The notes beneath the pieces are model-generated. The model saw only the letters and a list, made by a program, of their open reading frames with translations. It had not been told where the DNA came from and did no database searches. A program made the translations under genes and the position numbers. From IMG/VR virus record IMGVR_UViG_3300041402_000314, positions 124,001 to 188,000 of that record: a stretch of 64,000 nucleotides of DNA; one strand, 5' to 3'. Positions 1 through 64,000 of the stretch are shown here, in pieces (within the stretch, counting starts at the first letter, position 1; each line of letters begins with the position of its first letter).

Positions 1-96
1 GCATGTCGAAAACCATTTCAAAAAATTGAAATCAACTATAAAAGACAATCTGGATATCATGACACCAGAACATAGAAAAATAGCGGAGAAGAAGGT

Positions 97-297
97 ATGA
101 GTAACGAAATATTAAATAAAATAGCTGGTGTCTTAGAAGAAGGCAAAGTAGTAAAATTGAGTAGTGATGGTGATATCAGTGTTAAAAAGGCTATAGCGAA
201 TCATATCACTATCAGAGATGATAGTGTCGGAGCCATAATTTCTATCAATAAAAAATATCTAAAAGATTTGGTAGATTTCATTCAAAAGGAATTTTAA
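97..297 (+). CDS. Small protein with array-type leader (ILNKIAGVLEE|G), putative internal head protein
   Basis: ORF track; N-terminus resembles the leader shared by ORFs at 914-5299. Confidence 0.55.
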   Translation: MSNEILNKIAGVLEEGKVVKLSSDGDISVKKAIANHITIRDDSVGAIISINKKYLKDLVDFIQKEF

Positions 298-311
298 AGG
301 AGATTGAAAAG

Positions 312-473
312 GTGTATGATACCAAAGTAACATTGAAGAAAGTCGAAGAAGGTTATTATCATGGTTACTATGAAGGAAAGCAGATTCTAGGCGGTAAAAA
401 GAGTGAACTAGTTAGAATGATGAAACTGATGGTTCAGGGTATAATGGAATCCGAGAGAAAGAAGCTGACTTGA
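312..473 (+). CDS. Small hypothetical protein (GTG start, about 53 aa)
   Basis: Hand-translated open frame VYDTKVTLKKVEEGYYHGYYEGK...; below ORF-track cutoff. Confidence 0.45.
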   Translation: MYDTKVTLKKVEEGYYHGYYEGKQILGGKKSELVRMMKLMVQGIMESERKKLT

Positions 474-499
474 CAAACCATATCAATATGTAGTATAAT
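470..499 (+). promoter_or_regulatory. Sigma70-type promoter
   Basis: TTGACA (470-475), 18-nt spacer, TATAAT (494-499). Confidence 0.6.
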
Positions 500-573
500 A
501 GAGACAACTTGGACAGAAAAAACTGTTATGACACACTAAAATATAGATAATCTTGATCTGAAATATGGTTGGT

Positions 574-605
574 AAGCCTAGACGCTGTTAAGTCTAGGCT
601 TTTTT
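574..605 (+). terminator. Intrinsic terminator
   Basis: AAGCCTAGAC/GTCTAGGCTT 10-bp stem followed by T tract. Confidence 0.8.
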
Positions 606-617
606 ATTTTCAGGATA

Positions 618-625
618 TATAAATA
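618..625 (+). promoter_or_regulatory. T4-type late promoter upstream of the small-protein array
   Basis: TATAAATA; same motif recurs before most structural genes. Confidence 0.7.
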
Positions 626-657
626 ATTATAATAAACCTGTAATAAAGGAAACCACT

Positions 658-903
658 ATGAGCTTTAAGGATAAGATTATTAAGTATATCTGGAATAATC
701 TATTAGCATTTGATAGACAAGTTAATGCTCTTCTATGCGGAGACCCAGAGGAAACTATCAGTTCTCGTATGGGTAAATTAGTTGAGCAAGATAGATGTCC
801 TTTCTGTTATTTTATCTGTACACATTTTCTACACAAATTAGACCCAGATCATTGCCAGAAGTCAATTGACAGAGACGAAGGCGATGATGAAATAAAATTT
901 TAG
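658..903 (+). CDS. Phage hypothetical protein, Cys/His-containing
   Basis: RBS AAAGGA; motif NALLCGDPEETISSRMG...C..C...LDPDHC. Confidence 0.7.
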   Translation: MSFKDKIIKYIWNNLLAFDRQVNALLCGDPEETISSRMGKLVEQDRCPFCYFICTHFLHKLDPDHCQKSIDRDEGDDEIKF

Positions 904-913
904 GAGAATAAAT

Positions 914-1519
914 ATGTCAAGTTTCAAAGATTACATGACCAAAGAAAAGAATAATGATATCATCAATGATGGACATTTCCATGTAGAAAAGATGGGAGGT
1001 AGAACAGGTCCACCTATTAGAGTTAAGACCGATGATGGCAGAACAACCCATATCCATAATCAAAGTGATGGTAAGGATACAGTCGAAGCTAAAGATGTAG
1101 GTGGTTTCGTTAATAGGGATGATATAGAAGACAATGTAACTTCTCTTCCAAAAAGCCCAAATCATACCCATATGCAAACTGATGGACAGCATACCTCACC
1201 AGCTATATATCCTGAAGTAGAAGAAGATCAGAAGGGTATTAGTATCGGTGGTATCTCTGAGAAGATAGAACAAGTTCTTGAGGGTAAGGGTAAATTCGAT
1301 AAGAAAAATCTAAAAGGTAAAAATACCAAGATAATAGACCCTCATAACAAAGATAAGATTTGGTATTTTGATGATATACAGGATAATAAGATTAGAGTGA
1401 CACAAGTAGTTTTAGGTAGCATTACAGGTCAAAGTGTTATGTCACTTAAAGATGTGAATGAATTACTTAAAGGATTAGGCAAACAAAGTTTCGGTACTTT
1501 AGGATTTAGGGAGAATTAA
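914..1519 (+). CDS. Putative internal head protein
   Basis: N-term MSSFKDYMTKE resembles T4 IP targeting peptide; internal EKIEQVLE|G copy of array leader. Confidence 0.55.
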   Translation: MSSFKDYMTKEKNNDIINDGHFHVEKMGGRTGPPIRVKTDDGRTTHIHNQSDGKDTVEAKDVGGFVNRDDIEDNVTSLPKSPNHTHMQTDGQHTSPAIYPEVEEDQKGISIGGISEKIEQVLEGKGKFDKKNLKGKNTKIIDPHNKDKIWYFDDIQDNKIRVTQVVLGSITGQSVMSLKDVNELLKGLGKQSFGTLGFREN

Positions 1520-1522
1520 ATA

Positions 1523-1857
1523 ATGGATTTAATAGAGAAGATAGAACAAGTATTAATTGAAGGTAAGATCAAAAAGTTTAAGGGTGATAATCCTTTTTCA
1601 AAATCAAATCTATATATGGTTGGAGCTGGTATGGATACGAATGGAAATCATGTGGTATCGATAAAATTTCCTAATTCCAGCGCATTTACAATTCAAACCG
1701 CTGGTAATTTGAACACCGCTCATGATGCATTGAGAGGGGTGAAAGATTATGAGACCGAAATAGATGATTCCACAAAAAGAAGATAGAAAAAGAGATTGTT
1801 GAATATGTCAAGGATTATGGGTCTAAGGCACAACAATCAAAACTAAAAACATATTAA
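1523..1857 (+). CDS. Putative internal head protein; frame breaks at A5 run 1774-1778 (track ORF ends 1786)
   Basis: Leader MDLIEKIEQVLIE|G; -1 frame continues KKIEKEIVEYVKDYGSKAQQSKLKTY to TAA 1857, just before the next RBS. Confidence 0.55.
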
Positions 1858-1868
1858 AGGGGAATCAA

Positions 1869-2255
1869 ATGAAAATCATAGACAGGATAGACAATATTTT
1901 AAATGAAGCATCTAAAGAAATAGATGAGACTTCTGGTACTGAATTGGAAATGTATATAGAGAATGATAGCCAATTATATAGTCAACAATTTATTCCTATA
2001 GTAAAAAATCTGATGACTAAGAGAGCGCAGGGAAAATATGATAGTAAAAAGGCTGTTAAGCTCTTCATGTATCTTATGGAATCTGGAGCCAAGAAATATG
2101 TTAAGGATTTTGGCGGTACTTGGAATATAATGTTCAATAAGCCTACTAGAGAGTGGACAGCCAAAAGATTTGTGGAGAATTTCGATAACGAAGCCGAAAT
2201 AGGTGGTTACGATGAGTACATACCTAAAAAATATCAAAAGAAAGCTAAGAAATAG
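1869..2255 (+). CDS. Putative internal head protein
   Basis: Leader MKIIDRIDNILNE|A. Confidence 0.65.
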   Translation: MKIIDRIDNILNEASKEIDETSGTELEMYIENDSQLYSQQFIPIVKNLMTKRAQGKYDSKKAVKLFMYLMESGAKKYVKDFGGTWNIMFNKPTREWTAKRFVENFDNEAEIGGYDEYIPKKYQKKAKK

Positions 2256-2263
2256 GAGAAATA

Positions 2264-2992
2264 ATGAGAATCGTAGAGAAAATAGATAAGATATTAAACG
2301 AAGGTAAGAAGACAAAGATCAAGAAGCCGTCATGGAAGGAACTAAAGAAGCGTATCCAGAAACTTAAGAAGATAAAGTTTAAGAAACCTTCTAAGCCTAA
2401 GAATTCCATGACCATTACTAGCAGAATAAAGAAGAGTGCGAAAAAATTATTCAAAAGTCTCTTCAAAAAGATGAGATTAACAGAATCTAGTGATGCTAAA
2501 GTAAAAGCATTGGCTGATTTTAAGGAAGTAGAGACTGATGAAATCACTGATTTGAGTTATGGGTTTGAGGTTGATAGTGAAGAATATATGGTTCTTACTG
2601 ATTCAGAAGCGGATGATGCTACAAAGGAATATATAGAGGAAAGTATTTGGGCTTTTAACACAGATTTTCTTCTTGGTCAGATGACGTTAGCAGATGTCAA
2701 TAAATATTATGGTCTCGAAGATTCATATTACGATGAAGATACAGAAGAAGATGTCGAAATCGGTGATGATGAAGAAGTATTCTATATGGGTATGGGTATG
2801 ACATTAGAGGAATGGATTAAAGAAAAACAAGGCGAGTATGAAAGTGGTAATCAGGAATTACTTCGTCTCATAGATGATATCGATGAATTTGTAGAGGAAG
2901 CTATCAGATGGGATGGTAGAGGTCACTTCTTATCTTCTTATGATGGTGATGAGAATGAAGAAGGCGATTACTACATCTACAGAACAAATTAA
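2264..2992 (+). CDS. Putative internal head protein: basic segment followed by highly acidic domain
   Basis: Leader MRIVEKIDKILNE|G, Lys-rich stretch, second LTE|S site, D/E-rich C-terminal domain. Confidence 0.65.
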   Translation: MRIVEKIDKILNEGKKTKIKKPSWKELKKRIQKLKKIKFKKPSKPKNSMTITSRIKKSAKKLFKSLFKKMRLTESSDAKVKALADFKEVETDEITDLSYGFEVDSEEYMVLTDSEADDATKEYIEESIWAFNTDFLLGQMTLADVNKYYGLEDSYYDEDTEEDVEIGDDEEVFYMGMGMTLEEWIKEKQGEYESGNQELLRLIDDIDEFVEEAIRWDGRGHFLSSYDGDENEEGDYYIYRTN

Positions 2993-3006
2993 GGAGAACT
3001 TAGATA

Positions 3007-3234
3007 ATGGATATTACAGAAAAGATGGAAATAATGTTAGGTGAAGCTTTTGACGTGGAAGAGTTCGATGATGTCAAATCTAAGGCATCTAAGAAGCTCT
3101 TCAAGGTCGTAGAAATTTTAATGAAGGGCGGTGCAAGGGTATTCAAGTTAAGACCTCTTGAAGGCAAAGCTACGGCTTCTGATGAGTTTGATGTCGAGAA
3201 CAAGAAATTCTTTAAAGAATACGTGGCTGCATAA
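3007..3234 (+). CDS. Putative internal head protein
   Basis: Leader MDITEKMEIMLGE|A; RBS GGAG. Confidence 0.6.
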   Translation: MDITEKMEIMLGEAFDVEEFDDVKSKASKKLFKVVEILMKGGARVFKLRPLEGKATASDEFDVENKKFFKEYVAA

Positions 3235-3246
3235 GGAGAGGGAAAT

Positions 3247-3583
3247 ATGAGTATTATAGACAAGATAGATAATATCACTGAAGGTAGAGATACGAGAGGA
3301 GTTCTAACAAAAAGAATCGATTTCGAGAAATTAATTAAGAAGATAAAAGGCATGACTGCTAGAAATGATCATACTGGAGCCTATATATTAATTTCTTCTG
3401 AGATACTGAAAAAATAAGAAGCTGGTAAAGATTTTTACTGCTATAGAAGATATTACCAATGTCGATAATGGGATGTCGGGGAATCTCTCTAAATTTAGTC
3501 ATGAGAAATATCAAGAAATGATGAATCTAGTCAAAGCAAAATTAGATGACCGAGATTATCAAGCAATATACCAATCAACATAA
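3247..3583 (+). CDS. Putative internal head protein; frame breaks at A6 run 3409-3414
   Basis: Leader MSIIDKIDNITE|G; TAA at 3415, +1 frame continues NKKLVKIFTAIEDITNV...YQST to TAA 3583, just before the next RBS. Confidence 0.55.
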
Positions 3584-3591
3584 GGAGAACT

Positions 3592-3936
3592 ATGAGTAAA
3601 TTAATAGATAAGATAGAAAGTGTATTGAATGAAGCTAAGAAAAGAAAAGCCTCTTTCGGGAAAACCAAAGATATGAGTTATGCTGTCCAGATTGATAGCC
3701 TAGATAGTAATGATTTCTATACTCAGGCATTCGGTAGACAAATTAGCGATCTGAGGAAAGCGGATGAATTTATTAAAACAGCTAAGAAAGGTTATGTTGA
3801 TGGTAAAGGCAAAGCAACACTTCCTGCCGTCAGAAAATGGGTAAAGGAAAATCAGCCTTCAGAATTCTATGCTAAATGGAAATCAGATAGTTCTTGGTAT
3901 AAAGATGATAGCATAGAAATCTTTTATAAGAAATAA
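3592..3936 (+). CDS. Putative internal head protein
   Basis: Leader MSKLIDKIESVLNE|A. Confidence 0.65.
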   Translation: MSKLIDKIESVLNEAKKRKASFGKTKDMSYAVQIDSLDSNDFYTQAFGRQISDLRKADEFIKTAKKGYVDGKGKATLPAVRKWVKENQPSEFYAKWKSDSSWYKDDSIEIFYKK

Positions 3937-3944
3937 GGAGAATC

Positions 3945-4118
3945 ATGAATTTCAAAGATTATATATTAAACGAAAAATCTAAAGAAGCTTCAGAAGTTCT
4001 ACAGCTTATGGATAAGGACGAAGACGCTGATTATGGAAAGGCTTTAAAAGCTGTTCTGAAGAAGTATCCTAAAGTTGATAAAAAGGCTTTGGAAAAAGAA
4101 TTGAATAAATATATTTAA
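3945..4118 (+). CDS. Putative internal head protein (57 aa, not in ORF track)
   Basis: RBS AAGGAG; MNFKDYILNE|KSKEASEVLQLMDKDED... Confidence 0.6.
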   Translation: MNFKDYILNEKSKEASEVLQLMDKDEDADYGKALKAVLKKYPKVDKKALEKELNKYI

Positions 4119-4131
4119 GGAGATAGAACTA

Positions 4132-4359
4132 ATGGACATATTAGATAAGATAGACGCAGCACTAAACGAAGATTCAACTGAAAACGCAAAGAAAACCCTT
4201 CAAGCTATTATAGGTACTCTCAAGAAGTCTGAAGGAAAAGATAAGGATGAGATGCTAGATATGGCTAATGGTATAATGGATTACTACAAGAAAGAAAAAT
4301 CCTTTGCGCCTAAACAAGCCGAATGGATTTTCAATACCTCTAAAGCATTATTTAAGTAA
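4132..4359 (+). CDS. Putative internal head protein
   Basis: Leader MDILDKIDAALNE|D. Confidence 0.65.
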   Translation: MDILDKIDAALNEDSTENAKKTLQAIIGTLKKSEGKDKDEMLDMANGIMDYYKKEKSFAPKQAEWIFNTSKALFK

Positions 4360-4368
4360 GGATATAAA

Positions 4369-4581
4369 ATGGATATTATAGAAAAGATAGATGAAACATT
4401 AGAAGAAGCCACATCATCCGATGGTATAGATGTAAAGGGTTTACTGAATGATTTAAGAAAGGCCGAGAACAATATGAAACAATTAGCAAGTACGGTCAAT
4501 CATTTTAAACCCGGTAAAGTTAGAGCAGATGATTATGTCGAACCTATTAAAAATGCTGTTAAAAAATTAAAAGGTAAGTAA
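4369..4581 (+). CDS. Putative internal head protein
   Basis: Leader MDIIEKIDETLEE|A. Confidence 0.65.
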   Translation: MDIIEKIDETLEEATSSDGIDVKGLLNDLRKAENNMKQLASTVNHFKPGKVRADDYVEPIKNAVKKLKGK

Positions 4582-4593
4582 AGGATTAATACT

Positions 4594-4842
4594 ATGTCAA
4601 AGACATTCATAGAATACCTCTCAGAGGCTAGATTTGACGTTATAAGCAAAGAAAAAACAAAAGATGGGCGGAAGCTTCACCATACAGTAGAAATCGCCTC
4701 TAAGACGAAAATAGACGTTGATGATGTCGCTACTAAAGTTGGTTATCCTCCAATGGCTTATGGATTGTCAAAATCCAAGGTAACTAAACTGGATAATGGA
4801 AATTTTAAATATGAATGGGATTCTGCTTCAAATGCAGGATAA
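4594..4842 (+). CDS. Putative internal head protein
   Basis: MSKTFIEYLSE|AR, close to T4 IPII/IPIII MKTYQEFIAE|A. Confidence 0.65.
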   Translation: MSKTFIEYLSEARFDVISKEKTKDGRKLHHTVEIASKTKIDVDDVATKVGYPPMAYGLSKSKVTKLDNGNFKYEWDSASNAG

Positions 4843-4850
4843 GGAGAGAT

Positions 4851-5084
4851 ATGGATATAACTGAGAAGATAGATGTCATTCTCCTAGAAAACGAGCTAGA
4901 TGAGGGTATAAAAGAACTGGCAAAGAACGCTATAATCTCAGTATTGATAAGTATAGCAGTAATGGTAGGCGGTGGCTCACCAGTTAAATTAGCAGTCGAG
5001 AAGGCTCATAAAGAACATCGAGTTACGGATGTGAGTGTTGATCAGCTCGAAAAATTATATAAGTCAATAAAAACGAGGGTGTAA
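4851..5084 (+). CDS. Putative internal head protein (start revised from 4815)
   Basis: RBS AAGGAG before ATG 4851; leader MDITEKIDVILLE. Confidence 0.6.
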   Translation: MDITEKIDVILLENELDEGIKELAKNAIISVLISIAVMVGGGSPVKLAVEKAHKEHRVTDVSVDQLEKLYKSIKTRV

Positions 5085-5086
5085 GG

Positions 5087-5299
5087 ATGGATATTTTAGA
5101 TAAGATAGAAGAAGCTACAGAGAAAAAGAAATTCAATCAGAAGAAATTCTTCATGGCTTATAATAAAGCGTTTACTGTAATGAGAGATATAGTAAGTGAC
5201 CCTAAATTTGGGTTAGATATTGAAGATGCTAGAAAATTAAATAATATAGCTAAAGAATTTTATGATTCTTCTGAAGAAATATGGAAAAGAAATAAATAA
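5087..5299 (+). CDS. Putative internal head protein
   Basis: Leader MDILDKIEEATE|K. Confidence 0.6.
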   Translation: MDILDKIEEATEKKKFNQKKFFMAYNKAFTVMRDIVSDPKFGLDIEDARKLNNIAKEFYDSSEEIWKRNK

Positions 5300-5330
5300 A
5301 TTATCCTATCTACAAAGAAGGAAGAAGTTG

Positions 5331-5361
5331 GGCGGTGTCTATATCAGGCATCGCCTTTTTT
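5331..5361 (+). terminator. Intrinsic terminator closing the array
   Basis: GGCGGTGTCT/AGGCATCGCC stem (G-U pairs only on + strand) then T tract. Confidence 0.8.
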
Positions 5362-5370
5362 ATTTTAAAG

Positions 5371-5378
5371 TATAAATA
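5371..5378 (+). promoter_or_regulatory. T4-type late promoter
   Basis: TATAAATA upstream of 5417. Confidence 0.7.
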
Positions 5379-5416
5379 CTTAAAACGACTTAAATAGATA
5401 AAGGAGATTAATAAAT

Positions 5417-6643
5417 ATGGCTGGTAGAGATGTTAGTAATACTAACTTAGGTAAATTAGAAGCTTTGTATGATATCGTTGATGTTTTATCTGGAACTTCG
5501 GGAGAAGGAGAACAAAAAACGGCTTTCGATGAATTATTGATAGCAGAACTTACTCCAGTTATTCAATTACAATTTCCTTATAATATAAATACGGATTTAT
5601 TATCTATAACTACTTCCGTTTCTGGTGATGTCACTCAATCAAATACTAAAGCAGTTATTGAAACTGGAGCTAGTAGTAGCAGTTCAGCATCTATACAAAG
5701 TAAGAAAGTATTGAAATATAATCCCGGTCAAGGTTCCTTAGTTAGATTTACCGCGTTATTTACTGCTGGAGTAAATGGGTCATCTCAGTTAATTGGAGTC
5801 GGAGATGATCAAGATGGATTTTTTGTAGGTTGTGATGACACTACTTTTGGTATTTTAAGAAGACAGAATGGTGTTGATACATGGACATATCAAACTAATT
5901 GGAACGGTGATAAAGCAGATAATAGTGGAACTTTACCTGTTATAGATTTCACTAAAGGTAATGTATTTCAAATTCGATATCAATGGTTAGGTTATGGTGC
6001 TATAAAATTTTATATAGAAAACCCAAGCAATGGTAAATTAATATTAGTACATACAATTCCATATGCTAATGCTTATACGATAGCATCTATTTACAATCCT
6101 ACTTTACCATTATTTGTAAAGGCAGAAAATACTACAAATGATACTAATATTAAAATAGAAACATCTTCTTTAGCTGGATTCGTTGAGGGCAAATTAGAAA
6201 CTAAATCTTCTTCATTAGTGAAAGCTAAAGGTAATTTAAAAGCTGCAATAACTACAGAAACTAATCTTATAACGATTAGAAACAAAAGTACGTATCAATC
6301 AAAAACTAACAGAGTTAGAGTGAAGCCCATATTTATTTCATTGGCGAACGAAGGAACTAAAACTGTCAAGTACAGGTACTTGTTAAATGCTACTATCGGT
6401 GGTACGCCATCATTTAATAGTATAGATGTGAATAATTCAGTTATTGAATATGATATTGCTGGAACAACAATAACTGATGAAGGAAGTGAACTTTTTACTG
6501 TAGATTTAGCAAAATCTGATTCCGACCGAATAACTTTACCATTTGATATTCCTTTGAATCCCGGAGATTCATTAACTATTACAGCGGAGTCATCTTCATC
6601 TACAGATGCAGAAGCTTCAGTTACATGGGAAGAATTATTTTAA
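5417..6643 (+). CDS. Probable beta-rich virion structural protein
   Basis: Late promoter; Ser/Thr/Gly-rich beta-strand pattern; no family assignment possible by eye. Confidence 0.55.
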   Translation: MAGRDVSNTNLGKLEALYDIVDVLSGTSGEGEQKTAFDELLIAELTPVIQLQFPYNINTDLLSITTSVSGDVTQSNTKAVIETGASSSSSASIQSKKVLKYNPGQGSLVRFTALFTAGVNGSSQLIGVGDDQDGFFVGCDDTTFGILRRQNGVDTWTYQTNWNGDKADNSGTLPVIDFTKGNVFQIRYQWLGYGAIKFYIENPSNGKLILVHTIPYANAYTIASIYNPTLPLFVKAENTTNDTNIKIETSSLAGFVEGKLETKSSSLVKAKGNLKAAITTETNLITIRNKSTYQSKTNRVRVKPIFISLANEGTKTVKYRYLLNATIGGTPSFNSIDVNNSVIEYDIAGTTITDEGSELFTVDLAKSDSDRITLPFDIPLNPGDSLTITAESSSSTDAEASVTWEELF

Positions 6644-6654
6644 AGGGAACTAAC

Positions 6655-6849
6655 ATGGATTCAGATATATTGGTTGATATGAGATCAAAGAAAATATTAG
6701 GCGGTTCCGCTTTCATACATAAGATAAAAGGTTATGTGATATGGAAAGTCTTGTCGATAGATAAGGCAGGAAAGATAAAAGATAATTTTACCTTCAAAGA
6801 CGAGATATTAGCCACTGAGAAATTCGAAGATATCACGGAGATCGATTAA
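6655..6849 (+). CDS. Hypothetical protein
   Basis: MDSDILVDMRSKK..., RBS AAGGG; track start 6625 overlaps upstream gene. Confidence 0.45.
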   Translation: MDSDILVDMRSKKILGGSAFIHKIKGYVIWKVLSIDKAGKIKDNFTFKDEILATEKFEDITEID

Positions 6850-8030
6850 TGTTTTCCAAATACTGCCTCTTTGGGTGTCCAGCCGCAACGTAATCTGGAA
6901 GCTATGACACCATACTTATTTCTGGATATTTCAGCCCATTCTTTCATGGATTTTTTATCACCATCTATAGTTAGACCTTTCTTTTTTCCATAGACTGCCT
7001 TTTCGGGAGACCAACCTATATTCATTCTCCCTCTAATTATTTCTGGGGTATTCCCAGAAAGTTCAGCCCATTCTTTTATAGTTTTAGTTTCTCCGTTGAA
7101 TGTTAAATATTTCTTAGTTTTATGTTCGGAAAATACAGCTTCCTTTTCAGACCATCCATTTCCCAATCTGGTATGTATAGTATTGAAATTAGTTCCAGAT
7201 TTATTAGACCATTCCTTTACGGTTTTAGTTACGCCATTTATTGTTAAATATTTCTTATTTTTATGTTCTGAAAATACTGCTTCTTTAGGAGACCAACCAG
7301 CTTTTAGCCTCCCTCTTATAGTATTAAAGTCTATACCAGAAAGTTCAGACCATTTTTTCACAGATTTAGTTTCACCCTCTACAGTCAGATACAATGTTAT
7401 TTTACATTCATCTCTTATTATTGTCTCGATTCGTTTGCGAATTTGTTCAGGTGATTATTTCTTACCAAATTGGGAATGTTTTTCACCTCTTTGGGAGTCA
7501 CTAATTAATTTCCTAGTTTCTTCAGAATGTGTTTTACCATACATACCATTTTTCTCACCAGATGACATTTCTGAATATCTCAGTCTTTCTTCTGGATTTT
7601 CAAAACGTCTGATTTGTGCCTTTCGTAATTTCTCTATGGTTTCTTCAGTCGGTATATACCCACAACATCCTTCACCTCCATTAGTCTTATTGAGCAAAGG
7701 CCCTAATCCCAAATCTACTCTACCTACCACTCTTATTATATATCTTTCTTTAGCAAAGGCTTCCTGTTCTGTTACATTTTCTAATATCTTGATTATTTTA
7801 GGCTCATAACCATCTTCTATTATTTCTCTAAGTAGATTTAATTTATCCGAATCAATATCTGTATTAATAGCATCTTTGGCATGTACTTCACATCTATCAT
7901 CAAGACCTTTACCTCCATAGATAGGAAGATAGTCTAGTGTTAATTTACCGCCATCATAAATGAAAGTACCTGTATGTCTTGGGTCTAATATTATATATGT
8001 ATAGAAAATAGGGTCTTCGGGATTGGTCAT
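6846..8030 (-). pseudogene. Free-standing GIY-YIG-like homing endonuclease (NUMOD3 plus 4 tandem DNA-binding repeats) split by one in-frame TAA
   Basis: 8030-7455: YTY..LDPR...IYGGKG..DR..H...E..L.N...GGEG and GKTHSEETRK; after TAA 7457-7455 the same frame continues SPEQIRKRIET... into 7394-6846 with four LTxxGETKT.KEW.E.SG....TI..R...GWS..EAV repeats. Confidence 0.75.
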
Positions 8031-8056
8031 GATATTGCTCCTTATATAAATAGATG

Positions 8057-8124
8057 TGAGAGGGACAGCAAGTAGATTGCTCCACTTGTTGCTAGGTAGT
8101 TCGTGCTATCTAGCTAACCTCTTA
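8057..8124 (+). ncRNA. Putative three-way-junction structured RNA, copy 1
   Basis: P1 TGAGAGG/CCTCTTA, GA, P2 CAGCAAGT/ACTTGTTG with GCTCC in loop, P3 CTAGGTAG/CTATCTAG, CTAA; starts 5 nt after TATAAATA 8045-8052. Confidence 0.55.
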
Positions 8125-8131
8125 TTATAAC

Positions 8132-8139
8132 TATTTATA
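8132..8139 (-). promoter_or_regulatory. T4-type late promoter for the GIY-YIG-like gene
   Basis: TATTTATA on + = TATAAATA on -. Confidence 0.55.
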
Positions 8140-8162
8140 CATCGAGATATTTTTCTGGAAAC

Positions 8163-8170
8163 TATAAATA
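8163..8170 (+). promoter_or_regulatory. T4-type late promoter
   Basis: TATAAATA upstream of gp14. Confidence 0.7.
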
Positions 8171-8196
8171 GTTAAAACAATATTAAAAGGAATATT

Positions 8197-8781
8197 ATGA
8201 GTTTTAATTTTACTAACACTCCAGACAGAGCAGTGTATGAAAATACTTTAGCTGAAAGTATCGAAATTTTCGGAATTTCGATAGAATATCTCGTGGTTGA
8301 ATATGACGAAACCAAAGAAAAACTCTATGCTGAAGACAGCAAACCACATACAACCGCTAGATATTTGATGAAAGCACAGGCGGAGTATCTGGGTTCCGAG
8401 GATTTCATGCTAACAAAATTTGGGCTACAGAGCAGTGACCAAATGGAACTCGTCATATCAAAATCAAAATTCGAAGAAATCGTTGGCGATGGTGCGGAAC
8501 CCAAGAGCGGTGATCGTGTATATATTACTTATCAAGATAGATACTATACGGTCGCGGACGCGAAGGAAGAATCCAACATTTTTCTTCAACGGAAATTTTC
8601 GTGGATGCTTATTCTTAACCCTACTGACCTCATTGGAGCCGAAGTTACGCCTAATATTGGTGTACCTGATTATGAGGACGAAGAAGATATTTTTAATGAT
8701 AATGATCTTATCGATGAATTGGATGATGATATCGTAGTAGAGAAGACAGACGATGTTAATCCTTTCGGTGATTGGGAATAG
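8197..8781 (+). CDS. gp14: Neck/head-completion protein, T4 gp14-like
   Basis: E.IEIFG..IEY...LYAED...LTKFGL...D.MEL.I....F.....P..GD.VY motif pattern; position before gp15. Confidence 0.8.
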   Translation: MSFNFTNTPDRAVYENTLAESIEIFGISIEYLVVEYDETKEKLYAEDSKPHTTARYLMKAQAEYLGSEDFMLTKFGLQSSDQMELVISKSKFEEIVGDGAEPKSGDRVYITYQDRYYTVADAKEESNIFLQRKFSWMLILNPTDLIGAEVTPNIGVPDYEDEEDIFNDNDLIDELDDDIVVEKTDDVNPFGDWE

Positions 8782-8806
8782 GAAAGGTTAATAAAGGAGA
8801 CTAATT

Positions 8807-9376
8807 ATGGCAGATGAAACACCAAATACTAATTTAGCGAAACTGGATGTTCTTATCAGTCGTTTACTTGCTGATGAAAATTCTGGTAACTTAAGAACAA
8901 TTAGTACCGTACATGAAAAAATCCACAAAGGAGAAATCTATGTATTTGGACATTATGATACATCGGTAGCTAATAATGGAAACCTAGACATTCTATTTAA
9001 AACAGGAGCTTCTTTAAGAAGTGATATTATAGTTAATATTGCCAGTACAGGAGATGCAGAAGTACGTATTTATGAGGCTCCTACGACAAGTGGTGATGGA
9101 ACACCTTTAACACCGAGAAATAAAAATAGGTACACAACTGATACCGTTACTTTTTCTGTTTTCCATACACCAACGGTTGATGTTGTCGGAACAGAATTAA
9201 TAAATCAGTTTGTTGCTGGTGGTTCTGGTGGTATAAAAATTGGTGCTTCTACTGAAGAAAGAGATGAATGGGTTTTTAAACATGGTGTAAATTATTTGTT
9301 AAGAGCAACAAATATATCTGGCCTATCTGCTAAAATAAATGTTGTTGCCTCCGTATATGAAGCATCTAATATCTGA
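8807..9376 (+). CDS. Probable virion protein, paralog of 56180-56737
   Basis: Shared HEKIHxG, RNxN, EWV...YLLRxxNxSG motifs. Confidence 0.55.
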   Translation: MADETPNTNLAKLDVLISRLLADENSGNLRTISTVHEKIHKGEIYVFGHYDTSVANNGNLDILFKTGASLRSDIIVNIASTGDAEVRIYEAPTTSGDGTPLTPRNKNRYTTDTVTFSVFHTPTVDVVGTELINQFVAGGSGGIKIGASTEERDEWVFKHGVNYLLRATNISGLSAKINVVASVYEASNI

Positions 9377-9384
9377 TATAAATA
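9377..9384 (+). promoter_or_regulatory. T4-type late promoter
   Basis: TATAAATA. Confidence 0.65.
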
Positions 9385-9409
9385 GTTAAAACATGAGGAG
9401 AAAGAATAG

Positions 9410-9562
9410 ATGGGTAATGATAAGACCAATAATAAAAAGTTTAATAGATCAATAACCTTAAATAAACTCAAAAGCTCTACAGATCAAAATAAGACCGTTA
9501 TGGCTATAGCATTTGAAGAAGTTCTGAGAGCAACAACAAATAAAACTAAACAGACTAACTAA
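9410..9562 (+). CDS. Small basic hypothetical protein (50 aa)
   Basis: RBS GAGGAG; hand-translated MGNDKTNNKKFNRS... Confidence 0.45.
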   Translation: MGNDKTNNKKFNRSITLNKLKSSTDQNKTVMAIAFEEVLRATTNKTKQTN

Positions 9563-9564
9563 TT

Positions 9565-10323
9565 ATGAGAACCTATTTTTTCCCAAATATTTTAAAAAAA
9601 ATACATATAGCTTTCCTTTCCCAATTTAAGGATTTGCAAGTAGCTAAATATGATAGTGCTGGTAATATACTTAATATGAGACAGGTTCCTATCACATTCG
9701 GACATAAAGGTAAGGAAATATCTATAGCTCAGAAGAAGGACAAAAGAAATTATTCAACTTTTTTGCCAAGAATTGCCGTGATGATGTCATCTATTAATCC
9801 TGCTCCTGAAAAGAGTAGAGGTGGTCATCTCGTAGAATTATGTAAATATACTACTGGTAGCGCAGATACCCTCCAGAAGTTATATGGTGGTTATCCATAT
9901 AAAATAGGCTATACTCTAACTATTCTTACCGAACATATGGGTGAGGCCAGTCAAATAATAGAACAGATATTACCTAGTTTTGTTCCATTTAAAAATGTGA
10001 CTATCAGGGAATTTGATTTTCTTCCTAGTTTCACTAGAGATATTCCTATATTATTAACTAGCGTAACTCCTACATTTCAAGATGAAACCACAGAAGATGA
10101 AATCAAGAGAATAGAATTCGATATTGAGTTTGATGTTGATTGTATGTTTTATAGACCTATACTCACTAGTGATATTATCAAAACCGTTAATGTTGATCTA
10201 ATTGATAGTTCTTTAGTTCCAGATATAACAGGAAATGATTTAGCTGGTTATGAATATGCTGTTAGTGGTGACGATATTGATGATTTTGATGTATTGACCG
10301 ATGAATGGACTGAATATATTTAA
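9565..10323 (+). CDS. gp15: Tail sheath stabilizer/terminator, T4 gp15-like
   Basis: YF...I...F...F.DLQV...VPITFG...LPRI...PY.I...L.I......QIIEQILPSF.P...RDIPI.L. Confidence 0.85.
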   Translation: MRTYFFPNILKKIHIAFLSQFKDLQVAKYDSAGNILNMRQVPITFGHKGKEISIAQKKDKRNYSTFLPRIAVMMSSINPAPEKSRGGHLVELCKYTTGSADTLQKLYGGYPYKIGYTLTILTEHMGEASQIIEQILPSFVPFKNVTIREFDFLPSFTRDIPILLTSVTPTFQDETTEDEIKRIEFDIEFDVDCMFYRPILTSDIIKTVNVDLIDSSLVPDITGNDLAGYEYAVSGDDIDDFDVLTDEWTEYI

Positions 10324-10331
10324 GGAGAAAT

Positions 10332-10502
10332 GTGAAAAACAGAACTAAGTTCAATTGGCAATGTCCTCATTGTAAGAAAAGAAACATAGAGTCGTGGAAT
10401 TTTCAATTTGATGTACCAAAAGTATATGAAGTTATTGTCCTTTGCTCTAAATGCAATGAAGAATCCAGAATTGATTTTCGTTTTAATATTATGCCTATAT
10501 AA
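10332..10502 (+). CDS. Zn-ribbon protein (GTG start)
   Basis: CPHC...CSKC; RBS AAGGAG. Confidence 0.55.
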   Translation: MKNRTKFNWQCPHCKKRNIESWNFQFDVPKVYEVIVLCSKCNEESRIDFRFNIMPI

Positions 10503-10523
10503 ACTTAGAGAAGAGAGGAACCT

Positions 10524-10871
10524 ATGGATTTAGAAAAATTTAGAATTGGTTTAGTATTTCGTAACAATGATATCATTGTTTTAGGTGAATATAAAGACGA
10601 TGGTACGATGGATGAAGATTCTATGGGTGTCATTTCTGATTTTGATTCCATATATGAAGACTTACCATTAAATAAATTTGGTGTAGTCGAAATCCAGAGA
10701 TCAGAGAAGAATGGTGAAGATCAAATAGAATTAAAAGATTATCATACTTATGCTATAGGTGAAAATGCAGGTATAGAAAGCGTTATGGAGATTTATAGAG
10801 AAGACTCAGAAGATTTTTTCGATATAATAAATGATCTATATGAGTCTATACTAAATGAAATCGCCCACTAA
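10524..10871 (+). CDS. Acidic hypothetical protein
   Basis: ORF track; RBS GAGGA. Confidence 0.6.
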   Translation: MDLEKFRIGLVFRNNDIIVLGEYKDDGTMDEDSMGVISDFDSIYEDLPLNKFGVVEIQRSEKNGEDQIELKDYHTYAIGENAGIESVMEIYREDSEDFFDIINDLYESILNEIAH

Positions 10872-10972
10872 TTATAAATGTGAAGCGTGTAAAGATACTG
10901 GTTATGTATCGGTAAAATGTCTAATAGAGGACTATAAAAGAAAATGTCCTTGTTGTTATGAGGTAAAAATAA

Positions 10973-11176
10973 ATGAGCCAAAAAGAAGAAAAGACGATAG
11001 AGGAAATAACTAAAGAGATCGACATTATTTTCCCTGTAATAGAATCCATTAAATCAATAGACTTACCTGATTATAATGACCCTTGCGCTGGATGTAGTAA
11101 TAATCCTAAAAATAATCCTCATGCATCTGGTATATGCGGATGTACATTACCTTATATGACCAGAACTACTTATTAA
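10973..11176 (+). CDS. Cys-rich hypothetical protein
   Basis: PCAGCSNNP...GICGCTLP. Confidence 0.55.
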   Translation: MSQKEEKTIEEITKEIDIIFPVIESIKSIDLPDYNDPCAGCSNNPKNNPHASGICGCTLPYMTRTTY

Positions 11177-11332
11177 ATGTAATTATAGAGGAGAGCGACT
11201 AAATGGACGATAAGGCTGACCCCGACATCGGCAATTATTTGTATGTGGGAGCCGACCCATGTATAGAATGTGTAAATGGATTATTCGGTACTAATGAAAA
11301 TGACTGTGACTGTATTTTAAAGAGGATGAGAG

Positions 11333-11809
11333 ATGGACAAGAAAAAGAAGAAAGTAGCAGCTAAAGGTTTGGATGATGCTTTTAACATTACCTATGAAGA
11401 AAGTGAATTACCTATTAAGGGTTCTGAGACCGATAATCTTCCTATCATCGATGGTGAGACAGGTAAGATATTAGACTTCCCTGAAGTAGAAAGTGATTTC
11501 GATTTCATTAAAAGAGAATTAAGAGCTAATGTTCAAATGGCTAAAGAAGCTCTCGATAGAGCTATAGAAATTCAGAAGGAAGATGAGAAGGCCAGAAATA
11601 CAGAAGTTATTGCTGATATGATCGACTCTATCAATAGCTGTCTTAAAGAGCTAGGTTCTATTAATAAAATAGAAACCGAGTTAGCTCTTAAGACAAATAA
11701 AGAAACTGGTGAAGATCATGGCGGTGGAGATGTCACTAACAATGTATTGGTTGTCGGTAATACATCCGAGATACTAAAACAAATAGCTGATGGGATGAAG
11801 AAGGATTAA
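11333..11809 (+). CDS. terS: Terminase small subunit, T4 gp16-like
   Basis: DFDFIKREL...AKEAL...ARNTEV...and C-terminal TNNVLVVGNTSEIL typical of T4-like gp16. Confidence 0.75.
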   Translation: MDKKKKKVAAKGLDDAFNITYEESELPIKGSETDNLPIIDGETGKILDFPEVESDFDFIKRELRANVQMAKEALDRAIEIQKEDEKARNTEVIADMIDSINSCLKELGSINKIETELALKTNKETGEDHGGGDVTNNVLVVGNTSEILKQIADGMKKD

Positions 11810-11816
11810 TCCTTCT

Positions 11817-12020
11817 TCATCTCTCCTCTATAGTCTTATAGACAGTTTTAGGGTATTTCTCCAAGAAGGTTTCATTTCTTCCGCATTCATCGCAGATATG
11901 AGGATATTGTGGTGGGTAGCTTATTAGAGCAATTCCTGTTGGGTTCAGAGTTCCTTTACCGCATTCATCACATAGATATCTAATAAGATATGTTTTAACT
12001 TCCTGTTTTACTTCGGGCAT
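11817..12020 (-). CDS. Zn-ribbon protein
   Basis: CDECG...YPH.CDECG. Confidence 0.65.
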   Translation of the reverse strand: MPEVKQEVKTYLIRYLCDECGKGTLNPTGIALISYPPQYPHICDECGRNETFLEKYPKTVYKTIEER

Positions 12021-12021
12021 A

Positions 12022-12210
12022 TCATTTCTCCAATGCCTTTCTAAGGACTTCGGCTATAGATGCAAACTTACCATCATTCTCTATAGGAAATAGAACGTTC
12101 TCATATACATTATCTATCTTTTCACATAGAGCTATGATCAGATCGTCCTTATCCCTACAATTCATATTATACAACTTACCCAACTTTAAGTCTATATCAC
12201 TTCTGGTCAT
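12022..12210 (-). CDS. Hypothetical protein
   Basis: ORF track, tightly packed operon. Confidence 0.55.
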   Translation of the reverse strand: MTRSDIDLKLGKLYNMNCRDKDDLIIALCEKIDNVYENVLFPIENDGKFASIAEVLRKALEK

Positions 12211-12467
12211 GGTGCTATTAACCCCTCTTTAACCGCTTTATCTAATATAGCTGCAATTTCCTTCTCACTCACTGGAAGAAGAGTAATTGGAAACCCATGT
12301 TCTTTTGCTATATTATCTAATTGGTCTGTATTATAGGCAACGATTCTATTTTCTAATTTACCCTCAAGCCATTCGATATATTGGTGGTCGTTAATATTCC
12401 CACGTTTACCACTGGCCTGAAGACCAGTTTCCTTTTCATATGTCTCTTTAAGTGTCATTTTTATCAA
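12207..12467 (-). CDS. Hypothetical protein
   Basis: ORF track, ATGA overlap with next gene. Confidence 0.55.
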   Translation of the reverse strand: MIKMTLKETYEKETGLQASGKRGNINDHQYIEWLEGKLENRIVAYNTDQLDNIAKEHGFPITLLPVSEKEIAAILDKAVKEGLIAP

Positions 12468-12807
12468 CCTCTTTCTTTAGTTTATCCCAATACTTCATTC
12501 GGTAGTTAATATCTTTACTTCCTAATACCATCTGGGATTTGAAATTGAAATTGAATTTTACCTTCTCGAATTCTTCTTCTATATAATTAGTGAAATCTTT
12601 ATCTTCTTTCAGCTTCTCAAATTTTCTCCAGTTCTGATCTGTCTTCTGTAGATCAGATACTAACCATAAGACGAAAGCTAGTAATATAAAAAACATACTG
12701 GAGCCTCCTGCATACATTCGGTATGGTTGAGGCATACTTAAACCACCGATGAAAAGACCAATAAATGTTAGAAAAGATAGCAGTCCGTGTTTCCAAGTAA
12801 TTCTCAT
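12448..12807 (-). CDS. Membrane protein, 2 predicted TM segments
   Basis: Two hydrophobic N-terminal stretches. Confidence 0.6.
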   Translation of the reverse strand: MRITWKHGLLSFLTFIGLFIGGLSMPQPYRMYAGGSSMFFILLAFVLWLVSDLQKTDQNWRKFEKLKEDKDFTNYIEEEFEKVKFNFNFKSQMVLGSKDINYRMKYWDKLKKEVDKNDT

Positions 12808-13010
12808 TTAGTCTCCTTCTGATCACATAGTATCACTTTGGAATCTCTACCGAAAGCAGGAGCCATTCGATTATTGAAAGTATAATAAACTACTCCCTTG
12901 AGGCATATAGTAGACTCTCCACCATATGAATATATACCTTCTATATGTTCACTTTCGTTCTCACAGGCGAACAACATTAAAGCAACCAATATAATTAATA
13001 TCTTTTTCAT
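12804..13010 (-). CDS. Small lipoprotein
   Basis: MKK + hydrophobic core + LFAC lipobox. Confidence 0.65.
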   Translation of the reverse strand: MKKILIILVALMLFACENESEHIEGIYSYGGESTICLKGVVYYTFNNRMAPAFGRDSKVILCDQKETK

Positions 13011-13051
13011 TTTAATTCTCCATTAAAGTAATGATTACGATATAGAACGAC

Positions 13052-13081
13052 ATTATAACACATATCGTTGTTAATATGCAA
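13052..13081 (-). promoter_or_regulatory. Sigma70-type early promoter
   Basis: TTGCAT-18-TATAAT on - strand. Confidence 0.5.
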
Positions 13082-13144
13082 GATAATATTATATGCCTTC
13101 GTCTCAATTTACTCTGATGTGCTGCATGTCTACCGAACGTCATT

Positions 13145-13492
13145 TTAGACTCCTAATGCTATACGGATTTCTTTAGCCTTATCTTCCCGACCACGATCAT
13201 ATGCCTCATTTTGAGCTTCAGATATGATTCTCATTATCTGATTTGGTTTCAAGATACTTAATCCTTGTTTAAAGGCATACAACTCTATAAATTCTTGGGT
13301 CTTTCCCTTTTCAATCAATTCCGTGATATGTGTTCCGACCAAGGATTTTTTGTTAATCCTTCCACCCAACATATTACCTTTACTGTACCAATATTCTTCA
13401 GTGTTTTCCGAAAGATCACTCATGTACCATACAGCAACCGCGCTATTGTATCTCCGTCTTGGCTTCTCACCAATATAAAAGTCATCCCACAT
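13145..13492 (-). CDS. Hypothetical protein
   Basis: ORF track; RBS GGAGA. Confidence 0.6.
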   Translation of the reverse strand: MWDDFYIGEKPRRRYNSAVAVWYMSDLSENTEEYWYSKGNMLGGRINKKSLVGTHITELIEKGKTQEFIELYAFKQGLSILKPNQIMRIISEAQNEAYDRGREDKAKEIRIALGV

Positions 13493-13504
13493 AATAGGTC
13501 TCCT

Positions 13505-14026
13505 CTATTCTAATCTAAATTCTCTTATGATAGTTCCTTTAGGAACATGAAGGATATATTTGTTATAATGTCCAGCATCCGAAGTAGGATTTCCAGTTAA
13601 CCAAGTCATGAACCAATTTCTATGAGTTCTTATTATAAACTTCTCTACTGTAGGTTTGGTATGAGCATCCTCTTTAATATAACTCCTACTCTGTTCGAAT
13701 TTCTCTTTATGGTATCCATCATCTGTATATACATAAGCTTGATAGTACCATGTTGAGCTTATAGAGCCAGTACCTAATATAAAATCTCCTTGTAATCCGC
13801 TATTAGCATCTTTTAAGGAATAAATATATTCGGTTCTCCAAACAACCTGTTCTTCTGAATCAGGATTACCACTAGCGACTAAGAGTAGTAATAGAGTTAT
13901 GATACCTGAGACCACAAATCCTATACATGCTCCACCTATAATAGGCCAAATCTTTCTTTCTGCCCAATATGCTAGAATAGAAAAAATTACTGCTCCTGTT
14001 ACCATTATCCACATCGCACCATTCAT
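13505..14026 (-). CDS. Membrane-anchored protein
   Basis: Two N-terminal TM segments then soluble domain. Confidence 0.6.
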   Translation of the reverse strand: MNGAMWIMVTGAVIFSILAYWAERKIWPIIGGACIGFVVSGIITLLLLLVASGNPDSEEQVVWRTEYIYSLKDANSGLQGDFILGTGSISSTWYYQAYVYTDDGYHKEKFEQSRSYIKEDAHTKPTVEKFIIRTHRNWFMTWLTGNPTSDAGHYNKYILHVPKGTIIREFRLE

Positions 14027-14328
14027 TTCTTACCTCCATAATCTTTTTCATAGTTACCGCTATGTGAAAGTATCCAGTTTAGATAGCCCTCTTCTCCACA
14101 CTCAGGACAATCGTATTCTGGAAGGCTCTCTATTTTATCCATCTTCTCCTTAGAGACATAAAGAAGATGTTCACATTTCCTACATTGAAATACTAGGTCT
14201 TCCGTATCGCTCGATGTACTTTCCTTTTTCTGTTGAGAAGTCATTATGGCGATTTTATGTTTCATAGCCAATTTCTGTAGATCAGTAAAAAAGTCTAAAC
14301 CAGTTTCACCTATTATTTTAAGCTCCAT
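14023..14328 (-). CDS. Zn-finger protein
   Basis: CRKC...CPECG. Confidence 0.6.
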   Translation of the reverse strand: MELKIIGETGLDFFTDLQKLAMKHKIAIMTSQQKKESTSSDTEDLVFQCRKCEHLLYVSKEKMDKIESLPEYDCPECGEEGYLNWILSHSGNYEKDYGGKK

Positions 14329-14694
14329 CTAATCCTCCAATACCGTATATATGGTTTTATTCTCTTCGATGGAATCCACAACAATATCATTCCAACAGTC
14401 AATATTTTCATACCATATGAAACCATGACTGCCGTTTTGTTCTATCAGCAAACCGATATACCAACCAGCATACCATTGTTGATTGACCTGTTCGATGTTG
14501 TATATTTTATTGGTCTCAGTTTTCTTTATCTTCTTACCAATCAGAGGATGATCTTCTAAAACGATGTTGTGGTTATTATTTGGCATTCCTAGACGTTTTC
14601 TTTCATTTCTAATGGCATTGTATAGGTCTAGGTTCAAACTGTCCCTGTATGGGAAATTTGAGCCTTCTGGACTACTTTCTGTTAGGATATACAT
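14329..14694 (-). CDS. Hypothetical protein
   Basis: ORF track; RBS AAGGAG. Confidence 0.6.
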   Translation of the reverse strand: MYILTESSPEGSNFPYRDSLNLDLYNAIRNERKRLGMPNNNHNIVLEDHPLIGKKIKKTETNKIYNIEQVNQQWYAGWYIGLLIEQNGSHGFIWYENIDCWNDIVVDSIEENKTIYTVLED

Positions 14695-14859
14695 CAGTCA
14701 TTTACTCCTTTAGTTTTATTTCTCGTAATAAGATAGAAAAGAGAACTTAAACCCCAATAAAGCATGAATACCACGAAAGGAATCTTGCCTATACAAATGA
14801 GGACAGCTAAAATCATTCCGAGTATAAGCCACAATATGGCGAAACCAGTAAGTAACATC

Positions 14860-15057
14860 TTAAAACTCCGTTTCTTTTATTATATCTTCCATCCACTCAA
14901 CTATTTTTTCACTTTCTACCTGTCTTCTTCTGTATTCCATATAGATGAGAGTTATTTCATTTTCCAACTCAGATATCTTACCTTTGGTTTTATCATATCT
15001 TCTTCTCAAATCCGCAGTCGTAAGCAATTCCAATTCTTTACTTATTACTTCAGACAT
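14860..15057 (-). CDS. Coiled-coil hypothetical protein
   Basis: ORF track; RBS GGAG. Confidence 0.55.
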   Translation of the reverse strand: MSEVISKELELLTTADLRRRYDKTKGKISELENEITLIYMEYRRRQVESEKIVEWMEDIIKETEF

Positions 15058-15233
15058 CTTACTTCTCCTTTAGTTTCGTCTCTAAATAATGTTTTTCTCT
15101 GAGATGTTACACTACCTACAAAGTCTTCTGCACATTTTTCACACATACCATGAGTTATACTTTTATCATCGAAGGGTTCTTTCTCTCCCATCGGCCTATT
15201 ACACCACGAACAGATTCTAATCATTATTTCTCC

Positions 15234-15575
15234 TTACCAAGAAAATCCAGTTGAAATACCATATGCTAAGATCATACCTATTACCATTTCAGTAAAGGCA
15301 TAATAAACGACATCATGGTAATCAAATTTCATCGCAATCCAAAATATGCTTATATTCACTATATGAAATAGAGTTCCGAATATTAAAGTTCTCTGAAATC
15401 CAAATCCATATTCATCAGCGAGAAACATATAGGGAACTATTACACCCATTCCTACACAGAAATAAGATACCATTATAAAAACGGATATGCAAACTGGTAT
15501 AGCGAATACTATTTTAAGAAATATAGCACCATAAGGCTCTATCCTATCATATGTAGTTATATCTAACGTAGACAT
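15234..15575 (-). CDS. Membrane protein, about 3 TM segments
   Basis: Hydrophobic pattern; RBS AAGGAG. Confidence 0.6.
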   Translation of the reverse strand: MSTLDITTYDRIEPYGAIFLKIVFAIPVCISVFIMVSYFCVGMGVIVPYMFLADEYGFGFQRTLIFGTLFHIVNISIFWIAMKFDYHDVVYYAFTEMVIGMILAYGISTGFSW

Positions 15576-15755
15576 TTATCTATCTCCTTACATTCTTCCT
15601 TTAGATAGCATTCGATACACTTCTGCTTGAAGTCTTCGGCCTCTAATTTATTAAGAAGCTTTTGGACTTTCTTGACGTTCTCTTTGTTACGATCTTTTAG
15701 ATTATTTACGAACATGAGAATATAGTAACATAAGCGATATCAGATGCCAAGTAAA

Positions 15756-15950
15756 TTAATTAGGTAGTCTTACAAAGGCAACGACAAAATCCAATATCAG
15801 AGATATGATGATACCCACCGTGAGCAATAATATCAAATATGGGAGTCTTAAGATAAGCGTATATTTATCTGATTCCACATAACACCTGATAAAATAATCC
15901 ATTGTAGTCTTCATCAGACTGTCTTTATAAGTGTAAGAATTAGAACGCAT
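15756..15950 (-). CDS. Small membrane protein
   Basis: C-terminal hydrophobic stretch. Confidence 0.5.
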   Translation of the reverse strand: MRSNSYTYKDSLMKTTMDYFIRCYVESDKYTLILRLPYLILLLTVGIIISLILDFVVAFVRLPN

Positions 15951-16135
15951 TACTTCCGATCTCCTCTGATATGACTTCCTATGAATCCAGCTATAGCTTC
16001 TTCAATAGTGGGATAATTCCACGCAGCATTATCATGTCTAATTATAACTCTCTCAGATGCTATATCATAATATATTTCTAAACGTTTGTCTTTAGATGTA
16101 ATCTTTTTGAGTATATCAGTTAATGGTATATCCAT
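15950..16135 (-). CDS. Hypothetical protein
   Basis: ORF track, TAATG coupling. Confidence 0.5.
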   Translation of the reverse strand: MDIPLTDILKKITSKDKRLEIYYDIASERVIIRHDNAAWNYPTIEEAIAGFIGSHIRGDRK

Positions 16136-16413
16136 TATTTTGTTCCCTCTGGATAATAGTTTATATATTTTCCGTTTGATGCCATAAAGGATAAATATTT
16201 CGGGTAGTGAAATCTATGAGTTACATCTTCAAAGTCCACTCCTTCAAACTGGACCTTGGTGTACTGTTTAGTTTCGTGTTTAAAGTCACTTCCTTCGAAA
16301 AACACCGAATATTTATTTTTCTTTGGAAGATATTCAACCGTAATATTACGGATGTCGCCCACCTCTATCTTTACATTTGTTGTTATATTTTCACCATCAA
16401 AAATAATCTTCAT
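16135..16413 (-). CDS. Hypothetical protein
   Basis: ORF track, TAATG coupling. Confidence 0.55.
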   Translation of the reverse strand: MKIIFDGENITTNVKIEVGDIRNITVEYLPKKNKYSVFFEGSDFKHETKQYTKVQFEGVDFEDVTHRFHYPKYLSFMASNGKYINYYPEGTK

Positions 16414-16414
16414 T

Positions 16415-16756
16415 TTACTGCTCCTCGTCTTCTTCGTCTATCGGATTAAGAACATATTCTCTAGCCAATTCGATTTGGTTAGTGATGAGATCAGATATTT
16501 TCTTATGGGTCTCTATAGTATCATGCTCTTCTTCGACTGTCAAGTAAATATATGAGCCGAAATGACCATTATAATCAACACTATGGATACCATCTATCTT
16601 TTCGAGAGACATATAAAGACATTTACTTGACTCATCATAAGGAATATCGCCCTCGTATTTATCGATGGATAGGAACTCATCAACATCCTCTATAGCAATA
16701 GCATAGCTTTTAGAAACCATTTCAAATTTAAGCATCGTATTTCTCCAAGAGTTCAT
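16415..16756 (-). CDS. Acidic hypothetical protein
   Basis: ORF track; true start may be the internal MLKFEMV. Confidence 0.55.
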   Translation of the reverse strand: MNSWRNTMLKFEMVSKSYAIAIEDVDEFLSIDKYEGDIPYDESSKCLYMSLEKIDGIHSVDYNGHFGSYIYLTVEEEHDTIETHKKISDLITNQIELAREYVLNPIDEEDEEQ

Positions 16757-16934
16757 TTTTTATTTCCATGAGCGCATCCTGCTCTCGGATGAATTCTCTG
16801 GTTTTATGGATAAGATTTGAGGTATTGTGTAATTTCGTCTTTTCGGTTTCATCTTCAGTCTTACTAGCCTTATTCGAAATCATCCAATAGAATTTTTCCA
16901 GTTCCTCTAATATCTTTTCGCCTTCGAGATTCAT
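16728..16934 (-). CDS. Hypothetical protein
   Basis: ORF track; RBS GGAGG. Confidence 0.55.
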   Translation of the reverse strand: MNLEGEKILEELEKFYWMISNKASKTEDETEKTKLHNTSNLIHKTREFIREQDALMEIKNELLEKYDA

Positions 16935-16975
16935 GTCTTGCCTCCAATTAAGATTATGTCTGACTTACTAAATAC

Positions 16976-17004
16976 ATCATATCAGAACTAATCCTTCTTG
17001 TCAA
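16976..17004 (-). promoter_or_regulatory. Sigma70-type early promoter
   Basis: TTGACA-17-TATGAT on - strand. Confidence 0.6.
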
Positions 17005-17647
17005 GATAAATCTCAATGTTTTCGAAACCATATTTTTCTAATTCCTTGGCATAGTCTTCAGCCTCATCCCTAGTCAACCCATATTTGTCTGGTCTTAGAG
17101 ATATAGGATGATCACCAGTAACATACCATTTTTCTTTTCGGTCTTTGGCTTCGTGTATTACAAGATGGAAGTTCTGGGCATTAGTCTTAGCTCTTCGCTC
17201 ACCATTACAGTATTTAGGGTCACAGTTACGCACAAACCAATCGGTTATCATATCATAATCAACCATACGACTGATTGGATGCCAGAATAATACCTTGAGG
17301 TCATCTACAGTATTCCATAGAACAGAAATGTTTACAGGCATATCATTTACTTCACCGACCTTTACCATCAGACCAGAATTATCCTGTACCCACTCATTTT
17401 TACGTTCCTGACAATCTTTCCATAGATAGAGACTTTCACAGCTATTGGCCTCAACCACAAAATCAGTTGTTTTGAATCGAGTATCTGAATGTTTAGTTAG
17501 GTCATATTCATTCACGTCTGACGGCTTTAAGGGAACTGCAATATGTCTGGGGTCTGTGTTGATATGAAACCATAGATTCCCATTATATCGAATTTTCTCT
17601 CCACAAGCAACACAAATAGCTTCTTCACCTTTTTTAGGGTCTTTCAT
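16988..17647 (-). CDS. Phage hypothetical protein, N-terminal CxxC
   Basis: ORF track. Confidence 0.65.
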   Translation of the reverse strand: MKDPKKGEEAICVACGEKIRYNGNLWFHINTDPRHIAVPLKPSDVNEYDLTKHSDTRFKTTDFVVEANSCESLYLWKDCQERKNEWVQDNSGLMVKVGEVNDMPVNISVLWNTVDDLKVLFWHPISRMVDYDMITDWFVRNCDPKYCNGERRAKTNAQNFHLVIHEAKDRKEKWYVTGDHPISLRPDKYGLTRDEAEDYAKELEKYGFENIEIYLDKKD

Positions 17648-17648
17648 C

Positions 17649-17864
17649 TTATTTCTCCCTCTGACTTTCTAATAGGTTTTCGAAATCGATCTGATAATTA
17701 GATAAATCAGTTAGGTCATATGGGTTTATAGGTACACCATGTCTATGACTAGAAGTAACTCTATTTATCTTCCCTAACAATTTCTGAATACCCATCATCA
17801 ACTCTTTATTTTTACAAGTATGTGTAAGGGATTCGCCTTTACAGCCTAGACAAATTTCACTCAT
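17649..17864 (-). CDS. Hypothetical protein
   Basis: ORF track. Confidence 0.5.
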   Translation of the reverse strand: MSEICLGCKGESLTHTCKNKELMMGIQKLLGKINRVTSSHRHGVPINPYDLTDLSNYQIDFENLLESQREK

Positions 17865-17866
17865 GA

Positions 17867-18523
17867 TTAGCTCTCCTCTCCGAGTATATTAAGGATTTCG
17901 GTCTCTTGCTCAATGAGCGTAGAGATAACTTCCTTTATCTGTTCAACAGTAAGCTCCTTATATCTGAGATATTTCGGATTCTTGCTATAATTATCATCAG
18001 AGAATTTTATTCTTTTCTCGCCATGTATGATAAAAGAATAACCTCTATATTCGAACGTAGTCTGAAATTCTGATCTGGAATATGTTTCCAGTTCCACACC
18101 TTCGAAGTTACTGATAACGAATTTTTTGTTATCCTCTTTAATGGGTTTATATTCTCCATCTTCTTTGAGAATCTTCGAGGCATCAGTAAGCATCTCAATG
18201 ACTCTCTTATCAAGAGCGGTAACATCGACCTCGCTGAAATCCTTTCTCAGTTTATTGGCCTTGAGATCATCTAACTTACCGTTATAACCAGCTACCGCAC
18301 TAACCTTTAGTCTGATAGCATGTTTATTTTCACGTATCCATGATTCTGTAAATACTCTTTCCCTGTGGATAGTGACGACAGCATTTTTTCTATAATCAAT
18401 GATGTTGGTCCTGATTTCGCTACCGTCAAGCTCATAAATGTTATTGATGGCATTCAATCTTAATAGAAGGTTTTCCCATCTCAGTTGTAACGCCTCTTGT
18501 TCTGCTCTCGCTTGATCATTCAT
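17867..18523 (-). CDS. Hypothetical protein, first gene after an early promoter
   Basis: ORF track; RBS GGAG. Confidence 0.65.
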   Translation of the reverse strand: MNDQARAEQEALQLRWENLLLRLNAINNIYELDGSEIRTNIIDYRKNAVVTIHRERVFTESWIRENKHAIRLKVSAVAGYNGKLDDLKANKLRKDFSEVDVTALDKRVIEMLTDASKILKEDGEYKPIKEDNKKFVISNFEGVELETYSRSEFQTTFEYRGYSFIIHGEKRIKFSDDNYSKNPKYLRYKELTVEQIKEVISTLIEQETEILNILGEES

Positions 18524-18563
18524 TTTGATTCTCCATATAAAGTTAATTCCGATTTATGAATAC

Positions 18564-18592
18564 AGCATATCAGAACATAACCTAGATGTCAA
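18564..18592 (-). promoter_or_regulatory. Sigma70-type early promoter related to the 20945/22238 repeats
   Basis: TTGACA-17-TATGCT followed by GTATTCATAA. Confidence 0.65.
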
Positions 18593-18822
18593 GTATTATT
18601 ATTTAATATTTTCTCATATTCCCTAATTGGTCTGGTAACGAGTAAATCCGCCCTGAGATTCATACCAATATTTTGTATATTATTCATAGCTTCACCAGCA
18701 TATGATATATCTCCACTATCTCTCATACTACGAGCTGTACGATCAAGATCAATCGCATAGTCTCTTAATTGGTTTGCCATACGATCAATAACTTCCGCTG
18801 TTGGTTCTACATCTATTTTCAT
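18589..18822 (-). CDS. Hypothetical protein
   Basis: ORF track; RBS GGAGG. Confidence 0.55.
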   Translation of the reverse strand: MKIDVEPTAEVIDRMANQLRDYAIDLDRTARSMRDSGDISYAGEAMNNIQNIGMNLRADLLVTRPIREYEKILNNNT

Positions 18823-18968
18823 GATATTTCCTCCGCTTGTTCTATTAAACGTTTAGCACGTTGTAATGATGATTCATAAAGAGAAATGAATCCTTCAGCA
18901 TTAAACCATATAGCCATTTTCAATTCCTCTTTAGCTAGAATTAATAATATGCGTTTTCTGGTAGACAT

Positions 18969-19241
18969 TTAAAAATGCTCCTCTGAGTCATCACCAATAC
19001 AATCATATGCTTTCCTATCATAACTAGAACTAAATCCTAGAAATAAAGAATTTAAAACAGCCGTGATGAGTATAAATGGAAATAGATAAAATAAAGATTC
19101 TAAATCTCTAACGGTAACTACATCAAAATTCATAGTTGCTAAGACAATTAAGCCTAAGATTAACCCACCGAACATTCCAAAGAAAGTGATGATAGTAAGT
19201 CTTTTAAATATCCGAGATTTATTAAGATAGTTTTCAAACAT
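18969..19241 (-). CDS. Membrane protein, 2 TM
   Basis: Hydrophobic pattern. Confidence 0.55.
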   Translation of the reverse strand: MFENYLNKSRIFKRLTIITFFGMFGGLILGLIVLATMNFDVVTVRDLESLFYLFPFILITAVLNSLFLGFSSSYDRKAYDCIGDDSEEHF

Positions 19242-19242
19242 T

Positions 19243-19506
19243 TTATTTCTCCTTCTTTCTTTTAGATGAATATAATACTTTTTCTTGGTCTACTGTTTTC
19301 CACCATTTATTCCAATACTTTTGAAAAATATCAAGTGAGAAAAATAAGAGAACAAAAAGAAGTGTAAAGAATCCTAACATCCCAACTTCCAATATAAATG
19401 GTATATCTTTGACTTTAATTTCTCCAGCATCATTTAATATAATAATACTACTACCAATGATTCCAGAAAGCAACCATAAAATTGCAATTAAAATAAAATC
19501 AATCAT
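19243..19506 (-). CDS. Membrane protein, 2 TM
   Basis: Hydrophobic pattern. Confidence 0.55.
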   Translation of the reverse strand: MIDFILIAILWLLSGIIGSSIIILNDAGEIKVKDIPFILEVGMLGFFTLLFVLLFFSLDIFQKYWNKWWKTVDQEKVLYSSKRKKEK

Positions 19507-19510
19507 TGTA

Positions 19511-19897
19511 TTAATCCTCCATTAATTCAAGACATTGATTAAGTGTTATTAAGGCAAAAGGCATATCTAATTTATATTTAGCGCAATCTCTTACTACAAG
19601 ACCACGTTTAAGACAGCTCTTAGCTGGTGAACCTATTTTACAGTCATTATCTTTGCCTCCACCTTCACAGGTATATTCTATTAATCGGTATATACCATCT
19701 GCTCTAGTCTTACCCTCTCTTATCCACCACGTAGGTATAAAAACAAGTTCTGAAGGGATTACTTCACCTGATATAAGATGAGTTGTGATACCATCTGTCA
19801 ATTCGGCAAATTTAATACCAGTCAACTTACTTATCTTGATCATCTTCGTTAGTTTATCTTTCATCAGACTTCTCCTTTTCAATCGCCTGTTTGACAT
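19511..19897 (-). CDS. Hypothetical protein
   Basis: ORF track. Confidence 0.55.
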   Translation of the reverse strand: MSNRRLKRRSLMKDKLTKMIKISKLTGIKFAELTDGITTHLISGEVIPSELVFIPTWWIREGKTRADGIYRLIEYTCEGGGKDNDCKIGSPAKSCLKRGLVVRDCAKYKLDMPFALITLNQCLELMED

Positions 19898-20381
19898 CTT
19901 CTTCCATCCCTAATACACATTCTTTAACAAACCTCTTCTTTAAATATATTTCACCGCAAGGTTTCTTCATTGGTTGTACACCGACTATTTCATTTTTGTA
20001 TAACTGAGGAAATACCCTTCTAACAGGTAACTCTATTAACTGCCAATGATTGAATAGTTCTTTGAGTAATCTTATCGCCCTTTCTAAAGCCGATTCTTTA
20101 TTATGTTTTCCTTTTGGCGGATAAGGTATTTCTTCATATGTACCATCTGGCAACACATTCCAAACTTTATCACTATCAAAATTGGTTTCTGATGCATCTG
20201 GATTAAGATGTATATGATTATGACCTCTAGGGTTTATCCAGAATACATGTTCTTTCGGATTCCTTAAACAAACATATACAGAATTTCCATCCATTACTCT
20301 ACGCCAACTTTCTTGTCTTTCTATTAGACTTTGACAAATAGGGCAATGTCGCATACCTGTTATTCTGGAAGCTTCATTCAT
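19854..20381 (-). CDS. Zn-ribbon protein carrying a major-capsid (Gol-like) peptide
   Basis: N-terminal CPIC...C...H; internal LPVRRVFPQLYKNEIVGVQPMKKPCGEIY. Confidence 0.65.
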   Translation of the reverse strand: MNEASRITGMRHCPICQSLIERQESWRRVMDGNSVYVCLRNPKEHVFWINPRGHNHIHLNPDASETNFDSDKVWNVLPDGTYEEIPYPPKGKHNKESALERAIRLLKELFNHWQLIELPVRRVFPQLYKNEIVGVQPMKKPCGEIYLKKRFVKECVLGMEEDVKQAIEKEKSDER

Positions 20382-20384
20382 TTG

Positions 20385-20600
20385 TCAAGCTCCCTTAAAG
20401 ATAATAGCATTGATTTCTTTAATTCGCTCCAAATACAATTCAGTCATTTTCTTTCCGTGAGCATCATCACCGAGTCCATCATGTCTCAAATCCAAAGCCA
20501 TATGATTTAAAGCTGCTCTTATGGTCATGGCATGAGCATCATTTAACACTATATTATTAACGGTGATTTTAGGTTCTTTATATATGTTACCCATTTTCAA
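20385..20600 (-). CDS. Hypothetical protein
   Basis: ORF track. Confidence 0.55.
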   Translation of the reverse strand: MKMGNIYKEPKITVNNIVLNDAHAMTIRAALNHMALDLRHDGLGDDAHGKKMTELYLERIKEINAIIFKGA

Positions 20601-20923
20601 ACTCCCTCTAACTTATCTATAAGTTTCTGGTTTTCAAATATTTCAATATGTGGTGTTGTTTCATGTGGGCATACATCAGGAAGAATCAAAACCGAGTTAC
20701 CATGTTGTTCAAGAACTGCAAGCAATGCCTCTTGATTCCTCTTTAGAGCCTCTAACAATTCCAATGCTACAAGAGCGAGTCTATCTTTACCACCAAAACA
20801 ATTATCACAGTAACAATTTTCTCTTGCTATCGGTGTATCATCCTCATCGTATATGTCACTATACATTGGGTTACGTTTATCTTTATAACAAAGATCATCA
20901 TATAGTTTACTCATCACAACCAC
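20597..20923 (-). CDS. Hypothetical protein, first gene after an early promoter
   Basis: CYCDNC motif. Confidence 0.55.
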   Translation of the reverse strand: MVVMSKLYDDLCYKDKRNPMYSDIYDEDDTPIARENCYCDNCFGGKDRLALVALELLEALKRNQEALLAVLEQHGNSVLILPDVCPHETTPHIEIFENQKLIDKLEGV

Positions 20924-20944
20924 CTTTAATTAGTGTTTCAATTG

Positions 20945-20995
20945 ATTATGAGTACAGCTTATCACAGGTAAATATGAATGTCAAGAACTATTTTA
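20945..20995 (-). repeat. 51-bp promoter-containing direct repeat, copy A
   Basis: TTGACA-17-TAAGCT; 46 of 51 nt identical to 22238-22288 by hand alignment. Confidence 0.8.
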
Positions 20996-21154
20996 ATTAA
21001 ATTTATTATTTAAGGTATGAGCCTAATAAATATGCAACGGCTATTACTGCACTGAAAATACCACCAACACATAAAGACTTCATATCCATATCCATTCCGA
21101 GACCTATGACTATTCCTGAAATGATAATCCATGCTGCTAATTTTATATATAAAT

Positions 21155-21445
21155 TCATTTTACTCTCCTTAAAGCACTCTTTTTGATTCCCAGAAATTGA
21201 GCTGTAGACGCATTTGATTTACATACTGTCCTAAAAGATGAATCGAAGTGATGACCAACCACTTCACTATTCATAACGCCAGAAATGAGACGAACTATCG
21301 TTCCTTTCTTAACGCCCGAATGACCGTTAGTTAAAACTTCATATTCATCATCACTTAAATTATGTAATTTACCATCATATCCCTTTATCTGTTTCATTTT
21401 ATTCTCCCTCTCTGCCGAAGTAATCAAGGCTAAACCAACTACCAT
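21155..21445 (-). CDS. Hypothetical protein (likely start at internal MKQIKG)
   Basis: ORF track. Confidence 0.5.
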   Translation of the reverse strand: MVVGLALITSAERENKMKQIKGYDGKLHNLSDDEYEVLTNGHSGVKKGTIVRLISGVMNSEVVGHHFDSSFRTVCKSNASTAQFLGIKKSALRRVK

Positions 21446-21638
21446 TATCCACTAACTCTGTATACAGTCCGTCTATTGATGTTTCCAAGCAATAAAGACT
21501 ATCTCTTTCTGAATAGAAAAACCTTTGGCCTTTAGCACCTAATCTTTTCAACATGTTATTCGCTAACTTACATTGCTCTTCAGCATGTTCTTTGTTCTCA
21601 ATCTTTACCAGTTCAATCCATACTTTAGTTTTAGTCAT
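21399..21638 (-). CDS. Hypothetical protein
   Basis: ORF track; RBS AAGGAG. Confidence 0.55.
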   Translation of the reverse strand: MTKTKVWIELVKIENKEHAEEQCKLANNMLKRLGAKGQRFFYSERDSLYCLETSIDGLYTELVDNGSWFSLDYFGREGE

Positions 21639-21862
21639 TTGATCGCTCCTTTATATTTGATAATTTACCAACCTTAGATACCATATGTCTCGATTGCTTT
21701 ATTCATTTGATCTTTAGTAATCAACCGAACCTCAAAACCAGCGTCATTCCATGCCTTTACAGTTACTAATGATATTGACACATTTTTTGGGTCTGCACTG
21801 ACGATTCCTAAAATTTTCTCACCCATTAGAGGGAATGCACAATAATACATATTATTTCTCCT

Positions 21863-22207
21863 TTATGAAGTAATTCTACCAGCTTTCGAAGCGTCTTCAG
21901 CGTATATACTGAGAGGAAAGTTAAACGATGCGTACCTATCTCTTTCGACACCCAGACCAAATGGTGGGAATCTCATTGCTTCGAGTTCATCCCTAGAAAC
22001 GTATCCTAACTCAGGGAACCCTTGCCCAAGATCACAGAGACCGAAGAACATTCTGCTCTCCTCGTCATATTCCGTAATTAACCATGTACATGCTCCGCCA
22101 CCGAAAAACTTAACTACTGGTATGAAGTCAGACTCCCCACCAGACTCTTGATTGATCTTAGAGTTCCTAACCAGCTTATCTTCGATTATCTTAGTCATTA
22201 GTTTCAT
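21863..22207 (-). CDS. DUF2958-like protein
   Basis: PVVKFF.GGA.TWLITE.D.....FGLCDLG.G.PELGYVS..EL......G..VERD. Confidence 0.8.
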   Translation of the reverse strand: MKLMTKIIEDKLVRNSKINQESGGESDFIPVVKFFGGGACTWLITEYDEESRMFFGLCDLGQGFPELGYVSRDELEAMRFPPFGLGVERDRYASFNFPLSIYAEDASKAGRITS

Positions 22208-22237
22208 TTCGATCTCCTTTAATTAATGTTTCTCTTA

Positions 22238-22288
22238 ATTATGAGTACAGCTTATCATAGGTAGATGTGGAAGTCAAGAACTATTTTA
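22238..22288 (-). repeat. 51-bp promoter-containing direct repeat, copy B
   Basis: TTGACT-17-TAAGCT; see 20945-20995. Confidence 0.8.
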
Positions 22289-22289
22289 T

Positions 22290-22325
22290 AAAAAAAGGTA
22301 GGCCGAATTAACGACCCACCTTTTT
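22290..22325 (-). terminator. Intrinsic terminator closing the channel/TAXI/YjfK/PspA operon
   Basis: On - strand GGTGGGTCG/CGGCCTACC stem (needs G-U pairs, so strand-specific) then T7. Confidence 0.75.
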
Positions 22326-22346
22326 GATACCATATATTTATTATTG

Positions 22347-23108
22347 TTACTTCTTAAGAGCAGCTAAACGATCTTGAATACTCATAGTGGAAGTATCATC
22401 TCCACCACCCATAGCAGCCGTGATATTGGGGTCTTCATCGAGTCCACCAGTAGGCTTCAGAAGACGTGCTTTCATTGTTGATGCATCGGCAGACGCTTTG
22501 GCATCATCAGTACGTTTCTGCATGGCTTCGATAGCAGTATTGATACCACCTGTCTTGCTCCTAATACCACTGGCAAGCTCGGCACGTTTCGCCTTCTTCT
22601 TAGCACGTTCCTCTGCCAGTTGTGCTTTCTGCATACCCTGTTTTGCCTTCTTAAGTTCGGCACGAGCATCTTTGAGAGTATCAGCCGCTTCAGAAGCGGT
22701 AGCTTCGAGTTCATCCAACATTTCCTTGGCATCGATAGCTTCTTGCTTCTCACGCTCGACATCATCTCCCATTTCTTCGAGAAGACCAAGAAGGGTTCCG
22801 AGACTAGCGGATAGAGAGGCAACCTTTGTATCATCGTCTCCTGCTTCTGCTATCTGATTCTGAAGAGTCTCGGCAGCTTGTAACCTCTGATTATAGAGCT
22901 TGACGATTTCATCCGCTTCCCTCTGCTCCTTTCCATGCTCGACTCTCGCCTGACCAGCTTCTTTAAGAATCTGATTTAGGTTATCATCCATCATTTTGAT
23001 GGTGGCTTCAGTAGCTCCCTCGGTATCGTATCTAACGATAGCACCAGCAAGAGCCTCACCCGCATCTTCGATTTTTGTTTTTGTAAACGCTGATAGAAAT
23101 TTTAACAT
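22347..23108 (-). CDS. PspA/IM30-like coiled-coil protein (YjfJ-like)
   Basis: 253 aa all-helical Ala/Glu/Lys-rich; ends IQDRLAALKK; adjacent to a YjfK-like gene as in yjfJ-yjfK. Confidence 0.7.
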   Translation of the reverse strand: MLKFLSAFTKTKIEDAGEALAGAIVRYDTEGATEATIKMMDDNLNQILKEAGQARVEHGKEQREADEIVKLYNQRLQAAETLQNQIAEAGDDDTKVASLSASLGTLLGLLEEMGDDVEREKQEAIDAKEMLDELEATASEAADTLKDARAELKKAKQGMQKAQLAEERAKKKAKRAELASGIRSKTGGINTAIEAMQKRTDDAKASADASTMKARLLKPTGGLDEDPNITAAMGGGDDTSTMSIQDRLAALKK

Positions 23109-23127
23109 TTTATTTCTCCTTTTTATT

Positions 23128-23808
23128 TTAGATTATTGATAGTGACATAGGATGAATTGTAAATCCTTTATATATGACTATATTAGCAAATACCTCACCC
23201 ATATCATCTTCCAGATCGAATTCGACTGCTACCAGTAGATATTCTGTTTCATCGCTGTTGAGAAACCTGTTGAATAGCATAGCATCACTATTATATTCGC
23301 CTTCTTCGGCTTCAGATTGTTCACCAGTTATTTCAATATCTTCCACAATACTGACTGGAGATGACCATTCACCGCTACCCCAAAGTCGTAAATAGGTTTC
23401 ATCGTCTGGAGTCTCAATATCGGAATAGCCTATTAGACCGTCATCCGTATCAAGCCAATCACTCCAATCTTCATCCGATTGAGGCTCAAACCCATAAGTC
23501 TGTTTGAAGAGAATAACTTCAGAACCATCCTTATTGAGTTGCATGAATACTTCATTATCGTTTTCCGTATTCTTCATGTAGACTCTATAAGTCTTATCTC
23601 CGAATATCTTGAGTCGGGAAATTGCGAGGACGGTGTATTTACCGCCCTCGAACCATTCCAATTCAGGATTTAAGAGAGATGGGGTATCATCCAAAGTTAT
23701 CAGGCTGTTTAATCTGATTCCTAGAGGAGCATCATCATGGACAATACCCTTTTTGGAATCCTTACGTTCCTTTAACTTATGTTTGAAGTAATCACCGACA
23801 AAACTCAT
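23128..23808 (-). CDS. DUF2491/YjfK-like protein
   Basis: PLGIRL...LD, W..WL....GLIG, Y.R.W, MLF.R....EYLLV..E pattern. Confidence 0.7.
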   Translation of the reverse strand: MSFVGDYFKHKLKERKDSKKGIVHDDAPLGIRLNSLITLDDTPSLLNPELEWFEGGKYTVLAISRLKIFGDKTYRVYMKNTENDNEVFMQLNKDGSEVILFKQTYGFEPQSDEDWSDWLDTDDGLIGYSDIETPDDETYLRLWGSGEWSSPVSIVEDIEITGEQSEAEEGEYNSDAMLFNRFLNSDETEYLLVAVEFDLEDDMGEVFANIVIYKGFTIHPMSLSII

Positions 23809-23810
23809 GA

Positions 23811-25415
23811 TTATCTCCCACTCGCCTGATTTCTGATAGAGGGTATAACACTATTTATCTCTTCCAGAAGGGCATCAAATACGGCTGGATTTTTATTCTT
23901 CCATTTGTTGGAAATGATCATATCCATATCAACGGTAATGGTATCGATATCACTGCTACCAAGCCATCCAGATTGGAGTTTACCGTAAGTACCTGCCTTG
24001 ATAGTACCGAACTTATAAATTGGCTTATTACCGGGGTCTTTCAGATTATCAAGACTACCATCTTCGATATTAGCCAATTTAAGTTCACCTCTACTACCAA
24101 GTTGTACGGCATTCCTCATGCTTCTGGCATTGATACCAGTAACAGCCAGTAAACAATCGGCTTGCCCATTAGTAACCTTAAGTACATTACCGCTCATACT
24201 CTTAGAGACCTTTACATTCACATCAGCATAATCGCTATTCTCGGCAACGAAATTTGCCCATGTCAGATAAGAACCAGAGTTTTCATAACCCACGAGAACC
24301 GTATTACCTGAGTCGAGGTCATCAATAGAATTGATATCGGCTTCAGTGTTACAAATAAGATGAGCATACTCGGTATATACAGACGGTATCCTTGAATAAT
24401 TTAGCTTAGAGTTGTTCTTCTGAGCATGAATCCAGTAACCGTCTCTTTGTACAAATGCAGCATCACAATGACCAGCATCTATTTTCTTGAGGTTATCCAT
24501 AGTACCTTCTGTACGAAGAACCTTTCCGTCTACGCTCATAGTAGCATTAGAAATCACGTTACCTGCATAGTAATACATACCGTCTGTTCCACCTGTACAA
24601 ATAGTTAGTGTAGGCTTAACGGCATTTGTTACGTCCTGAGATAGTGCAATATCAGCATCAACGCCTTCAGGAAGATAATTGGTATCGCGTGTACCGCTCA
24701 TCTGAGATACTTCACGATCAAGACGATCAAGCTTTGCTCTTAGCTCGGCATTCTCTCTTGCTTGCATATTAGCTTCCTGTCTCCAACCCTGATAACCAGC
24801 ATTGTTATATTGGTTATATGCAAAACTATTATTTGAATTATCTAGCATCATGTAAAGGAACATCGCATCCCACATACCGTAGCTCGAAGAACCGTAATAT
24901 ACATATGATGGCGCATTGTAGCCACTATAATATGAAGTCCTTCTGGTATCATAAGTTCTCGGATTATAATTAGAAGTCCTTTGGGCAATTTTATTATTAC
25001 TATATTTTCTCTTCAGCTTTGAAGTACGTACTGCTTTCTGCTTAGAGGTCTGAGTCTTCTTATTCGACTTCTTGAATTTAGAAGTATACGCAGCACTACG
25101 CTTCTTCGCTACAGTCTTCGGTGCTTTATTTTTAGCCCTTTGCTTACTAATCTTTGTCTTAGATGAGGTAGTCTTTGAGACTGCCTTCATTTTTCTCTTC
25201 GGCCTAGAAGTTGTTACGGTCTTAGACCTTGAAGAACTTCTCTTTCTTGCGTTTGAGAAAGAGCTTTTTGAACTACCCCAACTCTTTGAACTTGAGAAGC
25301 TTTTGGATGAAGAAAAACTCCTTCCGCCTCCACCCCTCCGAGCCTCTACTTCAACATAAGTCCATGTTGATATGAGAATCAATGCCAGTGCTATAATACT
25401 CAATTTGGTTTTCAT
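23811..25415 (-). CDS. Exported fusion: Ser/Lys/Arg-rich region plus TAXI-family TRAP solute-binding domain
   Basis: Signal peptide then ARRGGGGRS; C-terminal ICTGG..G.YY..G, TEGT.DN......DAAFVQ.D, Y.E..HL, SI.DL, G...SGS..T. Confidence 0.75.
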   Translation of the reverse strand: MKTKLSIIALALILISTWTYVEVEARRGGGGRSFSSSKSFSSSKSWGSSKSSFSNARKRSSSRSKTVTTSRPKRKMKAVSKTTSSKTKISKQRAKNKAPKTVAKKRSAAYTSKFKKSNKKTQTSKQKAVRTSKLKRKYSNNKIAQRTSNYNPRTYDTRRTSYYSGYNAPSYVYYGSSSYGMWDAMFLYMMLDNSNNSFAYNQYNNAGYQGWRQEANMQARENAELRAKLDRLDREVSQMSGTRDTNYLPEGVDADIALSQDVTNAVKPTLTICTGGTDGMYYYAGNVISNATMSVDGKVLRTEGTMDNLKKIDAGHCDAAFVQRDGYWIHAQKNNSKLNYSRIPSVYTEYAHLICNTEADINSIDDLDSGNTVLVGYENSGSYLTWANFVAENSDYADVNVKVSKSMSGNVLKVTNGQADCLLAVTGINARSMRNAVQLGSRGELKLANIEDGSLDNLKDPGNKPIYKFGTIKAGTYGKLQSGWLGSSDIDTITVDMDMIISNKWKNKNPAVFDALLEEINSVIPSIRNQASGR

Positions 25416-25442
25416 GTTACTTTATCCTCCTATATTTCCTTA

Positions 25443-26477
25443 TTAGTTTAAATGTAGTTTTAAAATATTGCTCCACCTTGAACATGACGTATAATCAATT
25501 ACACTCCGATTCACCTCCTCCCTCAATTTACTATTCTGTTTAAATAATATTCCATAACTTTCTATATTGAAGTTAGCTTTATGTAAGGTAACACTATTGT
25601 TATCCTTTGTCAAGTGTTTTAATGTAGCATAGTCATAAAATACCACATCATGTAAACCTGCCTCCAGAGATTCGAGAGCATCTTCAGCGGAATCGAGACT
25701 TGAATATTGTACTCCCAGACTAGATAAAAGTTTACTACTGGCAGTATATGACGATGTAGCTATCTTCCCTTTATTACTTAACCACTTCACTGACTTATTG
25801 GTTTCGCTGATATTACTTAATGTAGCAGTAGCCGCCAGAGTAGCTATAAATGAACTGACTAAGATCAGTGCAATATACATCCAGACGGTAGTAGCAAGAC
25901 GGCCTTTTGCTGTTTTGGGAGCTTTATCACCTAGTCCGACAGTAGTAGCTACCACATGAGTAAACCAATATGTATTGAGCCAACCCTTAAAGCCTTTTCC
26001 AAAATCAGGATTATTACGCTCAAAATACCATATAACGGTAGCGATGAAACCGACAATAATTAAATAATTGATACAGGCGATTATAAAATCTACAGATATT
26101 AAGTTACTGATTACCATTAAGAATGTATTATCGGATTTTGTGGCTATTCCAGACGGTGAAGAAAAGTAAGGGTGTGAGAAATCATATTCCTTTTCTCTCT
26201 CGGATGTAATTGTGATAGCGGATAGACCGACATCGACCTCACCAGTTTTGATTTGAGAAAGTATATCTGTTAAAGAAAGTTCCTTTATATCGTAAGTATA
26301 ACCATTCCTAGAAGCAACTGCTTTCCAGAGGTCTATTGTGATTCCATACCAGATACCTCTCTCATCCTTCATAGAGAAAGGTGGCATCTCATCTGTAGCC
26401 ACTACCAAATGGGTTTGGGCATTAGCAGTAGATGTAATGCTTAGAATTAATAGTATGTAAATAAGTAGTCTTTTCAT
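25443..26477 (-). CDS. GluR0-like ligand-gated K+ channel (SBP S1 - TM1 - pore - TM2 - SBP S2)
   Basis: Signal peptide; PPFS, SAITITSERE, DFSHPY (SBP family 3); two TM helices around TTVGLGD; VFYD...ESYGI. Start set at MKRLL after RBS GGAG. Confidence 0.85.
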   Translation of the reverse strand: MKRLLIYILLILSITSTANAQTHLVVATDEMPPFSMKDERGIWYGITIDLWKAVASRNGYTYDIKELSLTDILSQIKTGEVDVGLSAITITSEREKEYDFSHPYFSSPSGIATKSDNTFLMVISNLISVDFIIACINYLIIVGFIATVIWYFERNNPDFGKGFKGWLNTYWFTHVVATTVGLGDKAPKTAKGRLATTVWMYIALILVSSFIATLAATATLSNISETNKSVKWLSNKGKIATSSYTASSKLLSSLGVQYSSLDSAEDALESLEAGLHDVVFYDYATLKHLTKDNNSVTLHKANFNIESYGILFKQNSKLREEVNRSVIDYTSCSRWSNILKLHLN

Positions 26478-26487
26478 GATTGTCTCC

Positions 26488-26516
26488 ATTATACCTAATT
26501 ATAATTTATTTGTCAA
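26488..26516 (-). promoter_or_regulatory. Consensus sigma70 promoter of the channel operon
   Basis: TTGACA-17-TATAAT on - strand. Confidence 0.75.
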
Positions 26517-26878
26517 GCTTTATTTTCAATTTCCCTTATGGAATGTTCCATACTTTTAATTCCATTATTGTTTTCTTTTCTTATCTCGAAGAAATTTTCC
26601 ATCGACAAATCTCTATACATTAAAAGTCTAGCATATATTGAGGTGAAGTCATTATTAATTTTGAATACATCACCTGTTGTTTTTAAGTCCTGATTAAATC
26701 TAATTACATATATAATAGCTTGGGCAGAATATTTCTTTCTACCTGCTTTCTTCATTTTATATGCTAGTTGTTTAAATTCCTTAAAGATATGTGGATTTTC
26801 TTGGTGGAATTCTTTAAACCGTTTTAAGGTCCTTTTTGAATAATGTCCAAATAACCCATTCCATTTTTCGTCTTTCAT
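26513..26878 (-). CDS. Phage hypothetical protein, paralog of 33332-33706
   Basis: F..FH.ENP.I...F...A......GRK.YS....IR.....FKINND....YARL...FF. Confidence 0.7.
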   Translation of the reverse strand: MKDEKWNGLFGHYSKRTLKRFKEFHQENPHIFKEFKQLAYKMKKAGRKKYSAQAIIYVIRFNQDLKTTGDVFKINNDFTSIYARLLMYRDLSMENFFEIRKENNNGIKSMEHSIREIENKA

Positions 26879-26897
26879 TTTATTTCTCCCTTGGTTA

Positions 26898-27128
26898 TTA
26901 ATGTTTCACATACTGATTATAATGTACTATGTCAAAATAAGGAATCCATCTTGTAAACTCACAACCGCAATCTATTCCTATTAGTGGCAACCTCTCAGGG
27001 TCTAAACTTACAACTTTACCAATATATTCTGGCCTGTCTTGACAATCATAAGTTTTTCTGGAAAAATGCTTTACGCTATCACCGATATTTAATTCGATGT
27101 CGTTTCTGTCTGATGTTTTCATTACCAA
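26898..27128 (-). CDS. Hypothetical protein
   Basis: ORF track. Confidence 0.55.
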   Translation of the reverse strand: MVMKTSDRNDIELNIGDSVKHFSRKTYDCQDRPEYIGKVVSLDPERLPLIGIDCGCEFTRWIPYFDIVHYNQYVKH

Positions 27129-27169
27129 TCTCCTATCTCTATTGAAGTTAACTCCGACTTACTGATTAC

Positions 27170-27222
27170 ATCATATCAAGCCCTACTAAAAAAGTCAAGA
27201 AAAAAAGTTAGGTGTATAAATA
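27170..27222. promoter_or_regulatory. Back-to-back early (-) and late (+) promoters
   Basis: TTGACT-17-TATGAT on - (27170-27198); TATAAATA on + (27215-27222). Confidence 0.7.
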
Positions 27223-27242
27223 ATTATAGATTATAGGAGAAT

Positions 27243-28868
27243 ATGGCTAAAAAAGATTATTATTTGGACGAAGAGGGAAACCCTGTTTTACCGTCCAATA
27301 CAACATTACTTCCCAAAATCGCGCGATACGATGGCAAGCCTAAAATCAAACGTGCTGGCATTAAAATGGAGCTTACTAGAGATCAGCTAGAAGAGATGGC
27401 TAAATGCTCTGCTGACGTAGAATACTTCATGTCAAGATATTGTTATATCGTTCACCCAGACAAGGGTAAACATAATATAGAGCTATATCCTTTTCAGTAT
27501 GACTTTGTTAATCACCTAAGAGATAATAGATTTTCTATTGTATTGGCTCCCAGACAATGCGGTAAATCTACAATTACTGCAATGTATGTACTCCACTATA
27601 TTCTTTTCAATGATGATAAGAAAGCTATTATCATGGCTAACAAGCTAAAGATAGCCAAAGAGATATTCCAGAAAGTTAGGATTGCCTATGAGTATCTACC
27701 GATTTTCCTTCAGGCTGGTGTCGTAGAATGGGCAAAGACTAGCTGTACCCTAGAGAATGGTTCTGGATGTTCTGCTGAAGCGACTAGCGCAGACGGTATG
27801 AGGGGTATATCTGGAAACCTTATTATCCTTGATGAGTTTGCTTTCCTCAAGAAGAATATAGCTGATGAATTCTTTACATCCATGTATCCGACTATATCAG
27901 CATCCAAAGAGGCGAAACTTATAATCATCTCTACTCCGAATGGTATGAACCACTATCATTCGATATGGAATAAAGCGGTTAAAAAGAAGAATACATTTGC
28001 GCCATTCAAGGTTAAATGGAATGATGTACCTGATCGTGATGAAGATTTCAAAGAAGAAACAATTAAGAATATTGGTAAGCTTAAATGGAATCAGGAATAT
28101 GAGTGTTCCTTTATAGGTAGTTCTAAAACATTAATTAAACCAGAAATTCTTGAGCAGTTAGAATCCGCAGACCCTATAGAGATTATAGATAACTGTTTTA
28201 AGATATACGAACAACCTATTGCTGGAAATACCTATGTTGTAGGTGCAGACTCCGCTAAAGGTACTGGTGGTGATTATTCTGTTTCTCAAGTCATAGATAT
28301 TACAGCCTTTCCATTTAGACAAGTTGCCGTCTATAGGAATAATGAGATAAGCACAAATAAGTATGGTGATAAAGTATATGAAATAGCTATGAAGTATAAT
28401 GAAGCTTTTGTCATGTGCGAGAATAACGATGTCGGTCAAGCAGTAGTGAATAAATTATGGCATGACTTAGAATACGAGAATCTAGTCAACTATGCTGCTA
28501 CTAAAGCTGGTAGAAAAGATATAGGTATTAGAGCTACCAAGAAAACTAAATCTATGGGATGTGATCTACTTCAGGAATTCTTTGAGGATTTCTTAATAGA
28601 GATATTTGACTTAGATACCATATATGAAATATCTAAATTCGAGGAAACATCTACTGGTATATTCAAGGCAGAAGATGGAGAACATGACGATACTGTTATG
28701 GCTCTTCTCTGGGCATTGTTTATTATAAAGACTAATTATATTGACCGAGAAGATGATATCAGGGCTTCTAGGGATAGTGATGAAGACCAATATGATGATG
28801 AACCACTAGCACCCATCATAATCGATGGGGCTGGTGAAGAAGACGGTAATTTTTTATTCCATAACTAA
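27243..28868 (+). CDS. terL: Terminase large subunit, T4 gp17-like
   Basis: Walker A APRQCGKST, Walker B LIILDEFAF, STPNG.NH, QEYEC.F, nuclease GAD...G.G.DYS and HDD.VMA. Confidence 0.95.
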   Translation: MAKKDYYLDEEGNPVLPSNTTLLPKIARYDGKPKIKRAGIKMELTRDQLEEMAKCSADVEYFMSRYCYIVHPDKGKHNIELYPFQYDFVNHLRDNRFSIVLAPRQCGKSTITAMYVLHYILFNDDKKAIIMANKLKIAKEIFQKVRIAYEYLPIFLQAGVVEWAKTSCTLENGSGCSAEATSADGMRGISGNLIILDEFAFLKKNIADEFFTSMYPTISASKEAKLIIISTPNGMNHYHSIWNKAVKKKNTFAPFKVKWNDVPDRDEDFKEETIKNIGKLKWNQEYECSFIGSSKTLIKPEILEQLESADPIEIIDNCFKIYEQPIAGNTYVVGADSAKGTGGDYSVSQVIDITAFPFRQVAVYRNNEISTNKYGDKVYEIAMKYNEAFVMCENNDVGQAVVNKLWHDLEYENLVNYAATKAGRKDIGIRATKKTKSMGCDLLQEFFEDFLIEIFDLDTIYEISKFEETSTGIFKAEDGEHDDTVMALLWALFIIKTNYIDREDDIRASRDSDEDQYDDEPLAPIIIDGAGEEDGNFLFHN

Positions 28869-28881
28869 AAGGAGAAATAAA

Positions 28882-28980
28882 ATGTTTTATTGTAAACTAT
28901 GTACAACCACTTTTAATCTGTTGGGTGACTCATCTAGTATTGCATTGATACTATGTGCGACTTTAACAGTATTAGGATAA
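28882..28980 (+). CDS. 32-aa hydrophobic peptide
   Basis: Strong RBS AAAGGAG; MFYCKLC...IALILCATLTVLG. Confidence 0.35.
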   Translation: MFYCKLCTTTFNLLGDSSSIALILCATLTVLG

Positions 28981-29220
28981 CGTTTTAGTTTTACTGATAT
29001 GATCTTCCAATAACTCATAAGCCTTTTTTAAATTATCTAAAAGAGGCTTATGAGATGGAGTCATAATATAGAGTTCCTTACTATCGGAAGTCTCAGGGAT
29101 AACTACGTTTAACGCATTATCTGGACAGCCTTTAATTTCAGCATTAATGCTATTGGCTAGTTTCTTTAAATTAGTGATAGCTTCTAAGGCTTCACTAGCC
29201 TTTTCTTTTCCTGTTTTCAT
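28972..29220 (-). CDS. Hypothetical protein
   Basis: ORF track. Confidence 0.55.
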   Translation of the reverse strand: MKTGKEKASEALEAITNLKKLANSINAEIKGCPDNALNVVIPETSDSKELYIMTPSHKPLLDNLKKAYELLEDHISKTKTLS

Positions 29221-29792
29221 TACTGCTCCTTTGGTATCTTGAGAATCACTTTCATATAGGGTGTATCTCCATCTTTACATAAAAGATTTTCCACTATATA
29301 GTCCATAGTTTCTACATTACACGCGAGATAGTTTTGTATTCCGTCAAAAAGATGAGCCTGTTCTATCACTATAGTTTCTACGTTCTCATCCTCATCTTCA
29401 ACTGGCGGTCTGGTTCTCTTCCATCCATTTTTCCCATGAATGATTTCTTTATCTACTTTACTGATATATCCAGTTATTCCAATTGTACGCAAACCATTAA
29501 CACTATCACAGATAGTAAATAATAGTGCGCCAGATTTTTCCCATAGTTCACCCTCATTATCAGGTCTGATTTCTCTCTCTTTATAATAAGGTCGCCAACC
29601 AGCATTGTTTATATTACTCAATCCTATAGGTTCTCTTCTGACATCACCAAATCTATCAAACCAATATACTGCATCATTATGAAAATCTTTTCTAGCATAT
29701 AGATTTTCATAATCTGATAAAATTGCCTTTCCAGTTTCTTCTAAAGCGGATTCTATATTCATGATACTAATTTTTTCCTCGTAGCGTCCCAA
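29220..29792 (-). CDS. Member of a three-copy paralog family
   Basis: MNIESALEETGKA, PY..EREIRPDNEGELWEK, IHGKNGW. Confidence 0.65.
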   Translation of the reverse strand: MGRYEEKISIMNIESALEETGKAILSDYENLYARKDFHNDAVYWFDRFGDVRREPIGLSNINNAGWRPYYKEREIRPDNEGELWEKSGALLFTICDSVNGLRTIGITGYISKVDKEIIHGKNGWKRTRPPVEDEDENVETIVIEQAHLFDGIQNYLACNVETMDYIVENLLCKDGDTPYMKVILKIPKEQ

Positions 29793-30175
29793 TATGAATC
29801 GCGATAACCAGTATCACAATAATAATCATTAGATTGAACTTTGGAGAATATCTGACTGATTTTAATATCATTCGAACCAAGGATATTGATAAACCAATTA
29901 CCTTCTTTCGTTTCAGGTAGAGCAGACTCAATCTTTTTCCAAAGTAGATACTTATTCACATGTATATTATACTCATCGTCACGATAAGCGTCATAGAGAG
30001 CAAGTATATTCTTAACCGAGGCATCGGGTACAGTTAGAACCGTTCGGTTCTTCTCCTGCAATCTACGGGCTTCTATTTCCTGTTCCCTCTTTTCTATTCT
30101 AGCCTGTATTTCTGCTTTTTGTTTTGCTTTCTCTTTTCTCTTCTTCTGTACATATTTAAAGATCATCGGTTCCAT
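29759..30175 (-). CDS. Hypothetical protein
   Basis: ORF track. Confidence 0.55.
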   Translation of the reverse strand: MEPMIFKYVQKKRKEKAKQKAEIQARIEKREQEIEARRLQEKNRTVLTVPDASVKNILALYDAYRDDEYNIHVNKYLLWKKIESALPETKEGNWFINILGSNDIKISQIFSKVQSNDYYCDTGYRDSYWDATRKKLVS

Positions 30176-30819
30176 TCCTCCACTTGTCTTAAAATTTCAA
30201 TAGCAATTCCTTCTTTTTCCATACAGGTTGTTGCGCCTTCATTAGTTACGATATGAGCGACATGACAATTTTCTCTAATCATTTCCTCTTTATCATTGGT
30301 AACAACCATATCACAGCCATTTTTATCTATAGATTCATACCCAAGATTAACTAGCTCTCTATAAGACGCTCCTACCTCAAACTTAAACCCAACAAGGTAA
30401 GCTTCTGGATTCCATTTCTTTATATAGGAAATCACCTTTGGAGTCTTTCTGATATTATCTCTCATATAATCTATGAAAGCATCAGCATCATTAGACTTCA
30501 CCTTAACAGGATTCTCTCTATTGAATGTGAAATCGGATACAGCCATAGCATGGATAATAACATCAGCTTTGGGAACATATCTTTCCATTTTCTCCATAAG
30601 GTCTTTAGTGTCTTTAACATCAATAAACCATAGTCTTTCATCGTTATAATACGGGTTTGGTAATATGGAATTTCTACCATGTATAAAAAATACATCATGT
30701 CCGTCTTTCAAAAATGTTTCAGCTATAATAGCACCTAATTTCCCTGTACTGATATTAGTAAGGACTCGGACATCATCGATATATTCAGTTGTCCCACCAG
30801 ATGTAATTAATATTTTCAT
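30163..30819 (-). CDS. coaB: Phosphopantothenate-cysteine ligase (CoaB-like)
   Basis: ITSGGT.EYID.VR..TN.STG.LG, IHAMAVSDF, LVGFKFE, CD..V.ND. Confidence 0.85.
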   Translation of the reverse strand: MKILITSGGTTEYIDDVRVLTNISTGKLGAIIAETFLKDGHDVFFIHGRNSILPNPYYNDERLWFIDVKDTKDLMEKMERYVPKADVIIHAMAVSDFTFNRENPVKVKSNDADAFIDYMRDNIRKTPKVISYIKKWNPEAYLVGFKFEVGASYRELVNLGYESIDKNGCDMVVTNDKEEMIRENCHVAHIVTNEGATTCMEKEGIAIEILRQVEEWNR

Positions 30820-31376
30820 CGTTGCCTCGCTATGTCTATTAGGATTTGTGTAGGGTCTACCAGATAATCTGGTAGATGCTCACCAAGTTTCCAAGGTATA
30901 CCAGTAGTCATATAGGATTTAAGAGCTAAGTGAAGCATAGTCGTAGGCCGACCCTTATCTGTTTTCAACACTCTTCTAACGTCACCTAGATATGTTCCAG
31001 TTACAACCCTATCTCCTATCTTTAACATCCTATCTATTTTTATTTCACCATAACAGAATATACCAGACTCCCCTCTAATGTATATTCCTTCGGTCTCTTC
31101 CCACCAAGGACAATCAGCATTGGCTCCAGTGAAAGCCTCCATCAGAACTACTGTACCGTCTTCAATAGAATATACTGGCGTATGCTCTGGACAATATAAA
31201 TCTATTCCTTTATGGATATCATGTTTTCTATCGACTCCAAATGCGCCTACATGACTATCTACAGGAATTTCTACCTCTTTCGTTATATCGATATCTTGGA
31301 AACTCATCGAATTTCCAGTAATACCCTTATATATCATATTTAGTGGAAATGTCTTATTCATAAAACTCATCCTCAT
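30816..31376 (-). CDS. M23-family metallopeptidase
   Basis: HKGIDL..P..TPVY....GTV and HL motif. Confidence 0.8.
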   Translation of the reverse strand: MRMSFMNKTFPLNMIYKGITGNSMSFQDIDITKEVEIPVDSHVGAFGVDRKHDIHKGIDLYCPEHTPVYSIEDGTVVLMEAFTGANADCPWWEETEGIYIRGESGIFCYGEIKIDRMLKIGDRVVTGTYLGDVRRVLKTDKGRPTTMLHLALKSYMTTGIPWKLGEHLPDYLVDPTQILIDIARQR

Positions 31377-31899
31377 TTTTCATAATTTCAGAGACTATAA
31401 CATCTACTGGAGCCAACTTACCTCTCCCTATATCTCCACACGCAAGACGGCCTTCTACTGGACGAATTATAACAATCCCATCCTCGATAAGCCGATCTAT
31501 ATTTCTTTTATTAGCTGGAGCATAATACATAACTGTATTCATGGCAGGACAGACTATAACAAATCTCTTTTTCATAGCCATATATGTCGTGCTGATCAGA
31601 TCATCGGCTATACCATTTGCCATCTTACCGATAATATTGGCAGTAGCAGGAGCTATGACCATTTTATGCGCCCACTCTTGAGCGTATTGTATATGAGATA
31701 TTTCACCGTTACTATCATCGAAGGTATTAGTAATGACACCCTCACCAGACAATGCAGCCAAAGTACATTCACCTATCATATATTTGGCATTCTCCGACAT
31801 CATAACTTTCACATTACAATCATTCTTTCTGAGTAGGTTAATAAGGTCACATGCCTTGTATGCTGATATGCTACTGGTAACTGCTAAAAGTATGTTCAT
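31354..31899 (-). CDS. coaC: Phosphopantothenoylcysteine decarboxylase (CoaC-like HFCD flavoprotein)
   Basis: SISAYKA, HI......IAPATAN.IGKMANGIADDL, PAMN..M, LACGD.G.GKL. Confidence 0.9.
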   Translation of the reverse strand: MNILLAVTSSISAYKACDLINLLRKNDCNVKVMMSENAKYMIGECTLAALSGEGVITNTFDDSNGEISHIQYAQEWAHKMVIAPATANIIGKMANGIADDLISTTYMAMKKRFVIVCPAMNTVMYYAPANKRNIDRLIEDGIVIIRPVEGRLACGDIGRGKLAPVDVIVSEIMKNEDEFYE

Positions 31900-31901
31900 T
31901 C

Positions 31902-32183
31902 TTACTCCTCAAATAAATTATAACATTTTGGTCTGTTAGCTAGGTCTGATAATACATCACCATGACAACTATTTGGCTTACACCAACACCCTAATATTTT
32001 ACCCTCTAGTTCTGGTAAGGAATTCATGAGGTCTGGTTGATCGAGAATCCAAGCCCTATATTTATCAATGACTTCCTTTCTGGTTCCGTCCTTACCTATG
32101 ATAAATGGATTACTCCACTTAGAAGGTCGGCCTATATAAAGATCGAATCTATCCTTCTCACAATGGACTACTAAATTATCCAC
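31902..32183 (-). CDS. DUF4326-like protein
   Basis: YIGRPSKW.NPF.IGKDGTR.EVI.KY...L.GK.LGCWCKP..CHGDVL. Confidence 0.85.
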   Translation of the reverse strand: MDNLVVHCEKDRFDLYIGRPSKWSNPFIIGKDGTRKEVIDKYRAWILDQPDLMNSLPELEGKILGCWCKPNSCHGDVLSDLANRPKCYNLFEE

Positions 32184-32781
32184 GTTCTACTTTTTCACAA
32201 TCATCGACCACTATTAAAGACACCTCATCATCTACAATATATCTATTCTTGTCTTCGAACCCCCATCCATACTCTATATCTTCTATGCCAATTATTCTAT
32301 ATGCTCTGCCTATTTTATCTTTATACCAAAAATTATCATTCGAACAATCTGTTATTTTTACCCAGAAAGGAAATTCAGGTTCCATATTCTCCAAAACCCT
32401 ATCAGCATATTCCTTCATTGATTCCTCTACGGCTGGACAGAGACGTGTCCATCCATTTTTACCATGAATAACATCTGACCCTAACTCTTTATTATTTCCA
32501 TCAACAAAGCATATGTCATCAACGCAATATTTGACAGTAAAATATTTATTACCATCTTTCTCCCACATTTCTTCTGCATCTTCTGGCCTTATCTTTTCAT
32601 CTTCGACATAAGGCAACCACTCGGTATTCATTATGGGATGTATAGATACCCTAAACGTCTTTTCATTAGTCCCATAATTAAACCAATAAAGGTCATCTTC
32701 GAATATAGTAACATATCCACCACAATCATCATTCACTGGAATAGCTTTCCCTGTTGGTATCAGGGCATCTTTAATATTCAT
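32176..32781 (-). CDS. Member of a three-copy paralog family (different C-terminus)
   Basis: MNIKDALIPTGKA, IRPEDAEEMWEK, IHGKNGW. Confidence 0.65.
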   Translation of the reverse strand: MNIKDALIPTGKAIPVNDDCGGYVTIFEDDLYWFNYGTNEKTFRVSIHPIMNTEWLPYVEDEKIRPEDAEEMWEKDGNKYFTVKYCVDDICFVDGNNKELGSDVIHGKNGWTRLCPAVEESMKEYADRVLENMEPEFPFWVKITDCSNDNFWYKDKIGRAYRIIGIEDIEYGWGFEDKNRYIVDDEVSLIVVDDCEKVERG

Positions 32782-33332
32782 TTCTTCTCCTCCGCTGGTA
32801 TTATGAGTATCATTTTCATAGGTGGTTTCATGGTTAATTCAGTATGTTGAAAGTAAGTCATATCACTTTTTGAATTGACTAAATCAGGATAGAAATAGAC
32901 TTCATTATGGATTTCTTTTCTTTTCCATTTTACCCCTTCAATCTCTATCCTCTCCACATTCTCATCTTTTACTTTGGGATATTCACGAATCCAACCGTCT
33001 TTGCTATGAATAGCCCTTGCTATACCCGTAACGCTCTGACCACTCTCGTTAACGAACTCTAATGAAGCACCAGAAATCCGAATAGTAAAATATTTATAAG
33101 CACCTCTCTTCCATAATTCAAATGCATTCTCAGGAACTATCTCTTCGACTTCATGGTATGGTTCCCAATCACCTTCTAAGATATCTAAGTGTCCGACTTC
33201 TCTATCACAAGCTCCTGATCTTACATCCACCCACCAAAGAGTATCATCAAACCATTTAACATATTCAACTTTTTCACCATCCAATACCAATACTACTTTC
33301 CCTGTTGGTTCTAAAGCATCTTTAATATCCAT
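32778..33332 (-). CDS. Member of a three-copy paralog family
   Basis: MDIKDALEPTGKV, EIVPENAFELWKR, IHSKDGW. Confidence 0.65.
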   Translation of the reverse strand: MDIKDALEPTGKVVLVLDGEKVEYVKWFDDTLWWVDVRSGACDREVGHLDILEGDWEPYHEVEEIVPENAFELWKRGAYKYFTIRISGASLEFVNESGQSVTGIARAIHSKDGWIREYPKVKDENVERIEIEGVKWKRKEIHNEVYFYPDLVNSKSDMTYFQHTELTMKPPMKMILIIPAEEKK

Positions 33333-33706
33333 TATTTCCCTCTCACTCTTTTCATTTTCTTAAATTTAAAGAATCCATACATTTCAGGATTTCTATATAC
33401 AACCAATCTAGCATATAAGGCTATCAGATCATTAGATAGCTTGAACTCACTACCTTGAGTCTCTATAGTCGTATACCATCTTATTCTTTGAGCAACCGCC
33501 CAATGACTATAGTGTTTCCTGCCTGTTTTAAATGCTTCTAAGGAAAACTTTTCAAATGATTTATAGATATCAGGATTCTTCTTATGATATCCCATAAAGG
33601 TTTTCATAAGCCCTTTATCTGCACCACCAAACAATTCCTGTTTTAATGTCAATCTCTCATTGGAGACTTTCATTTCTTCTCCAGAAGTTTTTGTGCGCCC
33701 ATCCAT
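33332..33706 (-). CDS. Phage hypothetical protein, paralog of 26513-26878
   Basis: F..YHKKNP.IY..F...S....GRKHYS...IRW...FKLSND....YARL. Confidence 0.65.
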   Translation of the reverse strand: MDGRTKTSGEEMKVSNERLTLKQELFGGADKGLMKTFMGYHKKNPDIYKSFEKFSLEAFKTGRKHYSHWAVAQRIRWYTTIETQGSEFKLSNDLIALYARLVVYRNPEMYGFFKFKKMKRVRGK

Positions 33707-34059
33707 ATCTCTCTAGCCCAAAAACTCTTTTCTTTGGGGTCATGGGTACGTACCCATTTCGCATAAGGAGATTTTCTATTTTCACAAGGCATTTCCACAC
33801 ATTCTATTTTAGGATAAGACCATAGCTCATAAAGAGAACAATAAGCTTTACAATTCTTTTCATCCCCATCTACCATCGCCTTAGATTTTCTCCTTGTGAA
33901 TTCACAGCAAGAGCAACTACAATTCATATAGTCATACTTTCTCCATTCAGGCCAACTACTTTTTTGAGCCACTGGATTTTCCTCTAACCATTTCCATAGC
34001 TCAATAGTTATTTCAATTGATTTCTTTTTCGTCAGTCTATATTTTATAAATTCTTCCAT
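33670..34059 (-). CDS. Cys-rich hypothetical protein
   Basis: CSCSCCE...C...C...C pattern. Confidence 0.6.
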   Translation of the reverse strand: MEEFIKYRLTKKKSIEITIELWKWLEENPVAQKSSWPEWRKYDYMNCSCSCCEFTRRKSKAMVDGDEKNCKAYCSLYELWSYPKIECVEMPCENRKSPYAKWVRTHDPKEKSFWAREIWMGAQKLLEKK

Positions 34060-34283
34060 TAGTCTACTCCTTCAAAACATCCATAATCTTCCATAGCTTC
34101 TCTTAAAAGAAGATGTACCATAGGGTCAAAACTTTTATGAAGCATACCATAATATTTTATTATCTGTTTTGCGTCCACATCGCCTTCTTCTGCCTTTAGA
34201 CCAATCTTCTTACCATGTTCTATTAATATCGGAAGCGTTGATGCATCAAACATATCCCTGTCTATTTGCCAACTTGTATTCAT
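34059..34283 (-). CDS. Hypothetical protein
   Basis: ORF track. Confidence 0.55.
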   Translation of the reverse strand: MNTSWQIDRDMFDASTLPILIEHGKKIGLKAEEGDVDAKQIIKYYGMLHKSFDPMVHLLLREAMEDYGCFEGVD

Positions 34284-34447
34284 TTAGTCTCCCTTCAAAG
34301 CTTTCATAATTACTTCATATTCTGCTCTGGTTATACGACAACCAGAACACTTAATTGAATTACCCGAAGTCATTTTCTGTCTAAGGCTTTCTATTACATC
34401 TTCCTTAGTCAGTTCCTTATCTATTATATCACTCATCATAACCTCAT

Positions 34448-34476
34448 ATTATATCATTAAAAGAATTCTTTGTCAA
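34448..34476 (-). promoter_or_regulatory. Sigma70-type early promoter
   Basis: TTGACA-17-TATAAT on - strand. Confidence 0.65.
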
Positions 34477-34936
34477 TAACTGTTTCACCGTCTCTGATTC
34501 CCATCAAGAGTTTACCTAATAGATTCTTACCCTCAGTAAGGAGACAATTAATACACACACAATCGCCCCAGATATTATCATGCCAGTTATTCCATTCTAC
34601 TATCTCACCTTCGGTCTCATCCAGACGTTTACGCCATTCAGTACCTTCAGCGAATTTATGTCTGAGAGCCATCATCATAACACCTACTTTGATGTTCTCC
34701 CAATCATCTCTTATAATCAATTTACGTCCAGCTCTTTTAGATTTAGCTGCTGACATCTCACCAACGACTGATCTTAGATAACGGTCTTTTGTTTTCATGG
34801 ACTGATAGAATGCTTCGGGAGTTTTGGATACAATACCATCATAATCCATTGGTGTTTCAAATGGTTCAAAGTTACTAAACCAATTATATACGTAGCCATT
34901 TCTATAGGATATATTACTTGGAACTTTTCTTCTCAT
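34457..34936 (-). CDS. NADAR (YbiA-like) family protein
   Basis: FSNF, E.FYQ..K, K..GRK...R.DWE..K..VM..AL..KF, E.N.W.D..WG, G.NLLGKLLM..R. Confidence 0.9.
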   Translation of the reverse strand: MRRKVPSNISYRNGYVYNWFSNFEPFETPMDYDGIVSKTPEAFYQSMKTKDRYLRSVVGEMSAAKSKRAGRKLIIRDDWENIKVGVMMMALRHKFAEGTEWRKRLDETEGEIVEWNNWHDNIWGDCVCINCLLTEGKNLLGKLLMGIRDGETVIDKEFF

Positions 34937-35119
34937 TCAGTCTTCTCCCATTAACCAGCTTTTACATCTTTCCTCATCATGAATTATGACATTAAAGAAA
35001 TGGTCACGATCTCTCTTATATCTCTTTTCACATTCTTCAGAACAGGCAAAGTCACCATCAACACCTAAAAGAATAGCTCCGTATTCTGGTACATCTCCTT
35101 TACATACCCAACATTTCAT
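34937..35119 (-). CDS. Small Zn-binding protein (TRASH/YHS-like)
   Basis: CWVC...FACSEEC. Confidence 0.55.
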   Translation of the reverse strand: MKCWVCKGDVPEYGAILLGVDGDFACSEECEKRYKRDRDHFFNVIIHDEERCKSWLMGED

Positions 35120-35121
35120 TA

Positions 35122-35559
35122 TTACTCCTCGATCACATGTCTTTCAGTAAACAGCTCCATTGCCTTGTCCTGATCTTCCTGATAGAATATGATGGAGTCA
35201 GTAATCAAAAATAGATTACAAAGGAATTGGCCTAGTCTTATTTGAGGATGTTTAACAACATACTTAGTGAAATAAAGCTGGATAGCATCGGTATATTGTG
35301 TTTCATTGACTTTTGGATTCTCCATCATTATTCTCCATTCACAATCAGCATAGTGATTTTCGACTATACCATTAATTTCTGGTGCAGACCTTTTACAATC
35401 GGCACATCGCTGATATGGATTACCGCCACCAATTGGCTCGGAAGGATAATCAAAATTTAACTTTTTATCTTCAAACTTTTTGAATCTAACCTCGGCCTGA
35501 TAATCATCAGGATTAAAATGTCGGCTTTCCATATCACCACTCATAATACATTCCTCCAT
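35122..35559 (-). CDS. Hypothetical protein, first gene after an early promoter
   Basis: CADC...H...C motif; RBS GGAGG. Confidence 0.6.
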   Translation of the reverse strand: MEECIMSGDMESRHFNPDDYQAEVRFKKFEDKKLNFDYPSEPIGGGNPYQRCADCKRSAPEINGIVENHYADCEWRIMMENPKVNETQYTDAIQLYFTKYVVKHPQIRLGQFLCNLFLITDSIIFYQEDQDKAMELFTERHVIEE

Positions 35560-35571
35560 TATTTAAACCCT

Positions 35572-35623
35572 ATTATAACAGAATGGAACTCTTCTGTCAA
35601 GAAAAATCCTGAAAGTATAAATA
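35572..35623. promoter_or_regulatory. Back-to-back early (-) and late (+) promoters
   Basis: TTGACA-17-TATAAT on - (35572-35600); TATAAATA on + (35616-35623). Confidence 0.75.
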
Positions 35624-35663
35624 ATTAAAACATTAAGAACTATTATTTTAAGGAGATAGATTT

Positions 35664-37304
35664 ATGCCACAATTACTTTCACCCGATGTAAACATAGTCG
35701 AAAGAGATTTAAGTGCTTTTGTTGCGTCTGTAGCTACCAGTATAGCAGTATATGTAGGTAGGGCTACTAAAGGACCAGTATGGGAAAAGACACAGGTTTC
35801 CAATGAAAGACAGTTTGCAGAACTATTCGGTGAGCCGACATCAACTGATTATGAGGATTTTTTTACCGCTGCTGGATTCCTTCAGTATGGTAACACCTTG
35901 TATTACACAAGAGTCGTTGATACCGCAACTGCTAAAAACTCACAATTAAACGTAAGCACTGGTGCTGCTCCTTCTGCTGGAGATGGTGATTATGTTGCTG
36001 ATTGGGAAGAATATACGCCCTCATTCGGTGCTGAGAAAATGCAAGTGTACGCTAAGTATCCGGGAGCTTACGGTGACACTGATTTCAAAGTAGCAATGAT
36101 CAGTAATACAGATTGGGCTACTATAGGTACATCACCTACTCTCTCTGGTTATGAGTCTGTCATCGATCAAGGTCCAGAGCTTGCTACAGAATTCCTTGTT
36201 ATCGTATCTGCTCTACAGTCAGATGGAGAATATGAAATCCTCGAAACTTACCTTGTTTCTGATACCGAAGGAACTAAGGACTTCGAAGGCAATAACATGT
36301 ATGTCGATGAGGTCATTAATAAAGGCTCAAACTACATACTAGTATTCAATAATACTGGCGTGTCCGCTGAACTACAGTCGTTTGCTGAGACTGCTCCTGC
36401 TAATGGTGCGGACGGTGATATAAATGAAGCCGATATCGTACTAGGATATGATCTTTATGATAACCCTGAAGAAATCGAAATCAACTATGTGATAGGTGGT
36501 AGTCATACTACTGTTGCAACTGCAAATGCTATTCTTGCGCTATGTGTTGCAAGAGCAGACTGTTTTGCGATTCTCGATGTTCCTAAATCTGATGTTGTAG
36601 GTATTGCTAGTATTTCAACCGCTGTAAGTAATGTAGTAGACTATAGAAAGACGGAACTTAATGCTAATACTTCTTACGGTGCGCTATATGCTAACTGGCT
36701 TTATATCTATGATAAATATAACGATACAAACAGATGGGTTCCGAGTGGTGGTCATGTAGCTGGTATCTATGCCCATACTGCTAATGTAGAGGATGCATGG
36801 TTCGCTCCTGCTGGACTTAATAGAGGTATTTTGAGTAACGTTATTAAGCTGGCTATGAATCCGGGTAAATCTTATAGAGATACGCTATATAAGAATCAAA
36901 TCAATCCATTGGTTAGTTTCCCCGGTCAAGGAATTAGTGTTTGGGGTCAAAAGACTCTCCAGACTAAACCTTCTGCATTCGATAGAGTTAATGTTAGATT
37001 ACTCTTTCTATACATGGAAAAAGCTATTGGTAGAAGTGCAAAATATGTTGTTTTCGAACAAAATGATCAGCTTACTAGAAGTATCTTTAAGAACCAGATT
37101 GAACCATTCCTTGATGATATCAAAGGCAGAAGAGGTATATATGACTTCTTAGTATTGGTAGATGAATCCGTTAATACGCCCGAAAGAGTGGACAGAAATG
37201 AGTTTCATTGTGAAATTTTCGTAAAACCAGTTAAGAGTGCAGAATTTATCGTACTTCGTTTCACTGCGACAAAAACTGGTGTAGACTTTAGTGAGTTAAC
37301 TTAA
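35664..37304 (+). CDS. gp18: Tail sheath protein, T4 gp18-like
   Basis: SPDVNIVERDLS, GP, WFAPAGLNRG, RD.LY...INP, WGQKT, FDR.NVR.LF, FE.ND..TR, IFVKP.KS.EFI.L.F. Confidence 0.95.
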   Translation: MPQLLSPDVNIVERDLSAFVASVATSIAVYVGRATKGPVWEKTQVSNERQFAELFGEPTSTDYEDFFTAAGFLQYGNTLYYTRVVDTATAKNSQLNVSTGAAPSAGDGDYVADWEEYTPSFGAEKMQVYAKYPGAYGDTDFKVAMISNTDWATIGTSPTLSGYESVIDQGPELATEFLVIVSALQSDGEYEILETYLVSDTEGTKDFEGNNMYVDEVINKGSNYILVFNNTGVSAELQSFAETAPANGADGDINEADIVLGYDLYDNPEEIEINYVIGGSHTTVATANAILALCVARADCFAILDVPKSDVVGIASISTAVSNVVDYRKTELNANTSYGALYANWLYIYDKYNDTNRWVPSGGHVAGIYAHTANVEDAWFAPAGLNRGILSNVIKLAMNPGKSYRDTLYKNQINPLVSFPGQGISVWGQKTLQTKPSAFDRVNVRLLFLYMEKAIGRSAKYVVFEQNDQLTRSIFKNQIEPFLDDIKGRRGIYDFLVLVDESVNTPERVDRNEFHCEIFVKPVKSAEFIVLRFTATKTGVDFSELT

Positions 37305-37319
37305 GATATAAATATTTAA

Positions 37320-37377
37320 GGAAGGACAGTGGGTAGCTCCCATTGATGATGTGTTTACTCCATATCATCTTACTTCC
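37320..37377 (+). ncRNA. Putative three-way-junction structured RNA, copy 2 (5' leader of nuclease gene)
   Basis: P1 GGAAG/CTTCC, GA, P2 CAGTGGG/CCCATTG with GCTCC, P3 ATGATGTG/CATATCAT, CTTA; starts 6 nt after TATAAATA 37307-37314. Confidence 0.55.
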
Positions 37378-37407
37378 ATACATAACTTAAATAATGGAGT
37401 AAACATT

Positions 37408-38388
37408 ATGAAAGAAAAAATAATTTGTCATATTTGCTATAAAGAATTTAATTCTATTCTTAGTTTATCGAGACACATCAAACCCGCTCACAGTATATCA
37501 AGTAAAGATTATTTTGATAAATTTATCAAAAAAGAGAAAAGTGGTTTATGCTCAGTATGTTCAAATCCTACTCGTTTTGTTAATTTCGGTATAGGATACA
37601 AAAAATATTGTTCAAATAGCTGTCATAACAGAGATAAGAAAGCTCTGACAGATATAAGAGATGCACTTATCTATGAAGAAAAAATAAAAACCGAAACGAT
37701 AGTTTTTGACTGTGAGATTTGCGGATATAAAATTTTTAATAACTATCATGGTATTGGTTCTCATCTAAAACATAAACATAACTTATCTATACAAGAATAT
37801 TATGATAAATATTATTTAGAAAATATATTAGATAAGAAATGTAACATTTGTGACCGAGAAACATCATTTCGCTCTTTAGAAGTTGGGTATACTAAATATT
37901 GCTCTATTTCTTGTAGTAACAAGGAAGAGGTTAACATATTAGCAAGAAAGAAAGGTATAAATAAGAAAGAAGTAAAGGAGAGACAGTCTCGTAATTTATC
38001 ACAGAGAATTTTAAATGGGACTTTTAATCCATTCGCTAAAAAATTTAAAACTGGATATTTTTATTCTGAGAAAAATCAGAAAGATTTGTATTACCGTTCA
38101 TCATATGAATTAAAAGCATATCAAATGTTGGAACAGATGTCTTTAGTTAACATATATGAAACTGAACCATTTAGAATACCTTATAAGGATATGAAAGGTG
38201 TAACTAGAAATTATATACCTGATATTTTGATTATCTATGAAGATGGTATGAGAGAATTGGTAGAAGTGAAACCAGAAAATTTATTAAAGGATGAAACCAT
38301 TCAAATAAAAACAGAATCTGCCAAACAGTATTGTAAAGCCAATAACATGTCCTTTAATATATGGACTGAAAAATTCCTAGAACTATAA
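37408..38388 (+). CDS. Free-standing putative homing endonuclease: repeated Zn fingers plus TnsA-like PD-(D/E)xK domain
   Basis: CxxC...HxxxxH and CxxC...YC repeats; YRSSYE...EPF.IPY....Y.PD.......LVEVKP; start revised to ATG 37408 after GGAG. Confidence 0.75.
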   Translation: MKEKIICHICYKEFNSILSLSRHIKPAHSISSKDYFDKFIKKEKSGLCSVCSNPTRFVNFGIGYKKYCSNSCHNRDKKALTDIRDALIYEEKIKTETIVFDCEICGYKIFNNYHGIGSHLKHKHNLSIQEYYDKYYLENILDKKCNICDRETSFRSLEVGYTKYCSISCSNKEEVNILARKKGINKKEVKERQSRNLSQRILNGTFNPFAKKFKTGYFYSEKNQKDLYYRSSYELKAYQMLEQMSLVNIYETEPFRIPYKDMKGVTRNYIPDILIIYEDGMRELVEVKPENLLKDETIQIKTESAKQYCKANNMSFNIWTEKFLEL

Positions 38389-38391
38389 ATA
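38384..38391 (+). promoter_or_regulatory. T4-type late promoter
   Basis: TATAAATA. Confidence 0.65.
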
Positions 38392-38406
38392 ATTAAAAAG
38401 GATAAT

Positions 38407-38661
38407 ATGAGTACCATAGATAAGATAGATAGTCTATTAGAAGCGAAGAAACCTCTAAAAGGAAAAGTGGTGGACTTAGCTAAAAAATTCAAGAAAGGTG
38501 ATATTGTCAAAAGGAAAGATGGTAAGCCCTTTCTTGATACAGGAAGCCATGAATTAAATCCAGCATATCGACTAAAAGTACGTGATGTTGAAGAAGGTAA
38601 AATATGGATTGAATATTCAATCGGGTGGATTAACCCAGAAAAATTAATAAAAACCAAATAG
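38407..38661 (+). CDS. Isolated putative internal head protein
   Basis: Leader MSTIDKIDSLLE|A matches the 914-5299 array. Confidence 0.6.
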   Translation: MSTIDKIDSLLEAKKPLKGKVVDLAKKFKKGDIVKRKDGKPFLDTGSHELNPAYRLKVRDVEEGKIWIEYSIGWINPEKLIKTK

Positions 38662-38703
38662 AGTTAACATAAAAATATATAGATAAATAAGGAGAAATAA
38701 AAC

Positions 38704-39213
38704 ATGCCTTTCAATGTTTCAGAATTTAGAGCAAAAGTAAGGGATTTTGCTAGACAATACCTATTCGAGATGGAGATTCTTTTTCCACAACCAGTAGGTA
38801 AAGGCGAAATCGCTAACTGGACGGTAGAAGCGTCCGCAATACCCGGAAGAATCATCGAGCCAATTGATGTTCCTTTCATGGGACAGCAATATAAAATAGC
38901 TGGAATGGTGTCATATGACCCTTGGAATATAACCTTTAGAATGGATGATGGCTATGAAGTATATAAGCTTTTCAGAGCATGGTCTGAGTTAGTTCATGGT
39001 ACTGAGTCTAATATCGCTGCGTTCCCTGCACAATACAAGTCTAACCCGATTGTATACCAATTGGATTCTGCTGGAAATAGACTGAATGCAATCACTCTTA
39101 ACGGTGCGTGGCCTTCAACTGTTAGTGAAATCGCCATTACTCAAGGTGATTCTGCTGTACAGACATTTGATGTAACATTCGATTATGACTTCAGTAAATT
39201 TGAAGTCCTTTAA
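38704..39213 (+). CDS. gp19: Tail tube protein, T4 gp19-like
   Basis: FRA....ARQYLFE, A.IPG......VPF.G...K.AG...YDPW.ITF..D, F..WS, AWP..VSEI, TF.VTF.YD. Confidence 0.92.
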   Translation: MPFNVSEFRAKVRDFARQYLFEMEILFPQPVGKGEIANWTVEASAIPGRIIEPIDVPFMGQQYKIAGMVSYDPWNITFRMDDGYEVYKLFRAWSELVHGTESNIAAFPAQYKSNPIVYQLDSAGNRLNAITLNGAWPSTVSEIAITQGDSAVQTFDVTFDYDFSKFEVL

Positions 39214-39229
39214 TATCAACTAATAATTA

Positions 39230-39261
39230 CCTGTGAGGGTAGGCAATCTTACCCTCACAGG
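39230..39261. other. Strong hairpin after tail tube gene (terminator or processing site)
   Basis: Perfect 12-bp inverted repeat CCTGTGAGGGTA/TACCCTCACAGG; no U tract on + strand. Confidence 0.55.
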
Positions 39262-39327
39262 AATATTCTCTTCCCCCCATTACTTCCAGCTACACCCTCT
39301 GACGTAAATCTCTGCGTCCACTACCTA

Positions 39328-39353
39328 TATAAATAATTGAAAAACTATAAATA
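39328..39353 (+). promoter_or_regulatory. Tandem T4-type late promoters
   Basis: TATAAATA at 39328-39335 and 39346-39353. Confidence 0.65.
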
Positions 39354-39374
39354 CTTAAAATGGGAGAACTGTAA

Positions 39375-40130
39375 ATGAGTAAACTTGATGATGTGTTAAA
39401 TCATATGGAGGAAACCACCTATTCTTTTAATGTACCGCTACTTAGTAACAAGAAAGAAAAGGTAGAGTTTAGACCTCTTAAAACTAAAGATCAGAAATTA
39501 TTGGCGGTAGAAGGTGCTGATGGAACGAGTAAATTTGATAATTTCACAATAATGCTCAAACTTCTCGATAGCTGTCTCCGTAAAAACAAAACATCTCTAG
39601 GTAGTATGCTACTGGAAGATTTTTATTGGTTGATTATAAATCTAAGAATAAAGTCTTTGGGTAACACACTGGAATTATATGGTACTTGCGAACAATGTAA
39701 TACTAATAAAATTCCTTTCGTATTAGATTTGGAAAAGGATATGGAGATAACTTATTTAGACGGTATCAAGAATAACGAATTAAAAATATCCGATAAATTA
39801 ACTTTATTCCTTAAGCACATATGCCTTGAAGACATGTTAGAAATTCTTAAAAGAGAAGAAGATACTGATGGCGGTGGTATGGAATTATCACTGGCTTACA
39901 TGATTGATTATATAGAATTTAATGAAGAGATAATCGATGTAGATAATACCGATAGTAGAATAGCATTGATGGATGAATTATCTGCTGATCAATTAAAGTA
40001 TTTTAAAACATTCCTCGAAGAAAATGCTTTTGGTATGAAAGTAAAAAAGAGTTTCAAATGTACTAATGAAAAATGTGGAGAGGAAACTAAAGTAGAATTA
40101 GAAGGTTTTGATATAATTGATTTTTTTTAA
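39375..40130 (+). CDS. gp26: Baseplate hub assembly protein, gp26-like
   Basis: FRP.K.KD.K.L, LRIKSLG...EL...C..C, C-terminal C....CG...LEG...DFF. Confidence 0.8.
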   Translation: MSKLDDVLNHMEETTYSFNVPLLSNKKEKVEFRPLKTKDQKLLAVEGADGTSKFDNFTIMLKLLDSCLRKNKTSLGSMLLEDFYWLIINLRIKSLGNTLELYGTCEQCNTNKIPFVLDLEKDMEITYLDGIKNNELKISDKLTLFLKHICLEDMLEILKREEDTDGGGMELSLAYMIDYIEFNEEIIDVDNTDSRIALMDELSADQLKYFKTFLEENAFGMKVKKSFKCTNEKCGEETKVELEGFDIIDFF

Positions 40131-40309
40131 TAACTGTTCAAGGCGAAGTGACATTTGAAGACCTCTTATATGAAATACACTATCTAAGTACCCATTGTAA
40201 TATGGATTCGAGGTATGTAGAGAATCTACCTATATTCGAAAGAGAATTCCATATACACACACTAATAGCTAGATTAAAGAAGGAAGCTGATGCCAACGAA
40301 GGAAAGTAA
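40121..40309 (+). CDS. gp51: gp51-like hub assembly ORF in the -1 frame (frameshift product or GTG 40148 start)
   Basis: FFLITVQGEVTFEDLLYEIHYLSTHCNMDSRYVENLPIFERE...; LP.FER resembles gp51; not in ORF track. Confidence 0.6.
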   Translation, partial: FFLITVQGEVTFEDLLYEIHYLSTHCNMDSRYVENLPIFEREFHIHTLIARLKKEADANEGK

Positions 40310-41945
40310 AGAAATAGGGAAAGAAATTAAGAATGCCTTTAAAGTGCCGTCTGAAGAGATGGTTAAAGTCATTACTGAAATCAATAGGACTACAGAGAAT
40401 AAAATTGCCGATCTATCGAAATCGCAAAAAACGTTCTTAAAGGGTTTTGTTGAAAAAGAATCTCCTCTATTAGACAAAACATTCAAATTCTTCAAAGAAG
40501 GTAAGAAGCGAGAAAAAATAAAGGCGATTCTACAGGCTAAGACTATGGGACCAGTAATGGTGAAAGGTCTTTCTCTCGGTCTACTTAAATTCGGAATTGG
40601 TGGTGCTTTAGGCGCAGCTAAAATATTTGACGTAACTGAAAAATATCAGGATTATGTTAAAGATGCGGATGCCGAGAAAAAACAAGAAATGGTTAACCTT
40701 GTCGATGAATTGAGAAGTGGTGAAAATCCTAAGACTATGGAAGAGATCGAAAAGACCTTGAAGAAGCAAGGTGTTAAGGGCTTCGAGTTAACTGCTATCA
40801 TGAAGGATTATTCTAAGATACTCGATGATCGCATGAGGGAAGTAGTTACTCAGGGTCTTGAATCTAAAAAAGAAACAAATTCGATTCTTTCCGAACTAGT
40901 AGAAAAAGGCGTTATAAGTAAAGGAGATTTAAAAGCTCAAGAAGATGTTAAGCTAAAAGTTCAAAAGGCTAAGAAGAAACAAATACCTGCTACTAAAGTA
41001 GAACAGAAGACTTCCGATACTCTCCAGAAATTAACCAATGTAACTGGTGTTGTTGGTGACGAGAATAAAGAAAAATTAGTCGAGATAGCTCAAGCCATAG
41101 ATAAGAATCGTTATGAGATTGTTAATGTACAGGAATATCTTAATTTGATGGTCGATACTCAAAAAGATAGTAATAAAGTAGCTATCGAGAGAGCGACCAT
41201 TGACGATAAGAGATTAAATCTCGAAAAGCAAGTAGAACAGAATGATCAACTAAGACATCTCGAACTTATGAAAGCTGGTGAAGATGGTGGAGATGGTAAG
41301 GGTGGTCTATTTGAAGGCTTCAAGGGATTTAAAACAGCCTTATCAAGTGCTATTCCTCTTATAAAGGGTTTGGGTACTGCTGGTCTAGTTGCTGGTGCTG
41401 CATTTGCTGGATTTAAAATTGGTGGGGAAATCAATAAAGGTATTAATAGTATGGTCTCTTTCCTAACTGGTAAAGAAGGTGATACATTTGGTGGATGGTT
41501 ATATGATATAACTCATCCTAGCGAAGATAGAGTTGAAGTAGAAGCAAAAGCTGGAAAAAAGACTACTGGTGTTATAGCTGAAATGAATGAACTTAGAAAG
41601 ACATTTGGTTCTGGGTTTCAGAGAAAATTAAAGGCTCGTGGATATACAGGACCGATGACTCGCAAATCAGTTACCGAGTTCTTTGAATCTCAAAAGAAAC
41701 CTTCCCTTCAGAAAGAAGTGGAGAAAGCTGAAGCAACAAAGATTAAAATGGAAAAGGAACGCAAACAAAAGGAAATGGCTATATTTGAGAGAATGTCAGA
41801 TGAAGATGCCATTAGTGCAATAACAGCAAAAGCATTGGCTGAGATGAATATTAATGTGGGCGGTGGCGTTAGTAAATTGGATAAGATACCTTCCAATTCT
41901 GATGATCTACCACTAGCATATGCAGCTAAAGGAGGAACTTCTTAA
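40290..41945 (+). CDS. Probable tape measure / hub protein (gp29-like position)
   Basis: 551 aa coiled-coil, Gly/Ala hydrophobic stretch GLGTAGLVAGAAFAG; between gp51 and gp48. Confidence 0.65.
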   Translation: MPTKESKEIGKEIKNAFKVPSEEMVKVITEINRTTENKIADLSKSQKTFLKGFVEKESPLLDKTFKFFKEGKKREKIKAILQAKTMGPVMVKGLSLGLLKFGIGGALGAAKIFDVTEKYQDYVKDADAEKKQEMVNLVDELRSGENPKTMEEIEKTLKKQGVKGFELTAIMKDYSKILDDRMREVVTQGLESKKETNSILSELVEKGVISKGDLKAQEDVKLKVQKAKKKQIPATKVEQKTSDTLQKLTNVTGVVGDENKEKLVEIAQAIDKNRYEIVNVQEYLNLMVDTQKDSNKVAIERATIDDKRLNLEKQVEQNDQLRHLELMKAGEDGGDGKGGLFEGFKGFKTALSSAIPLIKGLGTAGLVAGAAFAGFKIGGEINKGINSMVSFLTGKEGDTFGGWLYDITHPSEDRVEVEAKAGKKTTGVIAEMNELRKTFGSGFQRKLKARGYTGPMTRKSVTEFFESQKKPSLQKEVEKAEATKIKMEKERKQKEMAIFERMSDEDAISAITAKALAEMNINVGGGVSKLDKIPSNSDDLPLAYAAKGGTS

Positions 41946-43003
41946 TGGCAACAGCGAATAATCCTAATGAAAATAGAATAGCTACAGTTCCTAGAAATTG
42001 GAAAACCATGTTCGGAAACAAGAACGATGGTGACATTAATAATATGTTTCTGGTTATTGAAGCATGGTCCCCGCCGTCAATTAAGGTTCTCACTACCGAT
42101 CTGACTAATATATATAATTATGCGTCCTCAGAGTTCCTAGAAGGCTTTAGATTCTTTTATCCGAGGGATAACATACAAGAACAGATTAAACACTCCTATA
42201 GCGAATCCTCGTCCACCTACAGCGAAGCTATAGCTGGATTCAGAGGCGGACTTACTAAAAATCTTACTGCGGTAGTAGAAGCTAGTACAGGTGCAACAGG
42301 CGGAGCATTAACTGAAGAACCTCATATTTTTACTAAATCAGAAAGAAGATCATTCTCTATTAATATACCACTAATAGCTTATGATGATTTGGAAAAGGAT
42401 ATATATGCGATAACTAAGTTTTTTAGAAAAAATTCTTATCCGAGAAGATCAAATGATTCTGGGGGAAAAGCTCTTCTTAATACAATTCAATATCCTAGCG
42501 TATTTAAAATAAGAGGTGGTTTGTTCGATACAAACCAACCCGCGAAAGGTAGCACATTTGTATTAGAAGATTGTACGTTCGACTATAATCCAAATGTCAA
42601 GTCATTTATAAAAGGATTACCAACAGAAGTTGTTTTAACATTAGGCTTTACTGAGTTGAATCTTTTATTTGGTGAAGATTTTGACGCTACTCCAGTGAAT
42701 GTAAATATTGGAGAATCTGGTGGTGCATCTACACTACCATCCAAGAACAAATTCAATGAAGGGGCGATTGGTATGAGAGGGGAAACTGCTCTTATAACTG
42801 ATGTTAGTGAATATCTCAGAAAGTCTAAATTAGCTAAGAGAATTACTAATTTACCAGAAACAATAGAAGGTAAATTAAAGGACGAGGCAAGAAGTATAGT
42901 TCAAGAAAGTTCGTTGTATAAAAAAGTTACGGCACTGACTGATAATGACCCTGTACATCTTGCCGAAGTAAAGGCAATATTGGGTAAGATAAGAGGATTA
43001 TAA
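41945..43003 (+). CDS. gp48: Baseplate tail-tube cap, gp48-like
   Basis: F..SERRSFS...,YP..F.I, VLE.....YNP, G.P....L.L.F.E. Confidence 0.7.
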   Translation: MATANNPNENRIATVPRNWKTMFGNKNDGDINNMFLVIEAWSPPSIKVLTTDLTNIYNYASSEFLEGFRFFYPRDNIQEQIKHSYSESSSTYSEAIAGFRGGLTKNLTAVVEASTGATGGALTEEPHIFTKSERRSFSINIPLIAYDDLEKDIYAITKFFRKNSYPRRSNDSGGKALLNTIQYPSVFKIRGGLFDTNQPAKGSTFVLEDCTFDYNPNVKSFIKGLPTEVVLTLGFTELNLLFGEDFDATPVNVNIGESGGASTLPSKNKFNEGAIGMRGETALITDVSEYLRKSKLAKRITNLPETIEGKLKDEARSIVQESSLYKKVTALTDNDPVHLAEVKAILGKIRGL

Positions 43004-43004
43004 T

Positions 43005-43340
43005 ATGGCTAAAAAAATAAGAAGCGGTACAAAGTCAATTATAAATATTTTAGGGTATACGGAATATAACGGCGAGACCATTACTAATATATTCCAAAAA
43101 TTTAGCATCAAGCAAAGTAATTTACTTAACGTTAACTTCTATGATGAATATATCGTACAAAGTAGCGATAGATGGGACAGTATTTCATATAAGTTTTACA
43201 ATACTACAACTCTTTGGTGGATGATAGCTAATTATAATGGAATATTTGACCCTTTCGAAGAATTGGTAGTAGGTGAAAAAATTAAAATAGTTAAACCAGA
43301 ATTGGTATCAAGTCTAATTCTAGGATTGAGAAATAGATAA
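43005..43340 (+). CDS. gp53: Baseplate wedge protein, gp53-like (LysM-type)
   Basis: EY.VQ..DRWD.ISY.FY....LWW.I...N.I.DP. Confidence 0.8.
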   Translation: MAKKIRSGTKSIINILGYTEYNGETITNIFQKFSIKQSNLLNVNFYDEYIVQSSDRWDSISYKFYNTTTLWWMIANYNGIFDPFEELVVGEKIKIVKPELVSSLILGLRNR

Positions 43341-43342
43341 AA

Positions 43343-44587
43343 ATGGCAGAACATAAAATAACATATAAATTAAAGGGCATTAAACCGCCTTATGTTGGTG
43401 GAGAAATAGAAATTAATCCAACTGCGGTTGTTCAATTTTACTTCATAGAAAGTATAGAAAACATGTTTCTAACTGGTAAGATAGAAATAGAAGATATTGG
43501 AGGTCTCTTAGAAAAACTCCCATTGACAGGAGAAGAAACACTAGAAGTTATTATAGAGCAAGACTTAAAAGGCGATACCGAAATAATTTCTCTAAAGACA
43601 CTGGAATTTGAATTCTATAATATTGAATTGGGAATTACTGATAGAATTAAAACAACTAAGTATATATGTCATCTAGTGGAAAAAGGTTTTTTTGATTTTG
43701 TTAATAAGAGTTATAGTAAGTCGTATAAAGAGAAACACGTAAGCGATATAGTTGAAGATATATGTAAAAATCAACTCGGTTTAGAAAGCGATCAATATGA
43801 TGTAGAAGATACTTCAGATAAAGTAAATTTTATAATTCCGTATTGGAAACCTCTTACTTCATTGAAATATTTTACGAGGATTGCAAGGAGAAAACAAAGC
43901 CCAACTGAAAGCGGTTATCTTTTTTACTCTACTACAGGCGATGAGGATACTGAGAATCCTATCAAAAAATTCGTTTCTTTCGCTACTCTATTAGAAGTAA
44001 AACCAGATACAAGTGCAGAAAAAAAATATTACTTTAAGAAGAATAGTATCAATCCTAATTTTATCAATAACTTTCAAGATGTTAAAAATCCTAATTTTAA
44101 GAATAGAAAGATACTGAAAGATGGTGTTTCTGGAAAGAAATATTACGGTGTGGATTTTGTAACTGATAAGACACTCTATACCGTTGAAAAGAAATATAGT
44201 GAATTTGTAGCCAGTGCTAAAATGTCTGGGAATGTATCATATCTTTCTATTGGATTAGATGACGTGGATAGCGAAGTAGAATTTATGGGCTATCCAGATA
44301 GAAAATTAATAGAGGCACGACAAGATTTTAGATTTAGAATGTCTTTAGAGAGCTTTAATAAAAGAGAAGTTCTTGTTGATGGAGCATTGAATAGAAATTG
44401 CGGAAAGACCATATATGTCGAACAGGCAACCGATAATCCAGATGAGCTACATAATGTCGAACATTCTGGTACATGGTTAATAAAAACTATTACTCATAGC
44501 TTCATGATAAAATCTTATGATCAGAAACTTGTAATATTAAAGGACGCTTACGAGTCCACTGAAGTAGAAGGTCATGATAGTGTATAA
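43343..44587 (+). CDS. Baseplate hub protein, gp27-like
   Basis: ESI...F.TG.I...D..GL.E.LP..GEE, F.IP.W.P, YLF; precedes gp5. Confidence 0.65.
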   Translation: MAEHKITYKLKGIKPPYVGGEIEINPTAVVQFYFIESIENMFLTGKIEIEDIGGLLEKLPLTGEETLEVIIEQDLKGDTEIISLKTLEFEFYNIELGITDRIKTTKYICHLVEKGFFDFVNKSYSKSYKEKHVSDIVEDICKNQLGLESDQYDVEDTSDKVNFIIPYWKPLTSLKYFTRIARRKQSPTESGYLFYSTTGDEDTENPIKKFVSFATLLEVKPDTSAEKKYYFKKNSINPNFINNFQDVKNPNFKNRKILKDGVSGKKYYGVDFVTDKTLYTVEKKYSEFVASAKMSGNVSYLSIGLDDVDSEVEFMGYPDRKLIEARQDFRFRMSLESFNKREVLVDGALNRNCGKTIYVEQATDNPDELHNVEHSGTWLIKTITHSFMIKSYDQKLVILKDAYESTEVEGHDSV

Positions 44588-44609
44588 ATATTCATAAGGA
44601 GAAAAAATA

Positions 44610-45593
44610 ATGTTTAGTCATGAAACTTTCAATCAGACAGAAACTAATTTCAATCATATTTATTTAGGTGTTGTAGAAGATAATAACGACCCTGATAAAG
44701 CAGGAAAGGTACAGGTAAGAATAGCTGGTTTACATACACCTAAGAAATCTCAGTCAAATACTGAGGGTATTCCAACAGAAGAATTACCTTGGGCTTTGCC
44801 GATGATGCCAATTACAAGTGGTGCGGTAAGCGGTCTAGGATATAATGGTGTTCCTGTACAGGGTGATTGGGTAGCTCTTTTCTTTATCGGTGGTAATCAC
44901 AATAATCCTGTTTATTTTGGAACATTAAAAAGTAAACCTGTTACTCCTGTAGATAGTAGCAAGGGATTTAATGACCCTAAAGGTAAATATCCTCTGGAAA
45001 CAGATAAAGCCGATTGGAATAAAGAGGCTAGATATGATGGCTCAGAAGAACTAAAATCATTAAAGGATGGAAATGTTGAAACCTTTGAACCTTCATCACC
45101 AGCGGAACCAGTTTATCCGAACAACACTGTATTTGAGACTCCAGATGGCGGTATTGTTGTTGAATATGATTCAACTCCTACTAAAGAAAGATGGCATGTT
45201 TTTCATAAGGCTTCAAAGTCATATATTGAGATTGGTCCGAATGGTGATATGGTAATGAAAAGCACTGGTGATAAATATGAGATATCAGCAAAAGGTAGAA
45301 AAATATTTGTAAAGGACAATGATGTTCAACAGATAGATGGTAATCTCACTATAACTGTTGCTGGTGATGCTACATTAGAAGCGACTAATATTAAGCTTGA
45401 TGTATCAACAGTTATAGATGCATTAGCAGCTACTATAAATTTAGGTTCGGGTGCTGAAAAGGCTGTTTTAGGTGATACCCTTGCAATTTTATATGCAGCA
45501 CATACGCATTTAACAACATCACCCGGAAACCCGACAAGTATACCGAGCAACGTCTTAACTACAGCATTATCAAACAAGGTAAATTTAGATTAA
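44610..45593 (+). CDS. gp5: Baseplate central spike, gp5-like OB fold, no lysozyme domain
   Basis: GVVED.NDP...G.VQVR..G.H, LPWA, G.WV..FF..G...P; C-terminal HTH apex; late promoter 44583-44590. Confidence 0.88.
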   Translation: MFSHETFNQTETNFNHIYLGVVEDNNDPDKAGKVQVRIAGLHTPKKSQSNTEGIPTEELPWALPMMPITSGAVSGLGYNGVPVQGDWVALFFIGGNHNNPVYFGTLKSKPVTPVDSSKGFNDPKGKYPLETDKADWNKEARYDGSEELKSLKDGNVETFEPSSPAEPVYPNNTVFETPDGGIVVEYDSTPTKERWHVFHKASKSYIEIGPNGDMVMKSTGDKYEISAKGRKIFVKDNDVQQIDGNLTITVAGDATLEATNIKLDVSTVIDALAATINLGSGAEKAVLGDTLAILYAAHTHLTTSPGNPTSIPSNVLTTALSNKVNLD

Positions 45594-45608
45594 AAAGGTA
45601 TATAAGAT

Positions 45609-46103
45609 ATGACAACTAATATTTCAACAGCACATCCAACTAAATTTAGATTAGTATTTCCTTTTCTTCCTTTCTTAGGAGAGAACGAGAAAGGAGATGC
45701 CTTAATATTATATTGTAGTGAAGTAACACTACCCGATTTAAGTATGGAACCAGATATTATACCTAATCAAATGTATGATAGTAAATTCGCTACAAAAAAT
45801 CTAAGTTATGGTGATATGGAGGTAGTATATACTATCGATGAGAAATTCACCAACTATAAATTGCTATTTGAGTGGATGATGTATCTTAAAGACCCTGAAA
45901 GATTTGAAGTTAGAAATGAAAAGATAGATGCCAGTCTTATGATCTATACTAATAATGATAACCCTACATTCAAGTTTAATTTGAAAAGTATATTCCCCAT
46001 TAATCTTAGTGGAATTAACTTCAGCAAGAAAACTGCTGATACTGAGGATATGGAAAATAATGTAACATTCGCAATGGAATATTACTTAATAGAGGAAGTA
46101 TAA
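45609..46103 (+). CDS. gp3: Tail completion protein, gp3-like (tube fold)
   Basis: V.LP, YGD....Y.IDE...NY..LFEWM, DA.L.I..N..NP, FP..LS...F. Confidence 0.75.
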   Translation: MTTNISTAHPTKFRLVFPFLPFLGENEKGDALILYCSEVTLPDLSMEPDIIPNQMYDSKFATKNLSYGDMEVVYTIDEKFTNYKLLFEWMMYLKDPERFEVRNEKIDASLMIYTNNDNPTFKFNLKSIFPINLSGINFSKKTADTEDMENNVTFAMEYYLIEEV

Positions 46104-46104
46104 T

Positions 46105-46491
46105 ATGGCTAATGGAGATAGTATATATTCTGATTTAGACATGAAATGGAGAAAGTTGACCAGCGGTGATGTTTATAAGGTGTTTGATGAGACAGCTATA
46201 AACCAAGCACTTCTTTCCCTTTTTAGTACCTTTAAGGGTGAAAGATATTTCAACCCTACATATGGCTCACGGATACCTTTTCTTCTCTTCGAACCTTTTG
46301 ATTCGTTGACGGCACAGCTTATTGTAGAGGACATTCAGGAATCCGTAAGAGTATGGGAACCTAGAGTAGAAATAACAGATTTGGATATTGATATGGATTT
46401 CGATAAACAAGTTTATAACGTAACAATGGTTTATAGAATAAAATCAACTACAGAAACAGGTCTTTTCGAAACCATACTAAAAACAAAATAA
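46105..46491 (+). CDS. gp25: Baseplate wedge/sheath initiator, gp25-like
   Basis: AI.Q.L..L..T.KGER.FNP.YGS.I..LLFEP...WEPRV. Confidence 0.9.
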   Translation: MANGDSIYSDLDMKWRKLTSGDVYKVFDETAINQALLSLFSTFKGERYFNPTYGSRIPFLLFEPFDSLTAQLIVEDIQESVRVWEPRVEITDLDIDMDFDKQVYNVTMVYRIKSTTETGLFETILKTK

Positions 46492-46499
46492 TATAAACA

Positions 46500-46507
46500 T
46501 ATAAATA
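46500..46507 (+). promoter_or_regulatory. T4-type late promoter
   Basis: TATAAATA upstream of gp6. Confidence 0.65.
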
Positions 46508-46543
46508 ATTACATAGATTCCAAACTATTATAAAGGATTATAC

Positions 46544-48076
46544 ATGGCATTACAACTAAACTATTCGTCTTTCGATTTCAACACTATCAAACAAAATTTG
46601 ATTACCTTACTCGAAAATGACCCTGTTTTCAAAGACTATAATTTTGGAGGGAGTAATATCAATACCTTCATCGAATTGATTTCTGGTATTGGAGACCTAT
46701 TCAATTTTTACATCAATGCGATGGCTGATGAATCATACATCCAATCTTCTGAATTATATGAAACTGTGAATAAATTGGTAAACCTTATAGGTTACAATCC
46801 TAGTGGCTATACGGCTTCTTCTCTTACTGTAGATTTATCGGCATCTATAGATTTTTCTAATGATGATGACTACTTTGAGATACCCAAATGGACTGGTTTT
46901 AGTGTTTTCTCGACTTCTCCAGAAGGTGAAGATATAAAATATACCAATCCTTCTAAGGTAATATCCGTAGGTGTTGCCGGAACTAATATATTTGATGATA
47001 GTGTTTTTCTAATTCAGGGTATAAAGGAAGTATCAGACCCTTATATAGGTACAGGTAATGCCTTTCAGACTATAGAAATAGAAGAAGATAAAGCTATTGA
47101 GGGATATATAGAAGTAACTATAGATGATGTAGTATGGACTTATGTTGAAAACTTACATAGAAATGTAGATAGTACCTCGAAAGTATTCACCACTAGATAT
47201 AACAAAAACAAGAAAGTCGAACTCTCTTTTGGAGATGGAGTTTTTGGCGTTATTCCTCCAATGAGTTCGGAAATTATTGTTACCTATATCAAAACATTGG
47301 GCGTGGATGGACAGATAGGAGCCAATGAAGTAACTGAAATGGACACTCCTATAGTAATTACTTTAGCTAACGGTACACCTACTGAAACAGAAATAGATTT
47401 TATTATTACTCAAACAGACGCTTCAGATGGAGGTAGGATACCTCTTAGTATTGAAGAAGTGAGAGAGTATGGTCCTAAATCATTCAGAACTCAAGATAGA
47501 GTAGTTACATCTCAAGATCATGAAGATATATTAATTTCGGAGTTTAGTGAATATGTCTTACAGGCAATAGTATTAAGCAGTGATGATTATTTTGATTTAT
47601 CGGGCGAATCTCCATCTACTAGCGGTAATTATTATAACAATGCTTATCTATATGTTTTACCTATAACAGGAAACACCATTACAGGTAACTTACAACAAGA
47701 GATGTTAGACTTCTTAGAAGATTATAAAATGGCTACCCTACATTATAATCTAAAGAATGTGGATTTTAGGGATATAGATACTGATATCAGCTTTAAGAGA
47801 CAGCCAGAAACCGTTAGAACTGTATTGGAAGTTAGCACCGATATCGAAACCACAGTAAAGGGATATTTTAGTAGATCAGAAAGAAAAATAAGTGAGGATT
47901 TGAAATATTCAGACCTTCTCAGTCAATTACAGAGTATAGAGGGAATATCTAGTTTAACTCTTTCACTCAGTTCTGATTTAGAAGCTGGCCTTAAGTATGA
48001 AAACATAGAGATGGGATTAGTACAATTCCCTATATTAAACAATTTAACTATAGCCTCCGCTGGAACAGGAGAATAA
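46544..48076 (+). CDS. gp6: Baseplate wedge subunit, gp6-like
   Basis: DF..IK..L...L.....FKDYNF.GS, E.Y..S..L...V..L...IGY.P, FGDG.FG..P, Q.R.VT..D. Confidence 0.9.
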   Translation: MALQLNYSSFDFNTIKQNLITLLENDPVFKDYNFGGSNINTFIELISGIGDLFNFYINAMADESYIQSSELYETVNKLVNLIGYNPSGYTASSLTVDLSASIDFSNDDDYFEIPKWTGFSVFSTSPEGEDIKYTNPSKVISVGVAGTNIFDDSVFLIQGIKEVSDPYIGTGNAFQTIEIEEDKAIEGYIEVTIDDVVWTYVENLHRNVDSTSKVFTTRYNKNKKVELSFGDGVFGVIPPMSSEIIVTYIKTLGVDGQIGANEVTEMDTPIVITLANGTPTETEIDFIITQTDASDGGRIPLSIEEVREYGPKSFRTQDRVVTSQDHEDILISEFSEYVLQAIVLSSDDYFDLSGESPSTSGNYYNNAYLYVLPITGNTITGNLQQEMLDFLEDYKMATLHYNLKNVDFRDIDTDISFKRQPETVRTVLEVSTDIETTVKGYFSRSERKISEDLKYSDLLSQLQSIEGISSLTLSLSSDLEAGLKYENIEMGLVQFPILNNLTIASAGTGE

Positions 48077-48086
48077 TAAATAAGAC

Positions 48087-50090
48087 ATGGCATTTAATCC
48101 TATTACAACAGGTTCACCTTTTGATGGTTTTTTCGAAGAACATCTTCCCAAATTCTTCTTCGAAAAATTCAAAGGAAATGACTTAATTAGAATTCAGAGT
48201 ATCCTATCTAATTTGGAAATAGCTTTCGATAATATTTATCAGAAAACAAAAGAATTTCCAGATAATTTGGATATTGATATTGCTGAAGTAAAATATCTTT
48301 TTCATCTAGGGTCATTATTGGGCATTCCCGATATTGAGGATTTAAGTAAATATTTCGATAGTGATGGAAATTTAGATACCGCATTAATAAATCAGAGTCA
48401 GTATGATAAGTTATATGTCCATCAAAGAACTCAAATTGCGGATGCTGTTGCTGGCTATCTATTAAAAGGAACTAAAGAAAGCATCATAAGATTATTACAA
48501 AGTTATGGAATAATTACAGATGTTAGGGAGCTATGGGCGGAGAATATCATAGAAGGACCGTATTTTGAATATGAAAATTCATTAATAACTAGATATGGAA
48601 GTGCTATAACTGGTTCAGTATCGGGAGACGTATATACTGAAGACGAGCCTATTGATATAATTTCGGAGATTTCGGCTACGGTTCCATCGATAACAGGAAT
48701 AGGCGATATTGAACAATTCGAAATGAATAACTATGGGTACAAATATTTATTGGATGATAATAATACGCTTTATTATAAAACATCTACAGTAGCCGAAATA
48801 TCTGGAAGTACAGAAGACACATGGTACGAATATGATTCATCCACATTGACTATAAGTGGGGATATTATAGAGTTTAAATTATTAAACGATAAAATTTATC
48901 TAAGAACAGATGCCTATGATCTAGCGGTTTTAGATTATCATCTTGACGATCTAACCATTACCCCAGATTTCAGCATTGATAATAATGATCTAATATTCTT
49001 TGATTTCATCGAAAATGGAACATATATCTTCTTGGATAGGGACTCTAAACTAGAAGTAAGAAACGTTGATGATTATCAGCGTCTAGCTAATAGTATTGAT
49101 AAGCCTGTAAGCAATACCGAAGATATCAATCAAATATTATTAAAAGAAGATAAAGAGTATCTGATTATAAATACTAACAAGAAAGGATATATTTTAAACG
49201 TTGATACGAACGGAGGAACTTATAATCTAAATTCTCCTGCTACCGTATATGATTTATTAATAGACTCGGACGAAATCAACTATAAAGGTTTTCGTATTGA
49301 AGACAACTCTTTCACTATTTTAAAATACAATACTTCTGATATTGCTTTAACTGGTAGTTATTTTAGTTTTGATGACGATGATAATATGTCGATCACAACC
49401 CCAACCGTTTCAATTGCTTTCACTGAAGTAAATGATTACCACCAACATTTGGAACGTGTTTTGGTATTAGGTGACACTAATTTTGGAATTTTTAACTTAA
49501 AAGATAAATCTATAGTTGTTTATAATTATGTGACAACAGGCTACGATTATAAAAAAGTTTTTGATTTGGATTTGTTTTACTTCTTAAGATTTAGTGGGTC
49601 TGATTTAGACCTAACAAAAATAACTGGATGGAACTCTTTTAAAGAATTTCTATACAAAACACATTATTTTGATTTAACCGTTGGTGAAGATATTTTAGAT
49701 GGAGTTATCGATTTTACCATTACTACCTCTTCATTAAGAACATTTGTAGAAGATTTACTATTATTAGTTAAACCCATTCATACTGAATTAAGAGCGTTAA
49801 CTACGATATTTGCTAATTATTTAGAAGATAGTATTACTGTTACTAATAATGATTTATTATCGGAAGTTCCTGTCGTTTCGGGCGGCCCTGAATTCTCATT
49901 AATAATGTTAGCGAAATATAATGGTATACATCCTTGGAAACGAACAAATGCACAACCTCTTAAATATAATAACGATGGGATTGGCGGAAATCCGACATTC
50001 AAATATGGTGATACCACCTTCAATTTTGAAATTGATACCGATAATACCGATTTAGATAATTTAGTGTATTATAACACATCTTTACCATAA
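48087..50090 (+). CDS. Baseplate wedge subunit, gp7/P2 gpI-like
   Basis: YL.HLG.LLG, Y.LKGT.ESI..LL...G, VKP.HT; follows gp6. Confidence 0.65.
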   Translation: MAFNPITTGSPFDGFFEEHLPKFFFEKFKGNDLIRIQSILSNLEIAFDNIYQKTKEFPDNLDIDIAEVKYLFHLGSLLGIPDIEDLSKYFDSDGNLDTALINQSQYDKLYVHQRTQIADAVAGYLLKGTKESIIRLLQSYGIITDVRELWAENIIEGPYFEYENSLITRYGSAITGSVSGDVYTEDEPIDIISEISATVPSITGIGDIEQFEMNNYGYKYLLDDNNTLYYKTSTVAEISGSTEDTWYEYDSSTLTISGDIIEFKLLNDKIYLRTDAYDLAVLDYHLDDLTITPDFSIDNNDLIFFDFIENGTYIFLDRDSKLEVRNVDDYQRLANSIDKPVSNTEDINQILLKEDKEYLIINTNKKGYILNVDTNGGTYNLNSPATVYDLLIDSDEINYKGFRIEDNSFTILKYNTSDIALTGSYFSFDDDDNMSITTPTVSIAFTEVNDYHQHLERVLVLGDTNFGIFNLKDKSIVVYNYVTTGYDYKKVFDLDLFYFLRFSGSDLDLTKITGWNSFKEFLYKTHYFDLTVGEDILDGVIDFTITTSSLRTFVEDLLLLVKPIHTELRALTTIFANYLEDSITVTNNDLLSEVPVVSGGPEFSLIMLAKYNGIHPWKRTNAQPLKYNNDGIGGNPTFKYGDTTFNFEIDTDNTDLDNLVYYNTSLP

Positions 50091-50102
50091 CAGGAGATTA
50101 AA

Positions 50103-50627
50103 ATGATAGAAATTAAAGATGAAAGCAGTTCAATATTAAAAGGCGAACTCCATATTAAAATGTTTGACCGCGATGAACTAATTTTTGAAGGCTCGGAAAG
50201 AAATTTGGTAGTGGATAATAGTCAAATAATAGTAACTGGTTTGATTGCTTCAGATTTTGCGAATTATACTATATCACAAATAGGATTCGGTGATGGTACA
50301 ACTCCTGCTATATCAGGCGATGCTATACTTCAAGGAGATTATACTAGAAAGAAAGATGCTGATATAGGCGATAATGTAATATTTGGAGCTAATATAGCAC
50401 AGGTTTATTGGAATGTTGACTATGATAATGATATAGGTGGAAAAACATTCGAGGGCGGTATAGGCGGTACTTGGACTGATGGCGACCCATTTACAATAAA
50501 GGAATTTGGATTATTTTCTACTAATAATAATATATTCAATAGAATTGTTTGGACAGGACCAGATTTAGTTATGGATGTGGGTATACAAATCGAAGGGCAT
50601 TTCGCAATAACAGTAAACATAACTTAA
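50103..50627 (+). CDS. Baseplate/tail-fibre attachment protein
   Basis: NLVVD, IGFGDGTTPA...D, IKEFGLF pattern of fibre-collar domains. Confidence 0.55.
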   Translation: MIEIKDESSSILKGELHIKMFDRDELIFEGSERNLVVDNSQIIVTGLIASDFANYTISQIGFGDGTTPAISGDAILQGDYTRKKDADIGDNVIFGANIAQVYWNVDYDNDIGGKTFEGGIGGTWTDGDPFTIKEFGLFSTNNNIFNRIVWTGPDLVMDVGIQIEGHFAITVNIT

Positions 50628-50643
50628 AAATAAGGATTATAAC

Positions 50644-51786
50644 ATGGCGATAATTAGCGATACTTCAATAACACCAATATTGAGTTCAGACGATGTAACC
50701 GCTGAGACTGCGAATACTGCTCACGATGAATTGAAAGTCCATATAGAAACTTTAAATACTTATCTTTCTGCACAAGTCGAGGATTGGATTGTTATCGATT
50801 CCGAAGGCGATTATGCAACATTAACGGCTTATCTTGCAGATGCACCAGCGGCAGGAGATAGAATACTTGTTAAGGAAGATCAAACCGTTACCGTCCAGAC
50901 GGGTATCCCTTCAGATGTAACTATAAAGTTTCTGGATGGCGCGAACCTTTTAAGCTCGACCGCAATTGCTACATCATTATTGAAGATGGGAAGCAACGTT
51001 ATAATTGAAGGCGTATTAAATATTGTTATGAATCAAGCCGGAACAACTGCAAAAGCAGTTGAGTTTGATGGAGACAATGTAGTTGGTAAAATAAATGTTT
51101 CTAATGTATCGTCAGGTATAGTGACAACTGCTTATCACATCAATGGTAATAAAACAGGAAATAGAATTGATGGGTTTGTTCAAAATACAGGAGGCGGTAC
51201 ATTAACAAATTACTTTATTGATAATTCTACTGAGGATTCAAACCTATTGATACTTGTGGACGCTGCAAATAATATAATTAGAACTAACGGAACTGCTTTT
51301 GTTGATTTATTGAATCCACAAGATATTGCAGGAGAAAAAACATTGCTTTCTAGCCCCATATTAAAAGGCACGGCTCCATCTTTGAGACTTGAAGAAACTG
51401 GCGTAGCTGCGGATAATGGAAAATGGGCTATCGCTGCCAACGGTGAAATATTAACTTTAGCTGTGGTCAATGATGCTGAATCGAGTTCGTCTACCGCGTT
51501 AGCTATAAGCAGAACTGATACAACAGTTGATACAATTAATTTATTACCAACTAATTTACAACACAATGGAACAAAAATACCTACTGTCAGCAGTACAGAT
51601 ACATTGTCAAATAAATCCTTTTCCGATTTGCCTGTATGCGATGTTGGAATAACTCTAGTTCCGGGAGGCACTACTACCCCAACGCATAGTGCGCCGCTAG
51701 GGACTTTATGGGTTGGTTCTAATGCTACTTTATGGATAAATGAAAACGGTGCTACACAGTGGATAATTGTTGGACTTCAAAATTAA
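50644..51786 (+). CDS. Tail fibre/spike protein
   Basis: Asn/Thr/Gly-rich beta-helix-like middle; position after baseplate. Confidence 0.6.
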   Translation: MAIISDTSITPILSSDDVTAETANTAHDELKVHIETLNTYLSAQVEDWIVIDSEGDYATLTAYLADAPAAGDRILVKEDQTVTVQTGIPSDVTIKFLDGANLLSSTAIATSLLKMGSNVIIEGVLNIVMNQAGTTAKAVEFDGDNVVGKINVSNVSSGIVTTAYHINGNKTGNRIDGFVQNTGGGTLTNYFIDNSTEDSNLLILVDAANNIIRTNGTAFVDLLNPQDIAGEKTLLSSPILKGTAPSLRLEETGVAADNGKWAIAANGEILTLAVVNDAESSSSTALAISRTDTTVDTINLLPTNLQHNGTKIPTVSSTDTLSNKSFSDLPVCDVGITLVPGGTTTPTHSAPLGTLWVGSNATLWINENGATQWIIVGLQN

Positions 51787-51925
51787 TATTTCGATTTAAT
51801 GGCTGTTAAAAGTGAAGATGAGAGTATAGCACATATAAATTGGCAATGTCCTAATTATATTTGTCAAGATATTCCTGCAAAATTAGTAGTGGAAACTTTT
51901 AATCAAGAAATTTTTAAATGAGTGT

Positions 51926-51965
51926 AAAACATGAGAAGTTATCCCTAGAACTTCTCATGTTTTTT
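51926..51965. terminator. Bidirectional intrinsic terminator
   Basis: 15-bp inverted repeat AAAACATGAGAAGTT/AACTTCTCATGTTTT between convergent genes. Confidence 0.8.
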
Positions 51966-51976
51966 GATTTATCTTT

Positions 51977-52363
51977 TTAAAAGTTTAATCTTCCTTCAAG
52001 TATATTAAATTTACCTGCATTATTACTTGCGTACCTACCATCTACAGCGTGTTGGCATTCATGCCTAAACTTTATCTCAAAGTTACCAACTTCTTTTTTA
52101 ATCCCTAAAGCATAGTTAATTTGCTTAGGGTATGCTCCACGCTCATCTATATCTCTCATTAATGTTGTCTCTTTAATAAAGAGTGTAGGCCACTTCTTAG
52201 ATTTGATCTCTATATATATTCCTGCGTAGTAAGATATGTCTCTACCCTCTAAACCGATTTTCCCATAATTAAGATACTTTCCTAAAAACAAATATCCCGA
52301 TGTTTCAGCAAAACATGTAGACGGAAATAGTAGTAATAATAAAAGTAAGATCATTTTTTTCAT
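51977..52363 (-). CDS. Small exported, possibly outer-membrane beta-barrel protein
   Basis: Signal peptide MKKMILLLLLL...CFA; alternating beta pattern; ends GRLNF. Confidence 0.55.
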   Translation of the reverse strand: MKKMILLLLLLLFPSTCFAETSGYLFLGKYLNYGKIGLEGRDISYYAGIYIEIKSKKWPTLFIKETTLMRDIDERGAYPKQINYALGIKKEVGNFEIKFRHECQHAVDGRYASNNAGKFNILEGRLNF

Positions 52364-52408
52364 TTTATCCTCTCCTCCATTAAAGTTATCTCACTCACTT
52401 ATAATTAC

Positions 52409-52471
52409 ATCATACCACAACCATTCAGTAAAGTCAATCATTTTTTCAATAAAAAGTAAAAGATATAAATA
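52409..52471. promoter_or_regulatory. Back-to-back early (-) and late (+) promoters
   Basis: TTGACT-17-TATGAT on - (52409-52437); TATAAATA on + (52464-52471). Confidence 0.7.
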
Positions 52472-52513
52472 ATTGAAAGTAATTTTATTTCATTTAAGGA
52501 CAAATTATAAACC

Positions 52514-52888
52514 ATGACTGAAGAAGAAAAATTAGAAAGGAGAGAGTCATTGAGTGAAGATGCTATCGAAGACGTAGTTAGAAAAACTTTACAGCGGATG
52601 AACGGCGAGAAAGACATCATTGCTAATAGAGCCACTGATAGAATTGTCAAGGAAATGAGTAAAAAATTCCATCTTGACTTCGAGGACGAAGAAGAAAAGA
52701 AGCAATTTAAAGCATCTATACCACAATTAATTGAACTAAATAAATATCTTAATACTACCAAAAAAAGTGCTAGATGGATAGTCCTGCTTTTATTAGCATG
52801 GGCGTTACAAGATGTTTTCGCATGGGTTTGGGAAACTTCCAAAGCTTTATACGATTGGATAGAAGTATTAAAAATTAGCGGGAAATAA
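52514..52888 (+). CDS. Lysis-cassette membrane protein (holin/antiholin candidate)
   Basis: C-terminal TM segment; first gene of cassette. Confidence 0.45.
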   Translation: MTEEEKLERRESLSEDAIEDVVRKTLQRMNGEKDIIANRATDRIVKEMSKKFHLDFEDEEEKKQFKASIPQLIELNKYLNTTKKSARWIVLLLLAWALQDVFAWVWETSKALYDWIEVLKISGK

Positions 52889-52890
52889 TT

Positions 52891-53448
52891 ATGATAGTTT
52901 ATTGGAGCGTAGGACATGACGCAAAGCGAAAAGGCGCATATAATGAGAAATATAACATATATGAATATGATGTATGTGTTGAACTAACTCAATATTGCAT
53001 CGAGGAAGCACTAGGATTGGATATAGACAGCGAAAAAGTTTATTCCGACTGTCTGGGTGCAGCAATAAAAGAAATCAATCAGAAGGCAAATACGGACGAT
53101 ATAGCTATAGAGGTTCATGTTAACTCCATCTCTGCTCAACATGCGGATAGAATTCATGGTTGTGAAGTCGAATACTATAAAGGCAGTAAGCGAGGAAAAA
53201 AATTAGCATATTATGTCCAGAACTCAATAAAGGCTTTTCATAAATTGAGAGATTGTAAGAACGATGCTAGAGACGATCTTGGATTTTTAGAGAAGACTAA
53301 ATGTACTGCTATCATCCCAGAACCTTTCTTTCTTTCGAGTGATCAAAATGTACAGCGATTTCTAATAGGCGATAGAGAAGCAAAATTACGAGGTCTTGCA
53401 TATACGATAGCTTTAGGCGTAAAACAATTTATAGATCAGGAGACGTAA
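52891..53448 (+). CDS. Endolysin, N-acetylmuramoyl-L-alanine amidase (Amidase_3)
   Basis: GH.....GA....E, IEVH.NS, G.EV.Y, L.FL..T.C.AI..EP.F. Confidence 0.85.
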   Translation: MIVYWSVGHDAKRKGAYNEKYNIYEYDVCVELTQYCIEEALGLDIDSEKVYSDCLGAAIKEINQKANTDDIAIEVHVNSISAQHADRIHGCEVEYYKGSKRGKKLAYYVQNSIKAFHKLRDCKNDARDDLGFLEKTKCTAIIPEPFFLSSDQNVQRFLIGDREAKLRGLAYTIALGVKQFIDQET

Positions 53449-53741
53449 TGGCTGAAGAAAAGAAATTAGGATTTTGGGGATACTTTAAACCATTGGTTTG
53501 TGATAATGATAGTGGATTGTCATTAGGGAGGATATCTTTCTGGATAGTTCTTTATAAGGCTCTAAGCATATGGGAAGTTATCGTAAGCACTAAGGGAGAG
53601 GTGTCTATAGTAGATATACCACCATATTTATTTTATCTATTAGGCGCATTACTAGCTTATGGATGTTATAAAAAATTAACAGACCCGAAATCCATCATAT
53701 TAATTAAAGCGTGGAAAGGAACGGATAAAGAAAATGTTTAG
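53448..53741 (+). CDS. Holin candidate, 2 TM
   Basis: SLGRI plus two hydrophobic helices, basic C-terminus; follows endolysin. Confidence 0.6.
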   Translation: MAEEKKLGFWGYFKPLVCDNDSGLSLGRISFWIVLYKALSIWEVIVSTKGEVSIVDIPPYLFYLLGALLAYGCYKKLTDPKSIILIKAWKGTDKENV

Positions 53742-54156
53742 TGCAATAATAGATATTTTTAAGAACTTAACAGCCATTATAAAGAATCTGAATCTAACTA
53801 GAGAACAGACTATTATAGCCTTATGTGTCTTTGCGTTAGCGGGGAGCTTATGGGCAGTCAGTCATTATAAAGGTGAGGCCAATAAATTTGAAATAGATTT
53901 ACTTTCTACTCAAAAAGAATTGTTCATCGAAAGAAATAATCCGACAATCGATACTAATATCAAAGAGAAGAAACAGCTACAGTCTGAATTGAATAATAAG
54001 AACAAAGAATTAGTAATGCTTTATAAAAAATATAACGATCTTCTGAGTAGTGGAATCACATACACAGAAGCAATGGAGGGATTAGGTGATATCAACAATA
54101 CGCAAGACATCTGTGATGCTTGGGTTCGTCTTGGTTTCTATATTTGTGACGAATAG
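53734..54156 (+). CDS. Inner-membrane spanin-like protein
   Basis: N-terminal TM, coiled coil, C-terminal Cys pair. Confidence 0.5.
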   Translation: MFSAIIDIFKNLTAIIKNLNLTREQTIIALCVFALAGSLWAVSHYKGEANKFEIDLLSTQKELFIERNNPTIDTNIKEKKQLQSELNNKNKELVMLYKKYNDLLSSGITYTEAMEGLGDINNTQDICDAWVRLGFYICDE

Positions 54157-54508
54157 CGCATTTGCCGAAGAAGATAAAAAAGTACATTTAAACGTTCCAC
54201 ATTCTATGAATGCTCTCATAACTTTTCAACATTGTAAAGTAAATTCAAAAGTCAAAGATGAAAAGATAATTGTCCTCAGTGATATTATAGCAAAGGAAGA
54301 AGAAAAAGTCAAGAATCTTTTTGATCAGAATAGATTATCTATTGAGAATAGTGATATGCATAAGAAGCAAGCTAAAGAATGGAAGAAAGAATATAAACAA
54401 TGTACAAAGGAATTGATAGATGCTAAAGACTGGCCTATATGGAAATTCGATTTTAAAAGTATAAGTGTAGGTTCAATATTAACATTACTTGCAATATTAG
54501 TAATTTAG
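54086..54508 (+). CDS. Second spanin-like protein (signal peptide, coiled coil, C-terminal TM)
   Basis: Overlaps previous gene; SAFA|E cleavage site, no lipobox. Confidence 0.45.
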   Translation: MISTIRKTSVMLGFVLVSIFVTNSAFAEEDKKVHLNVPHSMNALITFQHCKVNSKVKDEKIIVLSDIIAKEEEKVKNLFDQNRLSIENSDMHKKQAKEWKKEYKQCTKELIDAKDWPIWKFDFKSISVGSILTLLAILVI

Positions 54509-54519
54509 GAGATAAATAA

Positions 54520-55023
54520 ATGCTTAAAAAATCAAATGTAGAAATAGTATATCAAATTGAAAGATATACACCAGATATCAAAACAAAGACCGTTAATGTA
54601 GAGATAGCAACGGGTACTATTTTAGATGGTATTTTCGTGTCAGATAACAGAGGACTAACTTTTCTTTCAATATCTAATATCCCCGATAAAACTATACAAA
54701 AATCAGAATCTTTGATTGTTGATGTAAATGGTCAAGTAACCCTATCAGAAACGCCAATCGATAATAATGACATAGAAGTCGGTGGAGTAGCACAAGAACC
54801 CATTACAGGCCAATTAGTAACTTGTTCTGGTTATGTAGAAAATGATATTGTGGCTGTTAGTTATTACCATATTGTGGCAGGTAGAAATTGGTTTAATGAA
54901 GCAGCTAATTTTGTTAAAGAAGATAATCCTGAATACGCAGGATTAGATGATTATCAATATAACGCTAAAAGATTATGGTCTATACTTATTGAAATGGGAT
55001 TAATATCAGGAGCGATTGTATAA
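54520..55023 (+). CDS. Probable virion/tail-associated protein
   Basis: Beta-rich; in late operon. Confidence 0.5.
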   Translation: MLKKSNVEIVYQIERYTPDIKTKTVNVEIATGTILDGIFVSDNRGLTFLSISNIPDKTIQKSESLIVDVNGQVTLSETPIDNNDIEVGGVAQEPITGQLVTCSGYVENDIVAVSYYHIVAGRNWFNEAANFVKEDNPEYAGLDDYQYNAKRLWSILIEMGLISGAIV

Positions 55024-55665
55024 ATGGCAATAACTTACGCCACATGGAATCCTGCTGATAAAGGACCGAGGATAGGTACTAGCGGGGGTGATCTTACTGC
55101 ATATAAAACTGCAACTGTCCCATGGAACGCAATCAGGGCGACACAAGGGAAGTCTTCAGGAAAATGGTATTTTGAGGTAACATTAGGGGCAGGGGCTTTA
55201 GATGATGTAGTTTTGGGATTTGGGACTATTGATTCATACCTTGGTGATGCTGCTGCCATCCATGGCCTTCCGGGTTTTGATACTTCTCCTGATTATAGTT
55301 GGGGATGGTTTGCTGGAGATGGTAAGCAAAGATATTATAATAGAGTTACCGGAGCATTAATATTTACTGCTGTAGGTAGTGATATTATTCGTTTAAAAGT
55401 TGATTTAGATAGTGGGTATGCTTATATAGCAAAAAATGGAGGAGCGTTTAGCGCAACAACACTTAACAATACGAGCATGGCAGGATTAGATATATACCCT
55501 ATGGCTGGATTATATACCCAGAACCACTATTGTATCGCTAATTTCGGGGCATCATCTTTTACCTATTCTGTCCCTGATGGATATAATTCAGGATGGTATG
55601 AAGGCGAAGAACCTGCTGGAAATAGGCGAAGAAAAGTAATACAAACAAGACAATTAGGAAATTAA
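55024..55665 (+). CDS. SPRY/B30.2-domain protein, probably tail-associated
   Basis: WNP.DK, RAT.GKSSGKWYFEV, D.I....DLD.G, YP, NFG...F.Y.VP.GY. Confidence 0.85.
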   Translation: MAITYATWNPADKGPRIGTSGGDLTAYKTATVPWNAIRATQGKSSGKWYFEVTLGAGALDDVVLGFGTIDSYLGDAAAIHGLPGFDTSPDYSWGWFAGDGKQRYYNRVTGALIFTAVGSDIIRLKVDLDSGYAYIAKNGGAFSATTLNNTSMAGLDIYPMAGLYTQNHYCIANFGASSFTYSVPDGYNSGWYEGEEPAGNRRRKVIQTRQLGN

Positions 55666-55666
55666 T

Positions 55667-56176
55667 ATGTGGAAATTACAAGCAACCGCAACAATAAATC
55701 TAAAAATTCCATTAATTAATAGTGATGGTACACAAGCTATAGGGGAGACTTCTGGCCTATTCACTAAAATTATAGCTCCAGACGGAAGCGTTATAAGCGG
55801 ATACACAGAAGCAACTTTTAGTGAGCCGAATAGCGATGGTGTATATAATGTGTCTTTTCCTTCTAATGCTCCTACGAAAGCGTTTTTACTTGAAGATCAA
55901 GCCAATCCATATAGTGTAACTCTCGATAGTTCAACCGCAGATGTTGAATCTATGACTATTAATGTATGGATAACCTCTGTATATCCTTGGGAAACATCTT
56001 TAGAATCTACACTAGAAAGTATTAGTGGAGATATCCAAGATATAGAATTTGATACTACTGGTTTAGCCTTAGAATCTACCTTAGAATCTGTCAGTGGTGA
56101 TATAAATAGTATTAAGGGTACAGGTTATGATGAAAATATACACAGTCTTAAAGAAATTAAAAATAGAATAGGATAA
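55667..56176 (+). CDS. Probable virion protein with internal LESTLES.SGDI repeat
   Basis: ORF track; repeat visible in translation. Confidence 0.55.
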   Translation: MWKLQATATINLKIPLINSDGTQAIGETSGLFTKIIAPDGSVISGYTEATFSEPNSDGVYNVSFPSNAPTKAFLLEDQANPYSVTLDSSTADVESMTINVWITSVYPWETSLESTLESISGDIQDIEFDTTGLALESTLESVSGDINSIKGTGYDENIHSLKEIKNRIG

Positions 56177-56179
56177 TAC

Positions 56180-56737
56180 ATGGCTGGAATAAATATAGTA
56201 GATAGTGTAAAAATATTAGGCAATGATGATGCTTCTGAAGCTATCGTAGACCAATACAATAAAGCTTTAGCTGTTATTACTACCGAACATGAAAAAATCC
56301 ATGAAGGAAAGGGATATACAGTTAGTTTAGATTTTATAGTTCCTGAAAACGGATTTGTTGATATTTTAATGGTTAATCCTGCTCTAAATTGGCCTCACTT
56401 AAGATATTATGCTAGTGAAACAACTGGTGCGCCATGTCAAATATGTTTTTTTAGAGAGCCAACTGTAAATGATAATGGTTCATTGGCATCTAGTAGAAAT
56501 AATAATTTTAATTCCGACAATATATCCAATATGCAAGTGTATTCCGCTCCTGATATTGCTGATGTTGGCGATGAACAAGATTGTGATTATATTGTAGGCG
56601 GAAAGTTTGAAGGTGGGTCAGTATCACCAGCAATAAATGAATGGGTATTAGTTCCTTCAGAAAAATATTTGCTACGATTTGAAAATAAATCAGGAATACC
56701 AGTAGACTTAAATATACACCTATTTTATTATGAATAA
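56180..56737 (+). CDS. Probable virion protein, paralog of 8807-9376
   Basis: HEKIHEG, RNNN, EWV...YLLRFENKSG. Confidence 0.55.
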   Translation: MAGINIVDSVKILGNDDASEAIVDQYNKALAVITTEHEKIHEGKGYTVSLDFIVPENGFVDILMVNPALNWPHLRYYASETTGAPCQICFFREPTVNDNGSLASSRNNNFNSDNISNMQVYSAPDIADVGDEQDCDYIVGGKFEGGSVSPAINEWVLVPSEKYLLRFENKSGIPVDLNIHLFYYE

Positions 56738-56749
56738 AAGGAGAATTAA

Positions 56750-57478
56750 ATGAGAGGTTGGTCAAATATACAAGCTATAGGAGAAAGAGATAGTATAGCT
56801 GTAGTTTCTCAAGGTAGTGATTTATGGCATCATCCCACTATAACTTCTATAACTACTCCGCCTAGTGGTGGAGAGCAGATGGAAATATACAGCACTGATG
56901 ATGAAGATAATATTATAGGTACTGGTATCAGACAAATTTATCTTCATTATTTAGATTCTGCTGGTGATGCTGCTTATGAAATATTAGATATGGATGGGAC
57001 TACGCCTGTTGCTACCAGTGCTGATGATATACGATTTATACAAGACATACATTCTATATCTAATGGCGATAATGGAGTAGCAGTAGGGAATATATTTATA
57101 AGAAGCATAGCCAATCCAACAACAAACATATATGACTTTATAGAATTGGGTGGAAATATGTCATTAACTATTCAAAAAATGGTTCCTGCTAATAAGACTT
57201 TATATATAACTCATTGGCATGGTTCGGCATCTGGAAAAAATTCTGTAGCTATGAGGCTTAGAAGTACCGATCATCATGGCGAATTATTTGAAAATACATT
57301 TATATTTAAAGATACTGTCGCTCTTGAAAACTCGTCTTTTAGTAGAACTTGGAGCAAAGAAGAATGGGTTCCTATTCCAGAATTCTCTATTGTAAAGATT
57401 TCTGTTTGGACTTCTGGAGCTGGAGCAAATGTAGCTGGCGGTTGGAATGGTGTCTTAATAGATAAAACAAGCACATAA
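56750..57478 (+). CDS. Probable virion protein
   Basis: Beta-rich; late operon. Confidence 0.55.
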   Translation: MRGWSNIQAIGERDSIAVVSQGSDLWHHPTITSITTPPSGGEQMEIYSTDDEDNIIGTGIRQIYLHYLDSAGDAAYEILDMDGTTPVATSADDIRFIQDIHSISNGDNGVAVGNIFIRSIANPTTNIYDFIELGGNMSLTIQKMVPANKTLYITHWHGSASGKNSVAMRLRSTDHHGELFENTFIFKDTVALENSSFSRTWSKEEWVPIPEFSIVKISVWTSGAGANVAGGWNGVLIDKTST

Positions 57479-57490
57479 AGGATATTATAA

Positions 57491-58423
57491 ATGCAATCAT
57501 ATTTTAAACATGGCATGGGTGATGCCTTAACACTATATTTCGAAATCTTCAGAAATAATGTTGGTCAAACTGGCGAGACACCTACTGTAGCCATCCAGAA
57601 AAAATCTAATGATGAATGGCTAAATGATACTCTCGATGGATGGCAAGCAGAATATAATGATATTGCTTTATCTGAAGCCTCTTCTGCTGATCTACCCGGT
57701 ATATACAATATTAATATTTCCCATATAGATGCTACTGCCGAAACATACAATTGCTATTTCAAAAATACTGGCGATAATGCTGGAAGTGATTTTGAAGCTC
57801 ATGTATTCACTGGAGCAGTTTATGTTCCTTCAAGTTCTGCATATGCGTCTGAAACTGTTCTAGGCCACTTGGATGATATCAAACACAAAGATGGTAATAA
57901 GACCTTTGACAATACTACAGATTCCTTAGAGGCTATTGTTGATAATGGTGTGAGTTCTGCCGACTTAGACTTGATCGCTAAAGAGGCTACTCTACTTGGC
58001 GTATCTGGAGACATAGAAGATATTAATTCTGGATTATTTGATGTAGGCGGAGACATAGCCAAAGTTATCGTTCAACCAGTACAAGGTAATTTCGATTATA
58101 CTAGCATCAAGAATCAGAGAGTTGAGATCAAACGTGGTTCTAGTGCCGATATACCTTATTCTCTAAGTCAAAATATCAGTGGTTATGACGTATATTTCGG
58201 AGTTAAGAAGGACTTTAGAAGCGATACCTTTGATATCCTAGAGAAAGACATTACGGCATATGTATCAGACTTCGAGACTGGTACAGGAACTATAAACTTA
58301 ACTGTTGCCGAAACTGACCTAGAAGATGGTGACTACATAGGTGAAATGAGACTAGAGCAAGGCGATGAAGTAGTTAAGCCTGTCGAATTCAGACTACGAA
58401 TACTACCGACTATTTTCACATAA
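57491..58423 (+). CDS. Probable virion protein with Ig/BppU-like C-terminal domain
   Basis: G.I.L....TDL..G.Y.GE.R pattern at C-terminus. Confidence 0.5.
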   Translation: MQSYFKHGMGDALTLYFEIFRNNVGQTGETPTVAIQKKSNDEWLNDTLDGWQAEYNDIALSEASSADLPGIYNINISHIDATAETYNCYFKNTGDNAGSDFEAHVFTGAVYVPSSSAYASETVLGHLDDIKHKDGNKTFDNTTDSLEAIVDNGVSSADLDLIAKEATLLGVSGDIEDINSGLFDVGGDIAKVIVQPVQGNFDYTSIKNQRVEIKRGSSADIPYSLSQNISGYDVYFGVKKDFRSDTFDILEKDITAYVSDFETGTGTINLTVAETDLEDGDYIGEMRLEQGDEVVKPVEFRLRILPTIFT

Positions 58424-58441
58424 CTACCGACTCCTTTGTGA

Positions 58442-58449
58442 TATAAATA
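58442..58449 (+). promoter_or_regulatory. T4-type late promoter of the glycosyltransferase cluster
   Basis: TATAAATA. Confidence 0.7.
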
Positions 58450-58473
58450 ATTAAAATATCACAAAGGAGTCTT

Positions 58474-59229
58474 ATGTCTGATCAAAGAGTTTCCATTATT
58501 ATCCCGAATAAAAATAGTTATGAAATGTTAAAGGATTGCATTGATTCTATTTTCCTTACCACCTCTTATCCCAACTACGAGATAGTCATTGTAGAAAATG
58601 GGTCAACAGAGGAAGATATATTTGAGTATTATGAAATCTTGAAAAAGAATCATAGTAATCTCAGAGTATTCACCTATAAAGAACCTTTCAATTTTTCCGC
58701 TATAAACAATTTTGCTGTCCGACAAACAAACAGTGAATTCCTGTTATTTCTCAATAATGATACCAAAATAATCAATGAAGATTGGCTAATCGCTATGGTT
58801 CGCATTCTTAAGAATAAAAAGAATGGCGTAGCTGGTGCTACTCTCCTTTACGATGATGATACTGTCCAACATGCAGGAATAGCAACAGACCCTAAATGGA
58901 TAGCATACCACATCAACCATAAAATTACAAGAGAAAACATTCCGACTAAATCAATGACGGTTGATGCTGTTACTGGCGCATGTTTATTAACTACAACCGA
59001 TATATTCAATAAGGTGGGTGGCTTCGATGAGAACCTTCCTATTGCATATAATGATGTCGATTTCTGTCTAAAGGTAAGAGATAGAGGCTACAAGATTAAA
59101 TGGACTCCGAATTCTCTACTATATCATTACGAATCTAAGACAAGAGGATTGGATGACGGAACAGAGAAGAGAGCTAGACTTAAACGTGAATCTGAATACA
59201 TGAGGTCAAAATGGAAGACAAAACTTTAG
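58474..59229 (+). CDS. Glycosyltransferase family 2
   Basis: VSIIIP, VENGS, FNFSAINN, LFLNNDT, AVTGACL, GGFDE.L..AYND.DFCL. Confidence 0.92.
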   Translation: MSDQRVSIIIPNKNSYEMLKDCIDSIFLTTSYPNYEIVIVENGSTEEDIFEYYEILKKNHSNLRVFTYKEPFNFSAINNFAVRQTNSEFLLFLNNDTKIINEDWLIAMVRILKNKKNGVAGATLLYDDDTVQHAGIATDPKWIAYHINHKITRENIPTKSMTVDAVTGACLLTTTDIFNKVGGFDENLPIAYNDVDFCLKVRDRGYKIKWTPNSLLYHYESKTRGLDDGTEKRARLKRESEYMRSKWKTKL

Positions 59230-59996
59230 TCAATTTAGTAATAGTCACATTTAATCGTTGGGAATATACCGAACAGTGTATACCGAGTATAAGAGAAACC
59301 GCTTCTGATAATATTCCATACATAATAACCGTTGTCGATAATGGCTCGACTGATGGGACTCCAGACAAATTAAAGGAAATGTATAATGCTGGTCTCATAG
59401 ATCATCTTATATTACTCAAAGAGAATATCGGTATCTCTAAGGCTCAAAATCTAGGGTGGAAATGTCATGAAGAAGTTCCTTTCTATGCTAAGATAGATAA
59501 TGATATTATATTCAATAAAAATGGCTGGTTAAATGGCATTATAAATACTTTTGAGAAGACCACCAATATCGGTGCTTTAGGTTATCAATGCTCTGATGAC
59601 GGTGCTGAATACCCTGCTGTTATAGATAACGGAGTCGAGTATAGAGTTAAGAATGGCAATATTGGCGGAGCCTGTTTCTTCGTACCGAAACATATCAATG
59701 AGGAACTAGGATATTGGTGTGAGGAATATGGCAAGTATGGTGAAGAGGATGCCGACTATGGGATGCGTATTACCGTCTCAGGCCACTTAAATTGTTATAT
59801 GATGGATAGGTCTACCATTACCCATTTACCAGACGAGAAAGGCGATTATAGGTCTTTCAAGGATAATGAGAGAGAAGAGAACTTGAAGGGAAATTTCTGG
59901 AATCTGATCAAGGAATATAGAGCTGGAAAAAGACCTTTGAAAATAGAGACAAATATTTTAGATGAAGCTGATATCGAAGGAGAATATATAAGATGA
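59211..59996 (+). CDS. Glycosyltransferase family 2
   Basis: IVTFNR, VVDNGSTDGT, N.G...A.N.G, KIDND, YG.EDADY. Confidence 0.9.
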   Translation: MEDKTLVNLVIVTFNRWEYTEQCIPSIRETASDNIPYIITVVDNGSTDGTPDKLKEMYNAGLIDHLILLKENIGISKAQNLGWKCHEEVPFYAKIDNDIIFNKNGWLNGIINTFEKTTNIGALGYQCSDDGAEYPAVIDNGVEYRVKNGNIGGACFFVPKHINEELGYWCEEYGKYGEEDADYGMRITVSGHLNCYMMDRSTITHLPDEKGDYRSFKDNEREENLKGNFWNLIKEYRAGKRPLKIETNILDEADIEGEYIR

Positions 59997-60430
59997 AAAT
60001 ACCTGAATTGATAGACGAATATTTTGAAATTCTTGATAGATTGATTGAAATTAATAAATTAAGAAGAGAGGAAATCCATGTTAACATAAAAAATATGATA
60101 GGTTCCCAATATTACATTGATGAATACTGTACAATTAAATGTGATATTGGGAGACAAACTGGAAAGTCTGAATATGTTAGGAGAAGAGGTAATAAAAATA
60201 CATTAGTAATTGTAACTAAGTCCGCATATAAGGCACATTATAAAGATTTTGAGGGAACGGTAATGTCACCAATAGAGATTATGAACGGTAAGATACGTGG
60301 AATTGAAAGATTCGAAACCATATTTATAGAGGAACCTTCTTTTACTCTTAAGAATGTTTCTAAAGATCAATTATATAATGAGTTGGTGGATAATACGAAA
60401 GAACAAACCTTTATTATATTAGGAATGTAA
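59993..60430 (+). CDS. Compact P-loop NTPase-like protein
   Basis: Walker A-like GRQTGKS; Walker B-like TIFIEE. Confidence 0.5.
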   Translation: MKIPELIDEYFEILDRLIEINKLRREEIHVNIKNMIGSQYYIDEYCTIKCDIGRQTGKSEYVRRRGNKNTLVIVTKSAYKAHYKDFEGTVMSPIEIMNGKIRGIERFETIFIEEPSFTLKNVSKDQLYNELVDNTKEQTFIILGM

Positions 60431-60431
60431 G

Positions 60432-60809
60432 ATGAAGAAAGAATATGCTCATGAAATTGATATGACTCACCTAGTACCACCATATAAGGCAAAAGAAAGC
60501 GATCTTATTTTTAATAATAGACCTACTCAGGAAGATGTTATTAAAGCTGAAAGGGATGATAAACTTATTATTATATTATTAGAAGTTCCTGAATTGACTT
60601 GTGATGAGCTGATTGCGTTTACAAAGGGATATCTAAATTGTTTAGGAATTGAAGAATCTAGCCTTAACATACAAACATATGTGGTATCTGAAATAATAGA
60701 TTATGATGGTTGGAAAGAGAGTTTTCTTAAAAATTATTTACTGATTAACGAAATGCATGAGCCTTGGTTTGCTCCTGCTGGATTTAATAGAGGTATGATA
60801 AAAAAATGA
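60432..60809 (+). CDS. Hypothetical protein ending in a tail-sheath signature peptide
   Basis: C-terminal PWFAPAGFNRG. Confidence 0.55.
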   Translation: MKKEYAHEIDMTHLVPPYKAKESDLIFNNRPTQEDVIKAERDDKLIIILLEVPELTCDELIAFTKGYLNCLGIEESSLNIQTYVVSEIIDYDGWKESFLKNYLLINEMHEPWFAPAGFNRGMIKK

Positions 60810-60845
60810 AAATTGGACTTGTAGATTAAGGCGACAAACTAACGA

Positions 60846-60853
60846 TATAAATA
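60846..60853 (+). promoter_or_regulatory. T4-type late promoter
   Basis: TATAAATA. Confidence 0.65.
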
Positions 60854-60885
60854 CTTAAAATAATAGCTTATAGGAGAAAGAAAAA

Positions 60886-61443
60886 ATGGAATACGAATTA
60901 GGTGAACCAGCTAAAATTATATTGAAGGAACTGACTGATAGAGGACATTTAGATAAAGATAATTTACCTAAAATATGGATAGAAACAGGTACGTATAAAG
61001 GTCATAGTACAAAAAGTTTCGCAGAAGTATTTGACCATGTTTATACTATTGAAATCAAACCAGAATTAACCGAAGAGGCTAAAGAATATTGTAAAGACTT
61101 TGATAACATTACATATTTGAATGGTCCTTCTCCCACAGTATTGAATGAGCTATTACCTACCTTAAAAGAAACTTATGCTATATTCTTAGATGCTCATCAT
61201 AGTGGTGGTGATACTGGTCTTGATGAGAAATACGGAGCGCATGGAACGCCTCTTGAAGAGGAACTAGCCATTATAGGGAAATACAGTAAAGACGGTCTTA
61301 TCGTAATCGATGATTGTGTAGACCTTGGCTCTTATAATTACCCAACTCCTCAAAAATTAGAAACTGTTATGAAGGGTATTAATGGTAACTATAAGGTGGA
61401 GTTCATGGAAATACTTAGACGTATAGGCGTATGCTACACGTAA
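60886..61443 (+). CDS. Class I SAM-dependent methyltransferase (probably glycan O-methylation)
   Basis: IETGTY.G.S, YTIE, IFLDAH.SG, IVIDD. Confidence 0.75.
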   Translation: MEYELGEPAKIILKELTDRGHLDKDNLPKIWIETGTYKGHSTKSFAEVFDHVYTIEIKPELTEEAKEYCKDFDNITYLNGPSPTVLNELLPTLKETYAIFLDAHHSGGDTGLDEKYGAHGTPLEEELAIIGKYSKDGLIVIDDCVDLGSYNYPTPQKLETVMKGINGNYKVEFMEILRRIGVCYT

Positions 61444-61461
61444 GATAAAATCTTAGGAGAA

Positions 61462-62196
61462 TTGAAAATGAAATTAGCTTTATTGTGTCCGACAAGAGAA
61501 AGAGTAGGGAGTGTTAGAAGATTAGTCGATTCTATTTTAGCGACAACTACCGATACCAACAACATAATTCTTTATCTAGGAATAGATGATGACGACCCTA
61601 CTAAAGGGGAAGTGGAAGAAATGGTTTCAGAATATTCTTTTGTTAAAGTAATCACTGTTCCTAGTGACGGCACAGGAGAATTCATAGGGTTGGGAAAAAT
61701 ATGGAATCATATGGTAACAGAAGTACCCGATGAAATATTTGCTATGATAGGCGATGATATGGTTTTCGAAACCAAAAATTGGGATGTCGAGATACTAGGG
61801 GAATTTGAAAGAAGTGCAGATAAGATAATTCTCGTCCATTGTAATGACGGTATGAGAGGTATCAATGAGCCTTTGGCTGTCAATTCGTTTATATCCAGAA
61901 TATATTATGAAACATTTGGACAATATGTGAGAGAAGAATGGAAACATGAGTATCATGATACATGGTTACATGATGTTTTCACTAGGTTAGGAAGAAGAAT
62001 CTATAGACATGATATAGTTTTATTCCATCACCATCCATGCAATCCAAATTCAGAGGCAGTTGGTGATAAAACCACCGAAAGATTGGATTCTTCAAGAACT
62101 CATAATAATGATGCGAACCCACATAAATCGTTCGAAGACTTAATTCCATTAAGAGTAGCAGAAGTGGCTAAATTACAGGAGATTATCAATGGTTAA
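61462..62196 (+). CDS. GT-A fold glycosyltransferase
   Basis: PTR.R, GID.DDP, WN, GDDM.F..K.WD, DTWL. Confidence 0.75.
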   Translation: MKMKLALLCPTRERVGSVRRLVDSILATTTDTNNIILYLGIDDDDPTKGEVEEMVSEYSFVKVITVPSDGTGEFIGLGKIWNHMVTEVPDEIFAMIGDDMVFETKNWDVEILGEFERSADKIILVHCNDGMRGINEPLAVNSFISRIYYETFGQYVREEWKHEYHDTWLHDVFTRLGRRIYRHDIVLFHHHPCNPNSEAVGDKTTERLDSSRTHNNDANPHKSFEDLIPLRVAEVAKLQEIING

Positions 62197-62755
62197 ATTA
62201 TCCTTATTAATATGTACATTGGAAAATCGAAAAGACTTTCTAGCTAAATTAATGGCTTGTATTGATAAGCAAAAGACAGATGAAGTGGAGGTGCTATTTT
62301 CTCTTGATAATGGGGATAAGACAACAGGGCAGAAAAGAAACGAATTGTTAGAGCAAGCTCAAGGCGAATATACGGCTTTCTTGGACGATGATGATATGAT
62401 ATCAGATGACTATGTTTCGTTAGTCTTGGATGCTATCAATAAAAGCAATCCTGATGTAATAGGTATGCATCTCTTAATGACCGTAGATGGTGAGAACGAA
62501 GAACGTACATATCATGCCCTGAAGTATGATCATTGGTGGGATGAACCAGACCCAGAAAGACCGGGTAGAACCAGATATTTTAGAAATCCAAATCATCTCA
62601 ATCCAGTAAAAAAAGAATTAGCTTTAAAAACAAAATTCATAGATACTGATTGGGGCGAAGACCTTGAATATAGTAAAGGATTGCTCCAGTATCTCAAAAC
62701 CGAAGAATATATCGAATCTCCGATATACTACTATCTCTGTAGGAGCAATAAATGA
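62189..62755 (+). CDS. Glycosyltransferase family 2
   Basis: LSLLICTL..R, G.KRN.L...A.GEY.AF.DDDD, GED. Confidence 0.85.
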   Translation: MVKLSLLICTLENRKDFLAKLMACIDKQKTDEVEVLFSLDNGDKTTGQKRNELLEQAQGEYTAFLDDDDMISDDYVSLVLDAINKSNPDVIGMHLLMTVDGENEERTYHALKYDHWWDEPDPERPGRTRYFRNPNHLNPVKKELALKTKFIDTDWGEDLEYSKGLLQYLKTEEYIESPIYYYLCRSNK

Positions 62756-63432
62756 ACATAAGAATTGACCAGTCCGCAGGTTTTGGCGATATCTTTTTCT
62801 GTCAAAAAATAGGAAGGAGATTGATCGAGCTTGGACATACGGTATATTGGCCTATTTTTCATGGATATAGTTATGTATCCCAATATATACCTGAATTCCG
62901 TTGGTGTGAACCACCAGCGAACGAAGGTTTTGAAAATTTAAACCTCGGACAGGCAAGCATTTTAATCGGATGGGATGACCCTAGTGATATCGATGATAAG
63001 GTCATGGAATCCAAATACGATTACGCTAATACTCTTTATGATATTGGCGACTATTCGGATTGGCCTGATTATCTCAAAATAAACAGATATCACGACAAAG
63101 AGAAATTATTATCTGATAAGGTTCTTAAAAATGTTCCCGATGAATTTTGTGTCATAAATAGACATTTCGCAACTGAATGTTTATTTCTTGAAGAAGAGAT
63201 AAAATCAGATTTGCCTATAGTAGAGATAAACAAACTACCCGGATTTACCTTATTTGATTGGTGTGGAGTCTTGGAGAAGGCGACTGAGATTAGGATTCCC
63301 GATTCCAGCTTTCCATATCTCGTAGAAATGTTAGATACTACCGATGACCTTTACATGTATAATCGTACAGGGGAACCCTATATAAGAACTAAAAAGATTT
63401 GGAAGAAAAAATGGAGGTTTATGGATTCATGA
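62752..63432 (+). CDS. Glycosyltransferase-like protein (GT-B-like motifs)
   Basis: G.GDI.F, LFDW.G..EKA.EI...DSSF. Confidence 0.55.
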   Translation: MNIRIDQSAGFGDIFFCQKIGRRLIELGHTVYWPIFHGYSYVSQYIPEFRWCEPPANEGFENLNLGQASILIGWDDPSDIDDKVMESKYDYANTLYDIGDYSDWPDYLKINRYHDKEKLLSDKVLKNVPDEFCVINRHFATECLFLEEEIKSDLPIVEINKLPGFTLFDWCGVLEKATEIRIPDSSFPYLVEMLDTTDDLYMYNRTGEPYIRTKKIWKKKWRFMDS

Positions 63433-64000
63433 AATTTTTAATAACAGGCGTAGACGGATTTGTAGGTAAACATTTAGCTGATGTCCTTCTCGGAAAGGGT
63501 TGTGAAGTATATGGTCTCACCAGAAGAACGAAACACGATGAATCGAACATAACGTATTTATTCGAAGATATAAACGATAAGGTGGGAATATATAAGCTAT
63601 TCAAAGAACATTCTTTTGATGGTGTATTCCATCTAGCAGGATTAACCCATCCACCGACATCATTTAAAGAACCAGTACAATATTTTGAGACCAATGCTTT
63701 AGGGTCTATAAATATATGTGATGCTATACAGAAGACAAATAAAGAATGTGTGTTGATGCAATGTTCTACTCCAGAAGTTTATGGTATATGTCCTAGTGAT
63801 AAAGAGATAGATGAATCCTTTCCACTTAGACCTATGAACCCTTATGGAGTTTCTAAAGCAGGAGCAGATTTATATATTTTAGAAAGAGCTAGAAATAACG
63901 AGATAAAGGCATTCCTTACCAGAAGTGGTTCGCATACTGGTCCGGGTAGACCTGCTAATTATTCAATATCTTCAGATGCTATTCAGATAGCTAAAATATT
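63429..64000 (+). CDS. NAD-dependent sugar-nucleotide dehydratase/reductase (Gmd/Rmd-like), truncated by window end
   Basis: Hand-translated MKFLITGVDGFVGKHL, FHLAG, SF..P, ST.EVYG, P.NPYGVSK; absent from ORF track because it has no stop. Confidence 0.88.
   Translation, partial: MKFLITGVDGFVGKHLADVLLGKGCEVYGLTRRTKHDESNITYLFEDINDKVGIYKLFKEHSFDGVFHLAGLTHPPTSFKEPVQYFETNALGSINICDAIQKTNKECVLMQCSTPEVYGICPSDKEIDESFPLRPMNPYGVSKAGADLYILERARNNEIKAFLTRSGSHTGPGRPANYSISSDAIQIAKI

Follow-up and report, generated by a model that had tools for sequence, protein, structure and literature searches.

A phage four-gene unit that pairs a predicted GluR0-type potassium channel with a bacterial P2-P3-P4 module: a possible membrane-homeostasis cassette

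The window (the whole stretch of DNA analyzed, 64 kb) contains four tightly packed open reading frames on the minus strand (22347-26477), which are flanked by a sigma-70 promoter and a hairpin/U-tract terminator. In the order of transcription, they are predicted to encode a GluR0-type ligand-gated K+ channel (P1, 344 aa, 25443..26477), a secreted protein with a C-terminal TAXI-type binding domain (P2, 534 aa, 23811..25415), a YjfK-like DUF2491 protein (P3, 226 aa, 23128..23808), and a divergent PspA/IM30 relative of the ESCRT-III superfamily (P4, 253 aa, 22347..23108). The gaps P1/P2, P2/P3, and P3/P4 measure 27, 2, and 19 nt, and a GGAG-type Shine-Dalgarno sequence precedes every gene. A start of P1 at 26489 was rejected; the true start is the ATG at 26477. 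The phage that carries the unit is uncultivated and T4-like.

The promoter (26488..26516, minus strand) matches TTGACA-17-TATAAT at 12 of 12 positions. The window holds only two other perfect matches, likewise on the minus strand; with up to one mismatch there are five, against 1.5 expected by chance. In the nearest relative, L007, a promoter with an extended -10 lies at the same position (11/12). The -10 element of the P1 promoter ends 10 nt before the ATG and abuts the Shine-Dalgarno sequence, so the transcript would start inside or just after the latter and P1 would be nearly leaderless; because almost no leader remains, expression of P1 from this promoter is uncertain. Moreover, the stop codon of the upstream reading frame falls within the -35 and no terminator separates that frame from P1, so that read-through from upstream is possible. 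At the other end, the intrinsic terminator (22286..22325, minus strand) consists of a 14-bp stem, a 6-nt loop, and a U7 tract. Its hairpin (22325-22292, then the U run) has a fold energy of -20.5 kcal/mol (z = -5.5), a value reached by none of 200 shuffles; a simple terminator scan made no call there. The terminator of L007 occupies the same position (fold energy -23.4 kcal/mol, z = -6.9); the differences between its stem and that in the window leave the pairing complete. Directly upstream of the group B cassettes, no strong promoter was found. The close spacing, the consensus promoter, and the terminator had all been described in an earlier note on this DNA and were borne out, both signals being kept in L007. 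Its view of the unit as self-contained holds for the conserved boundary signals but is weakened by the possible read-through and the near absence of a P1 leader.

Judged from its sequence, P1 is a clear-cut case of a bilobed S1/S2 periplasmic binding domain interrupted by an M1-P-M2 pore, i.e., of the GluR0-type architecture. A signal peptide is followed by the S1 lobe, the pore (TTVGLGD), and the S2 lobe. The Pfam domain SBP_bac_3 (1.8e-26, residues 24-334) is split by Lig_chan/Ion_trans_2 at residues 139-250, two hydrophobic spans lie at residues 117-153 and 193-223, and sequence matches in the PDB comprise GlnBP-like proteins, 2pyy, GluA2 (query residues 72-245), and GluR0 (1ii5). The split domain and the GluR0 match uphold the channel identity proposed earlier. 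The pore conforms to the K+ filter signature T-[VT]-G-[YFL]-G-D: the window and L007 read TTVGLGD, L095 reads GFGD, and group B reads GYGD, and T179, G181, G183, and D184 do not vary across the cassette channels compared. GLG and GFG variants of the filter are known from K+-selective channels. Likewise, T91, R94, and D282 are invariant in the P1-family alignment (A4). The structures of GlnBP and iGluRs suggest by analogy that T91/R94 would bind the alpha-carboxylate (S1) and D282 the alpha-amino group (S2) of the ligand. On this analogy the clamshell is shown to retain the residues for binding an alpha-amino acid; gating and a K+ current are predicted. P1 shares the order S1, M1-P-M2, S2, the K+-type pore, and the lack of a third transmembrane segment with Synechocystis GluR0 (Slr1257) and prokaryotic iGluR homologues. 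It differs from GluR0, whose filter reads GYGD, in its TTVGLGD pore (GFGD in L095) and in being phage-encoded, always directly upstream of P2-P3-P4.

P2 (minus strand, as are all four genes) starts with a signal peptide (cleavage VEA|RR) and a disordered, polybasic, Ser/Lys-rich region (residues 25-165, net charge +43), followed by a conserved aromatic/hydrophobic motif, a short coiled coil, and the TAXI-type domain (~266-505). The latter matches Pfam NMT1_3 (3.6e-18, 66.6 bits, cut-off 27), TIGR02122 (4e-21, 75.2 bits, which is under the curated subfamily cut-off of 84.35), PDB entry 1us4 (2e-6), and phrog_6856 (6e-41). The TAXI fusion reported in the earlier note is therefore real, but it is not what defines the family: the conserved core is the unannotated N-terminal module, and in several bacterial homologues a C-terminal transmembrane helix replaces TAXI. 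On the evidence of these domain compositions, TAXI is a dispensable part of the P2 family. No counterpart of P2 was found in E. coli. The assignment of P3 to DUF2491 is clear-cut, as judged by PF10679 (1.7e-16, 60.5 bits, cut-off 25) and by BLASTP against E. coli YjfK (9e-10, 27% identity), in agreement with the YjfK-like identity first suggested. P3 has neither a signal peptide nor a transmembrane segment, its AF2 model is mostly beta strand (pLDDT 85.7, pTM 0.84), and no sequence relatives were found in the PDB.

The identification of P4 as a divergent PspA/IM30 relative is supported by profile-profile comparison, fold ranking, and gene context, and membrane polymerization is predicted. With hhalign, the P4 family (A1) aligns over its full length with a PspA/YjfJ alignment (A5; 217 columns, 1-259 vs 1-223) at a probability of 91% and an E value of 9.6e-7, and with 230 sequences the E value is 2.7e-7, vs 0.13-0.2 for reversed-alignment controls. 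A low-diversity alignment of YjfJ only gave no signal (E 0.51). In the AF2 model (pLDDT 76), helices span residues 2-27, 29-89, 93-182, 192-215, and 244-252. Foldseek ranks Vipp1/PspA in seven of the nine best PDB matches (best E 6.6e-3, none at E <= 1e-3), with TM-scores of 0.25-0.44 at which generic coiled coils score similarly. The PspA-like identity given in the earlier note thus stands on these grounds but not on detection by Pfam: neither P4 nor six bacterial members of its family match PF04012 (PspA_IM30), for which E. coli YjfJ scores 5e-58. Under the P4-family HMM, YjfJ and PspA do not score above shuffled sequences, and BLASTP against E. coli YjfJ reaches only E 0.13. At the sequence level, P4 belongs to a family separate from YjfJ and invisible to Pfam. 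Its members have a conserved C-terminal tail, S-x-x-[DE]-R-L-A-A-L-[KR], as well as conserved F4 and K12 within the helix 2-27. The hydrophobic moment of residues 2-19 (0.27) is mid-rank within the protein, whereas PspA and YjfJ reach 0.42-0.45, and this N-terminal segment is not clearly amphipathic.

The channel together with P2-P3-P4 was found only in phage-like contigs, in at least eight places and two lineages. The synteny comparison suggested in the earlier note recovered the same four-gene order in L007, L095, L005/L006, L010, L013/L103, L098, and L100, all phage-like, and either the P2-P3-P4 triad or the P3-P4 dyad in many bacterial lineages. The triad occurs widely as an operon in bacteria (Methylococcaceae, Nitrospirota, Thiosymbion, Desulfomonilaceae), and no bacterial locus among those examined has all four genes. 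In some bacteria the triad or dyad is next to DUF350 or has a sigma-54 activator beside it, which recalls the yjf and psp systems; DUF350 occurs near P4-family genes only in Zavarzinia and Acetobacteraceae relatives. P2-P3-P4 is shown to be a three-gene module borrowed from bacteria. The AU test rejects a single phage clade for P4 (p = 1.6e-5), so the channel and the triad occur together in two phage lineages that differ in the bacterial affinities of their P4 genes. The P1 tree fits recruitment of the channel either once or twice. K+ channels of other types recur next to related modules: a KirBac channel adjoins the P2-P3-P4 triad in Methylococcaceae, and in two further viral contigs K+ channels adjoin proteins that have the N-terminal module of P2 alone.

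Part of this arrangement has a precedent. The linkage of PspA (YjfJ), DUF2491, and a K+ channel has been published for bacteria (Ravi et al. 2024, PMC11237479), where the group 3 operon comprises CesT/Tir-PspA, ATP-grasp, a K+ channel, DUF350, DUF1190, and DUF2491; E. coli yjfIJKL itself is uncharacterized (PMC12492005). As in the E. coli yjfIJKLMC class (PMC11237479), a PspA-family gene adjoins DUF2491 in an operon with a K+ channel and envelope proteins, and P2-P3-P4 parallels the E. coli yjfJ-yjfK pair. In contrast, the phage cassettes lack YjfI (CesT/Tir), DUF350, DUF1190, and ATP-grasp, and phmmer searches with E. coli YjfI, YjfL, YjfM, and YjfC found none of these in them. The P1 clamshell is predicted to be extracellular and amino-acid-binding, whereas the channel of that class senses an intracellular ligand. 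Furthermore, the cassette is carried by phages, P2 has no E. coli equivalent, and P4 belongs to another family.

For huge phages, canonical PspA has been described as well, in 10 cases beside a "2-TM substrate-binding" neighbor (Yuan & Chen, bioRxiv 10.64898/2026.10.24.761521). Both there and here, large phages encode a PspA-type protein beside membrane or transport genes. That survey demanded a match to PF04012, a model that misses P4 and its family, and it mentions neither DUF2491 nor TAXI nor potassium channels. The novelty claimed in the earlier note is reduced by these two reports. The classical Psp system (PspF-ABCDE) offers a further parallel in its ESCRT-III-like effector, which protects the inner membrane and the proton-motive force, and in a Fundidesulfovibrio relative a sigma-54 activator lies directly upstream, in a PspF-like placement. 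Unlike classical Psp, the phage has no PspB, PspC, or PspF, the partners are DUF2491 and P2, and the promoter is of the sigma-70 type. Virus-encoded K+ channels that manipulate host membrane potential are known from chlorovirus Kcv and related small channels. Kcv, from an algal virus, is a minimal pore that lacks a ligand-binding domain and PspA-like partners; the P1 cassette has both.

Taken together, these features suggest that the phage manages the membrane and ion balance of its host during infection. Our tentative reading, for which we see a little less than an even chance, is that of a phage-borne membrane-homeostasis cassette in which the bacterial-derived P2-P3-P4 module and the tetrameric GluR0-type channel couple membrane stabilization to a ligand-controlled K+ conductance. 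Host RNA polymerase would read the unit from the consensus promoter. Cytoplasmic P4, together with P3, would polymerize on the inner-membrane surface that faces the cytoplasm, so that the infected cell leaks less or loses less of its proton-motive force. A periplasmic ligand of the amino-acid type would open P1 and thereby set a K+ conductance, and with it membrane potential and turgor. On the periplasmic side, P2 may be a further ligand sensor or may assist the channel or the membrane as an auxiliary partner. As a net result, the host membrane would stay energized and ionically stable throughout infection. The early expression proposed in the earlier note, and the physiological roles it lists, are likewise tentative.

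An unlikely alternative uses an identical parts list as a membrane-potential clamp: the channel would block DNA injection by superinfecting phages, or tie holin triggering and lysis time to an external amino-acid cue, with the triad shielding the cell from side effects. It draws on the restriction of the channel to the phage versions of the module, on the ectodomain with its conserved amino-acid-binding residues, and on the surroundings of the cassette, where the genes are small, of the early type, and provided with consensus sigma-70 promoters. However, the cassette has no linked genes for exclusion or holins, a PADLOC match is absent, and no feature of the sequence separates a clamp from general homeostasis. 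That the unit serves solute sensing or uptake, supplying phage replication with nutrients such as dicarboxylates or amino acids, is very improbable. SBP_bac_3 and TAXI both stem from families of transporter binding proteins, and stand-alone TAXI proteins are present in many cultivated phages. Nevertheless, the window has no multi-TM transporter gene (TRAP membrane subunit, fused DctQM, ABC permease/ATPase), no transporter membrane components were called in the cassette loci with genes listed, a K+ pore that splits SBP_bac_3 is a channel architecture, and many bacterial P2-family members have no TAXI.

There is only a slight chance that the unit is passenger DNA, i.e., a recently acquired host operon with no role in infection and with a generic coiled coil as P4. 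This account may point to the higher G+C of the cassette (0.40 vs 0.35 in the window; GC3 0.31-0.37 vs 0.26), to the bacterial triads, and to the missing Pfam match of P4. The earlier note had itself raised a common host operon decaying in phages; commonness applies to the triad, but the phage copies, in at least eight phage-like contigs, are intact. With dN/dS of 0.08-0.17 at a dS of ~0.9-1.0, each of the four genes evolves under purifying selection, and none is decaying. The cassette is kept across divergent phage contigs whose amino-acid identity drops to 28-47%, its promoter and terminator are conserved, its full set is missing from the bacterial loci examined, and the full-length P4/PspA match (E 1e-6) is set against reversed controls of 0.13-0.2. 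The passenger explanation is largely refuted.

A bolder form of the homeostasis reading, which we consider doubtful, is that an amino-acid-gated K+ channel was combined with a hitherto unrecognized PspA-like system, P2-P3-P4, separately in two unrelated phage lineages, and that the products assemble into a single physical machine. In it, P2 would serve the channel as a periplasmic auxiliary subunit or as its sensor, the conserved MIM-like C-terminal tail of P4 would be the docking site of P3, and ESCRT-III-type membrane remodeling would be linked to ligand-controlled K+ flux. If true, this would amount to a new kind of virus-run control over bacterial membrane potential, built on a PspA-like system that would be widespread in bacteria and yet unannotated there.

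The four minus-strand genes of the cassette, P1 (window 25443–26477), P2 (23811–25415), P3 (23128–23808), and P4 (22347–23108), are separated by gaps of 27, 2, and 19 nt, and each is preceded by a GGAG-type ribosome-binding site. The start of P1 was set at 26477, where GGAG precedes the ATG; the mechanical ORF start at 26489 was rejected. On the same strand, a promoter perfectly matching TTGACA-17-TATAAT lies at 26516–26488, one of only three such sites in the 64 kb, every one of them on the minus strand, and a terminator hairpin with a U tract at 22325–22292 (−20.5 kcal/mol, z = −5.5). In the nearest relative of the window, locus L007, whose proteins are 79–88% identical, the promoter occupies the same position (11/12 matches with an extended −10), and the terminator (−23.4 kcal/mol) has a stem that is unlike that of the window yet fully paired. 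Since both elements recur at matching places, the boundaries of the transcription unit are real and conserved; the earlier note had proposed a single unit from the tight spacing of the genes between promoter and terminator.

The −10 hexamer ends 10 nt ahead of the P1 ATG and is directly followed by the GGAG site, a layout shared with L007. The Shine–Dalgarno sequence would therefore fall at or before the transcription start, and P1 transcripts from the 26516–26488 promoter would be nearly leaderless. The upstream ORF (26513–26878, phrog_13625) has its stop codon inside the −35 and no terminator ahead of the −35, so that read-through from upstream is possible. Immediately past the cassette terminator, a DUF2958 protein (5e-30) is encoded at 21863–22207, and the promoter-like TTGACT / TATGAT preceding its gene is also found in L007.

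The source of the window, IMGVR_UViG_3300041402_000314, is a 204-kb uncultivated viral contig encoding T4-type structural and packaging proteins, namely the large terminase (~40% identical to cyanophage gp17), the tail sheath, and baseplate hub and wedge proteins. The cassette is part of a leftward-oriented run of small genes just opposite the terminase gene, and a megablast search against GenBank phages gave no DNA-level match to the region. Elsewhere in the window, the N-terminal part of the ORF at 37351–38388 is endonuclease-like (phrog_15427 / phrog_3339, homing endonuclease) and its C-terminal part is of the head-closure type (phrog_218); this may be a structural gene that has been joined to, or invaded by, a homing endonuclease.

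P1 carries an N-terminal signal peptide, two hydrophobic spans, and an SBP_bac_3 domain (residues 24–334) split by a Lig_chan / Ion_trans_2 pore module at 139–250. Its sequence matches in the PDB are glutamine- and arginine-binding proteins, the Nostoc iGluR homologue (2pyy), the pore region of GluA2, and Synechocystis GluR0. The selectivity filter reads TTVGLGD, and T179, G181, G183, and D184 are invariant among relatives, as are the Thr and Arg of S1 (T91, R94) and the Asp of S2 (D282), positions that in this superfamily bind the α-carboxylate and α-amino groups of amino-acid ligands. From the domain layout, the filter, and these conserved residues, P1 is, at the sequence level, a GluR0-type channel and is probably gated by an amino acid. 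The earlier call of a ligand-gated K+ channel for this gene holds. Against GenBank phages, P1 gave only partial matches to solute-binding proteins.

The TAXI solute-binding fusion assigned to P2 also stands, with a TAXI-type domain occupying the C-terminal half. Comparison with bacterial homologues shows, however, that what the family conserves is its N-terminal region, for which no Pfam model was found. This region begins with a signal peptide and an A-x-A-type cleavage site, continues with a long disordered Ser/Thr/Lys/Arg-rich stretch (net charge +43 over residues 25–165 in the window copy), and then presents a conserved aromatic/hydrophobic motif (..PS[YF]GMWD..FL..ML..), a short coiled coil, and a ‘DP.Y.P.GVDAD’ motif. 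In Magnetominusculus, Hydrogenedentes, and Fundidesulfovibrio, a transmembrane helix replaces TAXI at the C-terminus, and TAXI-only proteins are scattered among cultivated phages. A relation of P2 to YjfM (DUF1190) was considered and rejected, as the matches were of low complexity only. P3 is a DUF2491 protein (1.7e-16) homologous to E. coli YjfK (9e-10), in agreement with its YjfK-like call; it has neither signal peptide nor transmembrane segment, and its confident model (pLDDT 85.7) is mostly β-strand.

The PspA-like assignment of P4 is supported by profile–profile comparison, the ranking of fold matches, and gene context, but not by direct searches. No PspA_IM30 Pfam match was obtained for P4 or six bacterial relatives, as against 5e-58 for E. 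coli YjfJ, and the BLASTP alignment of P4 with YjfJ is collinear and not significant (E 0.13). With an HMM of 230 P4-family sequences, E. coli YjfJ and PspA score no higher than shuffled sequences; the family profile retrieves only coiled-coil noise from PDB sequences (Vipp1 at E 6.3), and hhalign against an alignment of near-identical YjfJ sequences gives E 0.51. Because every homologue retrieved with YjfJ exceeded 86% identity, diversity was supplied by two PspA genes taken from records labelled ‘Bacteriophage sp.’ in GenBank, of which MT835668 looks bacterial; with E. coli PspA and YjfJ, they made up a small but diverse alignment. Against this alignment, the P4 family is matched over its whole length with 91% probability and an E-value of 9.6e-7; in a separate run that gave E 2.7e-7, reversed-alignment controls reached E 0.13–0.2. 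In the profile alignment, the near-invariant D28-P29 of the P4 family falls opposite the ‘EDP’ of PspA, and the C-terminal tails are also paired. The AF2 model (pLDDT 76) has a helix order compatible with that of ESCRT-III, and Vipp1 or PspA account for seven of the nine best PDB matches in a fold search in which no E-value reaches 1e-3. On this evidence, we place P4 in the PspA/IM30 superfamily as a divergent member that founds its own family. This family, for which there is no Pfam model, comprises 685 clusters at 50% identity and exposes a sizeable branch of the superfamily that lacks annotation.

Pattern scans of the P4 family worked with the smaller alignment A2, alignment A1 being too diverse. 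The C-terminus follows S-[LIV]-x-[DE]-R-L-A-A-L-[KR], with R, L, and L conserved at 92–97%; a putative resemblance to the MIM1 motif of eukaryotic ESCRT-III is a lead. The N-terminal helix is not clearly amphipathic.

The earlier note had considered that the block might be a common host operon. This is true of the P2-P3-P4 triad, which is a bacterial operon, but the P1-P2-P3-P4 order including the channel was seen in phage-like contigs only. Group A cassettes comprise the window, L007, and L095, whose contig ends within the fourth gene; group B includes L005/L006 (298 kb, beside a T4-type RNA ligase), L010 (301 kb), L013/L103 (a 363-kb IMG/VR contig), L098, and L100. Three of the five full-length GluR0-like genes recovered from IMG/VR head the cassette. 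Single-protein scans of IMG/VR returned the source contig only, and tblastn found neither P3 nor P4 in GenBank phages.

In bacteria, the triad occurs without the channel in Methylobacter, Methylovulum, and other Methylococcaceae, in Magnetominusculus and other Nitrospirota, and in Thiosymbion, where the flanking genes are clearly chromosomal, as well as in Desulfomonilaceae and Hydrogenedentes. Oxalobacteraceae carry a P3-P4 dyad, and DUF350 is added in Zavarzinia and an Acetobacteraceae MAG. Bacterial GluR0 homologues of similar identity stand alone. In Fundidesulfovibrio (L009:4706–8768), the genes for DUF2491, a P2-like protein, and P4 directly follow that of a sigma-54 activator, an arrangement that recalls the control of pspA by PspF. 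Directly upstream of the triad in Magnetominusculus/Nitrospirota (L022:4794–6197; L035:5435–6175) lie genes for a Ser/Thr kinase with a cyclic-nucleotide-binding domain and a MORN-repeat protein, and P4 is present as two tandem paralogues in a Desulfomonilales MAG (L024:6382–8786). On a Thiosymbion oneisti contig (L029:929–12178), there are two complete copies of the triad, inverted relative to each other; P4 is identical in both, the match scores of P2 and P3 are nearly so, and the arrangement reflects either a palindrome created in assembly or a genuine duplication. In the 15.8-kb JAOTSI010000042.1 (L003/L014, ‘Desulfobulbaceae MAG’), the triad sits amid many small unannotated genes and a DUF87/Zot-like ATPase; this may be a contig of a phage or other mobile element binned into the MAG.

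Between the window and L007, dS is ~0.9–1.0 and dN/dS is 0.08–0.17 in all four genes, and group A and group B proteins are 28–47% identical. The G+C content and GC3 of the cassette are mildly raised, in keeping with an insert that was acquired, though not recently. In the P4 tree, group B joins Thiosymbion and then Methylococcaceae, and group A forms a separate deep branch. With groups named after the tree was seen, AU tests on P4 rejected a single phage clade (p = 1.6e-5) as well as a single clade of phage and Thiosymbion (p = 5.6e-4); the P1 tree did not resolve the sister relation of the two phage channel clades. Either channel and triad were brought together on two occasions, or phages and bacteria exchanged the module repeatedly, with phages keeping the channel.

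The ectodomain of P1 and all of P2 are predicted to be periplasmic, and P3 and P4 cytoplasmic. P1 would provide a ligand-controlled K+ conductance setting membrane potential and turgor, and P2 may sense a second periplasmic ligand or assist the channel or the membrane from outside. From the inside, P4 with P3 could stabilize or remodel the inner membrane, a role suggested by what PspA-family proteins do. Together, the four parts may keep the infected cell energized. The same parts could alternatively serve the exclusion of superinfecting phages or the timing of lysis through membrane potential, which the sequence does not tell apart from energizing the infected cell. A transport role is unlikely, because no permease is present in the window, nor does a TRAP membrane subunit accompany the TAXI domain of P2. 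That the cassette is a neutral passenger is contradicted by the selection acting on it and by its recurrence. A PADLOC search for defense systems gave coiled-coil noise only. If the cassette works as proposed, it would let phages act directly on the membrane potential and K+ balance of the host, in connection with an ESCRT-III-like repair protein; this is relevant to the ways in which large lytic phages maintain productive cells, set the time of lysis, or withstand abortive-infection systems that target the membrane.

The four gene calls of the earlier note were largely right and the finding is real; its remark that it knew of no such combination in a phage needs tempering. Full-text literature searches yielded nothing on GluR0 in phages. 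The PspA-DUF2491-K+ channel theme has already been published for bacteria by Ravi et al. 2024 (PMC11237479), in operons that combine YjfJ-type PspA and DUF2491 with an ATP-grasp ligase, DUF350, DUF1190, and a K+ channel that senses intracellular ligands. The cassette is therefore a phage-specific variant of this theme, not a wholly new kind of system, made of a divergent unannotated PspA branch, a conserved and likewise unannotated envelope module (the N-terminal region of P2), and a GluR0-type channel. A 2026 preprint (10.64898/2026.10.24.761521) counts 184 huge phages and 667 IMG/VR genomes with PF04012-type PspA, and the neighbors that it lists include DUF350 (10 cases) and a ‘2-TM substrate-binding protein’ (10 cases); it makes no mention of DUF2491, TAXI, or K+ channels, and the Pfam-based screen it describes would miss P4. 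Apart from up-regulation in heat-evolved E. coli, yjfIJKL is experimentally uncharacterized (PMC12492005), and the cassette offers a compact, portable four-gene system for probing what the YjfJ/YjfK-type PspA module does.

Other pairings with K+ channels were also encountered. In two Methylococcaceae MAGs (L031:4550–5518, L034:419–1381), a divergently oriented gene directly upstream of the triad encodes a KirBac-type channel (IRK_C + Ion_trans_2), so that the same module stands beside a K+ channel of a type other than that of P1. Proteins consisting of the P2 N-terminal module only, with signal peptide, polybasic disordered region, and C-terminal transmembrane segment, adjoin K+ channels in two other large viral contigs, a GluR0-like channel in L102:6211–8011 and one of the Ion_trans type in L131:4104–7246; neither contig has P3 or P4. 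A further ~70 viral contigs from IMG/VR (L108–L175), some of them giant-virus MAGs, carry genes matching the K+ pore region only, so that genes for K+ channels seem to be common among viral contigs from metagenomes.

What the first reader, a model, noticed from the sequence alone, without database searches (positions are those of the whole stretch)
25443..26477. Phage-encoded GluR0-like ionotropic receptor with a TTVGLGD filter
Seen: signal peptide, S1 lobe (PPFS, SAITITSER with the carboxylate-binding Arg), TM1, pore helix, TTVGLGD, TM2, S2 lobe, all intact. Established: this is the topology of cyanobacterial GluR0; most prokaryotic K+ filters read TVGYGD, while GLG occurs in some two-pore-domain K+ channels. 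Viral K+ channels (Kcv-type) are minimal and lack ligand-binding lobes. Inference: a ligand-gated ion channel controlled by a phage.
Basis: partly seen in the sequence, partly recalled or inferred. Interest (0 to 1): 0.85.

Follow-up and report, generated by a model that had tools for sequence, protein, structure and literature searches.

The report
Phage-encoded amino-acid-gated potassium channel cassette
A large T4-like phage carries an intact bacterial-type glutamate-receptor potassium channel (GluR0 type), and in at least seven phage lineages this gene leads the same four-gene membrane cassette, which suggests that phages control their host's potassium flux in response to amino acids outside the cell.

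Summary
Window 25443-26477 (minus strand) is an intact 344-aa gene. It has a signal peptide, S1 lobe, M1, pore helix with TTVGLGD, M2 and S2 lobe, and no third transmembrane helix.

Pfam, PDB sequence matches and a confident AlphaFold model (pLDDT 94, best fold hits AMPA-receptor LBD-TMD) place it in the GluR0-type prokaryotic glutamate-receptor family.

It is a phage gene. The window belongs to a 204-kb IMG/VR contig, and structural genes flank the locus on both sides. The gene has a conserved consensus sigma-70-type promoter and dN/dS of 0.12-0.18.

The channel is the first gene of a four-gene cassette found in at least seven large-phage lineages:
- the channel;
- a secreted protein with a TAXI binding domain;
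- a YjfK-like DUF2491 protein;
- a coiled-coil protein with a possible PspA/Vipp1 fold.

The last three genes derive from a bacterial module related to yjfJKL. The cassette-linked channels can be fitted as one phage-specific clade.

GLG is rare (3 of 154 family filters read). It comes with matched pore-helix changes (W176F, T180V), and functional viral Kcv channels are reported to use GLG.

Conductance, ligand and physiological role are untested. The best guess is amino-acid-gated K+ flux working with a membrane-maintenance module early in infection.

The parts
25443..26477 (-). GluR0-type channel gene, 344 aa from the MKRL start. The mechanical ORF extends to 26489.
   Evidence: ORF. Pfam SBP_bac_3 split by Lig_chan/Ion_trans_2. 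AF2 pLDDT 94.2. Foldseek best hits are AMPA receptor LBD-TMD at E 1e-21. Start site argued.
26488..26516 (-). Consensus sigma-70-type promoter (TTGACA-17-TATAAT, 12/12) directly upstream of the channel gene. GGAG follows at 26484-26487.
   Evidence: The same -35/-10 and GGAG are kept upstream of the gene in L008 and L001, although dS to L001 is about 0.96.
26418..26477 (-). Signal peptide (MKRL...TANA, Ala-x-Ala type end)
   Evidence: Read from the sequence; no dedicated predictor was available.
26115..26417 (-). S1 lobe of the ligand-binding domain. It holds PPF (36-38), T95 and the carboxylate-binding Arg98 in SAITITSER.
   Evidence: R98 is 99% conserved in 130 bacterial relatives.
26019..26093 (-). 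M1 transmembrane helix (model helix 133-157)
25926..25994 (-). Pore helix (166-182) and selectivity filter TTVGLGD (182-188, window 25926-25946)
   Evidence: Filter census. Lineage-specific W176F, T180V and Y186L.
25809..25910 (-). M2 transmembrane helix (model helix 194-227). It contains SSFIATLAAT, which resembles the SYTANLAAF gate motif of iGluRs (comparison from memory).
   Evidence: The motif comparison was not tested.
25446..25802 (-). S2 lobe, with T249/S251, Asp286 (alpha-amino-binding position) and E310-x-Y312-G313
23811..25415 (-). Cassette gene 2, 534 aa. It has a signal peptide, about 135 aa of Ser/Lys/Arg-rich low complexity, a conserved WDAMF-motif segment with a short coiled coil, and a C-terminal TAXI/NMT1_3 solute-binding domain.
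   Evidence: Pfam NMT1_3 3.6e-18. TIGR02122 75 bits, below its 84-bit cut-off. phrog_6856 6e-41. Composition. Domain mapping against bacterial relatives.
23128..23808 (-). Cassette gene 3, 226 aa, DUF2491 (YjfK-like). No hydrophobic segment, so presumably cytoplasmic.
   Evidence: Pfam DUF2491 1.7e-16. 27% identity to E. coli YjfK, E 9e-10. Hydropathy.
22347..23108 (-). Cassette gene 4, 253 aa, an all-helical coiled-coil protein with a possible PspA/Vipp1 (ESCRT-III-like) fold
   Evidence: Helix pattern. The five best Foldseek hits are Vipp1, but weak (E 4e-3 to 1.4e-2). No Pfam or hhalign support. Bacterial homologues sit next to DUF2491, DUF350 or a sigma-54 activator.

Best explanation
The gene encodes a functional GluR0-type channel.

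How the protein is built (read from the sequence and the family, not measured):
- A cleaved signal peptide puts the two-lobed amino-acid-binding domain in the host periplasm.
- M1, the re-entrant pore loop and M2 form an inverted K+-channel pore in the inner membrane.
- Binding of an alpha-amino acid by Arg98, Thr95 and Asp286 closes the clamshell and opens a K+-selective TTVGLGD pore in a tetramer.

How it is expressed: the phage transcribes it from a consensus sigma-70-type promoter, which suggests early expression by host RNA polymerase (inferred). It is the first gene of a four-gene cassette. The partners are a secreted TAXI-domain protein, a cytoplasmic YjfK-like DUF2491 protein and a coiled-coil protein with a possible PspA/Vipp1 fold.

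Inferred role: the last three genes are a captured bacterial inner-membrane maintenance module. The channel adds a ligand-conditional route by which K+ can re-enter, driven by the membrane potential. This would keep K+ content, turgor and membrane potential of the infected cell in a range that supports phage replication.

Shown here: architecture, family membership, phage residence, cassette conservation and purifying selection. Inferred: K+ selectivity, the ligand class, tetramer formation, expression timing and the physiological role.
For: Architecture and fold.

Binding and pore residues: R98, D286 and the G-x-G-D core are kept, and positions conserved in 130 bacterial relatives are mostly kept.

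Filter: the Tyr-to-Leu change comes with W176F and T180V. In KcsA these positions correspond to Trp68 and Thr72, the hydrogen-bond partners of the filter Tyr (KcsA correspondence from memory). This looks like a coordinated repacking, not decay. GLG occurs in functional Kcv channels (PMC12332018).

Selection: dN/dS is 0.12-0.18 for the channel and 0.08-0.17 for its partners.

Phage residence: TerL, tail sheath and baseplate genes lie to the right, and virion protein, head-closure and sheath-stabiliser genes to the left. The window is part of a 204-kb IMG/VR contig.

Cassette: the same gene order occurs in the window, L001, L002, L007/L095, L009, L179 and L184, each with different phage neighbours.

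Single origin not rejected: a tree holding all eight cassette-linked channels together has a higher likelihood than the free tree, p-AU 0.585.

Promoter: conserved at -35, -10 and GGAG across relatives.

Bacterial origin of the core: DUF2491 with DUF350 and the coiled-coil gene in Zavarzinia, and a sigma-54 activator with DUF2491 and the coiled-coil gene in Fundidesulfovibrio.

Precedents: yjfJ-type pspA operons that contain DUF2491 also encode a K+ channel (PMC11237479). Synechocystis GluR0 sits in the plasma membrane with both termini outside, lets a K+-uptake-deficient E. coli grow at low K+, and buffers cell volume after KCl upshock (PMC13099474).
Against: Nothing functional was measured. 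Conductance, selectivity of a homotetrameric GLG pore in this scaffold, ligand identity and tetramer formation are all unverified.

The PspA assignment of gene 4 failed every sequence test: Pfam and hhalign against YjfJ (probability 9% and 0.5%). It rests on weak fold hits and gene neighbourhood.

The TAXI protein has no explained role.

Three loci carry the three-gene core without a channel (L011, L185, L190), so the core does not need the channel.

The host is unknown, so periplasmic placement assumes a diderm host.

The conserved GGAG lies so close to the -10 box that a transcript from this promoter would have only a few bases of leader. The two signals may therefore not act together.
Confidence: 0.6

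Rival explanations
1. The channel acts as an environmental sensor for infection timing or exclusion. Amino acids released by lysing neighbours open the channel. The resulting change in membrane potential or K+ delays lysis, or blocks DNA entry by superinfecting phages. This would be functionally analogous to periplasmic sensing in T4 lysis inhibition.
For: The ligand-binding domain faces outward. The cassette has a second secreted binding domain, the TAXI domain. The promoter suggests early expression. The GluR0 paper itself suggests that effluxed glutamate may activate GluR0 (PMC13099474).
Against: A K+-selective pore clamps the potential near E_K and does not collapse it, so it is a poor exclusion or lysis effector. 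No holin, antiholin or exclusion gene is linked. There is no direct evidence.
Confidence: 0.15
2. The cassette is a counter-defence. A membrane-repair module with a PspA-like protein, plus a K+ re-entry channel, offsets abortive-infection effectors that perforate or depolarise the inner membrane.
For: The best fold matches of gene 4 are the membrane-remodelling proteins Vipp1 and PspA. The core derives from a bacterial module that sits beside DUF350 or a sigma-54 activator, as psp-type operons do. The cassette occurs in large phages inside variable regions of small ORFs.
Against: No PADLOC match and no known anti-defence family match. The PspA homology is unproven. The idea is speculative.
Confidence: 0.1
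3. The protein is a non-conducting or non-selective receptor. The Tyr-to-Leu change, with loss of the Trp/Thr hydrogen-bond partners, has abolished K+ selectivity or conduction. The protein then signals by conformation, as delta-type iGluRs do, or passes cations non-selectively.
For: GLG is found only in this small group, 3 of 154 family filters read. Three pore-helix positions that are 85-94% conserved in bacteria are changed.
Against: T-T-V-G-x-G-D is otherwise intact. Relatives in the same cassette keep GYG or GFG. GLG filters work in Kcv channels (PMC12332018). The whole pore is under purifying selection.
Confidence: 0.1
4. The gene is host-derived contamination or a chimeric assembly, and the channel is really a bacterial gene.
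For: GC is somewhat higher at 22-26 kb (0.39-0.415 against about 0.34). Close bacterial families exist at about 35% identity.
Against: Phage structural genes lie on both sides within one contig. The cassette recurs in at least seven independent assemblies, always among phage genes. The nearest bacterial relatives reach only 34-38% identity and stand alone. The window clade is monophyletic on a long stem. GC3 is close to that of TerL.
Confidence: 0.02

Closest known systems
GluR0 of Synechocystis PCC 6803 (slr1257) and the 'Group 1' prokaryotic glutamate-receptor channels (Chen et al. 1999; PMC2950845)
   Same: Signal peptide, S1, M1, P-loop with a K+ signature, M2, S2, and no third TM. Conserved Arg and Asp for the alpha-carboxyl and alpha-amino groups. 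Sequence matches to the GluR0 and Nostoc homologue ligand-binding cores.
   Different: Encoded by a phage. Only about 25-35% identical to bacterial members. The filter is GLG instead of GYG, with W176F and T180V. It heads a fixed four-gene cassette, whereas the bacterial relatives examined stand alone.
Kcv-type and phage miniature K+ channels (chloroviruses; Vibrio, Mycobacterium and Acinetobacter phages; PMC6163359, PMC12332018)
   Same: A virus-encoded pore with the TxVG(Y/F/L)GD signature. GLG and GFG variants occur there too.
   Different: Those are 82-259 aa pore modules without an extracellular ligand-binding domain. In BFVD they match only the pore part of the model, with TMq about 0.2. 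The orientation of the pore in the membrane is opposite.
Glutamate-receptor-like proteins of giant viruses (PBCV-1 411-aa protein; Cafeteria roenbergensis virus E3T502)
   Same: A viral gene with an iGluR-like LBD plus pore. E3T502 matches the whole model (TMq 0.78, E 1e-23). Glycine-dependent single-channel activity was reported for the PBCV-1 protein (PMC6163359).
   Different: These are viruses of eukaryotes. The PBCV-1 proteins have three predicted TMs. E3T502 is only 22% identical. None is a bacteriophage, and none is reported in a comparable cassette.
GluATCV, the synthetic fusion of a GluA1 ligand-binding domain to the KcvATCV-1 pore (PMC6385376; reviewed in PMC12332018)
   Same: A glutamate-receptor LBD gating a viral K+ pore. 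It works without M4 and needs a signal peptide for the inverted orientation.
   Different: It is an engineered chimera. The window holds a naturally evolved equivalent in a phage.
E. coli yjfIJKLMC and related yjfJ-type pspA operons (PMC11237479)
   Same: They contain DUF2491 (YjfK) and a coiled-coil/PspA-type gene, and in some bacteria also DUF350 and a K+ channel. Bacterial relatives of the phage core show DUF2491, DUF350 and the coiled-coil gene together.
   Different: The K+ channel there has intracellular ligand sensing, not a periplasmic GluR0 LBD. The phage cassette has no CesT/Tir, DUF1190 or polyamine genes and adds a TAXI domain. Homology of gene 4 to YjfJ could not be shown.

Membership tests
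GluR0-type prokaryotic ionotropic glutamate receptor (K+-filter group) | Periplasmic-binding-protein fold (SBP_bac_3) split into S1 and S2 by a 2-TM pore module | tested here: met
   Pfam SBP_bac_3 spans 28-337, with Lig_chan and Ion_trans_2 at 143-254. S1 and S2 align separately to solved binding proteins.
GluR0-type prokaryotic ionotropic glutamate receptor (K+-filter group) | N-terminal signal peptide that places the LBD outside the cell | tested here: met
   Hydrophobic N-terminus ending in A-N-A. Read from the sequence; no dedicated predictor was run.
GluR0-type prokaryotic ionotropic glutamate receptor (K+-filter group) | Two TM helices plus a re-entrant pore loop, and no third TM after S2 | tested here: met
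   Only M1 and M2 are hydrophobic beyond the signal peptide. Model helices are 133-157, 166-182 and 194-227, followed by a soluble S2.
GluR0-type prokaryotic ionotropic glutamate receptor (K+-filter group) | K+ channel signature TxVG(Y/F/L)GD | tested here: met
   TTVGLGD. This is the Leu variant. Among 154 filters read in family members, 142 are GYG, 8 GFG and 3 GLG.
GluR0-type prokaryotic ionotropic glutamate receptor (K+-filter group) | Alpha-amino-acid-binding residues: Arg in S1 and an acidic residue in S2 | tested here: met
   R98 and D286 are near-invariant columns. They align to the equivalent positions of AncQR, ArtJ and the Nostoc GluR0-homologue LBD.
GluR0-type prokaryotic ionotropic glutamate receptor (K+-filter group) | Overall fold of an iGluR LBD-TMD subunit | tested here: met
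   AF2 pLDDT 94.2, pTM 0.82. Foldseek top 50 are all AMPA-receptor chains, E about 1e-21.
GluR0-type prokaryotic ionotropic glutamate receptor (K+-filter group) | Tetrameric assembly, K+-selective conductance and gating by amino acids | not testable with these tools
   No multimer prediction or experiment was available.
Kcv-type minimal viral K+ channel | Pore module only (about 80-130 aa), with no sensor domain | tested here: not met
   The protein is 344 aa with a full LBD. Viral K+ channels match only the pore, with TMq about 0.2.
PspA/IM30/Vipp1 (ESCRT-III-like), for cassette gene 4 | Sequence match to PF04012 or to a family member | tested here: not met
   No PF04012 hit in 16 members, even at E up to 1. 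hhalign against E. coli YjfJ gives probability 9% with a single sequence and 0.5% with a profile. The PDB profile search gives only generic coiled coils.
PspA/IM30/Vipp1 (ESCRT-III-like), for cassette gene 4 | Fold: N-terminal amphipathic helix, long helical hairpin and further helices | tested here: inconclusive
   Model helices are 2-24, 29-88, 93-183, 190-216 and 244-252. The five best Foldseek hits are Vipp1, and PspA entries follow, but E is only 4e-3 to 0.35 and TM-scores are 0.25-0.45.
PspA/IM30/Vipp1 (ESCRT-III-like), for cassette gene 4 | Psp-type gene neighbourhood | tested here: met
   Bacterial homologues lie next to DUF2491 and DUF350 or next to a sigma-54 activator and DUF2491. 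This parallels yjfJKL and operons described in PMC11237479.
DUF2491 / YjfK, for cassette gene 3 | Match to PF10679 above the gathering score, and similarity to E. coli YjfK | tested here: met
   60.5 bits against a cut-off of 25. BLASTP to YjfK gives 27% identity, E 9e-10.
TAXI-type TRAP transporter solute receptor, for cassette gene 2 | TAXI/NMT1_3 binding domain | tested here: met
   PF16868 scores 66.6 bits against a cut-off of 27. TIGR02122 scores 75.2 bits, below its 84.35 cut-off.
TAXI-type TRAP transporter solute receptor, for cassette gene 2 | Adjacent fused TRAP membrane component | tested here: not met
   No such gene occurs in any of the cassette loci. The domain is instead fused to a long N-terminal module shared with bacterial DUF2491 proteins.
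Known anti-phage defence systems (PADLOC) | Match of any cassette protein to a defence-system model | tested here: not met
   No hits except generic coiled-coil noise for gene 4.

The most novel reading that the evidence does not exclude
The four genes form a phage-borne 'sense and maintain' organ for the host envelope. Two periplasmic binding domains (the GluR0 LBD and the TAXI domain) read extracellular metabolites, such as glutamate released by lysing neighbours. The K+ channel converts that reading into a change of membrane potential and turgor. The DUF2491 and PspA-like pair remodels or repairs the inner membrane. Together they would let the phage tune lysis timing, exclude competitors or survive membrane-targeting abortive-infection defences. 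This would amount to ligand-gated electrical signalling used by a virus of bacteria.
Probability: 0.12. Interest if true: 0.9.

Novelty: new variant of a known kind. Interest (0 to 1): 0.7.

Why it matters
GluR0-type channels are the accepted prokaryotic ancestors of neurotransmitter receptors, yet their physiological role was first shown directly only in 2026 (K+ and cell-volume control in Synechocystis; PMC13099474).

A phage-specific clade of these channels, kept under purifying selection and locked to three membrane-associated partners, offers two things:
1. The first candidate ligand-gated channel of a bacteriophage that I could find. A 2018 survey of viral transport proteins lists only small K+ pores in phages (PMC6163359), and my searches of GenBank phages and BFVD found no phage equivalent.
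2. A genetic context that points to a role. It links K+ flux to a YjfK and possibly PspA-like membrane module, an association also noted in bacteria (PMC11237479).

It is also a natural counterpart of the engineered 'viral K+ pore plus glutamate-binding domain' channel. It provides a natural experiment on the GYG-to-GLG filter change, because the compensating pore-helix substitutions are visible. Small, compact (344 aa) ligand-gated K+ channels are attractive for structural work and as biosensor parts.

Tried and rejected
- GenBank phages: tblastn with the channel found only partial S1 hits and no full-length relative. Megablast of 12 kb around the gene found nothing.
- PADLOC: no defence-system match for any cassette protein.
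- PspA homology of gene 4: Pfam on 16 members, PDB profile searches and two hhalign runs against E. coli YjfJ all failed.
- The last large protein search, with YjfJ as query, listed only near-identical enterobacterial sequences among its best 120. It did not give the diverse profile I wanted.
- Vibrio phage 2.275.O is a cultured phage that carries a K+ channel and also has a TAXI-like hit. The TAXI-like gene there stands alone, with no cassette.
- Upstream ORF 26513-26878 (phrog_13625) and downstream DUF2958 are not conserved next to the cassette in other loci, so they are not part of it.
- Donor and host inference is unresolved. One tree puts the window clade beside Bacteroidota. The second finds Melioribacteraceae nearest by path. 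The coiled-coil gene's named relatives are Proteobacteria and Desulfobacterota, and the promoters are sigma-70-like. No tRNA genes were found.
The metagenome scan with A2 returned nine loci: high-GC loci with the fused bacterial form and one lower-GC three-gene core without a channel (L190).
- Specific ligand prediction was not attempted beyond 'alpha-amino acid'.
Full report
**1. The observation**

The minus-strand ORF 25443..26489 encodes 348 aa.
- The first ATG is created by the last two bases of a TATAAT box plus a G.
- A GGAG lies 6 nt upstream of the second ATG.
- The 79%-identical homologue in L001 lacks the first ATG and begins MKRL.

- Signal peptide MKRL...TANA: window 26418-26477.
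- PPFS: residues 36-39.
- SAITITSER: window 26196-26222.
- TTVGLGD: window 25926-25946.

Hydropathy shows only three hydrophobic segments: the signal peptide, M1 and M2. Residue numbers below count from the first ATG; subtract 4 for the MKRL start.

**2. What the protein is**

Pfam finds SBP_bac_3 (1.9e-26) spanning residues 28-337. It is interrupted by Lig_chan (1.1e-10) and Ion_trans_2 (6.8e-10) at 143-254, and Lig_chan-Glu_bd matches 27-118.

Sequence search of the PDB gives amino-acid-binding proteins first: an ancestral Gln/Arg binder, GlnPQ, ArtJ and GlnH. It also finds the ligand-binding cores of a Nostoc GluR0 homologue (2pyy) and of Synechocystis GluR0 (1ii5/1iit), and the LBD-TMD part of AMPA, kainate, delta and NMDA receptors.

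An AlphaFold2 model built on 135 homologues has mean pLDDT 94.2 and pTM 0.82. Its helices lie at 133-157 (M1), 166-182 (pore helix) and 194-227 (M2). All 50 best Foldseek matches in the PDB are AMPA-receptor chains, mostly LBD-TMD structures, at E about 1e-21.

The Arg that binds the ligand carboxylate (R98) and the Asp at the alpha-amino-binding position (D286) are near-invariant in the family and are kept here. So are T95, Y312 and the G-x-G-D core of the filter. There is no third transmembrane helix.

Every sequence-level feature that defines a GluR0-type receptor is therefore met. Tetramerisation, conductance and gating cannot be tested with these tools.

**3. The filter**

I could read a filter motif in 154 family members found by the two protein searches. 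Of these, 142 have GYG, 8 have GFG, and only the window and its two closest relatives have GLG.

The change is not isolated.
- The whole window clade has W176F.
- The three GLG proteins also have T180V.

By alignment to the KcsA signature, and from my memory of that structure, these positions are Trp68 and Thr72, the hydrogen-bond partners of the filter Tyr hydroxyl. The more distant members of the window's own clade read TTVGFGD (P0003) and SITQGYGD (P0019), and the second subclade (L009, L179, L184) reads TTGYGD.

This looks like an ordered, compensated repacking of the cuff behind the filter, not decay. A recent review states that GYG, GFG and GLG all occur among functional Kcv channels (PMC12332018). 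A homotetrameric GLG filter is therefore compatible with a working K+ channel.

**4. It is a phage gene**

The window is part of IMGVR_UViG_3300041402_000314, a 204-kb contig.
- To the right of the gene lie a T4-type large terminase (27243-28868), a tail sheath (35664-37304), a tail protein and a baseplate wedge subunit.
- To the left lie a virion structural protein (5417-6643), a head-closure protein (8197-8781) and a tail-sheath stabiliser (9565-10323).

TerL is only about 40% identical to its best GenBank matches, which are cyanomyoviruses and a Desulfovibrio phage. This is a distant T4-like lineage.

The channel gene shows dN/dS of 0.18 against a 91%-identical copy and 0.12 against a 79%-identical copy. 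Its GC3 (0.31) equals that of TerL. The closest cellular relatives are 34-38% identical and stand alone among ordinary bacterial genes. Misassembly or host contamination is excluded for practical purposes.

**5. Promoter**

A perfect TTGACA-17-TATAAT lies at 26516-26488 on the minus strand. It overlaps the stop codon of the upstream ORF. The -35 box, the -10 box and the GGAG are kept in L008 and L001, although synonymous sites between the window and L001 are close to saturation (dS about 0.96).

Two more perfect matches lie on the same strand, at 34476 and 35600. The second sits at the head of the long minus-strand block that runs from about 35.6 kb to 12.4 kb. About 1.5 matches with up to one mismatch are expected by chance in the whole window.

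I infer that the cassette is transcribed by host RNA polymerase, probably early. The host probably uses sigma-70-type -35/-10 promoters.

**6.

Three genes follow the channel, at gaps of 27, 2 and 19 bp on the same strand.
- **Gene 2 (23811-25415, 534 aa).** It has a signal peptide, about 135 residues of Ser/Lys/Arg-rich low complexity, a conserved segment with a WDAMF motif and a short coiled coil, and a C-terminal TAXI/NMT1_3 solute-binding domain.
- **Gene 3 (23128-23808, 226 aa).** It is a DUF2491 protein, 27% identical to E. coli YjfK.
- **Gene 4 (22347-23108, 253 aa).** It is an all-helical protein.

The same four genes occur in the same order in these loci:

| Locus | Channel identity to the window | Context |
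|---|---|---|
| L001 | 79% | 5.8-kb contig, HNH gene downstream |
| L002 | 61% | 9-kb contig of small unannotated ORFs |
| L007/L095 | 44% | between RtcB and DnaB; PolB and a RecA-like gene nearby |
| L009/L010 | 29% | 298-kb contig, next to T4-type RNA ligase 1 |
| L179/L180 | not computed (44% to L184) | 165-kb contig with DenV and NAD-dependent ligase |
| L184 | not computed (44% to L179) | 75-kb IMG/VR contig |

The genes flanking the cassette differ in every case, so the unit is exactly these four genes. All four are under purifying selection where it is measurable (dN/dS 0.08-0.17).

**7. Origin of the cassette**

Three low-GC loci carry genes 2-4 without a channel: L011/L012, L185 and L190.

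High-GC bacterial loci carry a fused protein. Its order is signal peptide, low-complexity region, WDAMF segment, TM helix and DUF2491. It is followed by DUF350 in L013 (Zavarzinia) and by the coiled-coil gene. In Fundidesulfovibrio a sigma-54 activator precedes DUF2491, a 338-aa protein with the N-terminal module, and the coiled-coil gene.

This mirrors E. coli yjfJ (PspA family), yjfK (DUF2491) and yjfL (DUF350). It also mirrors the yjfJ-type pspA operons described by Ravi and co-workers, one class of which also encodes a K+ channel with an intracellular sensor (PMC11237479).

The TM-then-DUF2491 order in bacteria implies a topology: the N-terminal module is periplasmic and DUF2491 is cytoplasmic. 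In the phage version the TAXI domain takes the place of the TM helix and DUF2491, so it should be periplasmic, like the channel's LBD.

**8. Is gene 4 a PspA?**

For:
- The model's helix pattern fits: 2-24, 29-88, 93-183, 190-216 and 244-252.
- The five best Foldseek hits are Vipp1, and several PspA and Vipp1 entries follow.
- Two database sources call homologues PspA.
- The gene neighbourhood fits.

Against:
- There is no PF04012 match in 16 members.
- hhalign against YjfJ gives 9% and 0.5% probability.
- The fold E-values are weak (4e-3 and worse) and TM-scores are low.

I record this as inconclusive.

**9. Phylogeny**

In a tree of 103 family members, the window, P0001/L008, L001, L002 and L007 form a clade with 100% SH-aLRT support on a long stem. 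After adding L179 and L184, these two form a second fully supported clade with L009.

A tree that forces all eight cassette-linked channels together has a log-likelihood 8 units higher than the free search found, with p-AU 0.585. One acquisition followed by long divergence inside phages, down to 29% identity, is therefore the simplest reading. It is not proven.

The bacterial donor is unresolved. Bacteroidota are sister in one tree, and Melioribacteraceae are nearest by path in the other.

Eight further large IMG/VR contigs (L014-L021, 40-548 kb) carry GluR0-like genes of a different branch and lack the cassette. I did not verify that they are phages, beyond RtcB and HNH hits.

**10. Mechanism**

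Shown:
- a GluR0-type subunit with intact binding and pore residues;
- phage residence;
- a conserved promoter;
- fixed linkage to three partners.

Established for the family: Synechocystis GluR0 is a K+ channel in the plasma membrane with both termini outside. It lets a K+-uptake-deficient E. coli grow at low K+ and slows cell shrinkage after KCl upshock (PMC13099474).

Inferred: in an infected diderm host, the phage channel opens when an amino acid occupies the periplasmic LBD. K+ then moves down its electrochemical gradient, which means inward when the membrane potential is more negative than E_K. This would restore K+ and turgor. It would work alongside a membrane-maintenance module made of DUF2491 and the PspA-like protein.

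The survey of viral transport proteins notes that T4 and T5 raise host K+ conductance at DNA injection (PMC6163359). That gives a plausible need for such a function.

The rivals are a lysis-timing or exclusion sensor, counter-defence against membrane-targeting abortive infection, and a non-conducting receptor. They are listed with their tests. None is excluded by sequence.

**11. Novelty**

Already known:
- the GluR0 family, with more than 500 clusters at E below 1e-30 in the representative library;
- small K+ channels in phages, and glutamate-receptor-like proteins in chloroviruses (PMC6163359);
- a CroV protein with the full architecture.

I found no phage protein with this architecture in GenBank phages or in BFVD, and no paper describing one. 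Those literature searches cover open-access text only.

New here:
- a phage-specific clade of ligand-gated K+ channels;
- its fixed four-gene cassette;
- the compensated GLG filter.

I rate it a new variant of a known kind, with interest 0.7. Function remains to be measured.

Noticed in passing
window 34448-34476 and 35572-35600 (minus strand), together with 26488-26516: Three perfect 12/12 sigma-70 consensus promoters (TTGACA-17-TATAAT) lie on the minus strand, inside or at the head of the minus-strand block of small ORFs (about 12.4-35.6 kb). This is probably an early-gene region read by host RNA polymerase.
   Followed up: partly
window 37351-38388 (+): A 345-aa ORF has a C-terminal part that matches a head-closure protein (phrog_218). 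Its N-terminal and middle parts match endonuclease and homing-endonuclease families. It may be a fusion or a mobile-endonuclease insertion next to a neck gene.
   Followed up: no
window 30163-30819 (-): A phage ORF has a strong DFP match (PF04127, the DNA/pantothenate metabolism flavoprotein C-terminal domain, E 9e-37). It is a possible auxiliary metabolic gene.
   Followed up: no
window 21863-22207 (-): A DUF2958 protein (E 5e-30) lies directly downstream of the cassette, after a 139-bp gap. It is not conserved next to the cassette in other phages.
   Followed up: partly
L014-L021 (IMG/VR contigs of 40-548 kb): A second, separate group of GluR0-like genes (26-31% identity to the window, GYG filters) occurs in large IMG/VR contigs, without the DUF2491 and coiled-coil genes. 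They cluster on the cyanobacterial GluR0 side of the tree. Their viral nature was not verified.
   Followed up: partly
L017:12556-14949 and L018:8609-11002: A 797-aa RtcB-like ligase matches the RtcB family in two separate stretches. This suggests an intein or another insertion.
   Followed up: no
L011/L012, L185, L190: The three-gene core (TAXI-domain protein, DUF2491, coiled-coil) occurs without any channel gene, in low-GC contigs of mostly unannotated small ORFs. One of them is binned as a Desulfobulbaceae MAG but looks phage-like.
   Followed up: partly
window 19854-20381 (-): In a 175-aa ORF, only residues 120-146 match the N-terminus of the T4 major capsid protein Gp23 (Pfam E 4e-6, phrog_138). 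The meaning is unclear.
   Followed up: no

Follow-up and report, generated by a model that had tools for sequence, protein, structure and literature searches.

A previously undescribed and strongly conserved small three-armed RNA travels with selfish nuclease genes in T4-like phages and carries a loop matched to the ribosome-binding site (RBS) of its own nuclease, so that it most likely holds translation of that nuclease down. The leader examined here, copy 2, lies between the tail-sheath and tube genes in a 64,000-nt window (bases 124001-188000 of the 204,149-bp IMG/VR record IMGVR_UViG_3300041402_000314), which comes from a marine sediment metagenome and represents a distant T4-like myovirus. 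The initial annotation had described a late promoter, a junction fold shared with a second copy (copy 1), and a 12-nt arm complementary to the RBS of a PD-(D/E)xK nuclease gene, and each of these features is confirmed. Its interpretation, a ligand-responsive or read-through-dependent two-state translational switch carried by a portable RNA module, is only partly supported, as the anti-RBS role and portability are well supported by comparative evidence, the switch is plausible on thermodynamic grounds alone, and a ligand is unsupported.

The three-way junction RNA family

Copy 2 folds as a three-way junction (3WJ) with P1 formed by GGAAG/CUUCC, a 6-bp P2, and a 9-bp P3 (Table 1). The 3WJ is the minimum free energy (MFE) structure of 37320-37380, at -22.1 kcal/mol with z = -3.45, and 0 of 200 shuffles fold as well; copy 1 has an MFE of -27.2 and z of -3.77. 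Since the T4 late promoter box spans -13 to -6 (PMC1524935), the predicted +1 falls on the first base of P1 in both copies. The 12-nt arm of copy 2 is the exact reverse complement of the segment holding the Shine-Dalgarno (SD) sequence GGAG, which lies 8 nt before the ATG. Perfect 12-nt inverted repeats with a 15-120-nt loop are rare, with 15 in the whole 204-kb genome against 1-5 in shuffled genomes. The downstream gene encodes C2H2 zinc fingers and a TnsA-like PD-(D/E)xK domain (PF08722, E 7e-16), with PHROG hits to phrog_15427 (endonuclease) and phrog_3339 (homing endonuclease). Its finger at residues 6-28 begins at the same residue as in a related protein of copy 4, which supports ATG 37408 as the true start.

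Table 1. Features of the copy 2 and copy 1 loci, in window coordinates.
Position	Strand	Feature
35664-37304		Tail-sheath gene (Pfam and PHROG sheath hits); TAA stop at 37302-37304
37305-38686	+	Indel cassette between sheath and tube genes: late promoter, 3WJ RNA, nuclease gene, second late promoter, and 84-aa ORF
37307-37314	+	T4-type late promoter box TATAAATA; predicted +1 at 37320
37320-37377	+	Copy 2 of the 3WJ RNA: P1 37320-37324 with 37373-37377; J12 GAC 37325-37327; P2 37328-37333 with 37339-37344; P3 37345-37353 with 37361-37369; J31 UUA 37370-37372
37352-37363	+	Anti-RBS arm TGTTTACTCCAT: the 7-nt P3 loop plus 2 and 3 stem bases
37394-37405	+	RBS segment ATGGAGTAAACA; SD GGAG at 37396-37399
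37408-38388	+	Free-standing homing-endonuclease-like gene (326 aa): C2H2 zinc-finger repeats plus C-terminal TnsA-like PD-(D/E)xK domain
38407-38661	+	84-aa ORF inside the indel block, with its own TATAAATA at 38384-38391
8045-8052	+	Late promoter box of copy 1; on the other strand it lies directly next to the SD of the divergent GIY-YIG gene
8058-8123	+	Copy 1 of the 3WJ RNA; P2-loop anti-SD ATTGCTCC at 8076-8083
8132-8139	-	Opposite-strand late promoter box firing back through copy 1 towards the GIY-YIG gene; predicted +1 at 8126
7455-8041	-	GIY-YIG/NUMOD3 homing endonuclease gene (ATG 8030-8028); SD region GGAGCAAT at 8041-8034, complementary to the copy 1 P2 loop

A BLAST search of copy 2 against the window found no sequence repeat, and the family was found only through a structure descriptor, with which a scan of the whole genome identified seven copies. 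A covariance model built from the six copies other than copy 2 recovered copy 2 over the full model length at 43 bits (E 1e-8) and nothing else, while copy 1 scores 81.6 bits. Pattern scans followed by the model yielded at least 14 more distinct copies in other viral or metagenomic contigs, including five in one complete 248-kb IMG/VR phage and five in metagenome contigs; most of the 80 metagenome pattern hits returned as loci were chance matches, and only 7 passed the model. In an alignment of 16 distinct sequences, 97.3% of cells are standard pairs and 18 of 21 pairs show changes on both sides, which 0 of 500 column shuffles reach, whereas slid controls reach only 32-50% paired. RNAalifold independently gives the same structure. 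The invariant features are the GAC and UWA junctions and a G.U at the second pair of P2, and copy 2 shares this P1-GAC-P2-P3-UWA-P1' architecture, including the G.U, along with a late promoter box 5-7 nt upstream.

Rfam 15 gave no hit in the window at the gathering threshold and none on the element at E up to 10, which includes the c4 antisense RNA family (RF01695), and ARAGORN detected no tRNA or tmRNA genes in the window. Literature searches, including ones aimed at such an RNA, found no description of it. Megablast of the locus against GenBank phages gave no match, and the nearest sheath proteins are under 40% identical there and at most 51% identical in IMG/VR. None of the 80 sheath-relative loci contains the element, so it does not follow phage phylogeny closely.

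Contigs of related phages from other sediment and cold-seep metagenomes were compared with 35400-40400. In two runs, designated X2 and X3, contigs join 37304 to 38686/38687, skipping 1381-1382 nt with 9-11 other letters between, such that the sheath gene is followed directly by the tube gene, and depth across 37404-38572 is far below the flanks. A contig from a further run, X4, joins the end of the tube gene (39188, plus 32 diverged letters that still end in a stop codon) to 37306. The same cassette, beginning at its TATAAATA, therefore sits after the tube gene in that relative. Thus, the late promoter, the 3WJ, the nuclease, and the 84-aa ORF form one indel unit, which supports the portable module proposed in the initial annotation.

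Loop complementarity to the cognate Shine-Dalgarno region

Six of the seven genome copies share one layout. The fold is preceded by CTCCTTATATAAATA and followed by TATTTATA, the latter being a late promoter box on the other strand that points back through the fold. CTCCTT is the reverse complement of the SD of a gene on the other strand, which starts 26-36 nt to the left of P1. This divergent gene encodes a GIY-YIG/NUMOD3 homing endonuclease at copies 1, 5, 6, and 7 and a 123-aa C2H2 zinc-finger protein at copy 4, while at copy 3 it is an 11-codon remnant. In the other phages, the divergent genes are EndoVII/HNH-type endonucleases or a zinc-finger/DUF7487 homing endonuclease. The predicted +1 sites of copy 1 would give two RNAs that overlap by about 69 nt, each beginning with the junction fold or its complement.

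In nearly all copies other than copy 2, the RNA is antisense to the 5′ leader of the divergent endonuclease gene and its P2 loop is complementary to the SD region of that gene, an arrangement that the initial annotation missed and that constitutes the main point. The four bases beyond the GGAG/CUCC core covary, as seen in the pairs of SD region and P2 loop GGAGCAAT and ATTGCTCC, GGAGCTAT and ATAGCTCC, GGAGTAAG and CTTACTCC, GGAGTAAT and ATTACTCC, GGAGTGAT and ATCACTCC, GGAGTTAT and ATAACTCC, GGAGTGGT and ATCACTCC (one G.U), and GGAGCCGT and ATGGCTCC (one G.U). In the pair designated L118, the SD core itself has changed, to GGGTTAT against ATAACCC. Cognate matches run 5-9 nt, with 11 of 19 being 8 nt and with six different perfectly matched 4-nt extensions, although five cognate pairs have only 6 nt of complementarity and the pair designated L178 has only 5; two mismatches are G.U-compatible. 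Across 18 unique pairs the summed complementarity is 131, whereas re-pairing loops with non-cognate RBSs gives a mean of 98 and a maximum of 115, and 0 of 20,000 permutations reach the observed value. The predicted duplexes are -9 to -12 kcal/mol. Because the antisense promoter box sits between them, the SD lies outside the sense/antisense overlap, and this complementarity is therefore not a trivial consequence of antisense transcription.

The GGACAG...CUCC strand is favored as the functional one, with 31 G.U cells against 3 A.C cells, though most of the G.U cells come from the conserved P2 pair. MFE values do not separate the strands, as the reverse strand folds about as stably (mean MFE -21.3 against -20.4). 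Copy 2 has a promoter box only on this strand and lies within a plus-strand late operon. Two further possibilities were rejected, namely a conserved upstream ORF on the endonuclease strand, since a TTG start occurs in copy 1 but is not conserved in the other copies, and P1′ acting as an anti-SD on the endonuclease mRNA, since it is not conserved in the other phages.

Copy 2 is an atypical member, being in sense orientation upstream of its nuclease, with a shortened P2 whose CUCC is partly in the stem and an anti-SD, now 12 nt, in P3. A relic in P2, TAGCTCC, matches the RBS type of copies 4 and 6. As the only sense-oriented member with the anti-SD in P3, its cis arrangement has no comparative support of its own, and a back-translated search for the nuclease in IMG/VR found no relatives. 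The full 12-bp helix (-15.5 kcal/mol) requires the top three pairs of P3 to open, whereas a contact through the 7-nt loop alone is worth -5.7 kcal/mol. The claim that P3 and the anti-RBS helix are mutually exclusive thus holds for the full helix but not for a loop-only contact.

For the late transcript 37320-37425, the 3WJ/open state is -27.5 kcal/mol and the anti-RBS state is -24.6, a difference of about 3 kcal/mol. With the 5′ end at 37320 or upstream by one or two bases, P1 forms (p 0.96) and the SD is 0.73 unpaired. With the 5′ end at 37321, or with bases up to 37321 held single-stranded as by a ribosome terminating on the sheath stop codon, the anti-RBS helix dominates (p 0.82-0.86) and the SD is 0.03-0.06 unpaired. 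Several read-through transcripts favor the closed state, partly because the promoter region can form a hairpin that takes the first bases of P1, and the anti-RBS helix is present in the MFE of the 37200-37440 transcript. However, the P1 5′ arm is still present in read-through RNA, so predicted discrimination between the two transcripts is weak, and the outcome depends heavily on the ends chosen: read-through from 37150 or 37280 stays open, and with a 3′ end at 37470 the SD is mostly paired in every transcript.

Models of nuclease control and related systems

The favored explanation, with a probability of roughly 0.58, is that copy 2 belongs to a new family of 58-67-nt 3WJ RNAs, each starting at +1 of a T4-type late promoter and carried in free-standing homing-endonuclease cassettes of T4-like phages, and each displaying a loop complementary to the SD region of its own endonuclease gene and so limiting its translation. 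In the usual layout, the RNA and the endonuclease mRNA would come from face-to-face late promoters, with the P2 loop pairing in trans with the SD just outside the overlap. In copy 2, the anti-SD would act in cis from P3. Transcripts that start at 37320 can close P1 and keep P3 shut, leaving the SD mostly free, whereas perturbation of P1, either on read-through RNA from the strongly expressed sheath gene or by a ribosome terminating at its stop codon, would allow the anti-RBS helix to win so that the nuclease is not translated. The analysis establishes the family, its fold, the covariation of loop and SD, and the mobility of the cassette, while promoter use, the transcript ends, the repression itself, and the switch are inferred from sequence alone.

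A simpler reading, possible though less likely, is that the element is a constitutive damper, in which the 3WJ always forms and its P3 loop (the P2 loop in other copies) simply kisses the SD, lowering translation on all transcripts without an alternative fold. In all other copies the complementarity lies wholly inside a loop and no stem has to open, the 3WJ is the MFE of the late transcript, and cotranscriptional folding would close P3 before the SD is made. However, the match in copy 2 extends 2 and 3 nt into the P3 stem, the loop-only duplex is weak, and a 7-nt loop cannot pair fully for steric reasons. A role only as a 5′-terminal stabilizer or insulator of late transcripts, or as a PeSL-like repeated DNA module promoting recombinational shuffling of cassettes, is unlikely. 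It would fit the start of P1 exactly at the predicted +1 in copies 1 and 2, as paired 5′ ends stabilize bacterial mRNAs, as well as the position of the RNA as the 5′ leader of a rightward gene in copies 2, 3, and 6 and the shuffling mediated by repeated promoter modules in T4-like phages (PMC4122927), and would leave the 12-nt complement of copy 2 without regulatory effect. Yet it does not explain why a loop covaries with the SD of the neighboring endonuclease in about 18 independent pairs, or why the elements are found next to endonuclease genes rather than next to late genes in general.

That the functional RNA is instead the opposite strand, an endonuclease mRNA leader with an SD-like decoy or standby site in its loop, and that the GGACAG strand is not made, is improbable. 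Six of seven copies have a late promoter box firing through the element towards the endonuclease, and the strands fold with similar stability, but the G.U to A.C ratio and the single forward-strand promoter of copy 2 argue against this reading, a standby site would not need the four bases after GGAG to match the real RBS, and in the copy designated c6 the TATAAATA keeps its distance to P1 while the SD is shifted 9 nt away. Least likely is a riboswitch whose junction binds a metabolite and frees the RBS. Though the junction nucleotides GAC and UWA and the G.U at the base of P2 are conserved, the element is only about 60 nt with a minimal junction, has no Rfam match, and lacks a conserved expression platform, since the cis anti-RBS exists only in copy 2 and most copies are antisense to their gene. 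RNA binding by the zinc fingers and an effect on nuclease targeting, both raised in the initial annotation, are likewise without evidence, and association with four nuclease folds argues against a specific RNP partner.

Among known systems, the RBS-sequestering hairpins with late promoters of T4 homing endonucleases (I-TevI, I-TevII, I-TevIII, segB, and Aeh1 mobE) also involve a selfish nuclease gene in a T4-like phage, an SD that can be occluded by an upstream complementary arm, and a TATAAATA promoter just upstream, with translation presumably restricted on read-through RNA (PMC2988022). In T4, however, the late promoter lies inside the hairpin so that late RNA lacks the 5′ arm, whereas in copy 2 the promoter lies upstream of both arms, the anti-RBS is embedded in one arm of a conserved 3WJ, and in most family members the anti-SD would act from a separate antisense RNA. 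The I-TevI scheme invoked in the initial annotation is therefore not supported in the strict sense. The same phage does use classical T4-style hairpins elsewhere, at window 58430-58471, at genome 78770-78817, and upstream of a zinc-finger/NUMOD3 endonuclease at genome 64415, showing that RBS occlusion is part of its regulatory repertoire.

By mechanism, the family most resembles IS10/Tn10 RNA-OUT and type I antitoxin RNAs. IS10 likewise has face-to-face promoters at the 5′ end of a transposase gene and a small stable structured antisense RNA whose loop pairs with the translation initiation region, but there the RBS lies within the overlap and the fold is a single hairpin, whereas here the antisense promoter sits between the overlap and the SD and a separate loop copy of the anti-SD is maintained by covariation. 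Copy 2 has no opposite-strand box after the fold, while six other copies do, by sequence motif only. Sib/Ibs and Hok/Sok type I systems similarly occur as several paralogous copies per genome, each antisense RNA matching its own potentially harmful gene through short covarying segments, though the targets here are homing endonucleases in a lytic phage and there is no evidence for post-segregational killing. The best analogue of copy 2 is the c4 antisense RNA of phages P1/P7, a structured RNA encoded upstream of its target in the same operon that represses downstream icd/ant (Citron and Schuster, 1990). The loops of c4 pair with the downstream RBS region. No sequence or structure match to c4 was found, and c4 is processed by RNase P and controls immunity genes, not a homing endonuclease. 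PeSL cassettes are also short repeated modules at indel boundaries in T4-like genomes (PMC2839356, PMC4122927), but they combine an early (sigma-70) promoter with a terminator-like stem-loop in hyperplastic regions. The present element has late-type boxes (TATAAATA/TAAATA) on both sides, a covarying 3WJ, an anti-SD loop, and a tie to endonuclease genes, with no U-tract after the fold and no terminator-like site before 39187.

Free-standing homing endonucleases must be kept at low, late expression to persist in phage genomes, and so far only cis hairpins, promoter choice, and autorepression are known in T4 (PMC2988022). In the broadest reading, which is about as likely as not, endonuclease cassettes in a broad group of environmental T4-like phages carry their own taming RNA, a late-promoter-driven 3WJ sRNA with a reprogrammable loop that specifically blocks the RBS of the cognate endonuclease, in trans from an overlapping antisense promoter or in cis when the module is inverted, as in copy 2, and that has been exchanged among at least four unrelated nuclease folds. 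It would be the first antisense-RNA control system described for homing endonucleases and a compact, naturally reprogrammable anti-SD scaffold for translation control, and the family gives a ready set of natural compensatory variants. A conserved, mobile RNA module with a loop that tracks the SD of whichever nuclease it accompanies would add a well-supported new structured RNA family from phages and a new layer of control, and would show how such cassettes can land in either orientation next to highly expressed genes, here between sheath and tube, without harm.

Hairpins at ribosome-binding sites and further nuclease genes

A classical T4-style arrangement is also found within the window, where GACTCCTTTGTGAT and ATCACAAAGGAGTC form a 14-bp hairpin around a TATAAATA box, sequestering the SD of the gene that starts at about 58484. 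A second example, and a third lying upstream of a zinc-finger/NUMOD3 endonuclease, are located elsewhere in the genome, outside the window. In addition, two HNH genes outside the window lie among what look like tRNA genes, and a second TnsA-like gene is present at a separate site, though none of these three genes has the three-way-junction (3WJ) element upstream.

Coordinates of additional features of the phage genome (window, numbering of the 64,000-nt stretch; genome, numbering of the whole virus record; L082 and L083, loci holding copies 3 and 4 of the 3WJ RNA)
Feature	Window	Genome	Locus
T4-style hairpin around a late box	58430-58487
Second T4-style hairpin		78770-78817
Third T4-style arrangement, upstream of a zinc-finger/NUMOD3 endonuclease		64415
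Multi-copy small-ORF family	1500-5120 and 38407-38661
Copy 3 with mutated box		75159-75339	L082:3160-3340
Tandem units of about 141 nt	6846-7397 (minus strand)
Bidirectional terminator-like hairpin	39230-39261
Sigma-70-type promoter beside copy 4		82809-82863	L083:3310-3364
First pair of paralogous segments	20911-20995 / 22204-22288
Second pair of paralogous segments	32536-32787 / 33084-33338
Leader not aligned in one relative	37304-37407
Two HNH genes		7876-8007 and 10058-10219
Second TnsA-like gene		105938-106267

Repeated segments

A multi-copy family of small ORFs, corresponding to the repeat families designated D1, D3, D4, and D9, has N-termini that read M-x-I-I/L-E/D-K-I-D/E-x-x-L-N/E-E, and the 84-aa ORF inside the nuclease cassette begins the same way (MSTIDKIDSLLEAKK). 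Next to the GIY-YIG gene of copy 1 of the 3WJ RNA, four tandem units that are 63-78% identical lie inside a 182-aa minus-strand ORF (repeat families D2 and D5). Two pairs of diverged paralogous gene segments, 72-84% identical, also occur in the window, which suggests local gene duplications.

Transcription signals and variation of the cassettes

Directly after the tube gene lies a strong terminator-like hairpin of 14 pairs, 8 of them G-C, which is the only convincing terminator in 36800-39400. Between copy 4 and an NAD-dependent DNA ligase gene lies a perfect sigma-70-type promoter (TTGACA, 17 nt, TATAAT), and thus that rightward gene is early and independent of the late promoter of the element.

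Among the metagenome contigs aligned to 35400-40400, one relative's contig from the run designated X3 aligns up to 37304 and again from 37407, but not across the 102-nt leader, and this relative may carry the nuclease behind a diverged or different leader. Copy 3 differs in that its box is mutated (TATAAGTA) and only an 11-codon remnant remains where the divergent endonuclease should be, while on its right side the TATTTATATAAGGAG motif serves as the RBS of a 181-aa gene with no Pfam hit. Copy 3 looks like a decayed cassette.
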